Below are positions 1 through 56,796 of a stretch of 56,796 bases of DNA, in pieces. Under the pieces are notes generated by a model that was given only the letters and a program-made list of their open reading frames with translations, did no database searches and was not told the origin of the DNA. The position numbers were made by a program, and so were the translations under genes. Numbering within the stretch: position 1 is the stretch's first letter; each line of letters opens with the position of its first letter. The DNA is from a virus (taxonomy: Duplodnaviria; Caudoviricetes), in IMG/VR virus record IMGVR_UViG_3300032225_000823, positions 1-56,796 of that record. One strand, written 5' to 3'.

Positions 1-148
1 CACCAGTAGCACTACCGTCACGAATCTCAAACGTAGCGGCAGTAGACGCTTTAGGGTTTACAACAATGCCCCGTAGTCTGGTACGGTCCCCGTAGTAGGA
101 ACCGGCGGCGCTTAGGTGCTTCGACTTAACATCAGTTTGCATCGTCAT
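1..148 (-). CDS. Virion-module hypothetical protein, truncated by window edge
   Basis: ATG at 148, open frame MTMQTDVKSKHLSAAGSYYGDRTRLRGIVV to the edge; follows the 161-526 gene. Confidence 0.7.
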   Translation of the reverse strand, partial: MTMQTDVKSKHLSAAGSYYGDRTRLRGIVVNPKASTAATFEIRDGSATG

Positions 149-160
149 GACGCGCCCCTA

Positions 161-526
161 TTAAGCAGCAGTGGTAACGTTAGTCCAAGTCGTCGAACCG
201 TTCGTGTTCACATACAGGCGAGTGCTGGTCGAAGAGCCGTCAGTGCGGATATACAGCGAGCCTTGAGCAGCCGACACGGTCGGTGCGCCCGAACCCACAT
301 AGATGCCCAGACCAGCGGTAGTAGTTGCAAGGAATGCAGCGGTGCCGCCAGCAACAACAGCTTGAGTCGAATCGGCGGTAATGTTGCCGGTAGCAGTCAG
401 GGTGGTGACGGAAGTTGCAGCGCCGATGGTCGCGGTGGTGGTGACTGCGCCGGTGGTCGAGTCAACCGAAATAGTTTGGAAGCCGTTCTGCGAGCGAACT
501 GGTCCCGAAAAGGTGGTATTAGACAT
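161..526 (-). CDS. Thr/Ser-rich putative virion protein
   Basis: 121-aa ORF (MSNTTFSGPVRSQNGF...), RBS GGAG upstream, downstream of the capsid gene. Confidence 0.75.
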   Translation of the reverse strand: MSNTTFSGPVRSQNGFQTISVDSTTGAVTTTATIGAATSVTTLTATGNITADSTQAVVAGGTAAFLATTTAGLGIYVGSGAPTVSAAQGSLYIRTDGSSTSTRLYVNTNGSTTWTNVTTAA

Positions 527-539
527 TTAAATCTCCGTG

Positions 540-605
540 TTGTAGCACTAAGCCAAACCATCTCTACAAAGTCTGCTAGGTCAGTTGGTTTGGCTAATCT
601 CCTAG
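540..605 (-). ncRNA. Candidate pseudoknotted 5' leader RNA
   Basis: Three crossing complementary pairs: 551-560/586-595 (10 bp), 576-580/601-605, 540-545/564-569; lies between a promoter and an RBS. Confidence 0.55.
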
Positions 606-613
606 GTAATTGC

Positions 614-642
614 TTTATACCACCTGTTAAAAAAACATACAA
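614..642 (-). promoter_or_regulatory. Sigma70-like promoter
   Basis: Minus strand TTGTAT-N17-TATAAA with TGn before the -10. Confidence 0.55.
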
Positions 643-645
643 CAT

Positions 646-667
646 AAAAAAGGGGGCCGAAGCCCCC
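646..667 (-). terminator. Rho-independent terminator
   Basis: Minus strand GGGGGC-TTCG-GCCCCC-TTTTTT. Confidence 0.8.
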
Positions 668-671
668 AGTA

Positions 672-824
672 TCACTTCTTCCAGAACGACGCAATCTTGA
701 TATTATCTTCAATCGACTTTTCAGTCTTAATCCAAGCTTCAATCATCTGGTCGTGGGCCTTGTGGGCCATTTCACGATACGACTTCGACAGCGAAGTAAA
801 TACGGCGACAAAATCAAAATTCAT
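672..824 (-). CDS. 50-aa small protein missing from the ORF track (moron-like unit)
   Basis: AGGAG RBS; MNFDFVAVFTSLSKSYREMAHKAHDQMIEAWIKTEKSIEDNIKIASFWKK; flanked by two identical terminators. Confidence 0.7.
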   Translation of the reverse strand: MNFDFVAVFTSLSKSYREMAHKAHDQMIEAWIKTEKSIEDNIKIASFWKK

Positions 825-887
825 AGGTTTCTCCTAAAGGTTAAATGCTGCAGTGCAATAATACACCGTTCGGGAAATTACGCAAAT

Positions 888-908
888 AAAAAGGGGGCCG
901 AAGCCCCC
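888..908 (-). terminator. Rho-independent terminator after the capsid gene
   Basis: Same GGGGGCTTCGGCCCCCTTTTT hairpin as at 646-667. Confidence 0.8.
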
Positions 909-934
909 CTCATTCCCGTTCGGGAAATTACTAC

Positions 935-1843
935 TTAAGCACCCGGCGAACCGTACATGCCGAGCGGGTCCGACCAACCGAACGAATAACGCTCACGGGC
1001 CTTGTAACGGACGTTGCCGGTATCAAAGTCGCCGTCCATCGAGGTAGCCAGCGGGGTACGTTCAAAATGCTTCATACCATTCGGCACATCGGTGGTGAGG
1101 AACCAAGCGTTGCTATCGGTCAGGAAGTGGTTAATTGCGTAACCTTCCGGAATCGAACCGTTGTTCTTCAGTGCGTTGATGTCGTTATCGGCAGTCGAAA
1201 CGCGCAGTTCGGTTTCGAGCAGACGGGTTGCAACGAACATCAGAGCAGGCGGAACAATCAGCTTGCGCGGCTTGGCGGCAATCAGCAGACCACGTTCATC
1301 AGTCCACGCAGCGATTTGAATCACGGCGTTTTCCAACGAGGTTTCGTTCAGGTCAGCGGCGGTTGCCGGGGTGTTGCTGTTGGTACCACCAGAAATCAAC
1401 GGGTGAGCGGTCGAGAACAGCGAGACGCCGTCGCCACCAACATAACCCGAGTTGAAGCCGTTGTTCAGAACGTTAGCGGCCTTGACTTGCTTGGTGTAAG
1501 CCATACCACGGGCCAGAGCCTTGGTGTAACGAGCCGACAGCGAGTCGTAGAGGTTGTCCTCAACAGCTTCTTCAGTCAGCGAGAAACCCAAAGCGATGGT
1601 TTCGTGGTTGTAGCGGGCAGTCCAAGCTTCTTGCGCGTTGTCGTAACGAATTGCACTACCTTCGTTCTTGACCGGTGCTGCGCTGAAGCCCGACAGCTTG
1701 GTTTCTTCTTCAAAGCTACGTTCCGAAGATTCGGTTTCGTAGATTTCCTTATGCTCCTCGCCATAACGGGCGTACTCCAGACCGAACAAAGCGTTCAGAC
1801 CCGGAAGGAGTTCTTTCAGTAGCTGGGCACGAGAAATTGCCAT
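935..1843 (-). CDS. Major capsid protein
   Basis: 302 aa, MAISRAQLLKELLPGLNALFGLEY...RERYSFGWSDP, typical of Mu gpT-like HK97-fold capsids; strong RBS; followed by a terminator. Confidence 0.85.
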   Translation of the reverse strand: MAISRAQLLKELLPGLNALFGLEYARYGEEHKEIYETESSERSFEEETKLSGFSAAPVKNEGSAIRYDNAQEAWTARYNHETIALGFSLTEEAVEDNLYDSLSARYTKALARGMAYTKQVKAANVLNNGFNSGYVGGDGVSLFSTAHPLISGGTNSNTPATAADLNETSLENAVIQIAAWTDERGLLIAAKPRKLIVPPALMFVATRLLETELRVSTADNDINALKNNGSIPEGYAINHFLTDSNAWFLTTDVPNGMKHFERTPLATSMDGDFDTGNVRYKARERYSFGWSDPLGMYGSPGA

Positions 1844-1854
1844 GATTTATCTCC

Positions 1855-2736
1855 TTAGACGCCAGTGGTGTTGAAGTAGCTATGGAAGCTGCCGTTCCAA
1901 GCAACCAGAACTTCGGGGTAGCCAACAAACGTCAGAGCCGAACTAGAAGCCAGAGTAACTGCGGCGTCCAGAGTCAGCGTGGTGGATGCCACGTTAATGA
2001 CGGTTGCGTATTGGCCAGCTTGAGTGCCGGTGCCGGTCGGGCAAATCAACTGCATACCCGGGGTCAGGCCAGTAACAGCGGCGGTCAGGGTCACAGTAGC
2101 CGACGAACCCGAAGTGCTACCGGTACCGGTCAGGGTATAAGCGGTGTCAGTAACAACACCAACCATGCGCCACGGCAGAGCCGAGGTCACGCGGTCACCA
2201 GCACCCGAAGTACCCGAGGTAACCACAGCGCCCGAAACCGATTGGGCCGAGTTGCCAGTGGTCGTGCTACCAGTAACGCCGCCAGCGCCGCCAACCATGT
2301 ACAGGTTAGAGCCGATGTAGTACGGGTTCAGGTAACCAACAGTGGTGCTAGCGTTAGCCAGCGAGGTGCCTTGAGTCGTAACCACGGCCTTCATCAGGGC
2401 GCGCGGGTCATCAACAACAATAGCTTCGATGTCATTAGCAGCGGTGCTTGCGGGATAGTACTGAGCAAACAGCTTTTGACCGGTGGACGGGCTGGTGTAC
2501 GAACAGCCCAAGAAAACACCAATCGTGCCAGCAACAGCAGTGCCCGGCGACGAAGCGGCGGACATCGACGAACGAACAACGGTGCCAGCCGAAATTTGAA
2601 CTACGTCACCATAGAAAATGTTTTGGTTGTAGTTGTACTCAATCGGTAGCTTGCGGGTAGCGCCAGCATACGGCAACCCATCAAGACGATTGACTGGCTT
2701 AAACCCATACGGGGCAGAAACAGTCGGATATGCCAT
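1855..2736 (-). CDS. Putative head decoration/cement protein
   Basis: 293 aa, G/T/S-rich, APYGFKPV N-terminus, immediately upstream of the capsid gene. Confidence 0.6.
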   Translation of the reverse strand: MAYPTVSAPYGFKPVNRLDGLPYAGATRKLPIEYNYNQNIFYGDVVQISAGTVVRSSMSAASSPGTAVAGTIGVFLGCSYTSPSTGQKLFAQYYPASTAANDIEAIVVDDPRALMKAVVTTQGTSLANASTTVGYLNPYYIGSNLYMVGGAGGVTGSTTTGNSAQSVSGAVVTSGTSGAGDRVTSALPWRMVGVVTDTAYTLTGTGSTSGSSATVTLTAAVTGLTPGMQLICPTGTGTQAGQYATVINVASTTLTLDAAVTLASSSALTFVGYPEVLVAWNGSFHSYFNTTGV

Positions 2737-2755
2737 GATTATGGTCCTTTAAAGA

Positions 2756-3205
2756 TTATTTACCTTTTCCAAACGTGGTAGTGGACTTACGTTCTTTGAA
2801 TAAAGGCATGCGAGCATCACTTTCCTTCATCAAACTATTATCCACTGCGTCAGTCTGGGCTTGTGCTTGTGCTGAGTAATACGCATTTCGTTGATTAACA
2901 AACTCTTGCGGTGTCTTACAAAGCAGCAGACCGCCAATTTCAATCGAATCAGAGAAACGACTATTGGGGTCCACATAAAACTGCATTTCGGGGTGGTCCG
3001 CCAGTTTGACCGGCTCCCATCCTTCACGCACTTTAGAAGAAACATTACGTGCGTCCGATTGACCTACCATGCTTGTACGAATCCAACGATACGACCAACC
3101 TGCCTGCGGCTTAACTTCCGGCAGCAGTTCAGGTGGCTTCCACGCTTCAGGGCGCTTAAAAGTTTCGGTAGATTCAAGTTCACGTGCGAGTCGATTTTCA
3201 GCCAT
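2756..3205 (-). CDS. Head-module hypothetical protein
   Basis: 149 aa (YRWIR...REGWEPV...GGLLLCK) between scaffold and decoration genes. Confidence 0.7.
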   Translation of the reverse strand: MAENRLARELESTETFKRPEAWKPPELLPEVKPQAGWSYRWIRTSMVGQSDARNVSSKVREGWEPVKLADHPEMQFYVDPNSRFSDSIEIGGLLLCKTPQEFVNQRNAYYSAQAQAQTDAVDNSLMKESDARMPLFKERKSTTTFGKGK

Positions 3206-4169
3206 TTCTGTTCTCCTTAATCAGTTCACGAGCATATTGCTCCGGGGTAATACCAAGCTTTTTAGCAAGATTTACTTGCGTCTTGGTCAGCACTACTTTT
3301 CTAGGCGCGGTGCTACGCGTTGCCGGGGCAACAACTTGTGCCTGTTTTGCGCGAGGATTGGCACTGCCATCCTGCGAATCTCCCCATTTATATTCGGGGA
3401 ATCTCTTGCGCATCGTATTATCAATACGACGGTAGTAGTCGTCAGACCTAGGGTCCACGCCACCTTTAACCAGCTTCTCATGCAGCCCCAAAGCCAAGCT
3501 GGTCATTTCCTCGTCCGTTCCAAACCAAGTATTACGCTCTTGCCACGTAACTGCTTTATAGTCCGGTTGGGGAACTTGGGGCCGTTGTGCTTGTGTATTT
3601 ACAGTATTATTTGATTCTTGTAAAGGGGTTTCTCTAGCCGTATATTGCGGGCGATAGTTATTTACTTCTTGCAAGAACATTTGTGCCTTAGTAAGGCGTT
3701 CTTGAGATTCAATAACTTTTTCAGTATCTCCAGAATCGTAAGCGTCTTTATATGCACGTTTAGCAATTTCAAGCTCTCGTGTAGCAGCTTCTCTATATGT
3801 GCCAATTAATTGCCCTTCGCCCTGTTCAAGCGAAGCTTTTAGGCGTCTATTTTCTTCATAGACAGATTGAGCAATACGAATAGCTTCCTCGCGCTCACGC
3901 GCTGCCGACTCTTTTGCACGGCGTTCGTCATGCCAGACCTTCTTCATCTGCGACATGCGAGTACGGACGCGGTCTGAATATTCATTCAGTTCGTCTTTTT
4001 CAAGCTCTTCTACAATTTCATTCGGTAACGGGTCGCGGCCTTGGTCTTGCTCCGGCGTATCGTCCTCAATCTCAATATCTTCTTCACGAGTCTTTGTCGT
4101 GACTTTTACTTCTGTTTCATCAGGAAACTCAAACTCCACCATTTCCATATTGTTTTCTTGTTCAGCCAT
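3198..4169 (-). CDS. Putative scaffolding protein
   Basis: 323 aa; acidic N-terminus, coiled coil, C-terminal AKKLGITPEQYA helix motif; between portal and capsid. Confidence 0.65.
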   Translation of the reverse strand: MAEQENNMEMVEFEFPDETEVKVTTKTREEDIEIEDDTPEQDQGRDPLPNEIVEELEKDELNEYSDRVRTRMSQMKKVWHDERRAKESAAREREEAIRIAQSVYEENRRLKASLEQGEGQLIGTYREAATRELEIAKRAYKDAYDSGDTEKVIESQERLTKAQMFLQEVNNYRPQYTARETPLQESNNTVNTQAQRPQVPQPDYKAVTWQERNTWFGTDEEMTSLALGLHEKLVKGGVDPRSDDYYRRIDNTMRKRFPEYKWGDSQDGSANPRAKQAQVVAPATRSTAPRKVVLTKTQVNLAKKLGITPEQYARELIKENRNG

Positions 4170-4179
4170 GATTTACTCC

Positions 4180-4545
4180 TTATGCGCGGCTATAGCCACG
4201 GGGGTCATCAACAATTGCTTCAACCGAATCGTCATTAATAATTCGGAATTCACGCCCATGAATCTTGATGCGGGTGCCTGCATATGCACGGACAAGAACA
4301 AAATCACCTTCAGCACACCACGGACCCGTGGGGAATCGTTGGTCGTCCTTGTAGCACATGTCGCCCATCTTCACGACAAACAGCACAACCGTAGCAAGTG
4401 ATTCAAGCTCCTTGGTTTTGTCTGCCTTAATAATCAAGCCTTCTTCATCAAGCGTGTCGCCCAAATCAGGTACTGCACAAAGAATGCGGTATCCAGTAGG
4501 TTCGGGGAGTTGCGTTGCGGTTTCCTGCGTGACTTCTTCAGTCAT
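4180..4545 (-). CDS. groES: GroES/Cpn10-like co-chaperonin
   Basis: PTGYRIL...VVKMG...GDFV...YAGTRIKIHGREFRIINDDSVEAIV follows the Cpn10 pattern. Confidence 0.8.
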   Translation of the reverse strand: MTEEVTQETATQLPEPTGYRILCAVPDLGDTLDEEGLIIKADKTKELESLATVVLFVVKMGDMCYKDDQRFPTGPWCAEGDFVLVRAYAGTRIKIHGREFRIINDDSVEAIVDDPRGYSRA

Positions 4546-4729
4546 CGTCTTGCTCCAATTGAGTTGCGAGGTCAGAGATAATTACTTGTGCCGCCAGCAG
4601 ACCCCGTGCCTGACCACACAAAAACTGATATTGCGCGAAGTCCTGTAAGTTGCCATTAACCAAACAGTCCGCGATATTGTTGCGCTCTTCTCCGATTTTC
4701 TTAATCAGATATTCAAGCGTGTCGTTCAT
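4538..4729 (-). CDS. Hypothetical protein
   Basis: 63-aa ORF translationally coupled between portal and GroES. Confidence 0.7.
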   Translation of the reverse strand: MNDTLEYLIKKIGEERNNIADCLVNGNLQDFAQYQFLCGQARGLLAAQVIISDLATQLEQDDD

Positions 4730-7290
4730 TATTCTTCCTTAGGTTTTTTGGGTTGATTTGTTTGTTGCATGCGTTGTTGGTGAGACATCTGTTCTCTTGC
4801 TTTTGCAGCGTCAAGGCCCATGCGGACACCCTCGGTATGCTGCTGCATCTCCATTTTTTGCTTGGCTTCAGATGCCTTCATGCTTATCTTTGTGCCTTCC
4901 AGCTTGTGCTGTGCATCCAGCTTCTGAGCTTCTGATGCGGCCTTAGCAACAATCTGTGCTTCTGCAATCTTTTCCTGCGACTGCATACGGGCCGTTTCAA
5001 GCTGTAGCTTGGCCTTCTCAATCTCGATTTCAGCTTGGCTTTTCTGTGCCTTAATCTGCAGGTCTTGCTGTTTGAGTTGAAGCTCTTGCATCTGCATCTG
5101 GATAAGCGGGTCTTGCTGTTGTTGCTGTGCTTGTTCTTGCTGCTGTTGCGATTGGTTCTGCTGAAGCAGTTGTTGTGCCGCTTGAGCAATCATCTTCGAG
5201 AGTTCTACTTCTACTTGTTCCGGCAGTTGTTCATCCGGGGGCGGCAGGGATACACCAAGCTGCTGTTCGATTTGTGCGCGGTAAGCAAAAGCTAAGTGTT
5301 CCGCGATGTGTGCTTGCATGGCAGCACTAATCTGTTGCGCCGCCGGTGACTGACCAACCATCTGCATAATCTTGGGGTCTTGGATAGCTGCCGTGTGCGT
5401 TTGAATATGTGCTTGATGGTCTTGGTAAATAAATGCCTTGACCGGCTTACTATTAAGAATGGCCATATTTTCAGACACAGGGTCTTTCGGCTTCTGGTCA
5501 TCCGCAGTGGGAATAAGCTTGCCGATATTCTTTACACCCATAACCTCCAGCATCTGCTTATTAAGCTCAGGTAGGTCATAAATCTGCGGGCTGGCTGCGG
5601 CCATCTGCATAACTGCTTGCATTTGCACCACTTTTTGGGCCATTGTTGCCGAATTTGGGTCTGAAACAGGGATAACTTCGACCATGTCAAAGTCTTCTTT
5701 ACGGGCCTGCCGGTCACCGATTTCGGGGTCATAATCGTATTCAGTAGGGGCATAATCTCGAATAATCGCCGCAAGAAGCTTAAATTCCTTCTTCATTGAG
5801 TAGTGAATACGCGCTTGCACTGCCGACATAATCTTTAAGCTACGTTCCAGAATAGCTAGCGTAGTACCAACCGGTGAATTAGCCGACATATCTGATGCTT
5901 GCAAATCAGCCGCAGAAGCGAAGCGACGGCCTTCATCTACAATCTGATTCATCAGCGCCATAAGAACTTGGCTGGGTTCTTTGTATGGCAGGGGTAGGAT
6001 GTTGTCTCGAATAGTGCCGCTGGGTACGTCCACATCACGCCATTCAGCCGGAGCAATCGGGGTATCGTCGCCCTTAACCCGCAGACCACGTGACTTAAAC
6101 CCGCCCGGCAGGTTAGACAGAGTGCCCGCATCCACCAACTGACGTAACAGCATCGTGCCAGACTTGGCGAACGCCCCAATCAGGTGAATCAAACCAAGGT
6201 TGTAGAAGCCAAAGCCGGGGATGTATCCGTAATGGACAAAGTGTTGGCGCTTAATCTTGGCCTTATCTTCGGGGTTCCAGTTACGGCGAATAGCCAGAAT
6301 AGTCTCAGTAGACTTCTCAATAGTCACAACATATGGCAGGGCAATACCCGTCTCGTTACCATCCTTGTCTTTGTCCTCGTCGCCCGGAAGCTCCAAGTCA
6401 ACGTGCATCTCAAGAATCTTGAACCGGTCATCCGTCGAAGCACTGAAGCCCATCTGCTCAGCAATCTTCTTCTCAACCTCGTCCATAACAAGCACGGGGT
6501 CACCAAGGTCCACATCACGATAGAACCCAGCCACCTGTAGCTTGCGTAACTCATTTTTAGTTTTGCGCATTACATGAGTAATACGCGGGGCAGTTTCTAA
6601 ATCCGATGCGCCATACGGCACTACCATATCTTCTGCAGGTACGTACACAGCGGCTTGGCGGTCAAGATACGGGTCAAAATAAATTTTCTTGAAAGCGTTA
6701 CCAGCAAGGCCCAAACCCCACAAAAGACGCTCATGCTCAGGGCGATACTCAGGCATCTTTTCCGTCAGTTGGTAGTTCATGTCGTCTTGCACACGAACTG
6801 CTGCATCTTCTTTCTCGGGGGTGTCCTTGCCAATAATCTTGGTCTTAACCGGACCCGCTGCCGGGAACGTCTCCATGATGGTTTCAGACTGGAACTTAAC
6901 AAGTGCTTCAGCAAGCAGGGGATGGTACACAGCGCAAGAGCCGGGCCACGGCTCCGTACGGTCTTCAAGCTTCAGGCCCAACAACTCAAGGCCATCTACA
7001 TAGGTCTCAAGCCAGTCACGGCGTGACGCAACGTCAGTCTCAAAATCACCCAGCAAATCACCAGCTAATTCAGTAAGCTCACCCTCATCCATATCCTCGG
7101 CAAGGTTTGCGTTGAACTCATCGTTCGTTTCCTTATCCGGCTCAAGGACAACCTCCATCCCGCCATGCTTGATGCTAACGCTTTCCGGGTCTTCAATCTG
7201 AATCTCAAGCGGCTCCATGCCAGCGGGGCTACCATCTTGTAGCGCTCCAAGACCCATAGGTGCGGGGTTAAGTGCTTTCTGAATATCCAT
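4729..7290 (-). CDS. Portal protein (P22-like, long Gln-rich C-terminal coiled coil)
   Basis: 853 aa directly after TerL; C-terminal Q-rich barrel-like region. Confidence 0.8.
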   Translation of the reverse strand: MDIQKALNPAPMGLGALQDGSPAGMEPLEIQIEDPESVSIKHGGMEVVLEPDKETNDEFNANLAEDMDEGELTELAGDLLGDFETDVASRRDWLETYVDGLELLGLKLEDRTEPWPGSCAVYHPLLAEALVKFQSETIMETFPAAGPVKTKIIGKDTPEKEDAAVRVQDDMNYQLTEKMPEYRPEHERLLWGLGLAGNAFKKIYFDPYLDRQAAVYVPAEDMVVPYGASDLETAPRITHVMRKTKNELRKLQVAGFYRDVDLGDPVLVMDEVEKKIAEQMGFSASTDDRFKILEMHVDLELPGDEDKDKDGNETGIALPYVVTIEKSTETILAIRRNWNPEDKAKIKRQHFVHYGYIPGFGFYNLGLIHLIGAFAKSGTMLLRQLVDAGTLSNLPGGFKSRGLRVKGDDTPIAPAEWRDVDVPSGTIRDNILPLPYKEPSQVLMALMNQIVDEGRRFASAADLQASDMSANSPVGTTLAILERSLKIMSAVQARIHYSMKKEFKLLAAIIRDYAPTEYDYDPEIGDRQARKEDFDMVEVIPVSDPNSATMAQKVVQMQAVMQMAAASPQIYDLPELNKQMLEVMGVKNIGKLIPTADDQKPKDPVSENMAILNSKPVKAFIYQDHQAHIQTHTAAIQDPKIMQMVGQSPAAQQISAAMQAHIAEHLAFAYRAQIEQQLGVSLPPPDEQLPEQVEVELSKMIAQAAQQLLQQNQSQQQQEQAQQQQQDPLIQMQMQELQLKQQDLQIKAQKSQAEIEIEKAKLQLETARMQSQEKIAEAQIVAKAASEAQKLDAQHKLEGTKISMKASEAKQKMEMQQHTEGVRMGLDAAKAREQMSHQQRMQQTNQPKKPKEE

Positions 7291-7308
7291 TGTTTGGTCC
7301 TTTTGCGA

Positions 7309-8847
7309 TTACATCGCGTAAAATCGTTTTTCTCTAGAGCTTCTAAATCCCGGAGTCTCGTCTTCATAATCCGACCCCAAACGCAGGAAGCCGCCGCGAC
7401 GAAAACGAAGTAATGCTTGGGTCATACTATCTACTAAGTCATCATGCTCCCCGGCTGGGAAAGACGCGACTTCTTCTACTAATTCTTCAGCCCAATTTGT
7501 ACTTGGGACCCAAACACGTCCTGATGCAAATATATCAGCAACAGCATTAAGTCGCGCAATCTTATCATTGCCTTTACTTGGTGTAAATTCTTGTACAGGA
7601 ATGCCTGCCTGACGCAATTCAAAGATTAGGGGGGAGCCTGCAGCTTTTGCTTCAACAATTAAACTATCTGGTTCCCACTCATCAAACTCTTCTTTTGCAA
7701 CCATTTTCAGCTCGGGGAACTCCATACGTCTTTTAAACGCATTTAGCAGAATAATGTTTGCCTGTGGGCGCCCTGTATCGTCGTCTTTATAGAAAACACC
7801 CCATGTTGTGCATGCTGAATAGTCGGCACGCTCGCTTTTTAGGAACGCCGTATCCCAAGACTGGATAATAAATTCACACTGCGGAGGTGTTTCTCGCTCC
7901 CAAACCTGCCACCATTCGCGTTTAACGATAGCGCTAACTTCAGATGTGGGGTCTTGCTGGTACTGCGCCATCCATTTTGAGTGGGGCAGTTCAGATTTTA
8001 GGGCCTCAAGTTCGGTTTTGGACCAGAATTGTGGCCAAAGTGGGTTTCCAGACGGCAAAATAGCCGGAAATTCAATAACTTCCCATTCTTCGCCGCTTCT
8101 TTGCGCTGCAGCCTTCAAAACCTGCCCGGTTAGGTCTTTTTTAGACCATCTAGTCATAACAACTACGATAGAACCACCCGGTTGAAGCCGCTGCCGTGGG
8201 CCAGATGTGTACCACTCATAGGTTTTGTCATAGACTTCAGGGTTTACTTCGGCCAATGTGGCCTCTTGTTCGCTGTGCGGGTCGTCAATAATCAGTAGGT
8301 CAGCACCTTTACCAGTAACTGCACCGCCCACACCAATTGCAAAGTACTCTCCGCCTCCATTAGTAGCCCAGCGACCAGCGGCCTTTGAATCAGCTTGCAA
8401 CTCAACGCCCTCAAATATCTTTCGATACTCTTCTTTATCCACCAAGTTACGGACTTTACGACCAAAACCAACAGCCAACTCTGCCGTGTGTGAAGTCTGG
8501 ATAACCTTTTTCTGTGGGAAATTACCCAAAAACCAGGCGGGAAGCAGGTACGACGCAAATTCCGATTTCGTATGACGTGGGGGCATGTTGATGATAAGGC
8601 GTTTAATTTCTCCTTTTGCCACTCTCTCGAATGCTCTGGCCATTTTTGCATGATGCGCTCCGTGGATAAACGTAGGCCAAACCTTTTGCACGAAGTGCAG
8701 GAAGTTGTTCTTTGACAGCTCTTTATCTTTTACCTTCTCGTAGTGGTCTAACTTCTCAAGAAAGTCGCGCTTCTCTCCATCCGACATAACCGGAAGCAGC
8801 TTTAGAAACGCATTGATTTCCTCTTCAGTTAGGGTCTGAATCGTCAT
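7309..8847 (-). CDS. terL: Terminase large subunit
   Basis: INMPPRHTKS Walker A, LLIIDDP Walker B, VVVMTRW motif, nuclease QSWDTA and HDDLVDS. Confidence 0.95.
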   Translation of the reverse strand: MTIQTLTEEEINAFLKLLPVMSDGEKRDFLEKLDHYEKVKDKELSKNNFLHFVQKVWPTFIHGAHHAKMARAFERVAKGEIKRLIINMPPRHTKSEFASYLLPAWFLGNFPQKKVIQTSHTAELAVGFGRKVRNLVDKEEYRKIFEGVELQADSKAAGRWATNGGGEYFAIGVGGAVTGKGADLLIIDDPHSEQEATLAEVNPEVYDKTYEWYTSGPRQRLQPGGSIVVVMTRWSKKDLTGQVLKAAAQRSGEEWEVIEFPAILPSGNPLWPQFWSKTELEALKSELPHSKWMAQYQQDPTSEVSAIVKREWWQVWERETPPQCEFIIQSWDTAFLKSERADYSACTTWGVFYKDDDTGRPQANIILLNAFKRRMEFPELKMVAKEEFDEWEPDSLIVEAKAAGSPLIFELRQAGIPVQEFTPSKGNDKIARLNAVADIFASGRVWVPSTNWAEELVEEVASFPAGEHDDLVDSMTQALLRFRRGGFLRLGSDYEDETPGFRSSREKRFYAM

Positions 8848-9439
8848 TTGTATTTTCTTCTTCTTGGACTTGGTTCTTTAGTTCGTCCAGTTCAGTATCT
8901 TCTGGGGTAACGTCGATAATATTGCTGTGAATAAGTCGCTTGACACGCTCCTTAATTGCATGTTCCAGCTCTTCGCTAGTGCGGTGCGTAACTGTGATTT
9001 CCTGCTTCTCGGTAAACAAACCAACGTCACTAATCTTACCCAGCAGCTCCAAAGCCCGTAGCTCATCTTTAACGGTGCCGCATGAAGAGATTTCAATTAG
9101 CCGGTTAGTGATGTAATGCCGAAGCTGTACCGCGTCATCTACGATTTGCTTGTCGTACACATTCAACAGCGCCGACAGGCGCACAGCCACGCCCTGCTTA
9201 TAGACATCTCCGGGTTCTTGTTCTGGATGACCGGCAAATAAGTCTTGCGCCTCGGCGGCTTCCGCCATAGTCATATCTAAAGGCATTCCCAATTCACCCA
9301 AAAGGCGCGCCGTTGTGGCACTAACCTTGACCTTCTCTTGGGGGTCGCGCGGCTCTTTGTCCGTAGGGTTTGCAGGAATAGGGTGGTCGAAGTCAGGTTC
9401 GATTTTGTGGTGCGCAACGTCGGCGGCTTTCTCAATCAT
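8825..9439 (-). CDS. Putative terminase small subunit
   Basis: 204 aa overlapping the TerL start; LRALELLGK...GLFTEK helical motif. Confidence 0.6.
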   Translation of the reverse strand: MIEKAADVAHHKIEPDFDHPIPANPTDKEPRDPQEKVKVSATTARLLGELGMPLDMTMAEAAEAQDLFAGHPEQEPGDVYKQGVAVRLSALLNVYDKQIVDDAVQLRHYITNRLIEISSCGTVKDELRALELLGKISDVGLFTEKQEITVTHRTSEELEHAIKERVKRLIHSNIIDVTPEDTELDELKNQVQEEENTNDDSDPN

Positions 9440-9771
9440 TTGTTCAGCTCTTCTTGCCGTTCATCCCAGTGAATCTTTCGGTGGCAGTTAGCGCACACCA
9501 CGACGCACTTTTTTACTTCTCTATACGCTTGGGCATACAGCCGATTTTGTATGAGTTTACTTACGTGCTTCTTATCTGGGTCGTTGCGGTTAATGTGGTG
9601 AAAGTCAATGCACGCGGGGTGGTTTTCTCCACAGCGTTCACATTTCAACGTTTTTTTGAAATCCCACCATTTCTGCTTCTGCTTTATTTGGTACGCACGA
9701 TTCCGCTCCACGCACTTTTCGCGGTTCTCTTTGTAATATTTTTTACCGTACTTTTCGTAGCTCGTACTCAT
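9436..9771 (-). CDS. HNH endonuclease
   Basis: CERCG...DFHH...CANCHRKIH; adjacent to the terminase genes. Confidence 0.85.
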   Translation of the reverse strand: MSTSYEKYGKKYYKENREKCVERNRAYQIKQKQKWWDFKKTLKCERCGENHPACIDFHHINRNDPDKKHVSKLIQNRLYAQAYREVKKCVVVCANCHRKIHWDERQEELNK

Positions 9772-9779
9772 GGATGCGG

Positions 9780-9807
9780 ATTATAAAGCTTATTTTTTAT
9801 TTTGCAA
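9780..9807 (-). promoter_or_regulatory. Sigma70-like promoter of the packaging/head operon, nearly leaderless
   Basis: Minus strand TTGCAA-N16-TATAAT, 8 nt before the HNH ATG. Confidence 0.55.
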
Positions 9808-9821
9808 TGATATTTTTGATT

Positions 9822-9895
9822 AGGAGGTTGGGACTCCTATAGGGGGGTGTTTTTATATATGGGGGGTGGGATTAGGAGGAGGTTGGGACTCCTAT
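9822..9895. repeat. 19-bp direct repeat with G-tracts
   Basis: AGGAGGTTGGGACTCCTAT at 9822-9840 and 9877-9895. Confidence 0.9.
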
Positions 9896-10002
9896 GGGGG
9901 GGTCTTTTCAAAATGTGGTCTTTGACAGCGCAAATTATTGTGAAAATAGGCCGCCGGTTCCATCGAATCGTTTTTGGGGGGTCGGGGGCCGGTGGGGTCG
10001 AC

Positions 10003-10030
10003 GGTAATGAGAATGACAATCATTTGCATT
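10003..10030. promoter_or_regulatory. Putative overlapping Fur boxes
   Basis: GAGAATGACAATCATTTGC (10009-10027) 15/19 and GGTAATGAGAATGACAATC (10003-10021) 14/19 versus GATAATGATAATCATTATC. Confidence 0.6.
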
Positions 10031-10037
10031 ATTGGGT

Positions 10038-10069
10038 GGAACAAATCGACACCGATGTCGAAGTGTACC
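10038..10069. repeat. 32-bp palindrome copy 1
   Basis: GGAACAAATCGAC-ACCGAT-GTCGAAGTGTACC. Confidence 0.9.
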
Positions 10070-10168
10070 GCGCGACTTGTAACAAAAGATTCACGCTACC
10101 TGTTGTAGGATTCTGTAGGATGACGTTGTGGCGGTCGTCGCCACTCAACACCCATAGGAGGGTACATC

Positions 10169-10792
10169 ATGAGCGCAATCACCAAGTCGTCGGGCCAGCC
10201 CGAATCCATCCTCAACGCCGCAGGCGTTGTCAATCCCTTTGCTGATATCACGGCTAATGCCAAAGTACAGGCGCAGGCGTTCGCAAAGGGCGAAAAGGCC
10301 ATTTACGTAGTCATTGATGACGCAGCGCGCACACTGGGTGACACGCCCACGTATGCGCAGTGGGAAGCCTATCGCGAGGCTTGGATTGCAGAGTCGCCCT
10401 TGGACGACCCGCAGAAGGGTTGGGAACGATTCGCCGATTTGCTGGCGTCGCGCTGCGGGCTGGCTAAACCTAAGGCGAAGGGTAAGGCCGAACGGGTCGC
10501 CAAGGGGCGCGAGGATGATGCAAAGAAGGTAGAGGCGCTCGCAGCGGAGCCGCGCGCAGTACTGGCGCAAAAGGCAAAGGCGCTATTAGAGGCGGGTACT
10601 GCGGAGGCAATCAAAGAGGTTCAGATGTTGCACAAGGCAATTGCATCGCAGGTTAAGGCCGAGACCAAAGAGGCGCAGGAATCATTTGTCGCGCTGCGCA
10701 AAGAGGTACGCGAGGCCGTAGTCGCGCTGCAATGGAACGCCGACAATCGGAAAGTACTTGAGGCCATCAGGGCGATGCTGCCAAAGGCCTGA
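10169..10792 (+). CDS. Early hypothetical protein (Ala/Lys/Glu-rich, helical)
   Basis: 207 aa, AGGAGG RBS, own terminator. Confidence 0.8.
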   Translation: MSAITKSSGQPESILNAAGVVNPFADITANAKVQAQAFAKGEKAIYVVIDDAARTLGDTPTYAQWEAYREAWIAESPLDDPQKGWERFADLLASRCGLAKPKAKGKAERVAKGREDDAKKVEALAAEPRAVLAQKAKALLEAGTAEAIKEVQMLHKAIASQVKAETKEAQESFVALRKEVREAVVALQWNADNRKVLEAIRAMLPKA

Positions 10793-10807
10793 TTCACCCG
10801 CACCACG

Positions 10808-10832
10808 ACCCCCGCTACGGCGGGGGTTTTTT
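10808..10832 (+). terminator. Rho-independent terminator
   Basis: ACCCCCGC-TACG-GCGGGGGT-TTTTT. Confidence 0.85.
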
Positions 10833-10919
10833 ATTGCCCTCGCGCAGTGAGTGACCGGAGGGAACTGGTGAGAAAGACGCCGCAGCCCACGCGCGTACTG
10901 TGCGCTCGAATTCGGTGTT

Positions 10920-10951
10920 GGAACAGAACGACATCGGTGTCGAATTGTTCC
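10920..10951. repeat. 32-bp palindrome copy 2
   Basis: GGAACAGAACGAC-ATCGGT-GTCGAATTGTTCC. Confidence 0.9.
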
Positions 10952-11374
10952 ATTGGATTCTGTAGGATTTCGAATTGTTCCATAAACAGGCCTTTTGTTC
11001 CAAATGTTCCAAGCATTGTTCCAAGTTAAGTCGTTGATTATAAAGGAATGTTCCAATGTTCCACGTTTTTCGGAGAGTATGAGCATATTCTGGAGAAAAT
11101 TATTCTGTCGAAGGTATTTTGCAGGAAATAAAAATTTTCCCGCACGAGGGTACATTTTCGAAAAAACGTGGAACATTGGAACAATACCTCTCTCTCTATC
11201 TATATTTTTTAATAAATAATAATAAAATGAACCACTTACGCGCGCCCCACCATCGACACCCTATTGTTCCATCCCACGTACCCTAATGTTCCCCCTGGAA
11301 CAAATCAAACCATAAACTTAGTGGGATTTTATTTTGTTCCATAGCTACACACATCCCATGGAACAATTGGAACA
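10920..11374. repeat. TGTTCC/GGAACA iteron-like cluster; candidate replication origin
   Basis: 16 hexamer copies counted by eye; 22-bp perfect inverted repeat 11049-11070/11162-11183; AT-only tract about 11201-11228. Confidence 0.6.
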
Positions 11375-11401
11375 ATTAGACTTATAGGACAGCACAACTA
11401 T

Positions 11402-11430
11402 TTGACAAACGCGTGGGAATGTGATACAAT
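11402..11430 (+). promoter_or_regulatory. Strong sigma70-like early promoter
   Basis: TTGACA-N17-TACAAT with TGn extension. Confidence 0.75.
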
Positions 11431-11779
11431 GTCCGAAGGACACGTTGGGAATCGTCCTGTGTTCTACCTTCATCAACCCGCCACCCATGTGGCACAAAAC
11501 GACAGGAGTGTCGAAATGTTCCAGACAGAACAACCCACCGTTGACATCACCAACCACATCCTGCAACTACGCGAGCTAACCACAAAGACCAAGGAGGCCA
11601 ACGAGAAACTAAACCGAGTCCTGCATCTGCTCGACACACGCAAGCAACACATCAACCTATTCCGCAATCTTGCGGTTCAACTGCAACAACACCTTATACA
11701 TCCGCGTGAGCGCAACGTACCAATCCTAATCCGTGCTATCGAACACGCCCTCAACACCACCGAGACCAAGGGAGACTGA
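11402..11779 (+). CDS. Early hypothetical protein (true start probably downstream of the promoter)
   Basis: ORF with coiled-coil C-terminal half, stop coupled to the next gene's RBS. Confidence 0.5.
   Translation: MTNAWECDTMSEGHVGNRPVFYLHQPATHVAQNDRSVEMFQTEQPTVDITNHILQLRELTTKTKEANEKLNRVLHLLDTRKQHINLFRNLAVQLQQHLIHPRERNVPILIRAIEHALNTTETKGD
11491..11522. repeat. 32-bp palindrome copy 3
   Basis: GGCACAAAACGAC-AGGAGT-GTCGAAATGTTCC. Confidence 0.8.
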
Positions 11780-11781
11780 GA

Positions 11782-12132
11782 ATGACCAAGCAAACCAATT
11801 GGGAACAAATCGACACCGAAGTCGAACTGTTCCAACACAACCAATCCCACGCCACCGACGTGCCGCACCACGCATACACACAAGCAATGGCAAGAAGGGC
11901 ACACCGCTACGCGCTTATGACCGCCGCACAACACGTAGGCGAGATTGATTGGAAGTACACCAAGCAAGACTGGACTGTGCTTAAAGCAGGGGACAACGGC
12001 GAGACCATGTTCGTATCCGTTCGCATGGCCATTCCCAAAACCGAATACGAGCGCAGGGTACGCGACTACGAGCGTATGCAGAAGATGCGCAACGCCAAGG
12101 CAGCAAAGCGGGAGGCCAAGGATGGTGACTGA
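11782..12132 (+). CDS. Early hypothetical protein
   Basis: 116 aa, GGGAG RBS. Confidence 0.7.
   Translation: MTKQTNWEQIDTEVELFQHNQSHATDVPHHAYTQAMARRAHRYALMTAAQHVGEIDWKYTKQDWTVLKAGDNGETMFVSVRMAIPKTEYERRVRDYERMQKMRNAKAAKREAKDGD
11802..11833. repeat. 32-bp palindrome copy 4
   Basis: GGAACAAATCGAC-ACCGAA-GTCGAACTGTTCC. Confidence 0.9.
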
Positions 12133-12289
12133 TGACCACAACCACATCAGGAACTTTCACCAACGCAAAGCTGCAATCGCCGACGAGAACAAACGCAAGC
12201 GGTTACTAGCTGAGAACAACCAGACATACATCAAGTATGTGTTAGAGGCCAAGGGGAAAAAACGTGAAACTGTACGACGAGCAGGATGA
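12122..12289 (+). CDS. Small hypothetical protein
   Basis: GGAGG RBS before ATG 12122, 55 aa. Confidence 0.55.
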   Translation: MVTDDHNHIRNFHQRKAAIADENKRKRLLAENNQTYIKYVLEAKGKKRETVRRAG

Positions 12290-12398
12290 GAACAAGCCGA
12301 GCAAGGCAGAGCAACGCCTTGTGTATTTCGTAGCTATCACGGCCATCGTTGTGGTGGTTGTGCAAATCGCCAAAGCGTTTGGCGCATGGGGAGACTGA
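12264..12398 (+). CDS. Small putative membrane protein
   Basis: GTG start, 44 aa with hydrophobic LVYFVAITAIVVVVVQIA; fills the gap between coupled genes. Confidence 0.5.
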   Translation: MKLYDEQDENKPSKAEQRLVYFVAITAIVVVVVQIAKAFGAWGD

Positions 12399-12399
12399 G

Positions 12400-12573
12400 A
12401 TGATTGACGAAGATAACTTCTACACGGGCCTGATGGTTGGTGTGGTGTTTACTGTTCTGGTGATTCTGTCACTTATTAACATCGGTGTTGACTGGCAACT
12501 AAAAGCCTTGGACTGTCACGCGTCTAGCAGCATGGGTGTTGATGCGTACGTCTGCTATCGAGTGGGGGTGTGA
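12400..12573 (+). CDS. Small putative membrane protein
   Basis: GGGAG RBS; hydrophobic LMVGVVFTVLVILSLINI segment. Confidence 0.6.
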   Translation: MIDEDNFYTGLMVGVVFTVLVILSLINIGVDWQLKALDCHASSSMGVDAYVCYRVGV

Positions 12574-12574
12574 G

Positions 12575-12790
12575 ATGGTTGAGAAAGTTTTTAACTACGC
12601 GGAGCTTGCGCTGATTGAAGATTGCCTTGACTCCGAACGACGCAGCAACAGCACGGAACTCAATGGCCTGATGACAGGAACCGCCGAGCATTACGAGAGG
12701 CTGCACCGCATCCGCTGGCTGCAAACCCGAAACAAACTAATCGACAGTTTGCTGAAGAAGATTCGGCAAGACATGATGATGGAGGCATGA
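12575..12790 (+). CDS. Hypothetical protein
   Basis: 71 aa, tightly packed in the early operon. Confidence 0.6.
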   Translation: MVEKVFNYAELALIEDCLDSERRSNSTELNGLMTGTAEHYERLHRIRWLQTRNKLIDSLLKKIRQDMMMEA

Positions 12791-12791
12791 C

Positions 12792-14108
12792 ATGGGATAC
12801 CACAACAGCTACGGCAACCACCCGCTATCTGGAGCTTTCATACCAAATATACGTACATACAACGAGGCATATAAACGGTATCAGGACACCAAGCCTATTC
12901 GTGGCAGCAACCCTGAGATTCGGCCCATCGGTGCGCGTAGATATAAACACTTGGAACTGCGCATGGACAAGGACGAGAACATCGAGTGCGTTCTCTACGG
13001 TTCGGCGTGTGTTACGTTTCACAAGCAGACCGACACCATTCTTCTCAAACACAACGGTTGGATAACCCCAAGTACTGCTGCGTTCATAGACAGGATTCTG
13101 CCGTCGGACTACGGCACGGTGTATATCGACAGAGGCAAGATGATATTCGTCGAGGCTAACGCCCACGCGCGTTCGTCACTAGAGTTTGCACAATACCCTG
13201 TAACCGACAAGTACATCATCGGCTCGACTGACCCGCTGGTTATCAACCTCAACACCCTATCGTCGGTGTTCAACAGCAACCACGGCGGCACACACATTCT
13301 TACCGTGGAAGGTGAGCATTACTGCAACTGGCACATGGACAAGAAGGAATGGCAAAAGGTATGCAAGGAAGTTACACCAACCATCGCGCCGTTCATGGAC
13401 TACTGTCAAACACTTAATGCAATGCGGCAATACGACAACGGCGATATGCGGCGCGTTGGTCTTGAGGTTTTGGGAATACCACCAGACACGCCAACTTCAG
13501 AACTGCCAAACATCGTGCCCGAATTGCGTAAGTTGTTTGAGGGTTCCGACCATCCTTACTGGAGCAGACAGATTACGGAAGATTATTTGGTTGAGCATTT
13601 CATCATGGCAATCTGTCATCGAGCGCACTCAATCAGGATGTCGCAAATCCATAGGGCAAACACGGCGACGCTAAGTTACCTGACCAAGCAACCGTTCAAC
13701 GGACTGCCAGCTATTCTTGAGAATGATTCAGCGCAGCTTGGCATGAACGCGAACAAGCTATTGCAGATGATGCAAGGCAACGACCCGACTGAGTGGCTGA
13801 AGGCGCACATCATTACCATCTTTAGTGGGCCACGTGGTATTGCATATGCATGGCCTGATTTACGCGGTGTAGCACCCGAGCTTGCTAAGTGTCGCAATGA
13901 CAGTATGTATGAATTATTGGAAGAAACGATAAAGATTTGCTACGCCGACAGGATATTCAAGCCCGCCGAGAAAGAGGCTAAGAACTCGCGCAACCAAAAC
14001 TTTATCTTCGTAAACGCCTTCACCGAATATAAGAAGGTACAGAACAAATCGACAGCAATGTCGATGTGTGGCAGCAATGAAGTTAGCAGCAGTGAAGTTA
14101 GCAATTAA
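12792..14108 (+). CDS. Early hypothetical protein
   Basis: 438-aa ORF with GGAGG RBS; precedes the AAA+ gene. Confidence 0.8.
   Translation: MGYHNSYGNHPLSGAFIPNIRTYNEAYKRYQDTKPIRGSNPEIRPIGARRYKHLELRMDKDENIECVLYGSACVTFHKQTDTILLKHNGWITPSTAAFIDRILPSDYGTVYIDRGKMIFVEANAHARSSLEFAQYPVTDKYIIGSTDPLVINLNTLSSVFNSNHGGTHILTVEGEHYCNWHMDKKEWQKVCKEVTPTIAPFMDYCQTLNAMRQYDNGDMRRVGLEVLGIPPDTPTSELPNIVPELRKLFEGSDHPYWSRQITEDYLVEHFIMAICHRAHSIRMSQIHRANTATLSYLTKQPFNGLPAILENDSAQLGMNANKLLQMMQGNDPTEWLKAHIITIFSGPRGIAYAWPDLRGVAPELAKCRNDSMYELLEETIKICYADRIFKPAEKEAKNSRNQNFIFVNAFTEYKKVQNKSTAMSMCGSNEVSSSEVSN
14041..14072. repeat. 32-bp palindrome copy 5
   Basis: AGAACAAATCGAC-AGCAAT-GTCGATGTGTGGC. Confidence 0.8.
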
Positions 14109-14147
14109 TCCAACGTCTTATCTACTATCTATTCAGGAGAACTCGCA

Positions 14148-15212
14148 ATGTCACAAGTCGCAACCAACGGCGCCGTCACTCTCAAAGAAGCGGTTGACCT
14201 TATCTGCGCCAACCCGCGCAATACCTTTCACTTAGTCGGCACGCCGGGTATCGGTAAGACCGCGATGCACAAGGTTATCGCCGAGCGCCTTAACATGAAG
14301 CCTATCTACATGGACGTACCTAACCTAGAGATTGGCGACATCGGCATCCCCATGCCCAACCATCAGACGCGCACCACACAGTTCTACCCCAACGAGTTCT
14401 GGGGATTCCATCTGGACGAGCCGCTTTGCATTTTCCTTGACGAGTTTACCAAGGGCGAGAATGGCGTGAAGAACACCCTGCACCCTGTGCTGACGCACCC
14501 GCGCCGTATCGGTGGGCTAACCATACATCCTGATTCTGTTGTAATTACTGCGGGTAACTTTAGCGGTGATGGTGTTGGCGATGTGATGAAAGCACACAGC
14601 CGCAATCGCTTGACTGAATTGCCAATCAAGAACCCCACTACGCAAGAATGGATTGACGATTGGGCGGTACACAACGACATCGTGCCGGAAGTTATGGCAT
14701 GGGCGCGTGAGACTCCGCAAATCTTCCAAAGCTACAAGGACGCCGCGCAAGCTGACAACCATTACAACTACAACCCCAAGCGTCCGCAAGCTGCGTTCTG
14801 TTCGCCGCGTTCTGTTGCTGGTGCATCGACGATTGTGCGTAACCGTGACAAGTACACGACCAACGCATTGATTACTGCACTAGAGGGAACCATCGGCTAT
14901 TCGGGTGCGCGTGACATGGTGGCCTACATCCAGATGGCAGATGAACTTACACCGTGGGCTGAAGTTATTGCTAACCCCTCGACTGCACCTGTGCCGAAGC
15001 ACGTGTCTGCGCTTTGCATCATGGCGTTCGGTGCGGTTATGCGTATCGACAACAAGAACATCGGCAAATGGTTTGAGTATCTCAAGCGTTGCCCGAAGGA
15101 ACTCCAGTCCATCTTCTGTTTGACTGCAAGCAAGAACCCGCAGAAGAAAGATGTCCTGTTCAGTAGCAGCGCGTTTGTTACGTGGGCGCGTGACAACGCT
15201 TACTTGTTTTGA
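14148..15212 (+). CDS. MoxR-like AAA+ ATPase
   Basis: GTPGIGKT Walker A, IFLDE Walker B, TAGN sensor 1, RNR Arg finger, SPRS sensor 2. Confidence 0.85.
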   Translation: MSQVATNGAVTLKEAVDLICANPRNTFHLVGTPGIGKTAMHKVIAERLNMKPIYMDVPNLEIGDIGIPMPNHQTRTTQFYPNEFWGFHLDEPLCIFLDEFTKGENGVKNTLHPVLTHPRRIGGLTIHPDSVVITAGNFSGDGVGDVMKAHSRNRLTELPIKNPTTQEWIDDWAVHNDIVPEVMAWARETPQIFQSYKDAAQADNHYNYNPKRPQAAFCSPRSVAGASTIVRNRDKYTTNALITALEGTIGYSGARDMVAYIQMADELTPWAEVIANPSTAPVPKHVSALCIMAFGAVMRIDNKNIGKWFEYLKRCPKELQSIFCLTASKNPQKKDVLFSSSAFVTWARDNAYLF

Positions 15213-15220
15213 CCCCCAAC

Positions 15221-15252
15221 GGAACACATCGACATTGGTGTCGATGTGTTCC
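15221..15252. repeat. 32-bp palindrome copy 6 (perfect 14-bp arms)
   Basis: GGAACACATCGACA-TTGG-TGTCGATGTGTTCC. Confidence 0.95.
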
Positions 15253-15271
15253 AACAACAAAGGAAAGAGTG

Positions 15272-15562
15272 ATGAACGAGAAAGAAATGATAGCGGCGAT
15301 GATTGTCGCCGCCAACACAGCAATTAAAAACCTATCTGAGTCTGAGGCCGAAGTCTTAGATGACGCGGGTAACCCTGTGTCTGCACACGTGGTCGCAATA
15401 ATTGCAAGCACAACGCTTGCCGGTATGTACGCAGTACAAGCAGGAATATCTAGAGAGCTATTTGTCAGGGGATTGGCGTCTACTTATGACGCTATCAGAG
15501 ATAGCTACGACGAAGCAGTAGAACTTTTACAAGAACAAGGAGAGACGAAATGGGTGCAGTAA
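15272..15562 (+). CDS. Hypothetical protein
   Basis: AGGA RBS, 96 aa between the AAA+ and vWA genes. Confidence 0.6.
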   Translation: MNEKEMIAAMIVAANTAIKNLSESEAEVLDDAGNPVSAHVVAIIASTTLAGMYAVQAGISRELFVRGLASTYDAIRDSYDEAVELLQEQGETKWVQ

Positions 15563-16848
15563 ATTTTGGTAACAACCTGACCGAAGAGCAGCGCGTCGAG
15601 CGCGTTATCTATAAGGTACTGAGCAGCCATCGCTGGATTCTGTTTTCCGGTTTGCTCATGGTCGGAACTATTGAAGTAGTCGATGACCACCCGACTGCAT
15701 ACACCGATGGCATCAACATCAAGCTGGGCCGTGAGTTTATCCGCGTCCTCAATGACAAGCAGTTGTTGTTTGTGCTTATCCACGAGCTTATGCACATGGC
15801 GTATCGGCACACGATTGTGTGGCGTAGTCTGTACGAGCGTCACCCGCAAGTGGCGAACATGGCTTGTGATTTTGTTATCAATCTGCAAATCGTTGACATG
15901 GACCCGCATGGGAATGAAGTCGAGTTCCCTACTGATGAGAACGGCGAGCTACTCGGTTGCTATGACGAGCAGTATCGGGACATGGACGCCAAGCAAGTGT
16001 TCAACAAAATCTATGAGGACAACGGCCTTGAAGATGGGCAGGGAACTAGCGAGGGATGGGATGTCGTATCACCCGATGGTCAAAATAAACCAAATAGTTT
16101 TGGCGAATTGCTTAAAAAGCAGTTTGACGAGCATGGGTGGGATGAAGCCAAGGCTTTGACGCCAGAACAAGAGGACGAGCTGCGCGAGAAGATTGACGGC
16201 GCATTGCGGCAGGGTGCGCAGTTGGCTGGCAAGCTGAACGGTGATGTGTCGCGTGACATCAAGAAACTTCTCGCACCCAAGGTCAAGTGGGAAGATGTAC
16301 TGCGTGACTTTGTGAAAGCCACGTGCAAGGGCCACGACGATGCAACCTTCAAGCGTTTCCACAAGCGGTTCGTAGGCGTAGACATTTTCCTACCGACTAC
16401 CATCGCGCAAAAAGTTGGAAAAGTTTTGGTTGGTCTCGACACAAGCGGTTCTATTGGTGATACGCTGTTGGGTAGGTTCCTCGGTGAGTTGACTTACATT
16501 GCAGACGAAGTAAAGCCCGACGGAATCATCCTGCTGTATTGGGATACCGAAGTTGCATCGGTGGAACAGTACGGCAAAGAAGATATGCACCAAATCGCAT
16601 CATCTACCAAACCTGCGGGAGGCGGCGGTACTAACCCTGTATGTGTCCCTGTGTGGATGGCAGACGGTGCGAACAAGGATGTAGTCGAGGATGTGGTCGC
16701 AGTTGTGATGCTTACTGACGGCTACTTCTACAACGAGGACGGCGGCTCTGCATTTGAGCAGTTGGGAGTGCCTGTGTTGTGGTGTGTGGTGGGGAACGAA
16801 TCGTTCGTTCCTTCTTATGGTGTTTCCGTTTACGTTGACAAGGAATAA
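15550..16848 (+). CDS. Metallopeptidase-vWA protein (DUF2201-like)
   Basis: TAYTDG, HELMH zincin motif, NMACD; MIDAS DTSGS, GGGT, LTDG. Confidence 0.85.
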   Translation: MGAVNFGNNLTEEQRVERVIYKVLSSHRWILFSGLLMVGTIEVVDDHPTAYTDGINIKLGREFIRVLNDKQLLFVLIHELMHMAYRHTIVWRSLYERHPQVANMACDFVINLQIVDMDPHGNEVEFPTDENGELLGCYDEQYRDMDAKQVFNKIYEDNGLEDGQGTSEGWDVVSPDGQNKPNSFGELLKKQFDEHGWDEAKALTPEQEDELREKIDGALRQGAQLAGKLNGDVSRDIKKLLAPKVKWEDVLRDFVKATCKGHDDATFKRFHKRFVGVDIFLPTTIAQKVGKVLVGLDTSGSIGDTLLGRFLGELTYIADEVKPDGIILLYWDTEVASVEQYGKEDMHQIASSTKPAGGGGTNPVCVPVWMADGANKDVVEDVVAVVMLTDGYFYNEDGGSAFEQLGVPVLWCVVGNESFVPSYGVSVYVDKE

Positions 16849-16852
16849 TGAA

Positions 16853-17068
16853 ATGAGACAAGGCAGACATGATGGCCGCGTGGGCCTGAGCGTATCCCCA
16901 GATGCAGTTGCAGTTCTGGACGAGGTTCGTGGGGAGTTGATGAAGCAGCTAGGGTTTGCGCCGTCTTACGCGCAAGTGGTTCTACACATTTGCCTTGAAT
17001 ACCAAAAGGCTAAGAAGCAAGAACAAATCGACACCAATGTCGATGTGTACCAAGGAGATGACAAATGA
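16853..17068 (+). CDS. Small hypothetical protein, possibly DNA-binding
   Basis: 71 aa; strand-helix-helix-like pattern (RVGLSVSPDAVAVL...PSYAQVV). Confidence 0.55.
   Translation: MRQGRHDGRVGLSVSPDAVAVLDEVRGELMKQLGFAPSYAQVVLHICLEYQKAKKQEQIDTNVDVYQGDDK
17020..17051. repeat. 32-bp palindrome copy 7
   Basis: AGAACAAATCGAC-ACCAAT-GTCGATGTGTACC. Confidence 0.9.
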
Positions 17069-17952
17069 ACACACAGGGATTCGAACCGCAAAGCGAACAC
17101 ATTAGCATTGCTTCGAGCGCGATGTTAATTGAACTGTCCGTCAAGGTATGGGGCGCAAGCAAGACAGACCGCAAGGTTAGCGAGGAAGTTGACATTGCGA
17201 AAAAGACGCAGGCACGAGGCGGTAAGTACGAGAAAGACCTGATGGCTGGCACTCGGTTGTTGCATGATATTACTAAGTGCGCGGCGCGTATCCGTAGCTG
17301 GAACGTACAAGTAACCCTACCGTGGAATGACCAAGGCCTGCGATTGCTTCCGTCGTCCAAGTTTTTTGATTACATGGCGCAGCTAGACAAGCACCGCACC
17401 GAATATGAGGGCATGGTAGATGATTTCCTCAATCGGTACGACGAGATGGTGTCTGCTGCTGCGATGAACCTTGGCGAGATGTTTGACCGCAGCGAGTACC
17501 CAAGCGCGGAGGAAGTCAAGAAGAAGTTTGCGTTCGCGTTTGCTATTTCTCCAGTACCAGTCTCGGGTGATTTCCGCGTAGACATTGGCACTAAGGCAAA
17601 CGAAGAACTTGTCAAGCAGTTTCAGGAAGCGTTCGACTCTCGCATCAGTGAGGCTATGTCGGAGTGTTGGCAACGACTGCACAACTGCCTCACGCATTTG
17701 AGTGACCGACTCCAAGTTTCGGATACTGGAACGAAGACGGTGTTTCGGGATTCGCTTATGAGCAATGCGCAAGAACTGTGTGACCTACTCAAGCACATGA
17801 ACTTGACCGGCGACCCGAAACTTGAAGCCGCACGTAGGGAACTTGCTGACGCAATCTTTGGCTTGGACTCGCAGGATATGCGACATGACACCGATATGCG
17901 TACCGAAGTTAAGTCCAAGGTGGACGAGATTCTTTCAAAGTTTCAATTCTGA
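17065..17952 (+). CDS. Hypothetical helical protein (DUF3150-like)
   Basis: 295 aa; TLPW..G.RLLP and FDRSEYP motifs; neighbour of the AAA/vWA pair; AGGAG RBS. Confidence 0.65.
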   Translation: MNTQGFEPQSEHISIASSAMLIELSVKVWGASKTDRKVSEEVDIAKKTQARGGKYEKDLMAGTRLLHDITKCAARIRSWNVQVTLPWNDQGLRLLPSSKFFDYMAQLDKHRTEYEGMVDDFLNRYDEMVSAAAMNLGEMFDRSEYPSAEEVKKKFAFAFAISPVPVSGDFRVDIGTKANEELVKQFQEAFDSRISEAMSECWQRLHNCLTHLSDRLQVSDTGTKTVFRDSLMSNAQELCDLLKHMNLTGDPKLEAARRELADAIFGLDSQDMRHDTDMRTEVKSKVDEILSKFQF

Positions 17953-17984
17953 AGTAAACATTTACCAACAACGGAGAAGTGAAA

Positions 17985-19004
17985 ATGTCATCTAGCAACC
18001 GTATCAAACTCGCACGTAACACTAACCGTATGCACCCCATGCTTGACCTTGCAGTTAATAAACTGCTGAAGCAAAACTCTGACTTTATCTTTGAGAGTGA
18101 CAACGGCACTACTGAATACGGCTGTGAGTCTGTGACTGATGGGTTTAAGATATTCGATGGGGTAGATTTCGTCGGCACTATTGATTACGGCAGACAATAC
18201 GGCAAAGCTAACGCCGAAGGACACGTTGACCCCGCCTTTGGTATCGGCTCGCCCAATGTCAACAAGCGTCGCGGTAATCGCAGCAAGATAATCACCACCG
18301 ATTTGAACGCAGCGGTTCGCCATGCCAAGAAGCTGATGTTTAAGCCAAGCATAGACAAGATGCTTACCGAAACACTTAACTCGCTGTATCGAAAAATTGA
18401 TTCTGCAACCGACAGCGCAGAACACGTTATGCAACGGTGCGTATCAATTAAATCGCATGGGCTTGCGGAATGGCTGGCTGAAACTTTGACTTTCGAGGAC
18501 AACAAAATCGTCGGCCTTGACAAGCTAACCTTTGCGGATATACCAAAGGCTTTGAACTTTAGTGTTACGGAAGAACTATTCCCCGCCGCTCGTAAGTTTA
18601 GTATTCTCAAAAAGGTTAGAAAAGATTTCCCCGAAGCAGTAGGTAACGGTGACGCAGCGTTTGCGATTAGATTGCGTAACGGCGGCATCCGATTGTTTGA
18701 GACTATCCTGCAAAAAGAAGGTGAGAAGATACCTGACGGCACTAGCTTGATTCCAGTCGTTCGCTTTGCATACTCAAACATCACAAAACACAACGTGTGC
18801 GCAAATATGACGGACTATCATAATTTGGAGAGTGCGCCGGATTGGGTGAAGGAAAAGATTGCTACGCTCACACTAGCGGAGACCGACCATGCAATACCGA
18901 ACATCGGCATTAAGGTACAAAGCAGCGACGAAAACTATCTGTTTTTTATCTATCGAAAGCAATTTGTGGAGAACGAAACAAGTGAAGACACAACCACGGT
19001 TTGA
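17985..19004 (+). CDS. Hypothetical protein
   Basis: About 340-aa ORF with GGAG RBS. Confidence 0.75.
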   Translation: MSSSNRIKLARNTNRMHPMLDLAVNKLLKQNSDFIFESDNGTTEYGCESVTDGFKIFDGVDFVGTIDYGRQYGKANAEGHVDPAFGIGSPNVNKRRGNRSKIITTDLNAAVRHAKKLMFKPSIDKMLTETLNSLYRKIDSATDSAEHVMQRCVSIKSHGLAEWLAETLTFEDNKIVGLDKLTFADIPKALNFSVTEELFPAARKFSILKKVRKDFPEAVGNGDAAFAIRLRNGGIRLFETILQKEGEKIPDGTSLIPVVRFAYSNITKHNVCANMTDYHNLESAPDWVKEKIATLTLAETDHAIPNIGIKVQSSDENYLFFIYRKQFVENETSEDTTTV

Positions 19005-19170
19005 AGTCCACGACGATGACGGCGCTCTGCGTAAGTTTTATATACGCAAAGAGGCTGAACAGTATCTAAATGGCAAGTGCGGCCTCAGGTTGGTAGTCCA
19101 ACCCCGCTTGAAAAAGGAAAAGCAAGTGGCTAGTATTAAATCGGTAGGTGCGGAAGCTGCGCTCTACTGA
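18982..19170 (+). CDS. Small hypothetical protein
   Basis: GTG start with GGAG upstream, overlapping the previous stop. Confidence 0.5.
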   Translation: MKTQPRFEVHDDDGALRKFYIRKEAEQYLNGKCGLRLVVQPRLKKEKQVASIKSVGAEAALY

Positions 19171-19291
19171 TGACTGTAATCATTCCCCACGGCATAGGTG
19201 CCTAGCAGATGTTGCTATGAACTGGGGGGCTAAAAAACAAGCCCGACTCTCCAATACCGCGCGGGGGCGCGGAATCTGCTAACCCCCACAT

Positions 19292-19344
19292 AGGCCACCT
19301 TCGGGTGGCCTTTGCATTTCTGACCGCCTTCGGGCGGTTTTTTT
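19292..19344 (+). terminator. Tandem UUCG hairpins, second with U-tract
   Basis: AGGCCACC-TTCG-GGTGGCCT and GACCGCC-TTCG-GGCGGTT-TTTTT. Confidence 0.8.
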
Positions 19345-19350
19345 ACGTCT

Positions 19351-19382
19351 GGAACATTTCGACATTGATGTCGATTTGTGCC
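19351..19382. repeat. 32-bp palindrome copy 8
   Basis: GGAACATTTCGAC-ATTGAT-GTCGATTTGTGCC. Confidence 0.9.
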
Positions 19383-19391
19383 TTTGGGGTA

Positions 19392-19420
19392 TTGACATCG
19401 GACGGTTGGCCGCGTAGTGT
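19392..19420 (+). promoter_or_regulatory. Sigma70-like promoter
   Basis: TTGACA-N17-TAGTGT right after the terminator and palindrome 8. Confidence 0.6.
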
Positions 19421-19450
19421 AGGCCCATAACGACAACAACGAGACACCCA

Positions 19451-19750
19451 ATGGCGACTCCAGAAAGCCGAGTCAAGGCTAAAGTTTCCGCAATTCTCAA
19501 GAAACACAATGTCTACTTCTTCTATCCCGCTACTGGTGGGTATGGACGGAGCGGCATCCCTGATGTCATTGCCTGTGTCAGGGGGCGTTTCGTGGGGATT
19601 GAATGTAAGGCTGGCGACAACAATCCGACAGCACTACAACAGCGGGAACTTCAGCGCATAATCGACTCTTTGGGGCGCGCATTGGTTGTGCGGGAAACAA
19701 ACCTAGATGAACTTGACTTGCTTATAAAGGAACTTGTAAATGCAAACTAA
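19451..19750 (+). CDS. VRR-NUC domain nuclease
   Basis: TPE...GIPD...GIECKA...PTALQ. Confidence 0.85.
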   Translation: MATPESRVKAKVSAILKKHNVYFFYPATGGYGRSGIPDVIACVRGRFVGIECKAGDNNPTALQQRELQRIIDSLGRALVVRETNLDELDLLIKELVNAN

Positions 19751-19943
19751 CCTCGCCCATGATGAACTGTTCGACTATGCCCCAATCCTGCTGAAGATGG
19801 ACAAGATGTGCCAAGAACTCCACGACCTATGTTTGCACAAGAAGGTAGACAATGTTCCCGAGATGACTAATGAAATGATTGTGGCGGCTCGTCAACTTCG
19901 TGCTTGGGCAGCGAATGAGTCCGACAAAGCAGGGAACTGGTGA
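19740..19943 (+). CDS. Hypothetical protein
   Basis: 67 aa, AAGGA RBS. Confidence 0.6.
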   Translation: MQTNLAHDELFDYAPILLKMDKMCQELHDLCLHKKVDNVPEMTNEMIVAARQLRAWAANESDKAGNW

Positions 19944-20220
19944 GACGTTAGGCCGCAGCCCAAAACTGATTTATGAAATGAAACCAAATCAAATCTCTGT
20001 TATTGCAGCGACTTTGGGCATGGAGGAGGGGGAAGTACAAGAAAGTAGATACAAAGCTACTACCTTAGAAAACCCCTCCGTTTATGCTATTGACTACGAC
20101 TACTTCTGTGTGTCCCCAGATAAACCAATACACAAAGGTTTTTCATGGCGGGAATGGCACGACCAATATCACGCAGAACAAGTGTCAACAAAACTATGGG
20201 CGAGTCCTATCTATGACTAG
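19879..20220 (+). CDS. Hypothetical protein (start uncertain)
   Basis: ORF fills a gap in the operon. Confidence 0.45.
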   Translation: MWRLVNFVLGQRMSPTKQGTGETLGRSPKLIYEMKPNQISVIAATLGMEEGEVQESRYKATTLENPSVYAIDYDYFCVSPDKPIHKGFSWREWHDQYHAEQVSTKLWASPIYD

Positions 20221-20557
20221 AAACAAAAAAGAAGTTACTTTTGCTAGCAAACTACCAAAGTGCTGGCCGGTTGATAAAGTAAAAGATTTTGTTTTGTGGA
20301 AAGATGCAGCACGTACGTCTGCGATAAACAAAAAATCTTCTGTGTGCGAAGACTGCACACCGGAATACAAAGAACGTATGCTAAACGAGGGTAAGTGCGA
20401 AAACCCAGAGATAGTATTTGCCACTGATGAAGATGGATTTATTTTCGGTAGGTTGCCACTACAAAAAGAGTTGACCGACAAATGCAATGCACAAAATGTT
20501 CCGCTGGAACAAAAGTCATCGAACGCCGAGGAATTAGAAGAAGGCGAGAATGCGTAG
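20213..20557 (+). CDS. Cys-containing hypothetical protein
   Basis: CEDCTPEY...GKCENP; start overlaps the previous stop. Confidence 0.55.
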   Translation: MTRNKKEVTFASKLPKCWPVDKVKDFVLWKDAARTSAINKKSSVCEDCTPEYKERMLNEGKCENPEIVFATDEDGFIFGRLPLQKELTDKCNAQNVPLEQKSSNAEELEEGENA

Positions 20558-20814
20558 CTTGTGGGCATAGGTTTTCTACTAATGAAATAGCTTTGGATGA
20601 ATTAAATCTTCTCAAACAACAACCCAAAGCAGCACCTAAACCCCCGCCTGAACCCAAACCAAAAACACCAACAATAAAAAAAGTAGCAAAAAAGACATCT
20701 GCTACGCCCAAAGTTGCTAACGCTAGACGTAGAATAGAAGAACTCAGGGAAATGCGAGAATTACAAGACTCTTGGATGGACCCTGACTTTGATTACTTAC
20801 CAGACTATCTTTAG
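20482..20814 (+). CDS. Zinc-ribbon protein (NrdR N-terminal-like)
   Basis: MQCTKC...RRRRECVACGHRFST. Confidence 0.7.
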   Translation: MQCTKCSAGTKVIERRGIRRRRECVACGHRFSTNEIALDELNLLKQQPKAAPKPPPEPKPKTPTIKKVAKKTSATPKVANARRRIEELREMRELQDSWMDPDFDYLPDYL

Positions 20815-20824
20815 GGTGAATTAA

Positions 20825-21127
20825 ATGACATTTGAAGAATTGGAGCAGCGGGTACGAGAGTGGGCATTTGCCCGTGACATTACTGCGTACTCGACCCCAC
20901 AAGCGCAATTGTTAAAAGCTGTTGAAGAACTTGGTGAGTTAGCAAGCGCGGAGCTAAAAGCTAACAACGAGGGTAGGATAGACGGTGTAGGTGATGTTAT
21001 TGTATGTCTGATTATTTATTGTCAGATGTGGAACATGGACGTGACCAAGTGCTTGGCCCACGCATACAACGAAATCAAGGACCGCAAGGGCAAGGTAGTA
21101 AGCGGCGGCGCGTTCGTCAAAGAATAA
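20825..21127 (+). CDS. MazG-like NTP pyrophosphohydrolase
   Basis: KAVEELGELA...DGVGDV...AYNEIKDRKG. Confidence 0.85.
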   Translation: MTFEELEQRVREWAFARDITAYSTPQAQLLKAVEELGELASAELKANNEGRIDGVGDVIVCLIIYCQMWNMDVTKCLAHAYNEIKDRKGKVVSGGAFVKE

Positions 21128-21133
21128 CCAAAA

Positions 21134-21222
21134 GCCAGAGTGGTGAAATCGGTAGACACAGCAGACTTAAAATCTGCCGACCATAACAGGTTGTGCCGGT
21201 TCGATTCCGGCCTCTGGCACCA
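21134..21222 (+). tRNA. trnL: tRNA-Leu(UAA)
   Basis: Acceptor GCCAGAG/CTCTGGC, anticodon arm GCAGA-CT-TAA-AA-TCTGC, long variable arm, GGTTCGATTCC T-arm, encoded CCA. Confidence 0.95.
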
Positions 21223-21237
21223 AGGAGAGAAGGAGAT

Positions 21238-21354
21238 ATGACTACGTTAGACGTACTAATTTGGATGATTCTTTACATCATGCTTCTTGGCTGCTTAGTT
21301 GCTACATTAACGGTTTGGTTCATGGTTAAGGAGTTTCTGAATGAACCGCTATGA
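21238..21354 (+). CDS. Small membrane peptide
   Basis: AAGGAG RBS, 38 aa, single hydrophobic stretch. Confidence 0.55.
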   Translation: MTTLDVLIWMILYIMLLGCLVATLTVWFMVKEFLNEPL

Positions 21355-21610
21355 CATCATTTGTATGGCACGGGAGGCTGGATTAAGCAATGAAGGTGGT
21401 TCAGTTGAGTTCTCGGCCTTAGATAAACTAATTCGCTTTGCCAAACTGGTCGCCGCTGCGGAGCATGAGGCTTGTGCGCACATGATTCTTTCTCGAAACC
21501 GTGGGGATTTACCAAGGCTGTACAGAGATACATTGAAGCTATGCGCAATGCTTATAAAAAGGCGGCAAAATAAATTAACCAAGGGGAATGAAAATGCAAG
21601 TAACTGTTGA
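21341..21610 (+). CDS. Hypothetical protein
   Basis: AAGGAG RBS; MAREAG...FAKLVAAAEHEACA phage-type motif. Confidence 0.65.
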   Translation: MNRYDIICMAREAGLSNEGGSVEFSALDKLIRFAKLVAAAEHEACAHMILSRNRGDLPRLYRDTLKLCAMLIKRRQNKLTKGNENASNC

Positions 21611-21824
21611 GATAGATGACGACGCGTTTGATTTAATTATGGTTAAAACTTTAGAAGACCATATTTTGTACACTTACAGTGATTTTACTTCTTTGCACCC
21701 AGACGATGTCGAATGGAACAACAAACTTAGGGAAGCACTGTGGGTTATATTTGAGTACTTTGCCGGTGAAGAAAAGGCGAAGGGTTTGAAGGACCTCATC
21801 GAAGGAGGGGAAGATGAAGTTTGA
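21588..21824 (+). CDS. Hypothetical protein
   Basis: 78 aa, overlapping operon packing. Confidence 0.6.
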   Translation: MKMQVTVEIDDDAFDLIMVKTLEDHILYTYSDFTSLHPDDVEWNNKLREALWVIFEYFAGEEKAKGLKDLIEGGEDEV

Positions 21825-22008
21825 TGTTATTAGTTGTTATGAAACCAAAGAAGGTTTAATGGTTAGTCTTGAAGTTGATGAGGAAGGCCGTCAGTATTTG
21901 ATGGAGCGTGGGTTCAACGCGATACTTAATGAAGCCATTAAACTAGCGGAGGACACCGCTAAACTGATGGAGGAAGACCATGAACGAGAGCCGCCGGAAG
22001 GCATTTGA
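21814..22008 (+). CDS. Hypothetical protein
   Basis: 64 aa, GGAGG RBS. Confidence 0.6.
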   Translation: MKFDVISCYETKEGLMVSLEVDEEGRQYLMERGFNAILNEAIKLAEDTAKLMEEDHEREPPEGI

Positions 22009-22144
22009 GCAGTGGTGGTTTGAGAATAACGGTAAGACACACAACCCTAACGACATCTGGGACGCTGCTTGTGACTGGATGAAGGAAGAACTTATTTGGC
22101 GTATGGAACAGTTTGTGGAGAAGCACCGAAATGAGCAGAGTTGA
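21980..22144 (+). CDS. Small hypothetical protein
   Basis: GGAGG RBS; MNESRRKAFEQWWFE..., 54 aa. Confidence 0.55.
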   Translation: MNESRRKAFEQWWFENNGKTHNPNDIWDAACDWMKEELIWRMEQFVEKHRNEQS

Positions 22145-22313
22145 GTACGCCCTTGCCGAGGCACAAACGGCAGAAGATGTAATCATTATTTGTTTTGATG
22201 AGAATGGAGAACTCGCTCTTCACTCAACCATTACCCGTGGTCCAGACATTTTGTGGGCGCTTGAACTTGCCAAAGCACAAATTCTGGAGATGGGACAGCC
22301 GGAGGATGCGTGA
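22131..22313 (+). CDS. Hypothetical protein
   Basis: GGAG RBS, 60 aa. Confidence 0.55.
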   Translation: MSRVEYALAEAQTAEDVIIICFDENGELALHSTITRGPDILWALELAKAQILEMGQPEDA

Positions 22314-22495
22314 TGTCTGATTTTATGCAACGTCAGTTTGACATTAGCCAAGAGCTTATTCGTTTGATGAACCGAGAACATGAGCAACGCAATCGTATTT
22401 TTGAAAAATACGAAGAAGAACTTAAAGAAAAAGACCGTTACATTGCGAAGCTAGAGGCCACTATCCAAGCACTAGAAGTTCTAGTGAAAAAGTAG
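22310..22495 (+). CDS. Coiled-coil hypothetical protein
   Basis: 61 aa, GGAGG RBS. Confidence 0.6.
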   Translation: MMSDFMQRQFDISQELIRLMNREHEQRNRIFEKYEEELKEKDRYIAKLEATIQALEVLVKK

Positions 22496-22503
22496 GAGCT
22501 ATC

Positions 22504-22662
22504 ATGTACATCTGGTTTAATCTATTGTTATTCAGCAGTGGGCATTGGATGTACATGGATGTATTTGAAACATTAGAAGAGTGCCAAGACGAACGCAAGA
22601 TGCAAGAAATTATTAACCCCGGCGACTACTATTGTTTCCCCACACAAATTCAAAAATCATAA
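22504..22662 (+). CDS. Small hypothetical protein
   Basis: AGGAG RBS, 52 aa. Confidence 0.5.
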   Translation: MYIWFNLLLFSSGHWMYMDVFETLEECQDERKMQEIINPGDYYCFPTQIQKS

Positions 22663-22672
22663 CGAGAGACTC

Positions 22673-22891
22673 ATGCGACTTACTCAACCGACCGAAGCTT
22701 TGGAAGTTGGCCAACGATACATGATGCCGTCTGGCCGTACTGTAACCATTTACAAACTCTACAACAACTACAACAATGTGCAGGAAGTAACTCTCAAGTA
22801 CGAGCAAACCCAAGTTAAAGGGCAGAAGGAACTTGTAGACTTTTCTGAGTACAACGTGCGCAACATTTGCTACAGGCTGGCGCAAAAATGA
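22673..22891 (+). CDS. Hypothetical protein
   Basis: 72 aa, ATGA coupling to the next gene. Confidence 0.55.
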   Translation: MRLTQPTEALEVGQRYMMPSGRTVTIYKLYNNYNNVQEVTLKYEQTQVKGQKELVDFSEYNVRNICYRLAQK

Positions 22892-23157
22892 GTGACCCAG
22901 TAGACCATCCGATGCACTATAATGCTGGTACGATTGAGTGTATTGATGCTATTGCCTCTGCAACTATTGGGCTTACCGGCATTGAAGCAGTCTGTACTGG
23001 CAACATCATCAAATACACATGGCGATGGAAGAACAAAGGCAAGATAGAAGACCTCCGCAAAGCACGGTGGTACCTTGACCGATTAATAACGCATCTATCC
23101 AAGGACGAGAATGAACCTGACGCGGTTAGTGGAGACAGCGCTTCGCCCACTACTTAA
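22888..23157 (+). CDS. DUF3310 (SaV-like) protein
   Basis: DPVDHPMHY..G.IECIDAI...GNIIKYTWRW..K..IEDLRKARWYL. Confidence 0.85.
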   Translation: MSDPVDHPMHYNAGTIECIDAIASATIGLTGIEAVCTGNIIKYTWRWKNKGKIEDLRKARWYLDRLITHLSKDENEPDAVSGDSASPTT

Positions 23158-23401
23158 AGACCATACGGTGATAGTTCTCAAACGTATGGACACGCACCCT
23201 CAAGATTTCTCAAAAATATCTAGCAGAATCTGGCAAGCTAATGGATTGCGTTGGTTGGACTTGGCTATACATGGAAACTTTCCCATGTTAGACAGACTTA
23301 TCCTAGATAGGCGACTGCGCGAAATTAGCCTAACTAGCACTAAAAATTCTGTGCTGGAGCTTCTTGTTAATGGTGAACACGACAAGGACGTGCCTTTCTA
23401 A
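23111..23401 (+). CDS. Hypothetical protein
   Basis: 96-aa ORF ending 2 nt before the polymerase start. Confidence 0.5.
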   Translation: MNLTRLVETALRPLLKDHTVIVLKRMDTHPQDFSKISSRIWQANGLRWLDLAIHGNFPMLDRLILDRRLREISLTSTKNSVLELLVNGEHDKDVPF

Positions 23402-23403
23402 CC

Positions 23404-25212
23404 ATGAACCTTATAACTATTGATTTCGAGACGTACTACTCTCGTGAGTTCAGCTTATCCAAAATAACTACGGAAGAATACGTTCGTAGTGATGAGTTTG
23501 AAGTAATTGGGTTTGCCGTAAAGCAAAACGACGAACCCACCGAGTGGTACACCGGAGAACCCGAGCATTTGAAAAGGGTTTTAGATAGCTACAACTGGTC
23601 GGAATCAATAGCCCTTGCTCATAACGCAGCGTTTGATGCGGCGATTCTTTCTTGGCGGTTTGGTATACAGCCCCTTGTTTGGATGGATACGCTTAGCATG
23701 GCTCGCGCAGTAGATGGTTCAGAAGTAGGCAACAGTTTGAAAGCCGCTGCAGAACGGTACGGTCTGGGGGAGAAGGGCACAGAAGTACTAAATGCGCTAG
23801 GGAAAAAAAGGCGTGATTTTTCTCCCGAAGAACTACATAGATACAGCAAATACTGTATCAACGACGTTGACCTGACATATCAACTTCTTCTGAAACTATT
23901 ACCAAAGTTCCCGCATTCAGAACTTGAGCTTATCAATCTGACTATCAAGATGTTTTCGGAGCCAATGTTAGAGCTTGACTGTCTTATGCTTGAGCAACAT
24001 TTGGAAGATGTTAAAGACCGCAAGACCAAACTGTTGGAAGCAGTCAAGGTAGACCGCGAAACTTTGATGTCAAACAATAAGTTTGCAGAGGCGCTTAAAA
24101 CTTTGGGTGTAGACCCGCCAACCAAAATAAGTGCAAGGACAAACGAAGAGACGTGGGCGTTTGCCAAATCTGATGACGGATTCAAGGCGCTCATGCAGCA
24201 CCCCAATGTATACGTTCAAGCACTTGTCTCAGCTAGACTGGGCAACAAATCAACATTGGAAGAGACTCGCACCCAACGATTGATAAACATATCCAGACGT
24301 GGAAATCTCCCTGTGCCACTCAAATACTACGCCGCGCATACAGGCAGATGGGGTGGAGACGGAGACCTAAACCTACAAAACTTACCGTCTCGTGGCGCAA
24401 ACATTATCAAGCGGGCAATCATTGCACCTGAAGGATACGTGATTATTAACGCCGATTCTTCGCAGATTGAAGCGCGAGTCCTTGCTTGGCTAGCGGGGCA
24501 GTGGGACCTAGTGGATGGTTTCGCTGCTAATCGAGACGTTTACAAAGATATGGCGGCTAAGATTTATGATAAGCCAGTAGACGAAATAGACGGAAGAGAG
24601 CGGTTTGTTGGTAAAACAACAATCTTGGGTTGTGGTTACAGCATGGGTGCGGACAAGTTCCAACTACAACTAAAAAACTTTGGCCATGATTTAGATAACC
24701 CAACTTGTAAAAAGATTATCAAGGTTTACCGAGACGCTAACCCACAAATAGTCACGCTTTGGAGGGATGGCAACCGTTGTTTGCGCGGCATGCTTGACGG
24801 GGTTGTTGCTAAATTTGGTGTACAGGACGCCGTATATATGCACCCAGAGCATGGTTTTTTCTTGCCCAACGGTATGACTCTTAAGTACACAGGGCTGAGA
24901 GAGGTAGAAGAAAATAAGTTTGTTTACATGCGCCGCAAAGAAGAACTATACGTTTACGGCGGCAAGGTTGTAGAAAACATTTGTCAAGCTGTGGCGCGCT
25001 GCATCATTGGCGAACAAATGATTAGAATAAGTCGTAAGTATCGTGTAGCATTGACAGTGCATGATTCAATAATGTGCGTGGTTACAAAAGAAGAAGCTGA
25101 TGCTGCGCTCAAATACGTCACCGAATCTATGCAGTGGGTACCTGATTGGGCAGAAGGGTTGCCGCTTGGGTGCGAAGCTAGCTACGCGAAATCTTACGGG
25201 GACTGCAAGTGA
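23404..25212 (+). CDS. polA: Family A DNA polymerase with 3'-5' exonuclease
   Basis: DFET and HNAAFD exonuclease motifs; TGRW, NLQN, motif A DSSQIEAR, motif B RFVGKTTILGCGY, motif C VHDS. Confidence 0.95.
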   Translation: MNLITIDFETYYSREFSLSKITTEEYVRSDEFEVIGFAVKQNDEPTEWYTGEPEHLKRVLDSYNWSESIALAHNAAFDAAILSWRFGIQPLVWMDTLSMARAVDGSEVGNSLKAAAERYGLGEKGTEVLNALGKKRRDFSPEELHRYSKYCINDVDLTYQLLLKLLPKFPHSELELINLTIKMFSEPMLELDCLMLEQHLEDVKDRKTKLLEAVKVDRETLMSNNKFAEALKTLGVDPPTKISARTNEETWAFAKSDDGFKALMQHPNVYVQALVSARLGNKSTLEETRTQRLINISRRGNLPVPLKYYAAHTGRWGGDGDLNLQNLPSRGANIIKRAIIAPEGYVIINADSSQIEARVLAWLAGQWDLVDGFAANRDVYKDMAAKIYDKPVDEIDGRERFVGKTTILGCGYSMGADKFQLQLKNFGHDLDNPTCKKIIKVYRDANPQIVTLWRDGNRCLRGMLDGVVAKFGVQDAVYMHPEHGFFLPNGMTLKYTGLREVEENKFVYMRRKEELYVYGGKVVENICQAVARCIIGEQMIRISRKYRVALTVHDSIMCVVTKEEADAALKYVTESMQWVPDWAEGLPLGCEASYAKSYGDCK

Positions 25213-25898
25213 TTGATGACACACAAGAAAAACAACCTAAATACAAATGGTCTTACTCTTCTTTATCTCTTTTCCAACAATGCCCTAGGAAGTTCTACCG
25301 GCTTAAAGTTGCTAAGGATGTTGTAGAACCAGAAGGTCAGCACCTTATCTACGGCAAGGAACTACATAAGGCAGCAGAAGAATATGTTAGAGATGGCACA
25401 CCGATTCCGCCGCAGTTTGCGTTCGTTAAGAATTACTTGGATATTTTTAAGACTCTATCTGGAGACCAGCTTTGCGAACATCAGATGGGCCTCACTAAAT
25501 CCATTGAACCCTGTGGGTTTTTTGACGAGGACGTATGGTGGCGAGGGGTTGCTGATTTGCTCATTGTGGACGGCGAGAGCGCAATTTTAGTAGACTACAA
25601 GACTGGTAAGTCAGCTAGATACGCAGACACAAAGCAGCTAGAGATTCTTTCTCTGGCTGTATTCAAGCACTTCCCCAAGGTCCAGCACATCAAAGCTGGA
25701 CTTTTGTTTGTAGTATCCAAAGAGTTCATCCAGTGTGAGTTTTTCAAGGATGGACAGAAAGAAATGTGGACAAATTGGTTTGGTGATTTGCAACGACTAG
25801 AAAGAGCATACGAACATAGCGTTTGGAACCCTCAACCGAATTTCACTTGTCGAAACCACTGTCCTGTAAAAGACTGTGAATACCACGGAAAAAATTAG
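25209..25898 (+). CDS. PD-(D/E)xK (RecB/Cas4-like) exonuclease
   Basis: SYSS..F.QCP, GVADL...DYKTGK, C-terminal CxxxCPxxxC. Confidence 0.85.
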   Translation: MIDDTQEKQPKYKWSYSSLSLFQQCPRKFYRLKVAKDVVEPEGQHLIYGKELHKAAEEYVRDGTPIPPQFAFVKNYLDIFKTLSGDQLCEHQMGLTKSIEPCGFFDEDVWWRGVADLLIVDGESAILVDYKTGKSARYADTKQLEILSLAVFKHFPKVQHIKAGLLFVVSKEFIQCEFFKDGQKEMWTNWFGDLQRLERAYEHSVWNPQPNFTCRNHCPVKDCEYHGKN

Positions 25899-25907
25899 GA
25901 GGATTAA

Positions 25908-26183
25908 ATGCCGTATGTAAACAAACCCAGACCATATAAAAAAGAATGGAAGCAGGAGGAAGCACGTGGCGAAAAGAAACCGCGCGCTGCCCGCGCCCGC
26001 GCTAGGTACGCTATGGATAAGAAAGGAGTAGACCGTGCCGGTAAAGACATCGACCACGTTATCCCGTTATCCAAAGGGGGCACCAACTCGCCCAGCAATC
26101 TTCGCCTCAAGTCCCCCACAAAGAACCGGTCTTTCTCCCGAAACTCAGACCACACCGTCAAAAGAAACAAGCCTAAAAAATAA
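25908..26183 (+). CDS. Small HNH endonuclease
   Basis: DIDHVIPLSKGGTN...NLR...N. Confidence 0.8.
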   Translation: MPYVNKPRPYKKEWKQEEARGEKKPRAARARARYAMDKKGVDRAGKDIDHVIPLSKGGTNSPSNLRLKSPTKNRSFSRNSDHTVKRNKPKK

Positions 26184-27739
26184 TGGAAATTGTAAAAGAC
26201 AGAGTGCTTCTGGTACGGACTAGGTACCCAGAACGAATTACTGAAACGGTGACCGGCAGTAAGAAGCTAGGCTCGGCCAAGGATGATATTTCTGTCGTAG
26301 CAGTAGATTGGGATTTGTCAACTGCGCAATCCTTAGCGAAGCTAAAGTTTAAGAACGTGCCCTCACCAATCATGCGGGACTACGCGTGGAATGGGCAGTT
26401 CAAGCCTATGGACCACCAAAAAGAAACAGCAGCCTTCTTTACCCTCAACCCGCGTAGCTTTTGTTTTAACGAACAGGGCACGGGTAAAACTGCTGCAGCG
26501 ATATGGGCATCCGATTATCTTCTAAACGTTGGGGCTATAAAGCGAGTACTTATCATATGCCCGTTGTCAATCATGCAGTCGGCATGGCATACAGATTTGT
26601 TTAAGTTTGCTACGCATAGAAACGCTGCGGTGGCGCATGGTAGCCGCGAGAAGCGAAAGAGTATTCTGGAAGGGCTATACGAATACGTGGTAATTAACTA
26701 CGACGGCGTAGAAATTGTAGCCGACGCTATTCGCGCAGGCGGTTTCGATTTAATTATTATTGACGAAGCAAACGCTTACAAGAACGTCAACACCAGACGT
26801 TGGAAAGTGATGAAGAGTCTAATCACAGACAAAACTTGGTTGTGGATGATGACCGGCACACCCGCTGCCCAATCCCCTGCTGATGCGTACGGCCTAGCCA
26901 AGTTGTGTGTACCTGAACGTGTACCCAGATTCTTTGGCGCTTATCGCGACATGGTTATGCAAAACATCACGCGCTTCAAATGGGTACCAAAGCCAACAGC
27001 AAACAAAACAGTGTTCGCCACCCTGCAGCCCGCCATTAGATTCACCAAGGAAGAATGTCTTGACCTACCAGAAGTCACCCATGTTGAGCGCGAAGCTCCG
27101 CTATCTCCGCAGCAAGACAAGTATTACAAACAACTCAAAAAAGAAATGCTTATTTCAGCGGCTGGTGAGGAAGTGTCTACTCCGAATGCTGCAACAAACC
27201 TAAACAAGCTACTTCAAATCTCAGGCGGTGCCGTCTACACAGATACCGGAGCCATCGTTGAGTTTGATGTAAGCAACCGACTACGTGCAGTAGTAGAAGT
27301 TATTGAAGAGGCATCCCATAAAGTTCTTGTCTTTGTCCCGTTCCGCCACACTATCTTGCTGTTGAAGGACTACTTAGACAAAAACAACATTACCAGCGAA
27401 ATCATTTCTGGTGATGTCAGTGCGCAGAGCAGAACAAGAATCTTCAATCGGTTCCAAACCGAATCTAACCCCAAGGTACTCATCATTCAGCCACAAGCAG
27501 CAGCCCACGGAGTTACGCTAACCGCTGCGAATGTGATTATCTGGTACTCGCCTGTAACCTCTATCGAGACCTACTTACAGGCAAACGCTCGTATCAACCG
27601 CAAGGGTCAGAAGAACGCCATGACCATTGTACATATTCAAGGTAGCGCGGTTGAACGTAAGCTGTATGCGATGTTAAGCAGCAAACTAGACCATCACTCG
27701 CAGCTCACCGACCTGTACAAAAGCGAAATTTCCCCTTGA
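26183..27739 (+). CDS. SNF2-family superfamily 2 helicase
   Basis: EQGTGKT, IIIDEA, MTGTP, QANARINRKGQ. Confidence 0.9.
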   Translation: MEIVKDRVLLVRTRYPERITETVTGSKKLGSAKDDISVVAVDWDLSTAQSLAKLKFKNVPSPIMRDYAWNGQFKPMDHQKETAAFFTLNPRSFCFNEQGTGKTAAAIWASDYLLNVGAIKRVLIICPLSIMQSAWHTDLFKFATHRNAAVAHGSREKRKSILEGLYEYVVINYDGVEIVADAIRAGGFDLIIIDEANAYKNVNTRRWKVMKSLITDKTWLWMMTGTPAAQSPADAYGLAKLCVPERVPRFFGAYRDMVMQNITRFKWVPKPTANKTVFATLQPAIRFTKEECLDLPEVTHVEREAPLSPQQDKYYKQLKKEMLISAAGEEVSTPNAATNLNKLLQISGGAVYTDTGAIVEFDVSNRLRAVVEVIEEASHKVLVFVPFRHTILLLKDYLDKNNITSEIISGDVSAQSRTRIFNRFQTESNPKVLIIQPQAAAHGVTLTAANVIIWYSPVTSIETYLQANARINRKGQKNAMTIVHIQGSAVERKLYAMLSSKLDHHSQLTDLYKSEISP

Positions 27740-27763
27740 CACAGTAAAATGATGTGCTAGTAT
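27736..27763 (+). promoter_or_regulatory. Possible sigma70-like promoter
   Basis: TTGACA-N16-TAGTAT with TGn extension. Confidence 0.45.
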
Positions 27764-27810
27764 GGTGGTCAAGAGGCATGAAGACCTCAACCGAAACCAA
27801 AGGAGACATC

Positions 27811-28203
27811 ATGGAAGTTAATACCGATGTTCTGGTAGAAGCTTACATTGCCATCCGTGACGAAAAGGATGCTCTGTATCGTGACTACCAAGAAAACCTT
27901 AAGCGATTAGAAACCGAACTGAAAGTAGTTGGTGACGCGCTTATGGAAATCTGTAACTCCACCAATGCCGACAGCATCCGCACCAAAGCCGGTACGGTGG
28001 TTAAGTCCATCAAGAGTAATTTTTGGACTAATGATTGGGAATCTTTCTACAACTTTATGCAGGAACACAACGCGTTCAATCTGCTAGAGAAACGGATTCA
28101 CCAAGGCAATATCAAGCTGTTCCTCGAAGAAAACCCCGACCTACTGCCGATGGGCTTGAACATTGACAAGTCATACGCAGTTCGGGTTGTCCGCCGCAAA
28201 TAA
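27811..28203 (+). CDS. Replication-module hypothetical protein
   Basis: AAGGAG RBS; coiled coil plus DWESFY...LLEKRI motif. Confidence 0.7.
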   Translation: MEVNTDVLVEAYIAIRDEKDALYRDYQENLKRLETELKVVGDALMEICNSTNADSIRTKAGTVVKSIKSNFWTNDWESFYNFMQEHNAFNLLEKRIHQGNIKLFLEENPDLLPMGLNIDKSYAVRVVRRK

Positions 28204-28218
28204 AAGGAAATTACCCAA

Positions 28219-29133
28219 ATGGGAACCAATGTCATGCTTTTTGAAGGTCTTACTATTCCTGACCATATTCGCCGCCGTGGGGTCGATGACTTTACTAAGG
28301 CTATTGCTGGTAACACTGCCGGTGGGAATAAGCGTATTTCTATCCGTGGTCGTCGCTTCCGCATGGTCGTCGCTGGCGAAGAAATTGGAACCAGCAATCA
28401 AGATGAACTTCAAGTCGTTATCGTCAATGCAGCAAAAGAAATCTCCCGTGAATATTACGCAAGCCGTTATGACCCTAAGAAGGACGCCACTGGTCCCGAT
28501 TGCTGGTCAGCTAACGGTATTACTCCCGACGCCGGAGTTGAGCAGCCGGTACATAAGAACTGCGCTGATTGCCCCAATAACATTAGTGGTAGTGGCGATA
28601 ACGGTGGTCGGGCTTGCCGTTTCGCTCGTCGGATTGCTGTGGCTCTCGCTAATGACCCGCACGGCGGCGTCTATCAAGTAAAGCTTGCAGCTACGTCTAT
28701 CTTTGGTAAGGGCACCACTGATGGCATGCCGTTCGACCAGTATGCAAAGCACGTTGCCAGTCACGGTATTGGTATGTCGCAAGTTGTTACCGAGATGAGT
28801 TTTGACAACCATAGCGACACTCCTAAGCTTGTGTTCAAGGCAGTCAAGCTGCTTAACGAAGATGAATACGATGCTTTTGAAGAGCTTAGCAAGAGCCGTG
28901 AGGCAAGCAACGCTATCCGCTTGACTGTTGCGCAGGTTGATGGTGTGCAGAAGATTGCTCCCCCGAAGCCCAAGGCTGAACCGAAAGTCCATGAAGACGA
29001 AGAAGAGGACTATGTGGAAGAGCCGGTCAAGCGCCCTGCTAAGAAGGCTAAGGCAGAGGTAGCTACTCAGTCTGACCTTAACTCTGTGCTTAACCGCTTT
29101 GTGTCACGGAACGACGAAACCGACGATGAGTGA
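28219..29133 (+). CDS. Putative single-stranded DNA-binding protein
   Basis: CWS...CADCP...C Cys cluster, acidic C-terminus, position between helicase and primase. Confidence 0.55.
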   Translation: MGTNVMLFEGLTIPDHIRRRGVDDFTKAIAGNTAGGNKRISIRGRRFRMVVAGEEIGTSNQDELQVVIVNAAKEISREYYASRYDPKKDATGPDCWSANGITPDAGVEQPVHKNCADCPNNISGSGDNGGRACRFARRIAVALANDPHGGVYQVKLAATSIFGKGTTDGMPFDQYAKHVASHGIGMSQVVTEMSFDNHSDTPKLVFKAVKLLNEDEYDAFEELSKSREASNAIRLTVAQVDGVQKIAPPKPKAEPKVHEDEEEDYVEEPVKRPAKKAKAEVATQSDLNSVLNRFVSRNDETDDE

Positions 29134-29395
29134 TATGGATAACCGAGGCTATAGCCAACGCATCATTGATGCGAATTTGGAAGCTGATGGAAATAGTCTC
29201 GGTGTACTCCTTGGTAGGTACTGCATCTCTAGGGATATTCCTGTATCTGATATTAGTGAGTATTTTTCCGTCTCCAAAATGACGGTGTACAACTGGTTCA
29301 GCGGCAGGAATAACCCTAAGCAGTCTCAAGAAGAGCGCATCCGAGATGTACTAACAAAGGCGGGTGTATACGACGCCGAAATCACGTCGGGATAA
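29126..29395 (+). CDS. Cro/CI-type helix-turn-helix protein
   Basis: PVSDISEYFSVSKMTVYNWFSG. Confidence 0.75.
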   Translation: MSDMDNRGYSQRIIDANLEADGNSLGVLLGRYCISRDIPVSDISEYFSVSKMTVYNWFSGRNNPKQSQEERIRDVLTKAGVYDAEITSG

Positions 29396-29398
29396 AAA

Positions 29399-32224
29399 AT
29401 GTCGGCAAGAGACTTTCTGTCTGCGGTTTTGCCAACCGATGGTTGGTACTGCGTGACTGGTCTTAAAGATGGGGCACCTCGACAAAAGTTCATGCAAACG
29501 CTGGACGAAGTTGAGGGCGAAGTAGAACGCCTGCTTAGTGATGAATACGATGTCTATTTTGCTTGCGCCAAGTTTAAGGAATCTGGCAAACGTGACATAG
29601 AAAACGCTACGTACTTTAAATCCTTTCGGCTTGACATAGATTGTGGGCACGGGAAGCCATATGAAAGTCAGGCCGAAGGGATTGAGGCACTTAGTGATTT
29701 TTGTGCAAAGCTCAAGCTTCCCACTCCGACCATCGTTAATTCGGGTCGTGGTGTCCACGTGTATTGGACGTTACATGAAACGCTACCCCGTTCAGCATGG
29801 AAGCCGATAGCCGAGCAGCTTAAATCCCTTTGTGCCAAGCACAAGCTAAACGTAGACCATGCTATTACGGCGGACGCAGCTAGAATCCTGCGTGTTCCAA
29901 ATACACTTAACTTTAAGACAGACCCACCCCTACCTGTATCGGTGCTGCACATGGCATCGAATATACACATAGACGCATTCGCGGCTATCCTAAAAGACGC
30001 AGGGGGTGTGGTAACGCACAGTGGGTTTAACCGACCCACAACTGACGTAGACCCAAACACCCAGTATCGGTTCTCAACTATTCTTCAAAAAAACGAGCAG
30101 GGTACAGGGTGCGCACAACTAGAACACATCATTCGTAATAGAGACACCATTTCCTACAACCAATGGTTCTATGCCTTATCTATAGCCAAATTCTGTGTGG
30201 ACGCAGACCAAGCCATTCACACAGTTTCAGAGGGACACGCAGACTACACCCCTGAAAATACGGAAAAGAAAGCAGACCAAGTACAACACTGGACTTCATG
30301 TAGGAAGTTTGAGGAAGAAAACCCCGGAGGTTGTCGTGGATGTGCGCACAAGAAGATAGGCACTCCGCTTAAGTTAGGTGCTGAGATTAAGGTATCTAAT
30401 AAGAGAGAAATGCTTGTTAAGGAAACGGTTGGCGAGTTAGTGCATACCGTATCCCATGAGATACCAGAATTACCCTATCCGTTCGTAGTAGGAGAAACCG
30501 GCGGTATTTATAAATGGACACGTGACGAAGAAGACGAAGGTCCTACACAAGTTTACCCCCATAACCTTTTTGTCTTGAAGCGTATGAGCGACCCAGATAA
30601 GGGCATGTGCGCGTACATGCGGCTTGAAACTCCGCTTGATGGCATCGTGGAATTCACAGTTCCTATGTCAGATATGGCACAAACCAACAAGCTAAAAGAA
30701 CGGCTAGCGTTTAGGGGGATTGTTGGGACGGCAGCGCAAATGGAACTTGTTATGTTCTACATAGTGTCTTGCTGTAACAAACTAATAACTGAAAAGGAAG
30801 CAGAAAAAATGAAGCTGCAATTTGGTTGGATTGAGGAAGATAGTAGGTTTGTAGTTGGCAACCGAGAGATTGGCGCAGACACGATTAAGCACAGCCCTCC
30901 CGCATCTTCTATGGAGTACGTTGCGTCGATGATGGAACCCAAGGGCACCCTGCAGGAATGGCGTAGCGTTATAGATACATACAACCGTCCCGGACTTGAG
31001 CCGCATGCGTTTGCGTTTAGCTCGTGCTTTGGTTCACCTATCCTTAAATTTATGGGCGTTCGCGGTGCCGTTATTAACCTAATCAGCGATGACTCTGGTA
31101 CGGGTAAGACCACAATCCTTAAAGCCATTAACTCGCTTGTTGGGCACCCCACCGATTTGATGTGTACCTTCAACGACACAACAAACTTCAAGCTAAATCG
31201 TATGGCAATGATGAACAATCTTGCGTTTACATGCGACGAAATTACCAACGTATCGCCAGAGGATTTCTCTAACTTTGCCTATGCTGCGTCTAACGGAAAG
31301 AACCGTGGCCGTCTGCGTTCCTCAGAAAACACAGAGCGTATCAACCTGACTTGGGCAAACATCACGGTGTCCACATCTAACGCGTCGTTCTATGACAAGC
31401 TGCATCTGCTCAAGGAATCGCCGGATGGGGAAATGATGCGTACTATGGAGTACGAAATTCACCCTACAAACCTCTTCTCAAAAGAAGAAGCGGACGCGCT
31501 TTTTGGCAAACTAAACGACAACTACGGCACTGCTGCGGACATTTACTTCACGTACTTGGCAGGGCACGTAGAAGATGTATCTGAACTAGCCAAGCATATC
31601 CAAAAAGAAATTGATAAGGCCGCAGGATTGCAGAGCAGAGAACGGTATTGGTCGGCAGTAGCCTCAGCTAACATCGCTGGTTTAGTTGTTGCCAATCATC
31701 TTAATCTGACTAGCATTGACGCCAAGCGAATCATGAAGTGGGTAATTGAATATCTCAAGAATCTCAAACTGCAAATCGCACCGCCATTGTCTAATCAATC
31801 TAGCGTGATTGGTGAGTTCCTTAATGCTCACCGCAACAACGTCTTGGTGGTTAACAACAACACCGACAAGCGCACTGGCATGGAGCAGTTACCGATTAGG
31901 GAACCTAGGTTTGAACTTATGGTTCGTATCGAGCCGGACACTAAACGTCTTTACATCACAGCTAAGTCACTTCAAAACTTCTGTGGTAAGCAACAAACTA
32001 ACATGAAAGAATTGTTGCTTAAGTTGAAGGAAGACGGCGTGTTCATGGATAAGGTCAAGAAGCGCATGGCCAAAGGCACGATGATTGTTTCTCCGCCTGT
32101 GTGGGCCTACGAATTTAACTGCGACAATGGTGAGTTTGTCGATACCGATGCGTACGTCAATAGAATTGTGTCGGTAGATAAACTGCGTAGTGAACCGTAT
32201 GAGACTGCACCAGATAATGTTTGA
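29399..32224 (+). CDS. Primase-helicase (AEP/RepB-like primase + DUF927/SF3-like helicase)
   Basis: LDID, SGRGVHVYW, RILRVP primase motifs; SGTGKT Walker A, TCDE Walker B, STSN. Confidence 0.85.
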   Translation: MSARDFLSAVLPTDGWYCVTGLKDGAPRQKFMQTLDEVEGEVERLLSDEYDVYFACAKFKESGKRDIENATYFKSFRLDIDCGHGKPYESQAEGIEALSDFCAKLKLPTPTIVNSGRGVHVYWTLHETLPRSAWKPIAEQLKSLCAKHKLNVDHAITADAARILRVPNTLNFKTDPPLPVSVLHMASNIHIDAFAAILKDAGGVVTHSGFNRPTTDVDPNTQYRFSTILQKNEQGTGCAQLEHIIRNRDTISYNQWFYALSIAKFCVDADQAIHTVSEGHADYTPENTEKKADQVQHWTSCRKFEEENPGGCRGCAHKKIGTPLKLGAEIKVSNKREMLVKETVGELVHTVSHEIPELPYPFVVGETGGIYKWTRDEEDEGPTQVYPHNLFVLKRMSDPDKGMCAYMRLETPLDGIVEFTVPMSDMAQTNKLKERLAFRGIVGTAAQMELVMFYIVSCCNKLITEKEAEKMKLQFGWIEEDSRFVVGNREIGADTIKHSPPASSMEYVASMMEPKGTLQEWRSVIDTYNRPGLEPHAFAFSSCFGSPILKFMGVRGAVINLISDDSGTGKTTILKAINSLVGHPTDLMCTFNDTTNFKLNRMAMMNNLAFTCDEITNVSPEDFSNFAYAASNGKNRGRLRSSENTERINLTWANITVSTSNASFYDKLHLLKESPDGEMMRTMEYEIHPTNLFSKEEADALFGKLNDNYGTAADIYFTYLAGHVEDVSELAKHIQKEIDKAAGLQSRERYWSAVASANIAGLVVANHLNLTSIDAKRIMKWVIEYLKNLKLQIAPPLSNQSSVIGEFLNAHRNNVLVVNNNTDKRTGMEQLPIREPRFELMVRIEPDTKRLYITAKSLQNFCGKQQTNMKELLLKLKEDGVFMDKVKKRMAKGTMIVSPPVWAYEFNCDNGEFVDTDAYVNRIVSVDKLRSEPYETAPDNV

Positions 32225-32396
32225 GATTGATTGGGCTAAGTTCCACCCGTATTCCTCGTTCTTCGTCCCTTGCCTTGATGTATTAGAAGCAAAACGCCAA
32301 GTCAAAAAAGCTTGTAGGCGTTTAGGCTACAAGGTAACTATGCAGGCGGTGGTTGAAGACGGAGTGCGAGGAGTCCGCGTATGGCGGATGGAGTAA
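32190..32396 (+). CDS. Small hypothetical protein
   Basis: SFFVPC...GVRVWR motif; last gene of the plus-strand block. Confidence 0.6.
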   Translation: MNRMRLHQIMFEIDWAKFHPYSSFFVPCLDVLEAKRQVKKACRRLGYKVTMQAVVEDGVRGVRVWRME

Positions 32397-32400
32397 AGTC

Positions 32401-32428
32401 TTGCACTAATTAAAAAGTGTTGTATACT
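32401..32428 (+). promoter_or_regulatory. Sigma70-like promoter with no downstream ORF
   Basis: TTGCAC-N16-TATACT. Confidence 0.5.
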
Positions 32429-32432
32429 GCCC

Positions 32433-32488
32433 GCACCCGCAATGGGTGTCTCTTTGGATTTTTAGCCCCGCGCAATGCGGGGCTTTTT
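32433..32488 (+). ncRNA. Candidate ~55-nt sRNA ending in an intrinsic terminator
   Basis: GCACCC-GCAAT-GGGTGT hairpin, linker, AGCCCCGC-GCAAT-GCGGGGCT-TTTT. Confidence 0.45.
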
Positions 32489-32489
32489 C

Positions 32490-35400
32490 TTAGTCTTCAT
32501 CTTCTTCCTCGCCCAACTCGGACGGGAACCTACCATATCTACCCATTCCTTCCAACATTGGGTATGCCTTGCGGTCCACATTAATGCCGCCTTGACGTTG
32601 AGCGATTGCTTGCTGTTTAGCTCTAGATTTGATTGTCTTCCGGATAGCATCGTTGGGTAGACGATATGCAGGTGAACTACCATACAACGCGTTGAAGTCA
32701 GCCTTGCGTTTAAGGACCTTATCCATTAATTCTTTTTTGATTTCTGGGTCAGTTTCTTGATAGGCCATCCATGCTTGGTCAAGGATTTCTTGGCGGCGGT
32801 CACGAATAGCAATATCTTTAGACTTTACCTCAAAGATTGTAGACTTTTTGCGTTTCCAATCTTCAGGCTCAAACCCAAAAGCTTTATAAAGAACATCCGC
32901 CTCGTTAACTTCATCCTTGGAAATAAGCTGTTTACCAGACCTAGTCTTTTCACCTTCGTTTGCAACGCGGATAGCTACCATCAAAGAACGAACACCGGCA
33001 GGAACAACTATCTCTATACCGCGTTCGTATTTACCCTGACTCCACAAATCAATAGCTGCGGCCCAGTCTTGAAAGTAGCTAGTAGTGGGACCCAACATAC
33101 CCAGCATAAAATTCTTAACTGCATCTACGTTGGTTTTTGCGGCGGAGCTACCTTCTTCAGATACCCACAATGACGGGATGTCATAAACAAGCCTACCTTC
33201 AGTGGCGATATTTAGCTTTTTAGCCACCCAGCCACGGCCAATCGTAGCCCCACCAAGCTCAGGCACATGTTCTTCTAGCCAATTCATCAGGAAGTTATCC
33301 GCGTCAAATGGCACTTCTTCGTCATTATCTGAATACAACGCGTGGATAAGCCCAATCATCTTGGAGATAAGCCACCAGAACGGCGTGCCTTTCAATCCAG
33401 TAAAGGCGTAGGACAGAAGAACAATTGCAGAAAGAGTACGAATAGCCTGCCAACGCATCTCAGCGGATTGTTTATCAAATTCCTTAGCGGCGTCTTCACC
33501 GAGGTCTTTTACGATACGCTCGCGTTCTTTCTTCGCGGATAGCTGGAGAGCCTTAGTTAAAAGTTGATATTGGAATATGGTCTGTTGTACTACAAAGCTC
33601 TTAAACTGAAGGGGCAGGGCGCGCCAGTCTTTAAAATAGCGACCACGTTGCAGAGTCGAAGGTTCACCAAAAGCACGGCGGGTAAAATTAACGGCGTCTT
33701 GATATGCGCGTTCAAATGCTTCTTCTTCATCAAACGTTTTGGACCCGTCCGCGTTTTTCTTGTCCAGATATTTTTCATGCGACAAGTCAAAGTGAGCTAA
33801 GGCACCGGACTCACGCATGAGTCGCTCACTTAAATGGAACGGGACAGCAATTGCGTTTAATCCAGTTGTGATAATCCCTTGTTGTTTGTCGCTGGGAGTA
33901 TTAGCAGTTGTGGCCACATCGTACATCTGGGATACGTTGAACACGTTTTCCGCAACCATGCGGTCTCTAGCTTTTTTAATGTCAGGGTCTAGTTTCTTGT
34001 TAAATTCGATACCAATAGAAAACAACCCGTTCGGTGCTTGTTTTGCTACAGCCGCACGATGCTTAAAATTATATTGAATAAGTTTGGGAATACCTAATAC
34101 CGGATACTCACCAAACAAAATAGATGCGGCTTGTATATTGCCGCCTACAAAGTTAAACACTGAAGAAGCAACAGACGATAGATACTGATAGAAATTAAGA
34201 GTTTGAAACAGCCGTACCGGGAGCGGACGATTTGGCGGCGACATAACTTGGTCCGTCCTAAGCTCCATTTCTTTGATGTAGTCCTTAGCAACAGCCTTCT
34301 CTTCTGCCGAGGAAGTTGACGACTTTACGTACTCTCTAGCCGAACGCAGGGCTGCGTACATATCTTTTGCGTATACAACCTTCGGGAAGAAGTTAGACAC
34401 CTTTAGCACCGAATCCGCGAAAGACCGCTGCATATCTGGGTTGGCACCGGCGCGTAACTTACGACGGGCAAACATCTTACGAAGGCTACCAGTAGGCGCA
34501 AGCTGCAGGATTAGTTGTTGAAGCTCATTAGTAATAGCGGTCTTAGCTTTGTTCAGAGCCTCATCTGCTTCGGCATCCGGATTGGCGCTTACCTTTTCTA
34601 ACTGTTTATCAATACTGTTACTGACAATATCCTTGACGCGGTCCATCGCAATCTTCATACCAATCGCGTCATTAAATACTTCGCTAAACCCATTGCCAGC
34701 ATCAAAGAAAGCTTCGTCAACCTTAGCTTCAATCTCGCTTTCTTTCACACCCTGTTCTTTAAGTTTTTCCCTATAGGCATCCTTGGCAATATCTAGTTCA
34801 GCGTTGCGCTCAGCCTCGCTCTCAAACATCTCAAAGCCCTTACCAACATCAGGCAAGTTGTACTGATACCAAAACTGACCCACGCGGAACATGTGGAAAT
34901 ACGGCCCTTTGATTACGGGCATAATCTTTTCTACGTAACTTTTAGCTTTTGTTTTTGCTGCCGTTTCTGATTCACCCGCCATCCGGTAGGTACGATACAT
35001 TTCACCTTCCATGTACGTACGGACGTTATTAAACATAACCTTATAGAACTTGAGGCGGTCGCGGTAAATTTGCTTTGCTTGTTCGCCACCGGGCAATCTG
35101 CCTAACTTACCCCAAAGACCATTTAGATAGGCATTTGAGGTATCCGTATCTGGGTCAACTTCTGACGCGGTGGCTTCCAACTCAATTTTTTCTTCAAGCG
35201 CTACGGCTTCAGCAAACTGTTTGTTTGCATACATTAACTTACTGCGCTCTAGAATTTTAGCCCCGGAGGTTTCGATACGCTTACGCAGCGCTTCAAGCTC
35301 GCCAATCTTAGCGGTAAGTACATCAAACTGCGGCAGCTTTGTGCGGAATCCACGTCTACCTTTTTCCACATCAAGTACGTCAAACTCCATACCGGCAAGG

Positions 35401-38400
35401 TCAATTACCTGATAGTTAGGCAGGGCACCAAGAACTGCACGGCGAGTTTTACTGGGGGCAGTACGGAGGAGGGCGGATACTTCCCGCCTTACATCATTCC
35501 ATTTTGGATACTGTGTGTAGTTCTTAGATATACGCGAGAAGAACCCACGACCACTTCTGGAAGAGGCTTGATATGGTTCGGGAGGAGTTACTTTAGCTTG
35601 CTTAGGAACTCGTTTAGGTCTTGGCTGTTTGCCAGCACTTCCCTCGCCTTCCGCAGGTCCTTCAGGTAATTTTTCGTAGCTCCTTGCTGTATACCCATCA
35701 CTTCCCAAGTCTGAAGCAGGGCCTCTAGCTGTGGTTTGGTAGGAGCCAGCTTCTTTGAGGCGATTTCCAATAGGGGATAAATTGTCATTACTTACTCCTT
35801 CATTAAACACTCGTTCCATTTCTGACTGAATGTCAGAATTACGCGCAACAAGCCCCCTGAAATTTTTAAGAAATGCATCTAAATCAAAATCTGTATTGTT
35901 GGGAACGGCTAAAAATGCAGAAATCTTTTGCATTTCTGCGGGAAATTCTTCATTATGGCTACGTACTTCATGGTGCGCAAGTTCATGGACCATAGTACCA
36001 AACATAGCAGAAGCTGCTCGTTCCGGTGAAACGCTGGCACTAAAAAGTTTATTCCCATACGAAACAGCGGCGGGGTTTAGATACATACCCCAAAAAGGCA
36101 CTCTTGTACTGACACCACGATACTCTATATCAAAACTAATACCTATCACTTCTTTATCAAGTGATACTTCTTTATAAGAATTGTATTTATCGTATCCCAT
36201 TTCTTTAGCTACTACATCACGAAGCTCCATAAAAGCTTCACCCAATTCCCGCATATAGCTATAAAACCTAGGGCCAAAACTATCTTCCATTAATTCAGTA
36301 AATGAAAGCCCTTCGTTTTTAACAAAAAGATTATCGTTAAGAATCGGCGCATCAGTACGAAGTTGGTCCTGTGGAATAACTAGCGTATTTAAGTCAATCT
36401 TAAAACTAGACGCTTCCGCGCTGGTTATTTCAGGTACTGGGCGCCCATTAATTTCCAGCTTACCGTTTATTACAGCCATTGAGTCGCCCGGACGAAGTAG
36501 ATTCGTGGGTACTTCCATAGCAGGTAATGGGGGCGAAAGTGTTTCCGGCTGGGTTGGCCCAGAAGGTTCTAAATATCTAACCGTGCCGTAATTTGTAGCG
36601 TTACTTTGAAGGTCTGAAACGTTGTATAGCTGTTTTACATAATTAAAAATTTTATCAAAATCACCAGCAACCGCCGGAGAAAATCGTTGACGATTTAAGT
36701 CAAATGGGTAACCTAGGTCCTCTGCCCTAACTTTAGGGTGAACGTCAAGATAAAAATTATATTTAGGGCCTTTGTCTATTTTTTGTGTAAATTGATAGAT
36801 ACCATTAGATAAAACATGTACTCTACTTTGGTTCCATTCATATTGTTCCGGCTCTCGCGTTACATACATAACCGCGTCACCCCAACCAAATTTAACTGTA
36901 GTAAGGGGTGAATGCTCATCAATAGGGAAGTTCTTGCCTACTGGTATTGATTCTGAGTATGAATAATTATTAGCGGGGTCAGTTAAGGCACCAAAAAGAG
37001 TAGCTTTATCGCGCAGCGTATGAAAATTGACATCAACATTTCTAAATAACGGGCTAGTGCGCAGGGAGGGGTAACTATGCGCCCAATTATCAAGTTCTAT
37101 AGGCTCATCCTTACCGGTATCAAGATTATGAAATGTTTCCGGAACCCCAACTTTTACGTACGTGCCGGAATTGTCTGGAAATAAATTTTGTAGTTGTTTG
37201 TTTTTAGCTACAGCTTCATCCCACGATTCGACCGTAATTTTGGGGGCAACACCCGGATTGCTAAGCGCTTTTTCTAAATCAGGCCCAGTAGTCTCTAGCG
37301 TGCTTACTTTTCCATCACGGACAGTAATGACTTTAATATTTTTATTACCAAACAAAAACTGCATCTTTGCAATACCCAAACCACCAGACGCACTTTCGGT
37401 TTCTTTTTGAGTACCGGCAATTTCTAAAAACTTAGTGGCAAGGATGTTCGGCTCCATCCCCGTGCCGTTATCAACCATTTCAATGGTTCTATTTCCTTCG
37501 TTAACACCGATATTAATTTTTCCTTCGGAAATGGCACCCGATTCCAAAAGCGGTTTAATACCATCAAACGAATTCTGAAACAGTTCTTTAACTGTAACTT
37601 TAGGTAGATTCTCTAACGAACCGTATAATTTATTTCCCAGCAGTTTTGTTAAACGACCAACGTCTGCACCGGGCTTCGTTGAAATTTCTTCGTTTTGCGC
37701 TTTGAGTTGTTCTATTTCGTCGTAAGCGCTTTGAATTTCATCGTATTTTTTCCGTGCCGGAGTATTCGGCATGGGCGGTTTGCCGGACGAAGTTAATAGG
37801 TCATCTTTTAACTTGCCTAAGTCTTCGAGAAGCTTGTCATTTGACGGGCCAACTGGCTCAACAGGCGGCGGTGGTTTACCTTCAGCAGCAGCTTGTTGTT
37901 CTTGTTTAGCCTTGTTTTTTTCTTCAACGGCGTCGTATCGTTGCTGGGCTTGGGATACAGTATTTCTAAGCTCTTGAACGCGTTCAACATTTGTAGGGTC
38001 AGCCTCTCCTAACAAGCTCTCTACGCCACGAACTTCCGCTTCAAACTTGCTAAGGTTTCGTTTTGCTTGGGTAAGTTCAAGCTTAGCCTGCTCAGATTCA
38101 GTACGAGTTTTGCCCAACTTGCGGACGCGCGGGGCCGGAGTGTAAACCGGCAATCCCGTTTCTGGGTCTATTTCTTCCTGCTTGCTTTCCAGTTCTGCAG
38201 AGAGTCTAAGCCGTTCATTAATCTCATCCTCATCCAAATCTTCAGACGATTCTTCGGCAGGTAACAAACCTTTCTTCCGCAGGTCAGCATCAATCTTTGC
38301 ATAGTCAACAGTCTGCGGTGTAAGAATCTCATCTTCAAGAGCGGCTGGTTCTACTGGCTTAGCGGCGGGTTTTGCAGCAGCTTTGGGTGCTGGTGGCGGT

Positions 38401-39395
38401 TCCTCACCAACAAACGGTTCTTTCCGCTCTTGAGGCTGCTGCGGTTGTTGCGGTTGGGCGGATAATTTTTTAGTTACATATTGCGTAGCTTTAGAGGCAG
38501 CGCTAACTAAACCCGCTTGAGTGGCTGTAGAAATTAATGTTTGATAGGCTGCGGCAGGTCGTTCGGCCCAGTAATCTGCCCATGTTTTATCTGGATTAGC
38601 AATGGCAGTATCAATTGCGTCTTGAGCAAGCGTAGCAACTTGCTCACTTGGAAGTTCTCTAATTAACAGCCCAGCAATAAATTCTTTTGCTCCAGTTTTA
38701 CCAAACTTAGAAACCAAAAAACCCATTGGAAGTTTTTCGGTAATAATTTCAGTGCCGCCTTCACCTAAAGCACCCAACGCAGCTTCTCCGGGAGTGGCCC
38801 CCCGATTCATATATTTATTAAAAGCTTCAGCAGCAACCTGCGTGCCGCCTACAAGAGCCGCGATAGTACTAGCACCTAAAGCCGTAGCCCCGGCAGGGAG
38901 CGCCGCTACACCTGCAGCAATGGCGGGTGCGGTTTTAACTAGACTTTCTGCACCGCCGTAAATGCCACGAAGGGTAGGGTCTTCAATTTCCGGACGCGCT
39001 AAGTCAGTTCTAAACTCAGCTTGAGCGCCACGTTTCTGTTGGGTTTTTGCGTATTCTTTAAGGTTAGCTGCGGTTTCAGTAGCGCCAAGTTTTTCAGCCA
39101 CGGCAGAACCGGCTTCACCAAAAGCACTCTTGATACCAGAAATAGTTGCCGGAATCGCTTCTCCAGCAGCAGTGGAAAGGCCAGAAAGAATAGAAGACAG
39201 CGAAGCTTCGGGACCGCGCGGGGCCTTTAGCTCAGGGGCCGTGCCTGCCTCTACATCAGCCATATTTTGACGGATGTTTTCTTGCTCAGTAATCTTAGGC
39301 AGAATGTCTTTTTCAATCGCGGACGTAATATCTGCCGCAGACATATTATCTGGGAACGTCACGTTTCCCAGCTTGGGGACAAATACAACAGGCAT
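32490..39395 (-). CDS. Large putative internal virion/DNA-ejection protein with GHKL ATPase and HExxH metallopeptidase
   Basis: 2301 aa, last gene of the ejection cluster; KELFQNSFDG, DNGTGM, GGLGIAK; HELAHHEVRSHNEEF. Confidence 0.75.
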   Translation of the reverse strand: MPVVFVPKLGNVTFPDNMSAADITSAIEKDILPKITEQENIRQNMADVEAGTAPELKAPRGPEASLSSILSGLSTAAGEAIPATISGIKSAFGEAGSAVAEKLGATETAANLKEYAKTQQKRGAQAEFRTDLARPEIEDPTLRGIYGGAESLVKTAPAIAAGVAALPAGATALGASTIAALVGGTQVAAEAFNKYMNRGATPGEAALGALGEGGTEIITEKLPMGFLVSKFGKTGAKEFIAGLLIRELPSEQVATLAQDAIDTAIANPDKTWADYWAERPAAAYQTLISTATQAGLVSAASKATQYVTKKLSAQPQQPQQPQERKEPFVGEEPPPAPKAAAKPAAKPVEPAALEDEILTPQTVDYAKIDADLRKKGLLPAEESSEDLDEDEINERLRLSAELESKQEEIDPETGLPVYTPAPRVRKLGKTRTESEQAKLELTQAKRNLSKFEAEVRGVESLLGEADPTNVERVQELRNTVSQAQQRYDAVEEKNKAKQEQQAAAEGKPPPPVEPVGPSNDKLLEDLGKLKDDLLTSSGKPPMPNTPARKKYDEIQSAYDEIEQLKAQNEEISTKPGADVGRLTKLLGNKLYGSLENLPKVTVKELFQNSFDGIKPLLESGAISEGKINIGVNEGNRTIEMVDNGTGMEPNILATKFLEIAGTQKETESASGGLGIAKMQFLFGNKNIKVITVRDGKVSTLETTGPDLEKALSNPGVAPKITVESWDEAVAKNKQLQNLFPDNSGTYVKVGVPETFHNLDTGKDEPIELDNWAHSYPSLRTSPLFRNVDVNFHTLRDKATLFGALTDPANNYSYSESIPVGKNFPIDEHSPLTTVKFGWGDAVMYVTREPEQYEWNQSRVHVLSNGIYQFTQKIDKGPKYNFYLDVHPKVRAEDLGYPFDLNRQRFSPAVAGDFDKIFNYVKQLYNVSDLQSNATNYGTVRYLEPSGPTQPETLSPPLPAMEVPTNLLRPGDSMAVINGKLEINGRPVPEITSAEASSFKIDLNTLVIPQDQLRTDAPILNDNLFVKNEGLSFTELMEDSFGPRFYSYMRELGEAFMELRDVVAKEMGYDKYNSYKEVSLDKEVIGISFDIEYRGVSTRVPFWGMYLNPAAVSYGNKLFSASVSPERAASAMFGTMVHELAHHEVRSHNEEFPAEMQKISAFLAVPNNTDFDLDAFLKNFRGLVARNSDIQSEMERVFNEGVSNDNLSPIGNRLKEAGSYQTTARGPASDLGSDGYTARSYEKLPEGPAEGEGSAGKQPRPKRVPKQAKVTPPEPYQASSRSGRGFFSRISKNYTQYPKWNDVRREVSALLRTAPSKTRRAVLGALPNYQVIDLAGMEFDVLDVEKGRRGFRTKLPQFDVLTAKIGELEALRKRIETSGAKILERSKLMYANKQFAEAVALEEKIELEATASEVDPDTDTSNAYLNGLWGKLGRLPGGEQAKQIYRDRLKFYKVMFNNVRTYMEGEMYRTYRMAGESETAAKTKAKSYVEKIMPVIKGPYFHMFRVGQFWYQYNLPDVGKGFEMFESEAERNAELDIAKDAYREKLKEQGVKESEIEAKVDEAFFDAGNGFSEVFNDAIGMKIAMDRVKDIVSNSIDKQLEKVSANPDAEADEALNKAKTAITNELQQLILQLAPTGSLRKMFARRKLRAGANPDMQRSFADSVLKVSNFFPKVVYAKDMYAALRSAREYVKSSTSSAEEKAVAKDYIKEMELRTDQVMSPPNRPLPVRLFQTLNFYQYLSSVASSVFNFVGGNIQAASILFGEYPVLGIPKLIQYNFKHRAAVAKQAPNGLFSIGIEFNKKLDPDIKKARDRMVAENVFNVSQMYDVATTANTPSDKQQGIITTGLNAIAVPFHLSERLMRESGALAHFDLSHEKYLDKKNADGSKTFDEEEAFERAYQDAVNFTRRAFGEPSTLQRGRYFKDWRALPLQFKSFVVQQTIFQYQLLTKALQLSAKKERERIVKDLGEDAAKEFDKQSAEMRWQAIRTLSAIVLLSYAFTGLKGTPFWWLISKMIGLIHALYSDNDEEVPFDADNFLMNWLEEHVPELGGATIGRGWVAKKLNIATEGRLVYDIPSLWVSEEGSSAAKTNVDAVKNFMLGMLGPTTSYFQDWAAAIDLWSQGKYERGIEIVVPAGVRSLMVAIRVANEGEKTRSGKQLISKDEVNEADVLYKAFGFEPEDWKRKKSTIFEVKSKDIAIRDRRQEILDQAWMAYQETDPEIKKELMDKVLKRKADFNALYGSSPAYRLPNDAIRKTIKSRAKQQAIAQRQGGINVDRKAYPMLEGMGRYGRFPSELGEEEDED

Positions 39396-39407
39396 AAGCG
39401 CCCCTTT

Positions 39408-41135
39408 TTATTGTTTAGGAACTTTCTGGAGTCCCTTAGACGGGTCGTATACGTAGTTTGGCACAACTGGCTGTCCCGTTCCAGCAGATTGTTGGGTTAC
39501 ATCGCCGCCAAGCCAAGGTGTGAACATTTGTCTAGCAAAACCACCACCGGCCTGCACTTCATTTACCCCAAATTTGTCTCTTTCTTCAGCGAGAACTTTA
39601 TTCTTAAGTTGTTCGGCTTTCCACGTATAGTAATCTTTTTGGGTCATGGTCTTGCCGTTCGTATCTTTTATTTCTTTCCCGCCTTCTACTGCCGGTTTTT
39701 TATCCGCATCAGCAGCGCCCGCTTTAGCTACAGCCGAGCGGTAAAGGTCTGCGGTTGGTGAGCCACCAGATAGCAGTAAATCATTAGTAGACCGACCTGC
39801 GCCTGCTAAGTTAATACCCGCTTTACCGCCAGCAAACGAACTTGGTTCTAAGGCCATAGCGGCTGCAAGAGCGATTCTGGAATCGGACAAACCTTTAGAT
39901 GCGGGGTCTTTCTTAAGAATTGCAAACATGCGGTCAAATTTGTCGCCTTGGTTAACCTTAATCCGGTCAGTAACCGCAGTGTAAAACTTAAGCCTTTCTT
40001 CAGTAATACCGCGAGCAGCTTTTGCTGACTCACCAATAAGGTTGCCTTGAGCAGTAACTGCTTGAATGTTGAGCTTAGCCACGTCACGTTTATCGGCCTT
40101 GGCGTCTTTAAGCCTTGCGTCGGCTGCATCCAAATCACCAACTTTTCGTGCTGCTTCGGCCATTTTGTAGTTCATACTCATTGAGGTATAGGCATTGCGA
40201 GCCGCTTCTTCTGCAGCCTGTGACTTATCGTAAGCATCACCAAATTCGCTAAGGCCCTCACCAAACGCGGTGCCGAAATACGGCTGCTTAGTACTAGCCA
40301 TTTTGGCAAAGCCTTTAAACGCCGACCACAATTCTGAATTTTGATACCGCTTATCAATTCGCGCCTTAGTATCTGCAAGCATACCCGAGACTTCTGCTTC
40401 TACAGGGTCAAAAATATCACGGCGTTCTTTTATAGCAGCCTCTCTAATTTTCTTTCCGTCTTCTTCAGAAATCTCACCCGCTCTTACCAATGCCGGAATA
40501 CCAGCATTAAGCGCATTTATTTGTGAGATAGCTTCTTGCTGCCCTGTCGTAGGGGCAGGTAGGTTCAGGCCGGAGTAGCCTTCAGCCTTGGTGGGAGCTT
40601 TGGTTGGAAGCGCGGCAACGCCCGAATCTTCCTGCGCGTTTAGTTGGCGGTCAATCTGGTCAATAGCAGCGGCTATTTGCGCTTTTTGCGGGCTGTCGGC
40701 AGGCAGCGCCGCATATTGTTGGTTTAAGAATTCTAAATTACTTTGCAGTTGTTCTTCGTTAACACCGCCGCCGCCATCAAATGCAACGATACCACCGCCT
40801 GCCATATTGTGTTCTTGGAACATGTGGTCGGGTACATGAAGTTCAGCTAAGCCGCCGTGGGCGGCGTGCATTACAGGCTGCTGGGGTTGCGTTTGCTGCG
40901 GGGGCGGCATTTGTTGTTGCTGTGGTTGACCCTGCATAACCTGCTGGATGAGAGCATCTTTTACCGTACCCTGCGGAGGTTGAGCTTGGTTACCGCCTTC
41001 TTTCATTTCTTTTTGGAATTGCAACGCCGCCATAGCCAAAAACTGCGGTACCTCTGCACTAGGGTTCTGTGCGTACTTTACCAATACGTCTTGGGGAGCA
41101 AACTTAAGGTGTTCATAAAGTTGAATTTGATTCAT
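39408..41135 (-). CDS. Putative DNA-ejection/internal virion protein
   Basis: 575 aa, Ala/Gln-rich helical, MAGGGIVAF motif; synteny. Confidence 0.6.
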   Translation of the reverse strand: MNQIQLYEHLKFAPQDVLVKYAQNPSAEVPQFLAMAALQFQKEMKEGGNQAQPPQGTVKDALIQQVMQGQPQQQQMPPPQQTQPQQPVMHAAHGGLAELHVPDHMFQEHNMAGGGIVAFDGGGGVNEEQLQSNLEFLNQQYAALPADSPQKAQIAAAIDQIDRQLNAQEDSGVAALPTKAPTKAEGYSGLNLPAPTTGQQEAISQINALNAGIPALVRAGEISEEDGKKIREAAIKERRDIFDPVEAEVSGMLADTKARIDKRYQNSELWSAFKGFAKMASTKQPYFGTAFGEGLSEFGDAYDKSQAAEEAARNAYTSMSMNYKMAEAARKVGDLDAADARLKDAKADKRDVAKLNIQAVTAQGNLIGESAKAARGITEERLKFYTAVTDRIKVNQGDKFDRMFAILKKDPASKGLSDSRIALAAAMALEPSSFAGGKAGINLAGAGRSTNDLLLSGGSPTADLYRSAVAKAGAADADKKPAVEGGKEIKDTNGKTMTQKDYYTWKAEQLKNKVLAEERDKFGVNEVQAGGGFARQMFTPWLGGDVTQQSAGTGQPVVPNYVYDPSKGLQKVPKQ

Positions 41136-41138
41136 GAT

Positions 41139-43064
41139 TTATCCCACCAGTTCTTTGAGTCGTACAGCAGCTAAACCTTCAGAATATTTATTTCTAACCG
41201 CACCGCCACGGGCGAAGGCTCCAAAAGCTTTGGCTGCGGTAGCGAGCGAGCCAGCTCCACCAATTAACTGCGCGGCTAGACTTGGCGGCTGTTGATACGT
41301 TGTAGATGTTTGTCCGGGTTGCTGCGGTAAACCACGGATAATGCCACTATAGTTATATAGCTGGTCCCACGGATACTGGCGTTGGTTAAGAAAATCTTGA
41401 TAGCGTGTATCCATGTACTGCTGGTTTAAGGCTTGTTGCTGAGCAGCAGTGGAAGTCTGTAGGCCGTAGCGGGCGATGTCCGCGTTTTGTTGGTTAAGGC
41501 CTAAGTTACCCAGCAGTTGTGACCCAGCAAGACCCTGTTGCATACCAGCAAGCCCAATCTGACTACCAAGTCCAGCGGCGTATTGTCTCGCTTGTTCAGA
41601 GTTTTGTTGTGCCTGCAGATTAGCTGCTTGATTAAGCTGCTGTGCCGTTAGGTTTTGGTTAGCTCCAAGACTTTGCACACCCAGAGCTGCTTGTAGGTTT
41701 TGTTGGTTTGTAGTCAAACCCGTTTGCTGGTTAGCAAGTGCTGCCTGTAATGCTTGTTGTGATGAATACCCTTGAGTCTGCAGTTGAGACGCAAGGTTCT
41801 GCACATTAGCCTGCTGTTCATTACTGAGATTAGCCAAAGCCATCTGCAAGCCAGTCTGTGTGCCAAGTTGTTGTGTTTGCAGATTAGCAGCAAGGTTTTG
41901 TTGGTTTGTAGTCAAACCCGTTTGCTGGTTAGCAAGTGCTGCCTGTAATGCTTGTTGTGATGAATACCCTTGAGTCTGCAGTTGAGACGCAAGATTCTGT
42001 ACGTTTGCTTGTTGTTGATTGCTAAGATTAGCCAAACGGTTTTGCAAGTTGGACGTGGTGCCTAGGCTCTGCACACCAAGAAGCGCATTAAGGTTTGCTT
42101 GACCTGCAGTAAGACCGGCTTGTTGGTTGGCTAATCCAGCTTGAAGCCCCGACTGAACATTAAGTTGCTGTGCTGCCATACGGCGAGCTTGGTCGCGCTC
42201 AAACTGGGACTGGGCATTTTCATACGCAGACTGCTGGCCCTTGGCGTAAATATCGCCAATCTGTTGTTGTGTGTTACGGTCAGCTTCTGCTTGAAGAAGG
42301 GCTTGTCTGCCGCCTCCAAACGTGCCTCGCCCAATAGACGCCATAGCACCTTGGTTCTTTTCAATATCAGCGCGACGTTGAACTTCACGAGCTGCAATAT
42401 CCGAAACTTGCTGTTGAAACGGCGACATATACTTCGACGCATCTGCTCCGCCAAATTCACTAGACGCGGCTCGTTCAGCAGCGACCTGTTGGGGGCTTTG
42501 CATCTGGTACTTCTCAAGCTGCGCCATGTAGTTAGTATTGTCTTGCGCCCCCTGCATAGAATAATTTTGCAGTTGTTGGGCTTGAACATCCTCAGGCCGC
42601 TGCATTTGATAGTTTTGCAGGTTGGGGTTATACGAACCCTGCGCCCCGCGCATGGAAAAATTCTGAAGCTGTTGGGCTTGAACATCACCCGGTTGATTCA
42701 TTTGGAAATACTGAAGCTCAGGCGACTGTACTTGGTCGGCCCTAAACTGCCCCGGCTGGTATCCAAAAGCTTGATTTAAGCCAGCTAGCCCCGCAGCATA
42801 CCCCATCCCCATGCCAGCCTGAGCGCCTTGGGTTGCTTGAGCAAACTGCCCCGGAGTCTGCATGTTTGCAATTTGATTTTGCAGATTTCTTTGCTGGTCA
42901 GTAAAGCCAGCAATGCGTTGGCCGGAATATGGAACGTAATCTTGATTAGACGCAGCCTGCGCGCGTTGAGCTACGTCAGTAACGTACGGCTCAAGATACT
43001 TGGGGATATTAGTTTGTGTTACGGTCTGGCTACTAGGAGCGCTAGACCCGCCTTTTTTACCCAT
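41139..43064 (-). CDS. Putative DNA-ejection protein, Gln-rich with internal repeats
   Basis: 641 aa, MGKKGGSS N-terminus, GTFGGGRQ motif; follows the GNAT-like gene. Confidence 0.65.
   Translation of the reverse strand: MGKKGGSSAPSSQTVTQTNIPKYLEPYVTDVAQRAQAASNQDYVPYSGQRIAGFTDQQRNLQNQIANMQTPGQFAQATQGAQAGMGMGYAAGLAGLNQAFGYQPGQFRADQVQSPELQYFQMNQPGDVQAQQLQNFSMRGAQGSYNPNLQNYQMQRPEDVQAQQLQNYSMQGAQDNTNYMAQLEKYQMQSPQQVAAERAASSEFGGADASKYMSPFQQQVSDIAAREVQRRADIEKNQGAMASIGRGTFGGGRQALLQAEADRNTQQQIGDIYAKGQQSAYENAQSQFERDQARRMAAQQLNVQSGLQAGLANQQAGLTAGQANLNALLGVQSLGTTSNLQNRLANLSNQQQANVQNLASQLQTQGYSSQQALQAALANQQTGLTTNQQNLAANLQTQQLGTQTGLQMALANLSNEQQANVQNLASQLQTQGYSSQQALQAALANQQTGLTTNQQNLQAALGVQSLGANQNLTAQQLNQAANLQAQQNSEQARQYAAGLGSQIGLAGMQQGLAGSQLLGNLGLNQQNADIARYGLQTSTAAQQQALNQQYMDTRYQDFLNQRQYPWDQLYNYSGIIRGLPQQPGQTSTTYQQPPSLAAQLIGGAGSLATAAKAFGAFARGGAVRNKYSEGLAAVRLKELVG
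41695..41993. repeat. 101-bp perfect direct repeat, 198-bp period
   Basis: 41695-41795 identical to 41893-41993. Confidence 0.9.
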
Positions 43065-43066
43065 TT

Positions 43067-43495
43067 TTATTCCTCCGGCTGCGCTACTGGCAACTCAAAC
43101 GTCACATGATTTTGTTTAATCCCATCTCTTTTAAATATTTTAAGCCACCCTGCACGCCCAGTCACTTCTATTCCTTCACAATCAGTATCTCGGGCAAAGC
43201 ATTGCAGCGTATGCAGCATCGGTTCTTTCCACTTGTTTAGTTTGATGCCACCAGCAAAGTGCATGGCTAACATCTTTTTCCTAGGATAGTGAAGAAACTC
43301 AGTAACTACTGCGCCGTACACTGTATCTAAATCTTCGTACGCAACCCACAGCAAGTGGTTATAGTCCGTAATACAAGTTTTAATATCGTCTACAGTAAAC
43401 CGTCCGTAAGTGTATTTAGCTGCCCCATCAATATAACTCTCTACTTTGGGCCAACAAAAATTCAAATGCTCAAGCGGTACATACGAGATTTTCAC
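43067..43495 (-). CDS. Putative GNAT-fold virion-assembly protein
   Basis: 142 aa (LLWV...GAVVTE...GR.GW); position of P22 gp14/T7 gp13 analogues. Confidence 0.55.
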   Translation of the reverse strand: MKISYVPLEHLNFCWPKVESYIDGAAKYTYGRFTVDDIKTCITDYNHLLWVAYEDLDTVYGAVVTEFLHYPRKKMLAMHFAGGIKLNKWKEPMLHTLQCFARDTDCEGIEVTGRAGWLKIFKRDGIKQNHVTFELPVAQPEE

Positions 43496-43504
43496 TTTTG
43501 CCCT

Positions 43505-44908
43505 TTACGCCGGAAGAAACTTATGCGGGTTGATTTGACGACCTTGTTTAGCAGTCCCCGTGCGGGCTTTGCGGACCTTGTCCATCATTGCATAAAGACG
43601 TTGCGCACCAGCCTTTGTGGAGCCATTACCAAGGTGCGATACTACATCTGCCGGTACAACAAACTCACCATCAGCCAAACGCGCCGGTTGTCTACCAGCA
43701 ATAGTTGCGGGAATAGAGTCACTCATACCATCACCCGGACCATCAAGATACCCACCCCGTGCATAGGCCATAGGCGACGGCTGTTGTGCAATTTGGAACG
43801 GTTGCGGGTCAGGGTTTTGCATTTTGAACGACGCAAGACCATATCCATCACGGCTGAGGTTGGTAGCAGCACCGGGGTTATCCGGATTGTATGTATCTAC
43901 TTGCCCGCCAGCAGCATATTCACCAGCAGCTAAAATACGTGGATTCTTAAAGTACATATACTCAGAAGAGTCATTGGGGTCACGGTCAGTCGGAAAGCTA
44001 ACATCCCGCACTAATTTGTACGGACCTTTGTAATTTGACTTTTCTTCTTTGGCTGTGGGAATTTTAGCTGGACCTTTTGCCCCAAGGAATGGCAGTGTTG
44101 CTCCTGCAACGGTCCCCGGATTATTTTTAATGAATTTCCAAGGGTCAGCCATGATGTTTTTGACACCTTGACTAAACGACGGCGCGCTTTCAGCAAATTC
44201 AGTTGCGGCTAAATCAATTACCCCTTTTCCGGGCGTGCTAGTAAGCCCCGCGGCTAATCGGTCAGCGCTAGGCAGGTATGACGAAGTAGTAGCAAGTGGC
44301 TGCACAGAAGCATTAGAAACCCCAAACGCAGACGCAGGGGAGGGGTTAAGAACTGAAGAAGACAGGGCAGGGTTTGCCCCAGACACGGCGGATAAAGCTG
44401 ACCCCGGGTTAGTAATCATTGAAGACGACGCTGCTTCAACCGGAGTGAGGCTCTTTGCCGTATCCATCAACGTTTCTGGTAGCGCAGAAGATGTTGCTGC
44501 TTTAGTAATACCTGCTTCGGCCACACTATTTCCAAGACCAACCCCAGTTGCAGCGCCCAAGCCATAAGATAGACCCTTAAGCGGGTCGCCTGTTAACGCC
44601 CAGCCAAGCGCACCGGTAGCAAGACCAGCTTCAAGTCCAGTCAGGCCAAGACCCGAAATACCAAATGCACCGGGACCGAGGAATGCGCCCAAAGCAATAG
44701 GCGCTACAATTCCAAGAATGTCACCAAGAAAGCCAGCTTCAGGTAGGCCGGTATGCGGGTTAATAGTCAGTGAGCCACCATGCGCCATAGCCAAAGACTG
44801 AAGGCCAGCAACCTCACGGGGTTGCATGTGAACAAGCATGGTATCGCCGCCGCGTCCAAGACCGGCAAGGCCACTAGCTACAGGTTGCATTTGGTAGTTT
44901 TGGTTCAT
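43505..44908 (-). CDS. Putative internal virion protein
   Basis: 467 aa; GRGGDTMLVH...INPHTGLPEA and GPGDGMSDSIPA...LADGEFVVPADVV motifs; Gly-rich hydrophobic segment. Confidence 0.65.
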   Translation of the reverse strand: MNQNYQMQPVASGLAGLGRGGDTMLVHMQPREVAGLQSLAMAHGGSLTINPHTGLPEAGFLGDILGIVAPIALGAFLGPGAFGISGLGLTGLEAGLATGALGWALTGDPLKGLSYGLGAATGVGLGNSVAEAGITKAATSSALPETLMDTAKSLTPVEAASSSMITNPGSALSAVSGANPALSSSVLNPSPASAFGVSNASVQPLATTSSYLPSADRLAAGLTSTPGKGVIDLAATEFAESAPSFSQGVKNIMADPWKFIKNNPGTVAGATLPFLGAKGPAKIPTAKEEKSNYKGPYKLVRDVSFPTDRDPNDSSEYMYFKNPRILAAGEYAAGGQVDTYNPDNPGAATNLSRDGYGLASFKMQNPDPQPFQIAQQPSPMAYARGGYLDGPGDGMSDSIPATIAGRQPARLADGEFVVPADVVSHLGNGSTKAGAQRLYAMMDKVRKARTGTAKQGRQINPHKFLPA

Positions 44909-44947
44909 GGCCGTATTATCCAGTATTAGGTTGGCTTTTGCTAGTAC

Positions 44948-45601
44948 TTATGGTACCGCCGATACAAAAGAAAGCGTGGCAATCACTGACGCCGTAGTTG
45001 GGCGAGTTGGTGTTGTTTGTGCAGCGTATGTTTGCAGCGTTACCAATGCGTTATTGGTAGACCAATAAAGTTCAACATAATCGTTCTCGGCTAATTGAAT
45101 GTAATAATTCCACGCACCGTTTGCCTGTCCAACCTGTACTAAAGTGTTCCTCGTGGAACCAGCTACATCAGCGTTATTCTTTTTCAACCAAACGCTAAGG
45201 CTTCGCGCCAAAATATCAGAGTTAAGAATTTGAGCAGACCATTGAAGGTTATATAGCCCCGGGTAAGTCACGGTCATCCGTGAAGACGAAGCAATTGATG
45301 TGGAGTTTTCGTAATCCACAACTTCCAAAGCAACTGCTGTAGCCGTATTAGCGGTAGCAGTCTGGGTTACTAAACTTTTCCACGCGCCGTATGGGTTAAT
45401 TAATTGGTCGCCACGGCCTTTAAAATAGCCTGTTGTGCCGTTAGCCTGCTGTGCTAAAAAATAATCCGCCTGCAGCGGAGTTGTTGAATCTAGGCGTTGA
45501 AAATAAAGCGCCAACGCTCTCATGTACTGATTTTGCTGTACTTGGTTGTATTTATTTTCTGGCAGGGGTAGAGCTGGTGCTCTAAATAAAATCATTGCCA
45601 T
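44948..45601 (-). CDS. Putative tail/virion protein
   Basis: 217 aa; C-terminal beta-rich C1q/BclA-like pattern (GLYNLQWSAQ...DYVELYW). Confidence 0.6.
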   Translation of the reverse strand: MAMILFRAPALPLPENKYNQVQQNQYMRALALYFQRLDSTTPLQADYFLAQQANGTTGYFKGRGDQLINPYGAWKSLVTQTATANTATAVALEVVDYENSTSIASSSRMTVTYPGLYNLQWSAQILNSDILARSLSVWLKKNNADVAGSTRNTLVQVGQANGAWNYYIQLAENDYVELYWSTNNALVTLQTYAAQTTPTRPTTASVIATLSFVSAVP

Positions 45602-45603
45602 TG

Positions 45604-47568
45604 TTAAAAACTCCCACCGCGAGAGCCATCTTCACGAGCATCAATACGCGGCATACCCAACTGCCACTGAGTGCCAAGAGTATTTGACTCAATTCTAAAA
45701 TTCATCTGACGGCCGCGCGCCCGTATAAACACTTGGTTGGTATATTGGTCAAATACGGCCGTTGTTGTTACTACGTTTTGAGAAGTAGTTTGGCCTTCTT
45801 GGTTTGTGGTAGAACTAGCCGCACCGGGGAAGTTACGTACCCCAACAGTTATATACGCAGTAGCAGTGCCACCTGCGGTAGAGTTGGTAAAATTAATGTC
45901 CGGAATAACCCGGCGTAGTAACATAAATTTGTCGCCATCACCAACGTCAAAGTCGGCTGATTGGATATAGGCATCTATTGGTAGCGCGCTTGCACCCTGC
46001 GGTTGCCCATCGTTAATACCATCTTCATGTTGATACAACCACCCACCCCCAGCGGCAATTGGGTTAACCACATATCCAGCGTCAGTCCATGCGGTTCTGT
46101 TCAACGTGCCAAAATACCAAATCTGTTCTAAATAGTTATAAATAACGTATCTGTCAATCTCGTTAGAATTTGCGCTGGCGTAGAACCAAATGACTTCGTT
46201 GTATTCAGCATTACCACCGGCAAAGAAAATAGACGATAGGTCTTGATTGATGTCTTGGAAAATGTATTGCCGCAAGGTACAAGGCAGTGTATCAACACGA
46301 CCAGTATAAATATAGAACCGGTCTACACCCATCCAATATGCAGCGTTATTAACAACAGTTACTGCGTTCGGACCCATAATGCTGATATTGTTGTCTAGCT
46401 CTTGAAGCGCAAATACTTCGCTGGTACCAGTAAACTGCAGGGAATTAAGCGAAAAGTCTGTGAAAATAAGAATTTCTTGTCTGGACCTAACGCCACATAT
46501 AATTCGTGTACCAGCTTGAACCCGCAAAAAACCAGCGTTGTTTGTGGTTGTGGGGTTCCAAATCCAAGGCTGTGGGCCATCATTGGCGCTTACGTTAGAC
46601 CAACGAATTAATAGCGAATCATAAACTCCGGTTAACCCGTCAGTACAACTTAAGGCAAGTAAATGTCCACTAGGAGCGAAAAGAATTTGTCCGGTTTGTC
46701 GGGGAATAGCGTCCTTTTGTGGTGTGGTAAGCCCCGGATAATCAATCATGTTAGTTGCGCGGCTAAGATATGAGCTGTCATATGCCCAATAAAACAAATT
46801 AGGGTTTGTGCCAGAACCATATAGCTCTGCACCAGTAGCATCGCGCACAACAAAATACAGTACGTTTAACTGTTGGTCTTCGGAAATAAATCTTGCTGGC
46901 AAATTAATAGGAGTTCCACTAGAACCCCAAGCGCCGCGACCCCAAGTGCCAGTGCCCCAATAAAAACCTTTGGTAACGCTATCATTGCCGGGGTAAATAT
47001 AAGCATAATAAGTAATCGCCGTACCACCGCCAGTAGTAGATGCCGATGTACACCCAGTTGCTACTTGTATAGTGAACGTATTAGCAGTTGGCGTGCTTAA
47101 TACTTGAAACCCAGTATTTAAATCCCCAGACGGTATACCAGCAAATCCTACCGCGCCTACAAAACCAATATAATCTCCAACAGCCAGACTGTGCCCAGTT
47201 ATAGTTACGGTTACTATTTTTGAACCAATTGTTCCAGTTGTGAAACAGTTATCTGTAGATGGTACTGTTGAGTGAGTATAAGTGACACGGGCGGGGGTAA
47301 TGTCATTTAAATTATTACCCTGCTGAATATAAATCTTCTTGCTAGTGCCAAGTGCAGTTAATGGAGTTGAATTATCTACAACATACGGCAGCAAAGAACG
47401 ACACGCCCCAAGATACGATGTGTAATTACTTACCGTCCAACCACCAATTTTTTCTGGAAACCCAGAACGAAACCTAATTTTGTCACAGTCATACCAACCA
47501 CCTTCAGATGAGTAGTCTGTTTGGTCTCGGTTGATACCCGGTTTAAAAATAAGTTTCTGTAATGGCAT
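45604..47568 (-). CDS. Putative tail nozzle/head-stabilisation protein (P22 gp10/T7 gp12-like)
   Basis: 654 aa beta-rich (MPLQKLIFKPGINRD...RARGRQ), upstream of the ejection genes. Confidence 0.6.
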   Translation of the reverse strand: MPLQKLIFKPGINRDQTDYSSEGGWYDCDKIRFRSGFPEKIGGWTVSNYTSYLGACRSLLPYVVDNSTPLTALGTSKKIYIQQGNNLNDITPARVTYTHSTVPSTDNCFTTGTIGSKIVTVTITGHSLAVGDYIGFVGAVGFAGIPSGDLNTGFQVLSTPTANTFTIQVATGCTSASTTGGGTAITYYAYIYPGNDSVTKGFYWGTGTWGRGAWGSSGTPINLPARFISEDQQLNVLYFVVRDATGAELYGSGTNPNLFYWAYDSSYLSRATNMIDYPGLTTPQKDAIPRQTGQILFAPSGHLLALSCTDGLTGVYDSLLIRWSNVSANDGPQPWIWNPTTTNNAGFLRVQAGTRIICGVRSRQEILIFTDFSLNSLQFTGTSEVFALQELDNNISIMGPNAVTVVNNAAYWMGVDRFYIYTGRVDTLPCTLRQYIFQDINQDLSSIFFAGGNAEYNEVIWFYASANSNEIDRYVIYNYLEQIWYFGTLNRTAWTDAGYVVNPIAAGGGWLYQHEDGINDGQPQGASALPIDAYIQSADFDVGDGDKFMLLRRVIPDINFTNSTAGGTATAYITVGVRNFPGAASSTTNQEGQTTSQNVVTTTAVFDQYTNQVFIRARGRQMNFRIESNTLGTQWQLGMPRIDAREDGSRGGSF

Positions 47569-47987
47569 TATTTAACCTCTTTACCAGCACGTAGGTCAGC
47601 TAACGTCAACCCACCAGTGTATTGGAAGTGGGCTAATTCTTTAAACCGGGTCCACTCCCCAGCCCATTCTAACCCAGCTAACTTGCCATAGTTACCAATT
47701 TTTACCCAGATAGGATGTGTGCCGTCCCAATCAGGTTTGCCGTTTACCAGCGGTACTACATCTACAGCACATCGGTAGTTATGAAAAGACTGACCACCTT
47801 TGGCGTTGGTAACAATCTTGCCCGGCTCGGTGCGGCCCTGAGCATACAGCGCGTTTTGGCTTTCATGGTCCCGATACGTTGATGTAATAAGAAGCTCGAT
47901 GCCATCACCCTTACAGAGCGCAACAAACTTCTTAACCTTTTCTTTAACTACAGGCAGCAGGTCATCAATGTTTTTGGACGCAATCAT
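47568..47987 (-). CDS. Endolysin, M15C L-Ala-D-Glu peptidase
   Basis: R...QNALYAQGRT, SFHNYRCAVD (SxHx6D), ELAHFQ. Confidence 0.9.
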   Translation of the reverse strand: MIASKNIDDLLPVVKEKVKKFVALCKGDGIELLITSTYRDHESQNALYAQGRTEPGKIVTNAKGGQSFHNYRCAVDVVPLVNGKPDWDGTHPIWVKIGNYGKLAGLEWAGEWTRFKELAHFQYTGGLTLADLRAGKEVK

Positions 47988-48352
47988 TTAGCTTTCCGCG
48001 AATAGAACAGCGTACGGTCACCAAATAGGTAGAACCCTATGGCGGCGGCGAAGTTATCAACGGCTGGGTTAGAAATACTAGACATGGTCATGTACGCCCA
48101 AGTGCCAAGCACAAGAATTGCCACAGATGGACGCATTAAACGTACTACCGCCTCAACCCACGGATAAGATGGATTGGCACCGCCAGCGTCATTCATCGCC
48201 TTAAACATCTCAAGGTCGATTTCCTTCATCTTGGCGTACTGCTCAATCGTTGCAGGTTTAAACTGGTCTGGCGCAATGAACTTACTAATTAGCGACTTAC
48301 CAAGGTCTACAGCAAGCGGGCCAAGCGCAGCAAGAATAGTTACTGGGTCCAT
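47984..48352 (-). CDS. Putative holin
   Basis: Hydrophobic segments, MRP and GFYLFGDR motifs, basic C-terminus, coupled to the endolysin. Confidence 0.65.
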   Translation of the reverse strand: MDPVTILAALGPLAVDLGKSLISKFIAPDQFKPATIEQYAKMKEIDLEMFKAMNDAGGANPSYPWVEAVVRLMRPSVAILVLGTWAYMTMSSISNPAVDNFAAAIGFYLFGDRTLFYSRKAK

Positions 48353-48361
48353 ACTAAACTC

Positions 48362-48958
48362 CTATGTCAATTTTCCTGTAAATGCTTCTGGCACAAAGTG
48401 AAAAAACGCCAGCCAGCAGTACTTGCCTTTAATCATCTCACGCCAGTGAGGACTGTCAGTGCCCGAATAACAAAGCGCATCGTTGGGCTGCAGAATATAT
48501 GGTTTGTCATCCACCCAGATAGGCCACTCTACGTCTTGGTCAATGCAGTAGTCTATGGTGTATTTGCACTGCGGGCGGTCTGTATGAAACGGACACACTC
48601 CGTTCTCGTTGTACAAGCTCAAGTACACATACGATGGTTTGACCGGCTCGCCAAAAATCTCCGACGCAGCATCTTTGAGCTGTTGGTGAAGATGAACAAA
48701 GAACGGCACGTTATGGGAGCCACGACGACGAAACTGAATAGGGTCTTGCTCAATCAAAAATGCTTCTGACTTCACAAACTCAACAATCTTTTGATGTGCC
48801 TTAGGGTGAAACAGTTCGCGCTCCACGGAGGCTTCAATAGCACCCGGAGTATGCACAACCATCACATTATTTTCGTTCCAATACCCGTCTTCACGGCGCT
48901 CAATAAATGCAGTTTCTGATAAGTTGATTTTTTGTCCAACGGTCATTTCAGCAAGCAT
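48362..48958 (-). CDS. 2OG-Fe(II) oxygenase-like protein
   Basis: HTD (HxD)...HWR...FFHF. Confidence 0.75.
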   Translation of the reverse strand: MLAEMTVGQKINLSETAFIERREDGYWNENNVMVVHTPGAIEASVERELFHPKAHQKIVEFVKSEAFLIEQDPIQFRRRGSHNVPFFVHLHQQLKDAASEIFGEPVKPSYVYLSLYNENGVCPFHTDRPQCKYTIDYCIDQDVEWPIWVDDKPYILQPNDALCYSGTDSPHWREMIKGKYCWLAFFHFVPEAFTGKLT

Positions 48959-48967
48959 TGTTTTTTC

Positions 48968-49606
48968 CTATTTAAAGGCTGGGCCGGTAAGCCAAGCCAC
49001 CAAACTGTAGCGTGTACCGCTAGTGACGGGTTTTACGCCATGCAAAGAATACGACGGAAAAACAAGTACCGTGCCTTGGTCTTTTGGCAAAATAATTTCA
49101 TCACCATTGTTTACAATTAACTCACCGCCCTCATATTCATCAGGGTCAGTCAACTGACAAACCACCGATAATTTGCGGATGCGCCCGTTATACATACAGT
49201 CAATGTGCGGCTTGTAATGCCCTCCGGGTGATTGGTATTCCGTAAACTGAAAACCCTCACCAAATCCCCAAAGTTCAAAATTAAAAAATTGCTTGTTTAA
49301 ATACATGACAACATCTGTCATGCGTTGAAAAATCCACTCATTACCGCCAGCAGGAGAAATCCATGAGGTACGGCTTTTACGAATTAAATCGTCTTTAACC
49401 GGGTCGCTTGCTCCGCCAGTAAGTGCAGTATCAAGCGTTTGATTCTTGCCAATCTCAATAATGGTCTTACATTGAGCTGGTGTAAAAGCTGCGTTTGAAC
49501 ACGCCCACGGCTCAATTTTATCTATTTGAAGCGGCCATACTGTCTGGCCGTGTTTTTGTTCCGTCTGAAGATAATCAAGAAAATTTACTTCAAGTTTGCG
49601 GTTCAT
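48968..49606 (-). CDS. 2OG-Fe(II) oxygenase (PKHD/prolyl-hydroxylase-like)
   Basis: HID...YEGGEL...FPS..LHGVKPVTSGTRYSLVAW. Confidence 0.9.
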   Translation of the reverse strand: MNRKLEVNFLDYLQTEQKHGQTVWPLQIDKIEPWACSNAAFTPAQCKTIIEIGKNQTLDTALTGGASDPVKDDLIRKSRTSWISPAGGNEWIFQRMTDVVMYLNKQFFNFELWGFGEGFQFTEYQSPGGHYKPHIDCMYNGRIRKLSVVCQLTDPDEYEGGELIVNNGDEIILPKDQGTVLVFPSYSLHGVKPVTSGTRYSLVAWLTGPAFK

Positions 49607-49805
49607 TAGTGATATCCGGGCGTAGTTTGATTTGTTGGTCTTGCGGGTCGTAGTACCAAATGTCCGGTACTACATCATCTGCACAATCCACCCAAAATAA
49701 TGGGGGCGCAGACGGATATTCTGCTTCACATACCCAAGCAACCCGTTCACCAATAGCGCCATCGGGCAAATAAACTTTTTCGTTCGGAGAAATCAATGCT
49801 TTCAT
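49590..49805 (-). CDS. Small tail-fibre-associated protein
   Basis: 71 aa directly downstream of the fibre gene. Confidence 0.6.
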   Translation of the reverse strand: MKALISPNEKVYLPDGAIGERVAWVCEAEYPSAPPLFWVDCADDVVPDIWYYDPQDQQIKLRPDITNEPQT

Positions 49806-52697
49806 TTAGTTGTACTCCACTAACACATAACCTCTATAACCAACGTTTCCAACTGTTGGAATTGGAATCGGTCCGGGTGCAGCAGACCCACCACCTCCGC
49901 CTAGCCCACAAATTATGCCGCTATCTTGAACTAATGAACCACCCCCATAATTGGTACCGCTTGTGCCACCCGTAAAACTCGCCTGACCAGACCCCGTGCC
50001 GCCAGCGCCTTGTTTTGTTGGTGCTGGAGCTGGTCCACCCAATCCGGCCCCTCCGCCTGTTGCGCTAATAAGTGAACCAAACGAACTTGGTCCGCCAGCA
50101 CCCGCAGACCCACCCGCAGGACCAGCCGTTCCTGCTGTGCCTACTGTGACAGTTTGTGGTGTACTGACTGGATAGTATCCAATAGCTCCACCACCTCCAC
50201 CGCCACTACCGCCAGCACCGAAACCACTTCCCCCGCCCCCACCACCACCACCCGCAACCAATGTAACTTTGACAGCAGTAGTAGTCGGCGGACAAGTCCA
50301 TGTGCCGGGTGCCGTAAAGAGTTGCGTATTGGAAAGCGGTGCGGTTGAAGTAGCAGCAATTGTGATGCTACCAGAGCCGGGAGTAACAGAAATACCGGTG
50401 CCAGCGGTAAGTGATGCTTTAGTCAGGGTGTTGCCGGTGCTGTTACCAATCAAAAGTTGGCCATCAGTATAAGTAGTCTGGCCAGTACCGCCGTTGGCCA
50501 CAGGCAACGTACCAATCACACCCGTAGAAAGCGGCAAGCCAGTACAGCTAGTCAAAGTTCCAGACGACGGGGTACCAAGAACTGGAGTTACTAGAGTTGG
50601 GCTATTAGATAAAACCAAGCTGCCCGTACCCGTATTGGTTGTTGTTCCGGTTCCGCCGTTAAGCACTGGAAGAGTGCCGGTAACGTGAGTGGTCAATCCA
50701 ACTTTACCCCACGTTGGGGCTAGGTTTACACCACCAGAAATTAAAGCATTACCTGCCGCCACATCTGCTAATGAAGAAAGCGTAGTAGCACCAGAAGCGT
50801 AAAGAATGTCGCCTATGTTATAGCTTGATTGCCCAGTGCCGCCGTTGCCTGCCGGTAGCGTTCCGGTAACATGAGTAGTCAAGCCAATCTTGCCCCATGA
50901 AGGAGCTACACCAACGCCGCCTGAAATAAGCGCATTACCGGTGGCAACATCGGCGAGTTTAGACAGCGCTGTAGACCCAGAAGCGTAAATAATATCGCCA
51001 ACCGTATAGGAAGACTGGCCAGTACCGCCATTAGCTGCGTTCAAAGTACCAGACAGAGTAATAGCGCCCGAGGTGGCGGATGATGGAGAAAATCCGGTAG
51101 TTCCTGCGCTGAACGTAGTTACACCCGCTGCGGCGGTGGCGCTTGTATATAAGTTGTAAGATGAGTACCACTGCGTAGTGGTAGAAGCATTAAACTCCAT
51201 TACTCCGTTAACAGCAATTTGAATCGAGGTATTAATAGCAAGCGCGTCAATAAACCCGCTCGATGCCGGATATACGTTAACTGCGTTAGCGCCTTTGTTA
51301 ACAATAACAATTCGACGGCCAGTGGTGGCTGTGGGTAGCGTTACACCAGACGGATTTGAAGCAGCCGTTGTAATGACGTTGTAGTCATTAGTTAAAGCGC
51401 CTTGGCCTTGGGCGTTTGTACCGGCGGTCACGGATGCCGCGGTACTAAAAGTTTCTCCAGATAACGCAGGGGTTGTTAAGCTAGGGGAAGTTGCCAATGC
51501 AACTACAGTACCGCTACCAGTAGTGCTATAAGACGTACCCCAAGCCGAACCTGTTGAGTTGGCGATACCAGAGCCGGGATAGACTTGGGATGCCACAGAT
51601 GCCCAAGATGTGTTGGTACCATCAGTAGTTAAATACTTACCACTGTTAGATGTTTGAGATGGAACAAGGTTATTAAACGCCGCGTTTGCGGTAGTTGCGT
51701 TAGTACCACCATTGCCAATACCTAAAGTACCAGCAAGAACAATATTTCCAGTAGATGCCGTATTGGGAGTTAAACCAGTTGAACCAGCACTAAAAGAACT
51801 AACTGAGCCAGTAGACGACGGAGTCATTAAGTTATACGACGAATACCACTGAGTTGCGCTAGAGGCATTAAAAATCATTACCCCGTTTGCAATAATTTGA
51901 ATCGAGGTATTAATCGCATTACCGTCGATATACGCGCTAGTGGCGGGGTATACATTGATTGGGTTTGCACCCTTATTAACCACAACCACACGACGACCAG
52001 TAGTTGCAGCGGGTAGAGTTACACCAGACGGGTTTGCGGCGGCGGTTGTGATGACGTTATAGTCACTTGTCAAAGCGCCTTGACCTTGGGCATTGGTGCC
52101 AGCAGTTACAGATGCAGAAGTGCTAAATGTTTCTGCCGACAAAGATGGCGATGTAAGTGTTGGGGCCGCAGATAAAACAACACTACCTGTACCAGTGCTG
52201 GTTGTTACCCCAGTGCCGCCAGATGTTACCGCAAGGGCAGAACCTAGAGTAAGTGCAGGAATGTAGTCTTGCCCCGGAATAACGTCTGTGCCGTTAGCAT
52301 ATAAAATAACAGTGCTACCGTTTGGCACCACAGTACCAGTTGAAGCCGCATACTTAACAGTTAATGAATATCCACCACTAATACTATTTTTAATAATGTA
52401 CAGTTTTTGAACAGATGTAGACGGAATAATTACTGTAGATGCCGCACCGGGTGAACCAGAAAAACTAAGAAATAACGACCTAAAATCTTGGTTGGCCGTG
52501 GTGTTTGTATAGGCAAGAGTAGTTGACGTGGTTGTTAAGGTTACGGCGGAAAAGCCACCAATCGCTTGCTCAATACCCCGCGTAGTGCTGGTTGTGTCCC
52601 CCAAATTATTGTTTGTGGTGGTACCCCAGTTTCCAGTGCTGCCGGTTTCGCCTACGGCTATTAATTCTAATTTAAGTGTTGAGTATGTGCTTGCCAT
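49806..52697 (-). CDS. Tail fibre protein
   Basis: 963 aa, G/T/S-rich with GGTG repeats, internal duplications and a C-terminal Gly-rich domain. Confidence 0.8.
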   Translation of the reverse strand: MASTYSTLKLELIAVGETGSTGNWGTTTNNNLGDTTSTTRGIEQAIGGFSAVTLTTTSTTLAYTNTTANQDFRSLFLSFSGSPGAASTVIIPSTSVQKLYIIKNSISGGYSLTVKYAASTGTVVPNGSTVILYANGTDVIPGQDYIPALTLGSALAVTSGGTGVTTSTGTGSVVLSAAPTLTSPSLSAETFSTSASVTAGTNAQGQGALTSDYNVITTAAANPSGVTLPAATTGRRVVVVNKGANPINVYPATSAYIDGNAINTSIQIIANGVMIFNASSATQWYSSYNLMTPSSTGSVSSFSAGSTGLTPNTASTGNIVLAGTLGIGNGGTNATTANAAFNNLVPSQTSNSGKYLTTDGTNTSWASVASQVYPGSGIANSTGSAWGTSYSTTGSGTVVALATSPSLTTPALSGETFSTAASVTAGTNAQGQGALTNDYNVITTAASNPSGVTLPTATTGRRIVIVNKGANAVNVYPASSGFIDALAINTSIQIAVNGVMEFNASTTTQWYSSYNLYTSATAAAGVTTFSAGTTGFSPSSATSGAITLSGTLNAANGGTGQSSYTVGDIIYASGSTALSKLADVATGNALISGGVGVAPSWGKIGLTTHVTGTLPAGNGGTGQSSYNIGDILYASGATTLSSLADVAAGNALISGGVNLAPTWGKVGLTTHVTGTLPVLNGGTGTTTNTGTGSLVLSNSPTLVTPVLGTPSSGTLTSCTGLPLSTGVIGTLPVANGGTGQTTYTDGQLLIGNSTGNTLTKASLTAGTGISVTPGSGSITIAATSTAPLSNTQLFTAPGTWTCPPTTTAVKVTLVAGGGGGGGGSGFGAGGSGGGGGGAIGYYPVSTPQTVTVGTAGTAGPAGGSAGAGGPSSFGSLISATGGGAGLGGPAPAPTKQGAGGTGSGQASFTGGTSGTNYGGGSLVQDSGIICGLGGGGGSAAPGPIPIPTVGNVGYRGYVLVEYN

Positions 52698-52709
52698 TTT
52701 GCTTGTCCT

Positions 52710-55661
52710 TTAATGCAGCGAATCGTCAATGTTTGACCAGTTGGTGCTGCTGGCGTTGTTAATCGTTTGCCAAGTCGTTGTTTGCGAATTGTTTATATTT
52801 TGCCAGCTTATAGATTGGCTGTCATTGATGATTTCCCATAGTAAACGACGCGTCACTGCGTCCATAGCATTGATTTGTTCTACCACCGCCGCAATAAACG
52901 CAGCATTCGCTGTTGGGCTATCAAGTGCTTGGACGGTTTCACCAACAAAAGCAACAAACGTAGTAAGCGTAGCCACCGTATCGGTAGCCGTTGAAAGTTC
53001 ATCAATGAATGAATTCAATCTCCTTAGAGAAGATATAGTATCAGTTGCAGTTGATGTTTCAGATACAGCGCGTGAATAAATGGCTGCGGCAGCGTTGCTA
53101 TCGGTTGCGGTTGAGGTTTCAGAAATGGCTGAGCTTGCTGTTTGTGCCGCGCTATTTGCGTCCGTAGCCGCGACAGATTCTTGGATATTTGTTACAGCAG
53201 TTTGTAGGGTGCTAGGACTGTCGGTTGCTGTTGAATTTTCACTTACATCGGAGAAAACTGGTTTTACAGCAGATATGCTATCCGTAGCAGTAGATGATTC
53301 ATTTATGTTTGTTACAAACGGAACTAATGCCGACACCGAATCAGTTGATGTAGATGATTCTTGAATGTTTGATGCTGCGGTTTGCCCAGCACTATTTGTA
53401 TCCGTAGCGGTAGATGTTTCGGAGATGGCGCTGAAATAATTTGGAACTGAAGATGTTGCATCCGTTGCAGTGGATGACTCGGACACACTTGATGCAAACG
53501 GAACTGACGCTGCCGTGCTATCGGTGGCAGTAGATGTTTCACTTACAGCAGAAGAAACCGCAAAAGATGAAGACAGTGAATCCGTAGCGGTTGAAGATTC
53601 GCTTACGGCAGAAGAAACCGCAAAAGATGAAGATGCGCTATCAGTGGCAGTAGCAGTTTCGCTAAGTGTTGCGCCATAAATAATGTAAGCAATAAATGAA
53701 TCTGTGGCGGTTGATGTTTCTGAAATGCTTGATATAGGCGAGAAAACAATGATGATTGCGCCCTGCGAACCCGCTACACCAGCTCGTGTAGCGCCTGATG
53801 CCGCAGCATTCCCACCACCACCGCCACCTGCGCCATACAAACCTGCTGTAGTTCCAGAGATTGTGCCGTACCCGCCGCCGCCAGTGCCACCACCACCGCC
53901 AATACCAAATATATCAATACCATTACCACCAGACCCAGCGGTATTTGTTCCTGACATACCACCGCCACCGCCACCCACTGCGCCGCCCGTATCGGTGGCT
54001 CCACCACCAACGCCCGATGAGTTATTGCCACCAGTGCCACCAGTCGCACTAGACCCATTGCCACCAACGGTACCCCCACCGTTTCCGCCGCCACCGCCGC
54101 CGCCTACGTTTGCTTGGGTTGCAGACCCAAAACCGCTCCCGCCATTTCCTCCGGCCCCATTAAGCCCACCCGCACCACCGCCACCGCCACCAGCATTGGC
54201 ATTAGTCCCGCTAGTGCTTGTTGAGCCAACACCACCTGTACCACCATTGAATGTAGAGCCAGTACCAGCAGTGCCGCCAGTTGATGTAGGAGTTGTTGAT
54301 GCTTGTCCACCACCGCCACCCCCCGCTGTAGAAGCCCCAGAGTTCCATGAGGTTGTGCCGCCAGCCCCGCCATTACCACCAGCAGCACCAGCAGTACCGG
54401 CAGAACCACATTGATATGTGATTGACCCGGAAAGAGATTGTCCTGTGAGTTTTGTATATCCCGCACCACCGCCACCACCACCGCCAGCACGGTTAGCCCC
54501 GCTCACATAACTACCCGCTCCACCACCACCACCACCAATTAAATGAACGGTTGACGAATAACCAACAAATTCTGCCGGTACAGAATAAGAAGTGCTAGAA
54601 GTAGAAGTAAGAACCACAACGGCATTAAGCGCACGTTGCGTGGTAAATAACGCGTAGCCGCTATTTGGTGCTGTTGTGTTGATTGTTGAATTTGCGCCAA
54701 TATACCAAGTGTCAGAGATTGGACTGCCAATGGCATCACGGACATTAAGATAATCAATGCTAGTTAGGTATCCGCCACCCGCTAGGGCAAGTGTGTAAGA
54801 CGAACCGGCAGCACTACTGTTAATAGTTACTACGTTGCCAGAAGTGCCAGTAACAGACCATGTAGTAACAGTGGTTGTAGTACCAGCAGTAAATGTGATG
54901 GTATGCGCTACTGTCTTGGTGCTGGCAAGTTCGCTGAATGTATTTGAATCTTGAATGGTCAACACAGAAGTTCCGGTTGAACCTCCAATAGTTAACTTGT
55001 TATACGACTTATTGCCGCCAGTAAATGTTCGTGCCGCTGATGAAGTATTACTTAGCAAAATGTTTGCCGTGTTCTTATTAAGAACCGTTCCGTTTCCTGA
55101 AATACTCCAAACGGTTCCAGTTCCGGTAAGAGTCCACAAACCAGAACCCATATTCCATGTTTTTACACCAGAACCAGTAGAATTAAATGATGCTGTAGTT
55201 ACATTAAATGTGCTTGCATTAAATGTTGGTGTAACCGCACCAGTAGATGCTAAAGTGCCAGAACATACAAACGTATCTCCTAAAGTAATGGTATTTCCAA
55301 GTCCGGCAACAGTTAAACCGCCAAAAGTTTTACCTGCGCTTGTAATGGTCCCTGTACCATCAATTGTTACTGTTCCGCTATAGGTAAAAGTCATACCGGC
55401 AACTAATGTCACGCTTCCAGAAACGGTAATTGCGGCCGTCCCTGCCAGAGTTCCTGTAAACCCAGTGCAAGTAATGCTCTTGGCGCCAGTATTGCCGGTA
55501 GAAATAGTTACAGTGTTTGCGCCGGAGTTTGCGTCAAAAAACACATCATCACCAGCCGCTGGAATGGCTTGACCACCGGTACCGTTAGACGTAAGCGCCC
55601 ACTTAGTACCGGCAGTACCATCCCAAGCAGCAGTTCCACCAACCCAATAGCGGTTAGCCAA
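52710..55661 (-). CDS. Gly-rich virion/fibre protein with C-terminal 20-aa repeats
   Basis: 983 aa; RYWVGG N-terminus, poly-Gly domain, about 15 ExxTATD repeats, Trp-periodic tail. Confidence 0.75.
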   Translation of the reverse strand: MANRYWVGGTAAWDGTAGTKWALTSNGTGGQAIPAAGDDVFFDANSGANTVTISTGNTGAKSITCTGFTGTLAGTAAITVSGSVTLVAGMTFTYSGTVTIDGTGTITSAGKTFGGLTVAGLGNTITLGDTFVCSGTLASTGAVTPTFNASTFNVTTASFNSTGSGVKTWNMGSGLWTLTGTGTVWSISGNGTVLNKNTANILLSNTSSAARTFTGGNKSYNKLTIGGSTGTSVLTIQDSNTFSELASTKTVAHTITFTAGTTTTVTTWSVTGTSGNVVTINSSAAGSSYTLALAGGGYLTSIDYLNVRDAIGSPISDTWYIGANSTINTTAPNSGYALFTTQRALNAVVVLTSTSSTSYSVPAEFVGYSSTVHLIGGGGGGAGSYVSGANRAGGGGGGGAGYTKLTGQSLSGSITYQCGSAGTAGAAGGNGGAGGTTSWNSGASTAGGGGGGQASTTPTSTGGTAGTGSTFNGGTGGVGSTSTSGTNANAGGGGGGAGGLNGAGGNGGSGFGSATQANVGGGGGGGNGGGTVGGNGSSATGGTGGNNSSGVGGGATDTGGAVGGGGGGMSGTNTAGSGGNGIDIFGIGGGGGTGGGGYGTISGTTAGLYGAGGGGGGNAAASGATRAGVAGSQGAIIIVFSPISSISETSTATDSFIAYIIYGATLSETATATDSASSSFAVSSAVSESSTATDSLSSSFAVSSAVSETSTATDSTAASVPFASSVSESSTATDATSSVPNYFSAISETSTATDTNSAGQTAASNIQESSTSTDSVSALVPFVTNINESSTATDSISAVKPVFSDVSENSTATDSPSTLQTAVTNIQESVAATDANSAAQTASSAISETSTATDSNAAAAIYSRAVSETSTATDTISSLRRLNSFIDELSTATDTVATLTTFVAFVGETVQALDSPTANAAFIAAVVEQINAMDAVTRRLLWEIINDSQSISWQNINNSQTTTWQTINNASSTNWSNIDDSLH

Positions 55662-55675
55662 TGTTTACTCCAATT

Positions 55676-55698
55676 AAAAAGCCGGTGTTACCCGGCTT
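55676..55698 (-). terminator. Possible Rho-independent terminator
   Basis: Minus strand AAGCCGG-GTAACA-CCGGCTT-TTT. Confidence 0.55.
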
Positions 55699-55703
55699 CC
55701 TGA

Positions 55704-55880
55704 TTAAGCAGTTAGTTCTGCTTCACCAAACCACCGCTGTTGAGTTTCGCCGTTAACGTCCACCCACGAAATCAGATAGGAAAAATTACCATCTTCATCC
55801 ATGCGCAGGGCTTCAACCGGACCTTCGGGAATAACGGCGACTGCCTTAACCATGTCACCTTTTTTAAATTTAGTAGCCAT
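55704..55880 (-). CDS. 58-aa hypothetical protein missing from the ORF track
   Basis: AGGAG RBS; MATKFKKGDMVKAVAV...QRWFGEAELTA. Confidence 0.7.
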   Translation of the reverse strand: MATKFKKGDMVKAVAVIPEGPVEALRMDEDGNFSYLISWVDVNGETQQRWFGEAELTA

Positions 55881-55890
55881 TTAGTTCTCC

Positions 55891-56667
55891 TTAACCAGCA
55901 AGGCTGAGAGTGTAAGTAACGGTCAGCGTATCGCCAGACACAACCGAACGGTCACCCGGCGACGAGAAGTCAGCAGCCGAGTACATAACACCGGTAACCC
56001 CGCCCTTGGTGCTGACGCTGGTCAAGAATGCTCCGCCAACGGTAGTGGAACCGTTGATGGTAAACGATGCAGTCGATGCGCTATTGGTGGCTACAGATGG
56101 GTTGGCAACAGTCGGGTAACCAAACGTAGCGGTGGGACGAGTAGCGTTGCTGTAAGTAGTAACTTCAGACCAAGTACGAGCGGTTGCTGCACTAATGGTG
56201 GTCGATGCCACAGTTTGCGATTGCGAAACAGTCCAACTAGAACCCGAACCGGCAGTAATATAAGTACCACCCAGAACGTTGGTGCCGCTAATAAGTTGAC
56301 CGATGGTTACGGTACCAGAAGTAACAGTACCAATAGTCAGAGTGGTGCCAGAAATAGACGAGCCAGTAGCAGAGAACGTGCTGGTTGCCATCGTGTCAGT
56401 AGCAACCGGGTTAACCGAAGTACCCGAACCGTACAGGCCAAGATACCAAGCAGCAGTGTAAGACGAACCAATGAAATACTTGGAGTTCATGTCTTGCAAG
56501 CCACCATTCAGCACTAGGTTCTTGGACTCAGCTTCCCACTTGAGATTGCCGTCTTTATCCCAGCATTGAATGTGATAAACACCACTAGCCTTCGCGCTAT
56601 CGGCAAGGCCTCCATTTTGTTCAATCAGGGCCGCAGTGGCATCACTGATTTTAATTTCTTCATTCAT
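55891..56667 (-). CDS. Putative virion structural protein
   Basis: 258 aa, T/S/G-rich, AGGAG RBS. Confidence 0.7.
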
Positions 56668-56676
56668 AACTACTCC

Positions 56677-56796
56677 TTAAGAAATTCGGACCAAAGCCGA
56701 TGTGTTTGTTGCTACAGGGAATTGAACTTGGAATTGGGTAGTAGACGTTTTATCCGCCCCAAAATCAAGAACAAACAAAGCGATGTTACTACTACC
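56677..56796 (-). CDS. Virion-module protein, C-terminal part only
   Basis: Open frame from the window edge, ...VLDFGADKTSTTQFQVQFP...VRIS*. Confidence 0.65.
   Translation of the reverse strand, partial: GSSNIALFVLDFGADKTSTTQFQVQFPVATNTSALVRIS

Follow-up and report, generated by a model that had tools for sequence, protein, structure and literature searches.

The window analysed here is the entire record of an uncultivated freshwater phage, linear, 56,796 bp long and approximately 90% complete, and its early region raises the question of what eight dispersed 32-bp palindromes are there to do. The initial annotation placed them at 10038, 10920, 11491, 11802, 14041, 15221, 17020 and 19351, with no copy outside 10.0–19.4 kb, and our scans upheld both statements. 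The invariant core ACA-N3-CGACA-N5-GTCGA-N2-TGT has 8 matches on the + strand (starts 10041, 10923, 11494, 11805, 14044, 15224, 17023 and 19354) against a mean of 0.00 in 100 dinucleotide-preserving shuffles of the window, and a search with the full 32-bp consensus, allowing 3 mismatches at most, gives the identical 8 places in the full record and nothing more. Strict and looser scans of the 56.8-kb record revealed no further copy beyond 10.0–19.4 kb, only three low-quality matches: 42423 and 52137 for CGACA-N5-GTCGA with 1 mismatch, and, with the 18-specified-base form and a limit of 3 mismatches, 39925, which has all 3. We hold with moderate confidence that the palindromes are double-stranded DNA binding sites, or operators, that would be bound by a sequence-specific phage protein, most probably the helix-turn-helix (HTH) protein encoded at 29126.

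The palindromes, none of which is assigned a strand, occupy distinctive positions along the early genes. Site 1 (10038..10069) lies in the divergent intergenic region, 100 nt upstream of the ATG (10169) of g1 (10169..10792, + strand), which encodes a 207-aa all-helical early protein and is flanked by sites 1 and 2. Site 2 (10920..10951) lies 3′ of the g1 terminator and forms the left border of an array of hexamers. Site 3 (11491..11522) is approximately 55–85 nt downstream of a strong sigma-70-type promoter, TTGACA-17-TACAAT with TG (11402..11430, + strand; 11/12 consensus matches), that has equivalents in relatives and, judged by its letters, is likely to be the main early promoter; the centre of site 3 holds the Shine-Dalgarno AGGAG, and its right arm the ATG of g2. 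Sites 4–7 are inside an operon, far from recognisable promoters: site 4 (11802..11833) within g3, 20 nt past the ATG, where it is read E-Q-I-D-T-E-V-E-L-F; site 5 (14041..14072) at the 3′ end of g7, ahead of a gene for a MoxR-like ATPase (14148); site 6 (15221..15252), a perfect and polymorphic palindrome, between the stop of the MoxR gene and g9; and site 7 (17020..17051) at the 3′ end of g11, followed at once by the Shine-Dalgarno of a DUF3150 gene (ATG 17065). Site 8 (19351..19382) separates a double terminator from the promoter of an Hjc-like/replication operon, a sigma-70-like TTGACA-17-TAGTGT (19392..19420, + strand) that begins 9 nt past the site and was read by eye, below the promoter-scan threshold. 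RNA-library contigs that stop at 19287 and 19307 (two runs) and restart at 19462 and 19492 (two runs, one shared) give a weak hint of this arrangement. As had been noted earlier, the copies inside open reading frames are read in differing frames, GAA-CAA-ATC-GAC (E-Q-I-D) at sites 4 and 7 and AAC-AAA-TCG-ACA (N-K-S-T) at site 5; the other sites are non-coding.

Conservation of the palindrome is conservation of sequence, not of pairing. The clade consensus is AACA-WWW-CGACA-N4-TGTCG-WWW-TGTT, a 14+4+14 layout with two conserved blocks per arm in place of the 13+6+13 geometry first proposed, and the blocks vary little or not at all among 50 distinct phage sites. The central 4 bases of sites 1–8 are CCGA, TCGG, GGAG, CCGA, GCAA, TTGG, CCAA and TTGA; an asymmetric centre in both orientations, as initially described, can be recognised as ‘YCRA’ at 7 of the 8 sites, site 3 being the exception, but relatives do not conserve it. 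The spacers have a GC content of 9% across the 50 sites, and their pairs 7/26, 8/25 and 9/24 are Watson-Crick in just 11, 12 and 24 of them. Stem mismatches show no wobble preference (6 wobble-type versus 54 other), and with the full hairpin imposed there is no covariation, the score being 0.044 versus 0.059 in shuffles (482/500 shuffles at least as high), while 72.4% of cells pair versus 74.3% in shuffles. On the sense strand, spacers on both sides lean to A (AA/AA in 22–24 of 50 sites), a polarity for which the sense-strand A excess (AT skew approximately +0.15) may account.

Judged from sequence, the motif is common to a clade of uncultivated phages; it is absent from two cultured relatives identified by terminase. 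The core occurs in 34 IMG/VR stretches, 22 of which share proteins with the window, and all multi-site stretches are among those 22. Related IMG/VR contigs, at approximately 45–55% protein identity, carry 7–10 copies, without exception within the same early module. Allowing up to 2 mismatches, we count 7, 9, 8 and 10 sites in G001, G002, G003 and G004, all in the homologous early module, and although G002 runs 18 kb further through replication genes its sites are still limited to that module. Borders remain syntenic at 39–54% identity of the MoxR, DUF2201 and DUF3150 proteins: ahead of the MoxR and DUF3150 genes, and between terminator and promoter of the Hjc-like gene. The equivalent of site 1 lies just before a g1-like gene (G006) or inside its 5′ end (G002–G004); g1 is also found between sites 1 and 2 in G006; site 2 has equivalents in L017, L032, L038 and G006; and at the G001 counterpart of site 3 a 46-codon reading frame begins at the same ATG. 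Site 5 is syntenic, before the MoxR gene, in L028, L039, L038, G002 (4520) and G006 (11446), as is site 7 in L007, L014, L028, L039, L040 and G006 (15644). An intrinsic terminator precedes site 8 and a sigma-70-like promoter follows it in the window, in 9/9 relatives’ contigs examined and in G006 (17565), and the promoter at the 19392 position in relatives is TTGCAA/TTGACA-17-TATACT/TACATT; some relatives have their site-8-type copies inverted. In several relatives, sites end 5–9 nt before a Shine-Dalgarno and approximately 18–20 nt before an ATG. The distant G006 clade has TCGACA-N3-TGTCGA with CGGACA arms at the same borders; in G006 itself, five sites have a 3-bp centre and one a 4-bp centre.

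As operators, the palindromes would place the early gene module under a single regulator. The four recognised blocks (AACA, CGACA, TGTCG and TGTT), with A/T-rich spacers and a free 4-bp centre, would suit recognition of successive grooves by a dimer or by two paired dimers. The best candidate binder, and the likeliest one, is an 89-aa XRE-type HTH protein (29126..29395, + strand) whose gene lies just upstream of that for a primase-helicase and 10–19 kb from the palindromes. Pfam gives weak HTH matches; the AlphaFold2 model has a pLDDT of 87, and a fold search puts XRE-family regulators on top, yet weakly (E 0.36–1.4). Homologues form 39 clusters and are conserved in G002 and G006, with no match among 50,697 cultured phage records. 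Across 23 aligned relatives, identity to the window’s protein is 40–86% and the recognition helix is almost invariant; Y55, W57, F58 and G60 are invariant in 24 sequences. All genes of the window’s phage family co-occur with the motif, so co-occurrence cannot single out the HTH gene. Made from the replication operon, the protein might act beside promoters at site 1, at site 3 downstream of the early promoter and at site 8 upstream of the replication-operon promoter, as well as at the early-gene borders of sites 4–7, and, once bound, could shut off or retune early transcription. The evidence favours the earlier suggestion of operators for a phage protein, but the accompanying label ‘stoperator’ is unfit: the palindromes have dyad symmetry, are found in either orientation and keep to a single module. 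Several observations stand against operators: the intra-operon, promoter-distant location of sites 4–7, and a placement before Shine-Dalgarno sequences that would suit an RNA element equally; the mixed 3-bp and 4-bp centres within G006, unusual for a rigid dimer; the A polarity of the spacers, unexplained by a symmetric dimer; and the dispensability of site 6 in natural variants.

Between site 2 and the early promoter lies an AT-rich, non-coding array (10952..11400, no strand assigned; GC 37%), missed in the initial annotation, that could serve as a replication origin or a regulatory hub. It holds 14 GGAACA/TGTTCC hexamers in 449 bp versus 0.23 expected at the background rate, 7 of them forward on the left and the rest in mixed orientation on the right. 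The hexamer is the outer arm of the palindrome (GGAACA in the window phage), occurring here singly and not as a hairpin, and as the outer-arm word is also the array unit, the palindromes may link early-gene control to the origin region. Relatives have a similar array layout with ATGTT-type words. Agreement between array word and palindrome arm is tight only in the window and G001, and partly in L032. The word TAAGTCGTTGATT (11027..11039, + strand), which presumably corresponds to an IHF consensus, is conserved inside the array in 6/6 array regions examined (window, L007, L017, L032, L038 and G006).

Could the sites instead act in RNA, folding into hairpins in a polycistronic early message that govern its processing or stability, or that control translation from just upstream of ribosome-binding sites? 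All 8 of 8 fold as RNA hairpins (−10 to −23.8 kcal/mol; z-scores −1.9 to −5.5), site 3 would present its Shine-Dalgarno in the loop and its ATG in the stem, and the spacing of copies ahead of Shine-Dalgarno sequences, the tolerance of both 3- and 4-base centres and the A bias of the spacers all fit. We nonetheless consider this very unlikely, and the RNA processing hairpins once proposed fare poorly: there is no compensatory change, variable columns pair less often than in shuffles, most spacer pairs are non-complementary, mismatches are not of the wobble type, sites 2 and 8 fall between terminator and promoter, site-8-type copies can be inverted, the outer-arm word also stands alone in arrays, and Rfam matched no family. 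A small chance, somewhat greater, attaches to the palindromes being mobile or recombination-prone cassettes that spread by copy-paste in the early region and mark gene-swap junctions with little function themselves. Turnover is real: site 6 comes and goes as a discrete 35-bp unit, skipped in a DNA contig from run X2 (15216–15250), where the 5-bp CCAAC is repeated at either edge, and is absent in G001; reversed, it equals site 7 at 29/32 positions; in the close relative G001, a 148-bp insertion starts precisely where site 3 ends on its 3′ side, a junction that recurs in runs X2 and X17; relatives differ in the genes they carry between sites 3 and 5 but retain the sites; and the free centres within the window are alike in both orientations. 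The recombination-site geometry suggested at the outset for cassette shuffling is not supported, as the sites have a 4-bp centre, or a 3-bp one in one clade, and not one of 6–8 bp, and the scanned reading frames include no transposase or recombinase family. Moreover, no site other than 6 has flanking duplications, a 5-bp repeat around a palindrome is also expected after slipped-strand deletion, and mosaic borders between the window and G001 at g6 and g13 have no palindrome. Selfish spread would leave the strict blocks, the synteny across 45–55% protein identity and the confinement to one module unexplained.

Recognition by a host transcription factor or nucleoid protein recruited by the phage, which the invariance of the inner arms across clades whose own proteins have diverged to approximately 40–55% identity might suggest, is to us extremely improbable. 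A scan of 185,579 species, each represented by one genome, gave 62 stretches matching the pattern, which by their letters are perfect hairpins and include REP-like repeats in Gallionella and Desulfosporosinus as well as terminators; none is near homologues of the window’s proteins, and, one doubtful case (L077) apart, none has the phage-type non-complementary A/T spacers. Complementarity at all three spacer pairs is seen in 30/48 distinct bacterial matches versus 2/50 phage sites, and spacer GC is 62% (n=48) versus 9% (n=50). Less improbable, though still unlikely, is that each palindrome is a pair of inverted iterons, an accessory site of the PriRep-like primase-helicase used for secondary loading, as a ‘handcuffing’ partner of the origin array or as a replication-timing sink. 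This fused 941-aa protein (29399..32224, + strand), SaPI PriRep-like/P4-alpha-like and assigned to PHROG primase/helicase families, matches the ‘pathogenicity island protein’ of PDB 8tch over residues 510–816 (E 4.3e-10) and is a candidate binder of the hexamer array, perhaps also of the outer arms that share its word. The C-terminal region of the window’s protein resembles that of G002, which like the window has a TGTTC-type array (35/59 residues identical), more than that of G006, which has no hexamer array (19/59). Against such a role, the inner CGACA/TGTCG pair, the invariant part of the palindrome, is missing from the array words; in G002 the array matches the arms poorly, most palindrome arms there being TGTTA-type; G006 keeps its palindromes with no hexamer array; and the sites track gene borders, which suggests expression control over replication. 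Operators of a phage regulator remain our preferred reading of the palindromes. In the SaPI origin, opposed hexamer iterons flank an AT-rich centre and are recognised by the winged-helix C-terminal domain of a Rep that loads itself (PMC9371898), a layout that the array resembles; by this analogy, what lies beside site 2 looks like a putative SaPI-type replication origin. The SaPI origin directly follows rep (PMC9371898), whereas the window’s array is 18 kb from its primase-helicase gene, a separation that also counts against the palindromes as initiator sites.

A search for the invariant core of the palindrome returned the eight copies claimed in the initial annotation, at 10038, 10920, 11491, 11802, 14041, 15221, 17020 and 19351 (sites 1 to 8), all as plus-strand matches and with no others, against a mean of 0.00 in shuffled sequence. 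A window scan with the full 32-bp consensus at up to three mismatches recovered the same eight, and looser scans added only three poor matches, at 42423, 52137 and 39925. The absence of copies outside 10.0–19.4 kb holds record-wide, because the window spans the IMG/VR virus record in full (56,796 bp, linear, approximately 90% complete), and its replication and structural regions carry no sites. The geometry is better described as 14+4+14, GGAACA-NN-TCGACA-NNNN-TGTCGA-NN-TGTTCC, than as the 13+6+13 first proposed. The sites are dyad-symmetric, and the polarity of centre and spacers runs both ways, within the window as well as between relatives.

All sites fall in the first 9 kb of a plus-strand block (10169–32224). 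Structural and packaging genes, encoding the portal, large terminase, an HNH protein, tail fibres and a 2301-aa protein, occupy the minus strand at 1–9771 and 32490–56796. Those first 9 kb encode small proteins of no assigned role, a MoxR-like AAA+ ATPase (14148), a DUF2201 metallopeptidase/VWA protein (15550) and a DUF3150 protein (17065). The replication block follows a double terminator and promoter and comprises genes for a Hjc-like nuclease, PolA, an exonuclease, a helicase, a helix-turn-helix (HTH) protein (29126) and a 941-aa primase-helicase. No RNA polymerase, integrase, member of other recombinase families or immunity repressor was found among the ORFs scanned.

Site 1 lies in the divergent intergenic region, 100 nt upstream of g1 (10169), the first early gene, and site 2 (10920) lies downstream of the g1 terminator. 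Site 3 (11491) is placed 55–85 nt downstream of a near-consensus sigma-70 promoter (TTGACA-17-TACAAT), with AGGAG in its centre and the ATG of gene g2 in its right arm. Site 4 (11802) is 20 nt into g3; site 5 (14041) is at the 3′ end of g7, upstream of the MoxR gene; site 6 (15221) separates the MoxR gene from g9; and the end of site 7 (17020) directly abuts the Shine-Dalgarno sequence of the DUF3150 gene. Site 8 (19351) sits between the double terminator and a conserved sigma-70-like promoter (TTGACA-17-TAGTGT) that begins 9 nt further on; sites 4 to 7 have no recognizable promoter nearby. Two stops at terminators in the short, sparse contigs of the RNA libraries X17–X19 agree with the arrangement at site 8 but are only a weak hint, and gaps in the cover of these contigs carry no weight.

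Several short repeats accompany the sites. An identical 14-mer, GGATTCTGTAGGAT, occurs at 10108–10121 and 10955–10968, following sites 1 and 2 at unequal distances, and is found downstream of both sites also in G001, a related contig. Just past site 5, at the g7 3′ end, GAAGTTAGCA is repeated directly in tandem (two copies, 14073–14110). The divergent region between the HNH/terminase operon and g1 holds two copies of a direct repeat of approximately 27 bp, AGGAGGTTGGGACTCCTAT(A)GGGGGG (approximately 9822–9849 and 9875–9902), near a minus-strand promoter, TTGCAA-16-TATAAT, at 9807–9780.

Other features of the genome were recorded in passing. The MoxR-like/DUF2201/DUF3150 module (14148–17952) is conserved, and the closest cultured homologues of its ATPase, at 24–26% identity, are in N4-like and other large phages. 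The 2301-aa protein (32490–39395, minus strand) has a GHKL-type ATPase (HATPase) region at residues 601–709, a weak WLM/metallopeptidase-like match at about residues 1131–1201 and a DarB-like C-terminal third, and may be an ejected virion protein. A tRNA-Leu (anticodon TAA; 21134–21222) lies among small genes of the plus-strand block. The 304-aa protein encoded at 28219–29133, adjoining the HTH and primase-helicase genes, belongs to a PHROG family of unknown function and carries a cysteine-rich motif (PDCWS...C..CP...GSG...ACR) that is conserved in two relatives, G002 and G006. The product of g7 (438 aa) had no match in Pfam, PHROG or PDB sequences; it has a single close homologue, Atlas linked it to unnamed viral clusters with scores of at most 0.88, and neither g7 nor g13 was assigned to a family in our searches.

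The palindromes are shared by a lineage. Scanning IMG/VR with a 16-base core gave 34 stretches, of which 22 share proteins with the window, and all multi-site stretches fall among these 22. When whole contigs were counted with two mismatches allowed, G001, approximately 90% identical to the window in nucleotides, has 7 sites, and the more distant G002, G003 and G004 have 9, 8 and 10, respectively. In each of these contigs the sites lie solely in the homologous early module, and in G002 they are absent from a further 18 kb through the replication genes. Positions before the MoxR and DUF3150 genes are kept at 39–54% protein identity, with the DUF3150-side sites of relatives stopping 0–10 nt short of the Shine-Dalgarno sequence, and the order terminator, site, promoter at the Hjc-like gene recurs in the window and in all nine relatives' contigs examined, site-8-type copies being inverted in some. 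These borders are also occupied in a more distant clade (G005 and G006), in which the MoxR protein is 44% identical, by a variant form, CGGACA-NN-TCGACA-N3-TGTCGA-NN-TGTCCG; one further copy there has a centre of 4 bases.

Some features of the relatives vary around this plan. Six stretches (L014, L015, L022, L023, L024 and L039) have a conserved GGGAAAGTCCCTATAAAATA-like box between the site-8-type palindrome and the −35 hexamer, which is absent in the window. In L017 (6780–6960) and L032 (4645–4800) the first gene past the site-3-type palindrome encodes a small CxxC...CxxC zinc-ribbon protein, and its counterpart in the window encodes an unrelated 87-aa protein. An apparent in-frame insertion of a palindrome into the relatives' DUF2201 gene was discarded, as it falls in a hypervariable linker and shows no clean insertion relative to the window.

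Megablast of the region found no cultured relative. By terminase, the nearest cultured phages are Pelagibacter phages HTVC027P and HTVC023P, DSL-LC04 and 023Pt_psg01; the motif is absent from DSL-LC04 and 023Pt_psg01, the two that were scanned, which are kin through the terminase only. We found no description of the palindromes in the accessible literature on DUF3150 phages and HTVC023P, the supplements of which may hold annotations, and the available text of PMC9599517 does not mention palindromes, inverted repeats, iterons, MoxR, a replication origin or promoters. The stretch itself was found in 15 further DNA runs; the 10 studies behind them carry the labels lake water, freshwater or metagenome, and one of the runs (X2) was compared along the stretch.

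To describe what is conserved, we compared 50 distinct sites, all read in the direction of transcription. The blocks AACA, CGACA, TGTCG and TGTT show little or no variation, partly owing to the way in which the sites were collected, and columns outside the search pattern are also conserved (A at column 3 in 46/50, T at column 30 in 41/50 and A at column 24 in 44/50). The three-base spacers are A/T-rich (GC 9%) and the centre is free. Across the spacers, the three pairs of columns are Watson–Crick in just 11, 12 and 24 of the 50 sites, and mismatches in the stem comprise 6 of wobble type versus 54 others. With the full hairpin imposed, 72.4% of cells are paired, below the shuffled mean of 74.3%, and the covariation score is 0.044, compared with 0.059 in shuffles. 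For contrast, an 18-base form of the pattern was run against one genome per species for 185,579 species, yielding 62 stretches and 48 distinct 28-mers. The bacterial matches in this set are true hairpins, including REP-like repeats (Gallionella, Desulfosporosinus) and terminators; their spacers have a GC content of 62%, all three spacer pairs are complementary in 30/48 versus 2/50 phage sites, and none of the 62 stretches lies near homologues of window proteins. As expected of operators, the phage sites are a conserved dyad word whose conservation lies in letters rather than in pairing. Because the spacers are mostly unpaired, covariation falls below that of shuffles and the bacterial hairpins behave differently, the conservation of letters in four blocks is, as judged from the alignments, the signature of DNA recognition by a protein rather than of selection for a stem. 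Sense-strand spacers lean to A on both sides (AA/AA in 22–24 of 50 sites), which may be a mere strand excess of A (AT skew of approximately +0.15).

Single sites are gained or lost as units. In G001, the intergenic segment holding site 6 is replaced, and a 148-bp insertion carrying a 46-codon ORF starts precisely where site 3 ends on its 3′ side; the same junction, at 11522, is present in X2 and in a contig from the RNA library X17. A DNA contig (6.8 kb, depth 11) of X2, another lake metagenome, skips 15216–15250, that is, site 6 as a 35-bp unit with CCAAC at both edges. It is from the G001 differences and this missing unit that we conclude gain or loss of whole sites, either by insertion or by slipped deletion. 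Site 6, when reversed, matches site 7 at 29 of 32 positions.

The initial inventory was right about the eight palindromes and missed an array of hexamers (10952–11400) directly 3′ of site 2. These 449 bp are non-coding, have a GC content of 37% and hold 14 isolated GGAACA or TGTTCC hexamers, where the background rate predicts 0.23. Seven TGTTCC, including the right arm of site 2 itself, make up the left side, and five GGAACA and three TGTTCC on the right extend as far as the early promoter and site 3. Relatives follow the same order: a site-2-type palindrome precedes forward ATGTT-type words and a central segment, after which a reverse array leads to a strong promoter and a site-3-type palindrome. 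In L017 and L038 the arrays are clean in both directions. The match between array word and palindrome arms is exact in the window and G001 and partial in L032; elsewhere only the ATGTT/AACAT core is shared. Strict covariation of array word and arms was rejected, as it fails in G002 and is inapplicable to G006, which has no array. TAAGTC(C/G)TTGATT, at 11027–11039 in the window, is present in all six array regions compared (the window, L007, L017, L032, L038 and G006) and presumably represents a match to the IHF consensus. Instead of hexamers, the equivalent non-coding region of G006 contains two nested long inverted repeats (9337–9402/9669–9734 and 9484–9508/9565–9589) around a C-rich segment.

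The available text of PMC9371898 describes the replication origin of SaPI elements as 6–12 penta- or hexanucleotide iterons in opposite orientations flanking an AT-rich centre, directly downstream of rep and recognized by a self-loading Rep through its winged-helix C-terminal domain. The array, and not the palindromes, has this layout; its position differs from that description in lying 18 kb upstream of the primase-helicase gene. Like the Rep in that description, the window's primase-helicase is a fused protein encoded on the element itself, with a putative DNA-binding region at its C terminus, and it matches the SaPI protein structure 8tch (E = 4.3e-10) across the ATPase core only. Because of the SaPI-like layout and this match, we read the array as a likely replication origin.

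The best candidate for a binder of the palindromes, and nothing more than a candidate, is the 89-aa HTH protein (29126–29395, plus strand), judged from its sequence and predicted fold. It is of XRE type, with weak Pfam matches and a model pLDDT of 87, and its top fold matches (ClgR, DdrO, C.Esp1396I, CylR2, ImmR and Aca7) have E values of only 0.36–1.4. Its gene immediately precedes that of the primase-helicase (29399–32224, plus strand) in all three clades, and its helix-turn-helix is almost invariant in 24 sequences, paralleling the invariant inner arms (CGACA/TGTCG). No match to it was found among 50,697 cultured phage records. Co-occurrence does not single it out, because all genes of the lineage co-occur with the motif. 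The C-terminal region of the primase-helicase is an alternative candidate for binding the outer arms (GGAACA/TGTTCC) and the array. The 207-aa product of g1, a gene that sites 1 and 2 flank both in the window and in G006, is not supported as a binder: its model is all-helical (pLDDT 75) and gave no fold match at E ≤ 0.001.

Our leading interpretation, to which we give about an even chance, is that the palindromes are dispersed double-stranded DNA operators for a phage protein controlling the early module. They could instead be binding sites for the replication initiator, a reading that agrees with the word shared by arms and array; we consider it unlikely, if still a serious possibility, and dispersed palindromes made of two inverted iterons and an inner dyad do not figure in the available SaPI description. 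We also weighed a composite switch in which outer arms bound by the initiator would flank an operator for the HTH protein, and the 32–35-bp unit would be copied and pasted, wiring new genes into a replication-coupled shut-off. Site 6 would then exemplify such spread into a new intergenic gap, and the whole would constitute a small mobile cassette for regulation, a type of element so far not described in phages; this seems to us decidedly doubtful.

Mobile or recombination cassettes, with which the gain and loss of single sites would agree, are quite unlikely. The recombination-site geometry of the initial annotation did not survive: a tyrosine-recombinase or attC site requires an encoded recombinase and a 6–8 bp crossover between inverted arms, and the centre here is 4 bp (3 bp in G006), with no recombinase family in the scanned ORFs. 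The palindromic form would suit RNA hairpins, also raised initially, but that reading is improbable given the lack of covariation, the excess of non-wobble mismatches and the absence of any Rfam match; moreover, copies occur in the gap separating a terminator from a promoter, and some relatives have them inverted. Nor do the sites resemble terminators or REP elements, having A/T spacers and no T-run on the sense strand, and minus-strand matches in a terminator scan are weak. Sites for a host factor are very improbable: mimicry of host operators was abandoned because the perfect hairpins found in bacterial genomes are unrelated. Hairpin promoters of N4 type were rejected, as no large ORF encodes an RNA polymerase; the 2301-aa virion-side protein was checked for one and has HATPase and DarB-like regions only. 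Phasing of site 8 for a class I activator was dropped because its distance from the −35 hexamer varies among relatives (9, 21 or 34 nt), and steps of 12–13 bp are not a helical phase.

The finding is real and larger than first noted, comprising lineage-wide, syntenic four-block sites and an origin-like array. To our knowledge, nothing was known of gene regulation in this widespread, uncultivated freshwater phage lineage, for which the candidate parts are now an easily recognized, conserved operator word, two promoters of host type, a likely origin and a putative regulator, together with an early module that has been mapped. They form a concrete candidate circuit, testable in vitro without a host. 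These parts also supply a sequence signature for early regions and origins in related metagenomic contigs, and the relation between arms and array, if real, would mean that one short word serves both origin recognition and early-gene control.

Among known elements, PeSLs of T4-type phages combine a promoter with a stem-loop, and Rickettsia RPEs are palindromic elements that insert into genes. Like these, the palindromes are short elements bordering variable early genes, polymorphic in presence and sometimes inside reading frames; unlike PeSLs, they have no promoter of their own, no hairpin covariation and strict conservation of sequence in four blocks. F RepE and pPS10 RepA are monomeric on iterons and dimeric on an inverted-repeat operator, a parallel to one short word used singly in origin arrays and as inverted pairs elsewhere, although those plasmids have one operator, at the rep promoter, and a winged-helix Rep of that family was not found here. 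The operators of C.Esp1396I (approximately 35 bp) and QacR (a 28-bp inverted repeat) bind two dimers of small HTH proteins and share with the palindromes a dyad of approximately 30–35 bp, more than two recognized blocks and, here as a candidate, a small XRE-type HTH protein. Theirs is a single site at one promoter whereas ours are eight and dispersed, the fold match to C.Esp1396I is weak (E of approximately 1.2), and we know of no sequence relation between those operators and the palindromes. The P1 C1 operators and mycobacteriophage L5 gp71 stoperators are multi-copy regulator sites dispersed over a phage genome, asymmetric and 13–17 bp long; stoperators are oriented with transcription in early and late operons of temperate phages. 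The stoperator type suggested initially does not fit, since the palindromes are 32-bp four-block dyads in both orientations, are confined to one module of approximately 9 kb and occur without an integrase or repressor in the scanned ORFs. What they share with the P1 and L5 systems is many copies of one word, placed near promoters and in short gaps within operons. In both cases related phages conserve the word, and a single protein of the phage presumably reads it.

Follow-up and report, generated by a model that had tools for sequence, protein, structure and literature searches.

A two-enzyme cassette of an Hsp90-like GHKL ATPase domain and a Wss1/SprT-like zincin domain in giant phage proteins

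Introduction

The way in which giant polyvalent phage proteins become processed and activated is not settled. In the main text of Iyer et al. (2017, PMC5512222), zincin peptidases are proposed to self-process polyvalent proteins in the head or after injection, and host targets are also allowed, i.e. three options are left open (in the capsid, post-injection, and against host targets). There, the peptidases fall into 12 clades, and a peptidase domain is described as required for the encapsidation of some virion proteins.

The window analysed here (the whole stretch of 56,796 nt from the IMG/VR record of an uncultured phage) encodes a protein of 2301 aa in which a sequence-only reading had placed a GHKL ATPase and a zincin metallopeptidase. 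The locus raises the question of what this pair of enzymes could do in such a protein, and in which compartment.

Results

Layout of the giant protein

The giant ORF closes a podovirus-like structural operon and comes after the tail-fibre and virion genes. Its parts are:

32490..39395, minus strand: giant ORF, 2301 aa, end gene of the minus-strand structural block
38466..39395, minus strand: N-terminal region, aa 1-310, Ala/Gly-rich, with one hydrophobic segment (aa 163-182)
37686..38465, minus strand: linker 1, aa 311-570, Pro/Glu/Lys/Gln-rich
35706..37685, minus strand: cassette, aa 571-1230, composed of the ATPase N-domain, a middle domain, a small beta subdomain, and the zincin
35526..35705, minus strand: linker 2, aa 1231-1290, Gly/Pro/Lys-rich
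32493..35525, minus strand: C-terminal region, aa 1291-2301, of the PLxRFG/'tail-700' kind

The GHKL and HExxH motifs quoted in the sequence-only reading are all present in this ORF, within aa 571-1230. The span given there, 35720-37680, corresponds to aa 572-1226 and agrees with the block defined by homology, in which relatives align over residues 1-650 of the 660-aa piece. The Pro/Lys/Glu-rich linkers said to flank the block are also real by composition: the P+E+K+Q fraction is 0.37-0.44 over aa 301-600 and 0.30 over aa 1201-1300, compared with ~0.2-0.25 elsewhere.

The N-terminal region differs among the cassette-bearing proteins: of 79 related loci, only 10 encode a homologue of it. For the C-terminal region, homologues were found in 53 related loci out of 80, together with tblastn matches in giant proteins of 21 cultured phage records. 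This region scored 203.4 bits with the NCBIfam model NF032893 (PLxRFG/'tail-700'; cut-off 100 bits) over aa 1962-2277; 'tail-700' presumably denotes the C-terminal tail of the protein. The PLxRFG motif itself is divergent and reads PYFHMFRVG.

The ATPase half

Motifs and modelled fold place the N-terminal half of the cassette in the GHKL superfamily, with ATP binding and hydrolysis predicted. The following features were assigned:

36996..37685, minus strand: GHKL (Bergerat) ATP-binding domain, aa 571-800, from Pfam HATPase_c_3 and the Hsp90 N-domain alignment
aa 590-597 of the ORF: LYGSLENL motif
37560..37592, minus strand: N-box (motif I) VKELFQNSFDG, aa 602-612, with E604, N608, and D611
37455..37472, minus strand: G1 box DNGTGM, aa 642-647, with D642, G644, and G646
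37365..37385, minus strand: G2 box GGLGIAK, aa 671-677, with G671, G672, G674, and K677
36381..36995, minus strand: middle (transducer-like) domain, aa 801-1005, from GRP94, MORC2, and SMCHD1 alignments
36687..36710, minus strand: YPFDLNRQ loop, aa 896-903, conserved, R902 100%

Conservation was estimated from 191 sequences that, bar three close relatives, share ~31-47% identity with the cassette of the 2301-aa protein. The values are 100% for E604, 99% for N608, and 99-100% for D611 in the N-box, 99-100% for all three G1 residues, and 99-100% for G671, G674, and K677 in the G2 box, with 96% for G672. R902 (100%) lies inside the predicted dimer/ATP-lid interface (model residues 321-338). The YPFDLNRQ loop may correspond to the Hsp90 catalytic loop, with R902 as the candidate catalytic-loop arginine.

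The AlphaFold2 model of the whole cassette (pLDDT 83.8, pTM 0.72) had its best PDB matches by Foldseek among HtpG, Hsp90, TRAP1, and GRP94 (E 1e-13 to 1e-11, ~410-430 columns). With VIA-align, 33 chains had Z values of at least 8. GRP94 was the best of them (Z 20.2, rmsd 4.0, 310 residues), aligned over model residues 1-435 and over GRP94 residues up to 511, and ParE, topo VI-B, MORC, MutL, and SMCHD1 had Z values of 15-19. The DNA-handling GHKL modules span model residues 1-364, with MORC2 and SMCHD1 extending to 429-430; isolated Hsp90 N-domains cover residues 7-227.

At the sequence level, Pfam HATPase_c_3 passed narrowly on the giant ORF (E 1.7e-5, 25.3 bits, cut-off 25) and was found in 27 of 31 family members. 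When a 31-protein profile was compared with the PDB, TRAP1 and HtpG had E-values of 0.005-0.008, in an alignment that takes in the segment before the N-box; only Hsp90-family chains had E<0.03, and MutL had 0.33. A single-sequence phmmer search of the cassette against the PDB gave a best E-value of only 0.085, and the NCBIfam HSP90 model NF010683 stayed under its cut-off (E 2.6e-6, 26.2 bits versus 455). The ESM Atlas search returned HATPase_c_3 clusters only, mostly viral. A lead to PF25856 (MPN635_N) from the ESM Atlas is a candidate link only. Taken together, Foldseek, VIA-align, and the sequence profile bear out the proposed GHKL (Bergerat) fold and specify it as Hsp90-like with a middle domain.

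The Hsp90 family thus shares with the cassette the Bergerat fold, the N-box, G1, and G2 motifs, the N-terminal strap, and the middle domain, and it is both the top structural match and the sole PDB family at profile E<0.03. In contrast, the identity is only ~13-16%, the cassette sits inside a giant phage protein, and the Hsp90 C-terminal dimerisation domain is absent, the beta subdomain and the zincin being found past model residue 435. In the T4 rIIA family, too, a phage GHKL ATPase is followed by another domain, and it matches at the fold level (E ~1e-11 to 1e-9, ~380-430 columns). However, the match comprises the ATPase part only, the likeness is known from the fold alone, and rIIA is a separate, non-giant protein without a zincin.

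Dimerisation was predicted with two copies of aa 571-1010 plus ATP and Mg. The predicted homodimer had an ipSAE of 0.58 versus 0.00 for the best control, at least 91% of the contacts were common to the runs, and the pLDDT of the partner was at least 75. Of proteins solved as one-chain pairs, 20 of 30 attain the mark applied with this tool, compared with 1 of 23 whose solved structures are single chains. The interface comprises the N-terminal strap (1-23), the lid (79-105), and a middle-domain loop (321-338), and the strap of the ATP-binding domain is predicted to swap between the copies. The ATPase halves are therefore predicted to form a GHKL-type closed homodimer via strap and lid, like Hsp90, and the pass may stem from resemblance to solved GHKL dimers.

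The zincin half

The second half of the cassette carries the following features:

35766..36356, minus strand: zincin metallopeptidase domain, aa 1014-1210, with a helix, a three-stranded sheet, the HExxH helix, and a further helix
35943-35987, minus strand: HELAHHEVRSHNEEF, aa 1137-1151, the motif quoted in the sequence-only reading
35955..35987, minus strand: HELAHHEVRSH, the HExxHx5H zinc site, with H1137, E1138, H1141, and H1147

In the 191 sequences, H1137, E1138, and H1141 are conserved to 100%, H1147 to 96%, and the downstream E1154 to 95%. The HExxH motif lies on a helix (residues 554-570 of the cassette model), a third ligand is present, and the order of secondary-structure elements in the zincin models fits the zincin core, all of which are hallmarks of a metallopeptidase; peptidase activity is predicted.

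The isolated domain was modelled with a pLDDT of 88.8. Foldseek gave zero matches for this model at E<=0.001, and the fold was recovered with VIA-align only. The best match was Wss1, at a middling Z of 8.2 (rmsd 3.2, 113 of 128 residues) and again at Z 7.6; SPRTN had a Z of 5.4, and the next 40 rows after Wss1 were mostly zinc metallopeptidases or zincin-like. Wss1 was also the sole non-GHKL entry among the best 50 for the whole cassette model. The Pfam model WLM (PF08325) stayed under its cut-off on this protein (E 0.0022, 18.5 bits versus 26), and at E<=0.001 WLM was found in 2 and SprT-like (PF10263) in 1 of 31 relatives. VIA-align, the conservation, and the weak WLM match are thus in agreement with the previously suggested SprT-like zincin, which is of the Wss1/SprT kind with an HExxHx5H site.

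Wss1 and SPRTN are DNA-dependent proteases. They share with the cassette zincin the small core and the three histidines spaced HExxHx5H, and represent its best fold match. They differ in that the identity is 10-17% and the cassette zincin is under the Pfam cut-offs, and in their partners, i.e. ubiquitin-, SUMO-, or DNA-binding modules for Wss1 and SPRTN, and a GHKL ATPase for the cassette zincin.

Distribution of the cassette

The cassette is common in giant proteins encoded by uncultured viruses. It matched 831 representatives of 50% identity clusters (E<=1e-3), 242 of them with E-values of 1e-30 or lower, and was found on 115 IMG/VR contigs. Both halves are present in 242 of 252 retrieved proteins, and nine of the ten exceptions end at a protein end. 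A stand-alone protein of 595 aa spans the entire cassette (E 3e-31). Residues 571-1230 are therefore one autonomous two-enzyme cassette.

In all 80 viral loci examined, the cassette is housed in a giant frame, and in most of them the order is a variable N-terminus, the cassette, and a C-terminus of ~1000-1400 aa. The layout is also unchanged in one relative whose cassette is 57-59% identical and whose C-terminal region is 76% identical. The presence of the cassette within the giant-protein family is nonetheless optional, since of 14 proteins related through the C-terminal region, 7 are without it.

By portal, the nearest cultured relatives are the Pelagibacter phages HTVC027P and HTVC023P, cyanophages, and Roseobacter and Caulobacter phages (33-44% identity). 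The positional counterpart in the closest of them, HTVC027P gp85 (1342 aa), has no detectable similarity to the 2301-aa protein. Searches with the cassette gave no match in 50,697 phage records (distant blastn; tblastn E<=1e-3) and just three N-box-level matches, over 16% of the query, in 72,556 plasmids. When 185,579 species were scanned with one genome apiece, the strict patterns matched 74 times, in no case to a relative, and could have missed divergent copies.

The sequence-only reading knew of no characterised protein with this pairing, and none was found in the cultured phages or the literature searched. No publication linking polyvalent proteins to GHKL ATPases was found, PMC7824862 covering both without linking them, and nothing relevant to Hsp90-like internal virion proteins of phages was among the matches listed.

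Comparison with polyvalent, PLxRFG, and DarB-like proteins

The 2301-aa protein fits the polyvalent class, being giant and multidomain with an ATPase and a zincin, and may be packaged into the virion. The gene position and a weak PHROG match to 'internal virion protein' (E 0.0013) bear on such a delivery. Among 31 cassette-bearing proteins, the polyvalent domains LPD38 and LPD39 were found in five and three, respectively, and ART-PolyVal, ddrB-ParB, LPD22, and LPD23 in one each. The polyvalent zincins of Iyer et al. (2017) are likewise HExxH peptidases in giant phage proteins whose relatives carry LPD, ART-PolyVal, and ddrB-ParB domains. In contrast to those described in their main text, the cassette peptidase is always coupled to an ATPase: the terms GHKL, HATPase, Hsp90, histidine kinase, and PLxRFG have 0 occurrences each in that main text (PMC5512222), and its supplementary domain and clade tables may bear on the novelty.

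The cultured podoviruses with giant PLxRFG proteins compared here are the Erwinia phages PEp14 and Pavtok, the Klebsiella phages LASTA and SopranoGao, the Ochrobactrum phage POI1126, and the Vibrio phage 1F273_PE002. The C-terminal 650-700 aa of these proteins are homologous (21-25% identity, tblastn E down to 1e-24; BLASTP against the 2301-aa protein, 3.6e-29 and 5.7e-24), and their genes also lie at the end of the structural block. However, they are longer, from ~3760 aa or more (Vibrio phage CDS) to 4914 aa (PEp14), they are annotated as methylase or transglycosylase, and all of them are devoid of the cassette (tblastn, E<=1e-3).

The profile phrog_10089, labelled DarB-like, matches aa 1611-2276 of the giant ORF. 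P1 DarB and the DarB-like proteins Bcep22 gp75 and JC1 gp69 are also giant proteins of the virion module. Yet the match comprises the final 600 positions only of a 4647-position profile, the 2301-aa protein has no methylase or helicase domain (Pfam, E<=1), and the last 1556 aa of JC1 gp69 have no BLASTP similarity to the C-terminal region or to the giant proteins of PEp14 and the Vibrio phage. The DarB-like label was therefore rejected for the giant ORF.

JC1 gp69 is reported as virion-associated by mass spectrometry (PMC9144972). For PLxRFG proteins, the sections consulted of the vB_KpnP_ZX1 (PMC9505181) and Ochrobactrum phage (PMC5492332) reports contain no proteomics, and the parts of the literature examined held no proteomic evidence for any detectable homologue of the giant protein.

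Discussion

Our preferred reading, to which we give about an even chance, is that the cassette is an ATP-gated, dimerising, chaperone-like ATPase that licenses its fused protease where ATP is available, and that this protease likely acts on the giant polyvalent protein in which it resides. The virion would be free of ATP, and the ATPase would therefore be workable only inside a cell. Binding of ATP would close and dimerise the ATPase halves of two copies, and this conformational step would license or position the protease. The latter would most likely cleave the linkers of the giant protein after its delivery with the DNA, so that the N- and C-terminal parts would be freed or activated. A chaperone-like refolding of the delivered polypeptide would belong to the same reading. 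Because the peptidase is fused to an ATPase, a compartment containing ATP is favoured for its action. A protein client is a candidate only, because the DNA-handling GHKL enzymes fit the fold about as well (Z 15-19).

A more specific version, offered tentatively, is that the virion-delivered cassette would serve as an 'arrival sensor'. It would remain inactive as long as the capsid, devoid of ATP, surrounds it; cytoplasmic ATP would then induce dimerisation and switch on the Wss1-like protease, which would cut the ejected giant protein into active parts or cleave host proteins on the incoming DNA.

Alternatively, the giant protein could carry a host-directed effector, in which the GHKL and middle domains would form an ATP-dependent DNA clamp and the protease would degrade host proteins (restriction, nucleoid) on the entering DNA, i.e. 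an anti-defence function. The anti-restriction protein ArdC, which carries a metalloprotease, offers a comparison. Such an effector, which we regard as rather unlikely, would be in line with Wss1 and SPRTN (Z 8.2 and 5.4) among the best zincin matches, the Z values of 15-19 for DNA-handling GHKL modules, the fold-level match of rIIA-family phage proteins to the ATPase part, and the conflict domains ART-PolyVal and ddrB-ParB in other cassette-bearing proteins; the main text of Iyer et al. (PMC5512222) also permits host targets for the peptidases. However, by sequence just Hsp90-family chains are found at E<0.03 (MutL 0.33), the best structure is GRP94 with an alignment running through the longer Hsp90-type middle domain, Pfam finds no DNA-binding domain in the 2301-aa protein, and PADLOC gave no match. 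An assembly role in the producing cell, which has ATP, appears distinctly unlikely. The ATPase would help to fold the giant protein or to load it into the procapsid. The protease would serve in the maturation of the giant protein, or of virion proteins next to it, either ahead of packaging or while packaging proceeds. This would suit a gene within the structural operon and the peptidase-dependent encapsidation and in-head processing suggested in the main text of Iyer et al. (PMC5512222). Against it, the lack of the cassette in 7 of 14 relatives of the C-terminal region and in the cultured PLxRFG giants shows that it is not needed to assemble this class of proteins, and a stand-alone form exists.

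The base composition bears on whether the cassette is a recently gained foreign insert peculiar to this phage lineage. The AT-richness noted in the sequence-only reading was confirmed by sliding GC windows: the GC content is 0.406 in the cassette block, 0.470 in the rest of the ORF, and 0.479 in the window. The cassette is the lowest-GC stretch of 1980 bp on the contig, where windows of this size have a mean of 0.479 (SD 0.025) and 0.27% have equal or lower values, and its GC3 is 0.314, compared with 0.361 and 0.438 in the flanks. These values, together with the optional presence across the wider family, would be compatible with a recent gain. However, the cassette has a lower GC content than the rest of the giant ORF in all 80 related loci (mean difference -0.053; loci ranging from 0.37 to 0.60) and a lower GC3 in 57 of them. 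The AT skew is thus family-wide and does not point to recent transfer into this phage, and we rejected low GC as a mark of such a transfer. With the same order of N-terminus, cassette, and C-terminus in most of the 80 loci, a homologous C-terminal region in 53, and an unchanged layout in the relative with 57-59% (cassette) and 76% (C-terminal region) identity, cassette and C-terminal region represent a conserved architecture; the earlier conclusion from AT-richness that the block had been acquired does not hold, and a recent insert is very improbable. That the cassette is a degenerate, non-catalytic structural remnant is hardly credible: the Pfam scores are marginal, but the catalytic residues of both sites are 95-100% conserved in the 191 sequences, most of them only ~31-47% identical.

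The cassette represents a unit of ~650 aa with clear catalytic residues that is amenable to testing. It brings a Wss1/SprT-like protease to the Hsp90-like branch of the GHKL superfamily as a new partner and places this branch in a new setting. Its abundance, set against the lack of a full-length copy in the cultured phages, plasmids, and species genomes searched, exposes a blind spot of culture-based phage biology. With regard to the processing of polyvalent proteins, the constant fusion of peptidase and ATPase narrows the site to a compartment that holds ATP. If the arrival sensor proved true, it would represent a general and undescribed way of timing the activation of injected proteins in hundreds of uncultured phage lineages.

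A giant ORF with ATPase and metallopeptidase motifs

The window covers an entire IMG/VR virus record (56,796 bp) with an estimated completeness of 90%, and its largest gene is an ORF of 2301 aa (32490-39395, minus strand). Every GHKL and HExxH motif that the sequence-only reading had quoted was found in this ORF at its place, and Pro/Glu/Lys/Gln-rich stretches, which had been described as linkers, border the cassette (aa 571-1230) on either side.

Motifs read in the giant ORF
aa 602-612, minus strand, N-box VKELFQNSFDG
aa 642-647, minus strand, DNGTGM
aa 671-677, minus strand, GGLGIAK
aa 1137-1151, minus strand, HELAHHEVRSHNEEF

The Pfam model HATPase_c_3 matched the giant protein narrowly over its cut-off of 25 (E 1.7e-5, 25.3 bits), and the matches to WLM (E 0.0022) and YgjP-like were under their cut-offs.

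Predicted folds of the two halves

The cassette was modelled by AlphaFold2 from a 31-protein alignment, yielding a confident model (pLDDT 83.8, pTM 0.72; model residue 1 is aa 571). For model residues 1-435, HtpG, Hsp90, TRAP1, and GRP94 led the Foldseek results with E values of 1e-13 to 1e-11, and MORC2 and MORC3 ranked shortly after the Hsp90-family chains. VIA-align, run against 48,161 chains, aligned GRP94 across the same residues with a Z of 20.2, and ParE, topo VI-B, topo II, MORC, MutL, and SMCHD1 reached Z values of 15-19 with the ATPase half. Both searches thus recovered a Bergerat-type fold from the predicted model, as the GHKL assignment made from the motifs had implied. In a sequence-profile search of the PDB, only Hsp90-family chains were found below E 0.03, the alignment taking in the characteristic segment that precedes the N-box; the NCBIfam HSP90 model matches the cassette with a score far under its cut-off. 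By model and profile matches, residues 1-435 are an Hsp90-like GHKL ATPase including the middle domain. Unlike Hsp90, the predicted ATPase has no C-terminal dimerisation domain, and therefore it is not an Hsp90 orthologue. The cassette also includes a small beta subdomain (about aa 960-1010).

The final 200 residues of the cassette were modelled separately (pLDDT 88.8, pTM 0.87) and show the zincin order of elements, with a first helix leading into a three-stranded sheet, then the helix bearing HExxH and one more helix. For this isolated model, Foldseek gave no significant match. With VIA-align, Wss1 was the top match (Z 8.2, rmsd 3.2, 113 of 128 residues aligned), and the next 40 rows were mostly zinc metallopeptidases or zincin-like proteins, SPRTN among them. 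For the whole-cassette model, Wss1 was the sole non-GHKL entry in the VIA-align top 50. The zincin proposed earlier is therefore probably present as a Wss1-like fold, an assignment based on a middling Z and the invariant HExxHx5H motif.

Distribution and conservation of the cassette

An exhaustive search returned 831 cluster representatives at E<=1e-3, 242 of them at E<=1e-30, and a word-indexed search returned 277 proteins at E<=0.001 out of 7159 candidates. Both halves are present in 242 of 252 retrieved proteins; nine of the ten single-half exceptions are truncated at a protein end, and the tenth (relative P0235) is internal. Conservation was calculated for 191 sequences, the window's protein and 190 others spanning the cassette end to end. 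E604, N608, D611, D642, G644, G646, G671, G674, and K677 are conserved to 99-100% and G672 to 96%. R902, within a YPFxxNRQ loop, is invariant (100%), as are H1137, E1138, and H1141, and the values for H1147 and E1154 are 96% and 95%.

Scanning IMG/VR by pattern yielded 170 matches, 115 of them encoding relatives, and 80 loci were retained. In each of the 80, the cassette is embedded in a giant open frame (1212-5219 aa), usually with 1000-1400 aa downstream of it in the same frame. The sequence after the cassette is homologous to the window's protein in 53 of the 80 loci, the sequence before it in merely 10 of 79. The Pfam domains LPD38, LPD39, LPD22, LPD23, ART-PolyVal, and ddrB-ParB occur in cassette-bearing proteins, all outside the cassette, and these carriers are therefore polyvalent proteins sensu Iyer et al. 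2017.

No full-length copy was found in 50,697 records of cultured phages, in the plasmid search, or in the species genomes searched. One viral UniProt entry aligns to the entire cassette model (E 2.5e-54). The entire cassette also occurs as a stand-alone gene of 595 aa (P0271) on a 9.8-kb metagenome contig, with 23% identity and an E of 3e-31. The encoded protein has HEFTH at the metal site, with Tyr in place of the third His.

Fourteen further proteins share the C-terminal region (aa 1291-2301); seven contain the cassette and seven do not, which makes the block optional. Of the cassette-less relatives, one has LPD39 and another LPD39, LPD5, and LPD1. In six of the seven cassette-bearing ones (P0256-P0260 and P0262), the zincin portion of the cassette HMM matches weakly a second time (E 0.27-0.6), roughly 130 residues C-terminal to the cassette. 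The same six have a precomputed LPD39 (PF18858) match. LPD39 is flagged as possibly enzymatic by Iyer et al. 2017 (PMC5512222); it might be a divergent zincin. Rows 24 and 26 of the ESM Atlas results for the cassette are clusters carrying PF25856 (MPN635_N, "ATP-binding protein"; viruses and Bacillota), with language-model scores of 0.94-0.95, and these clusters may represent a distant cellular branch of the cassette ATPase.

GHKL ATPases, zincins, and polyvalent proteins are already known as components and class. No description of the fused cassette was found in the literature searched, including the main text of Iyer et al. 2017.

Genomic context and C-terminal region

The giant gene is the last of a minus-strand structural block, in which the head genes are followed by tail-fibre-like genes, a virion structural protein, and several unassigned ORFs.

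Features of the window
935-8847, minus strand, terminase, portal, and head protein, start of the structural block
4729-7290, minus strand, portal protein
21134-21222, plus strand, tRNA-Leu (anticodon UAA), the only tRNA gene and only Rfam match
39408-41135, minus strand, 575-aa ORF directly upstream of the giant gene
41139-43064, minus strand, 641-aa ORF upstream of the giant gene
43505-44908, minus strand, 467-aa ORF upstream of the giant gene
49806-52697 and 52710-55661, minus strand, adjacent tail-fibre-like ORF (963 aa) and ORF (983 aa), both phrog_863

The portal protein shares 40-44% identity with its counterparts in the Pelagibacter phages HTVC027P and HTVC023P and in Synechococcus, Planktothrix, and Roseobacter phages; for the portals of Caulobacter phages the figure is 33%. 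By this protein, the nearest cultured phages are HTVC027P, HTVC023P, and aquatic relatives, which points to an aquatic podovirus group. The last structural-block gene of HTVC027P, a positional counterpart of 1342 aa, does not detectably resemble the giant protein.

The C-terminal region scores over the cut-off of the NCBIfam PLxRFG model and shares 21-25% identity with the C-terminal ends of giant proteins encoded in 21 records of cultured phages (e.g. PEp14, 4914 aa). The PHROG label "DarB-like antirestriction" derives solely from this part, and Pfam revealed no methylase or helicase domain in the giant protein. We infer that the protein is packaged in the virion. Proteomic virion evidence is reported for JC1 gp69 (PMC9144972), but BLASTP detected no similarity between that protein and the giant one. 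For the 575-, 641-, and 467-aa ORFs, PHROG gave no family save one weak tape-measure match (E 7.7e-4); all three could encode additional internal or ejection proteins.

The tRNA gene is flanked by the early small-ORF region on one side and by the replication genes on the other. At 21200-23400 (plus strand), a run of ORFs of 52-96 aa, with none of 100 aa or more, precedes the DNA polymerase gene and looks like an early-gene cluster.

Possible function of the cassette

For aa 571-1010 with ATP and Mg, the predicted homodimer had an ipSAE of 0.58, whereas the best-scoring of three controls gave 0.00. Among proteins of solved structure, 20 of 30 same-chain pairs and 1 of 23 single chains reach the mark of the tool. 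The runs have at least 91% of contacts in common, with a partner pLDDT of 75 or more. The predicted interface is formed by strap, lid, and a middle-domain loop, the elements corresponding to those of closed GHKL dimers, and the pass may reflect likeness to such solved dimers.

The cassette has a GC content of 0.406, the minimum for stretches of 1980 bp along the contig (mean 0.479), so that the AT-richness noted earlier stands. The acquisition read from it does not: in every one of the 80 related loci, GC is lower in the cassette than in the remainder of its own ORF (mean -0.053), and so is GC3 in 57 of them. With this shared skew, low GC is no evidence of recent acquisition. A recent foreign insert is very improbable. 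A dead remnant is hardly credible; the 95-100% conservation of ATPase and zinc-site residues indicates that both active sites are under selection.

For peptidases of polyvalent proteins, Iyer et al. 2017 (PMC5512222) leave three options open: they may work inside the head, once injected, or against proteins of the host. The constant fusion of the peptidase to an ATPase points to a compartment where ATP is present. An anti-defence protease that rides on the DNA is conceivable but rather doubtful, and a role at assembly is unlikely. The best reading, to which we give about an even chance, is that the ATPase half would act as a chaperone-like, dimerising switch gated by ATP, licensing the fused protease, the target of which would most likely be the giant protein itself, processed after delivery.
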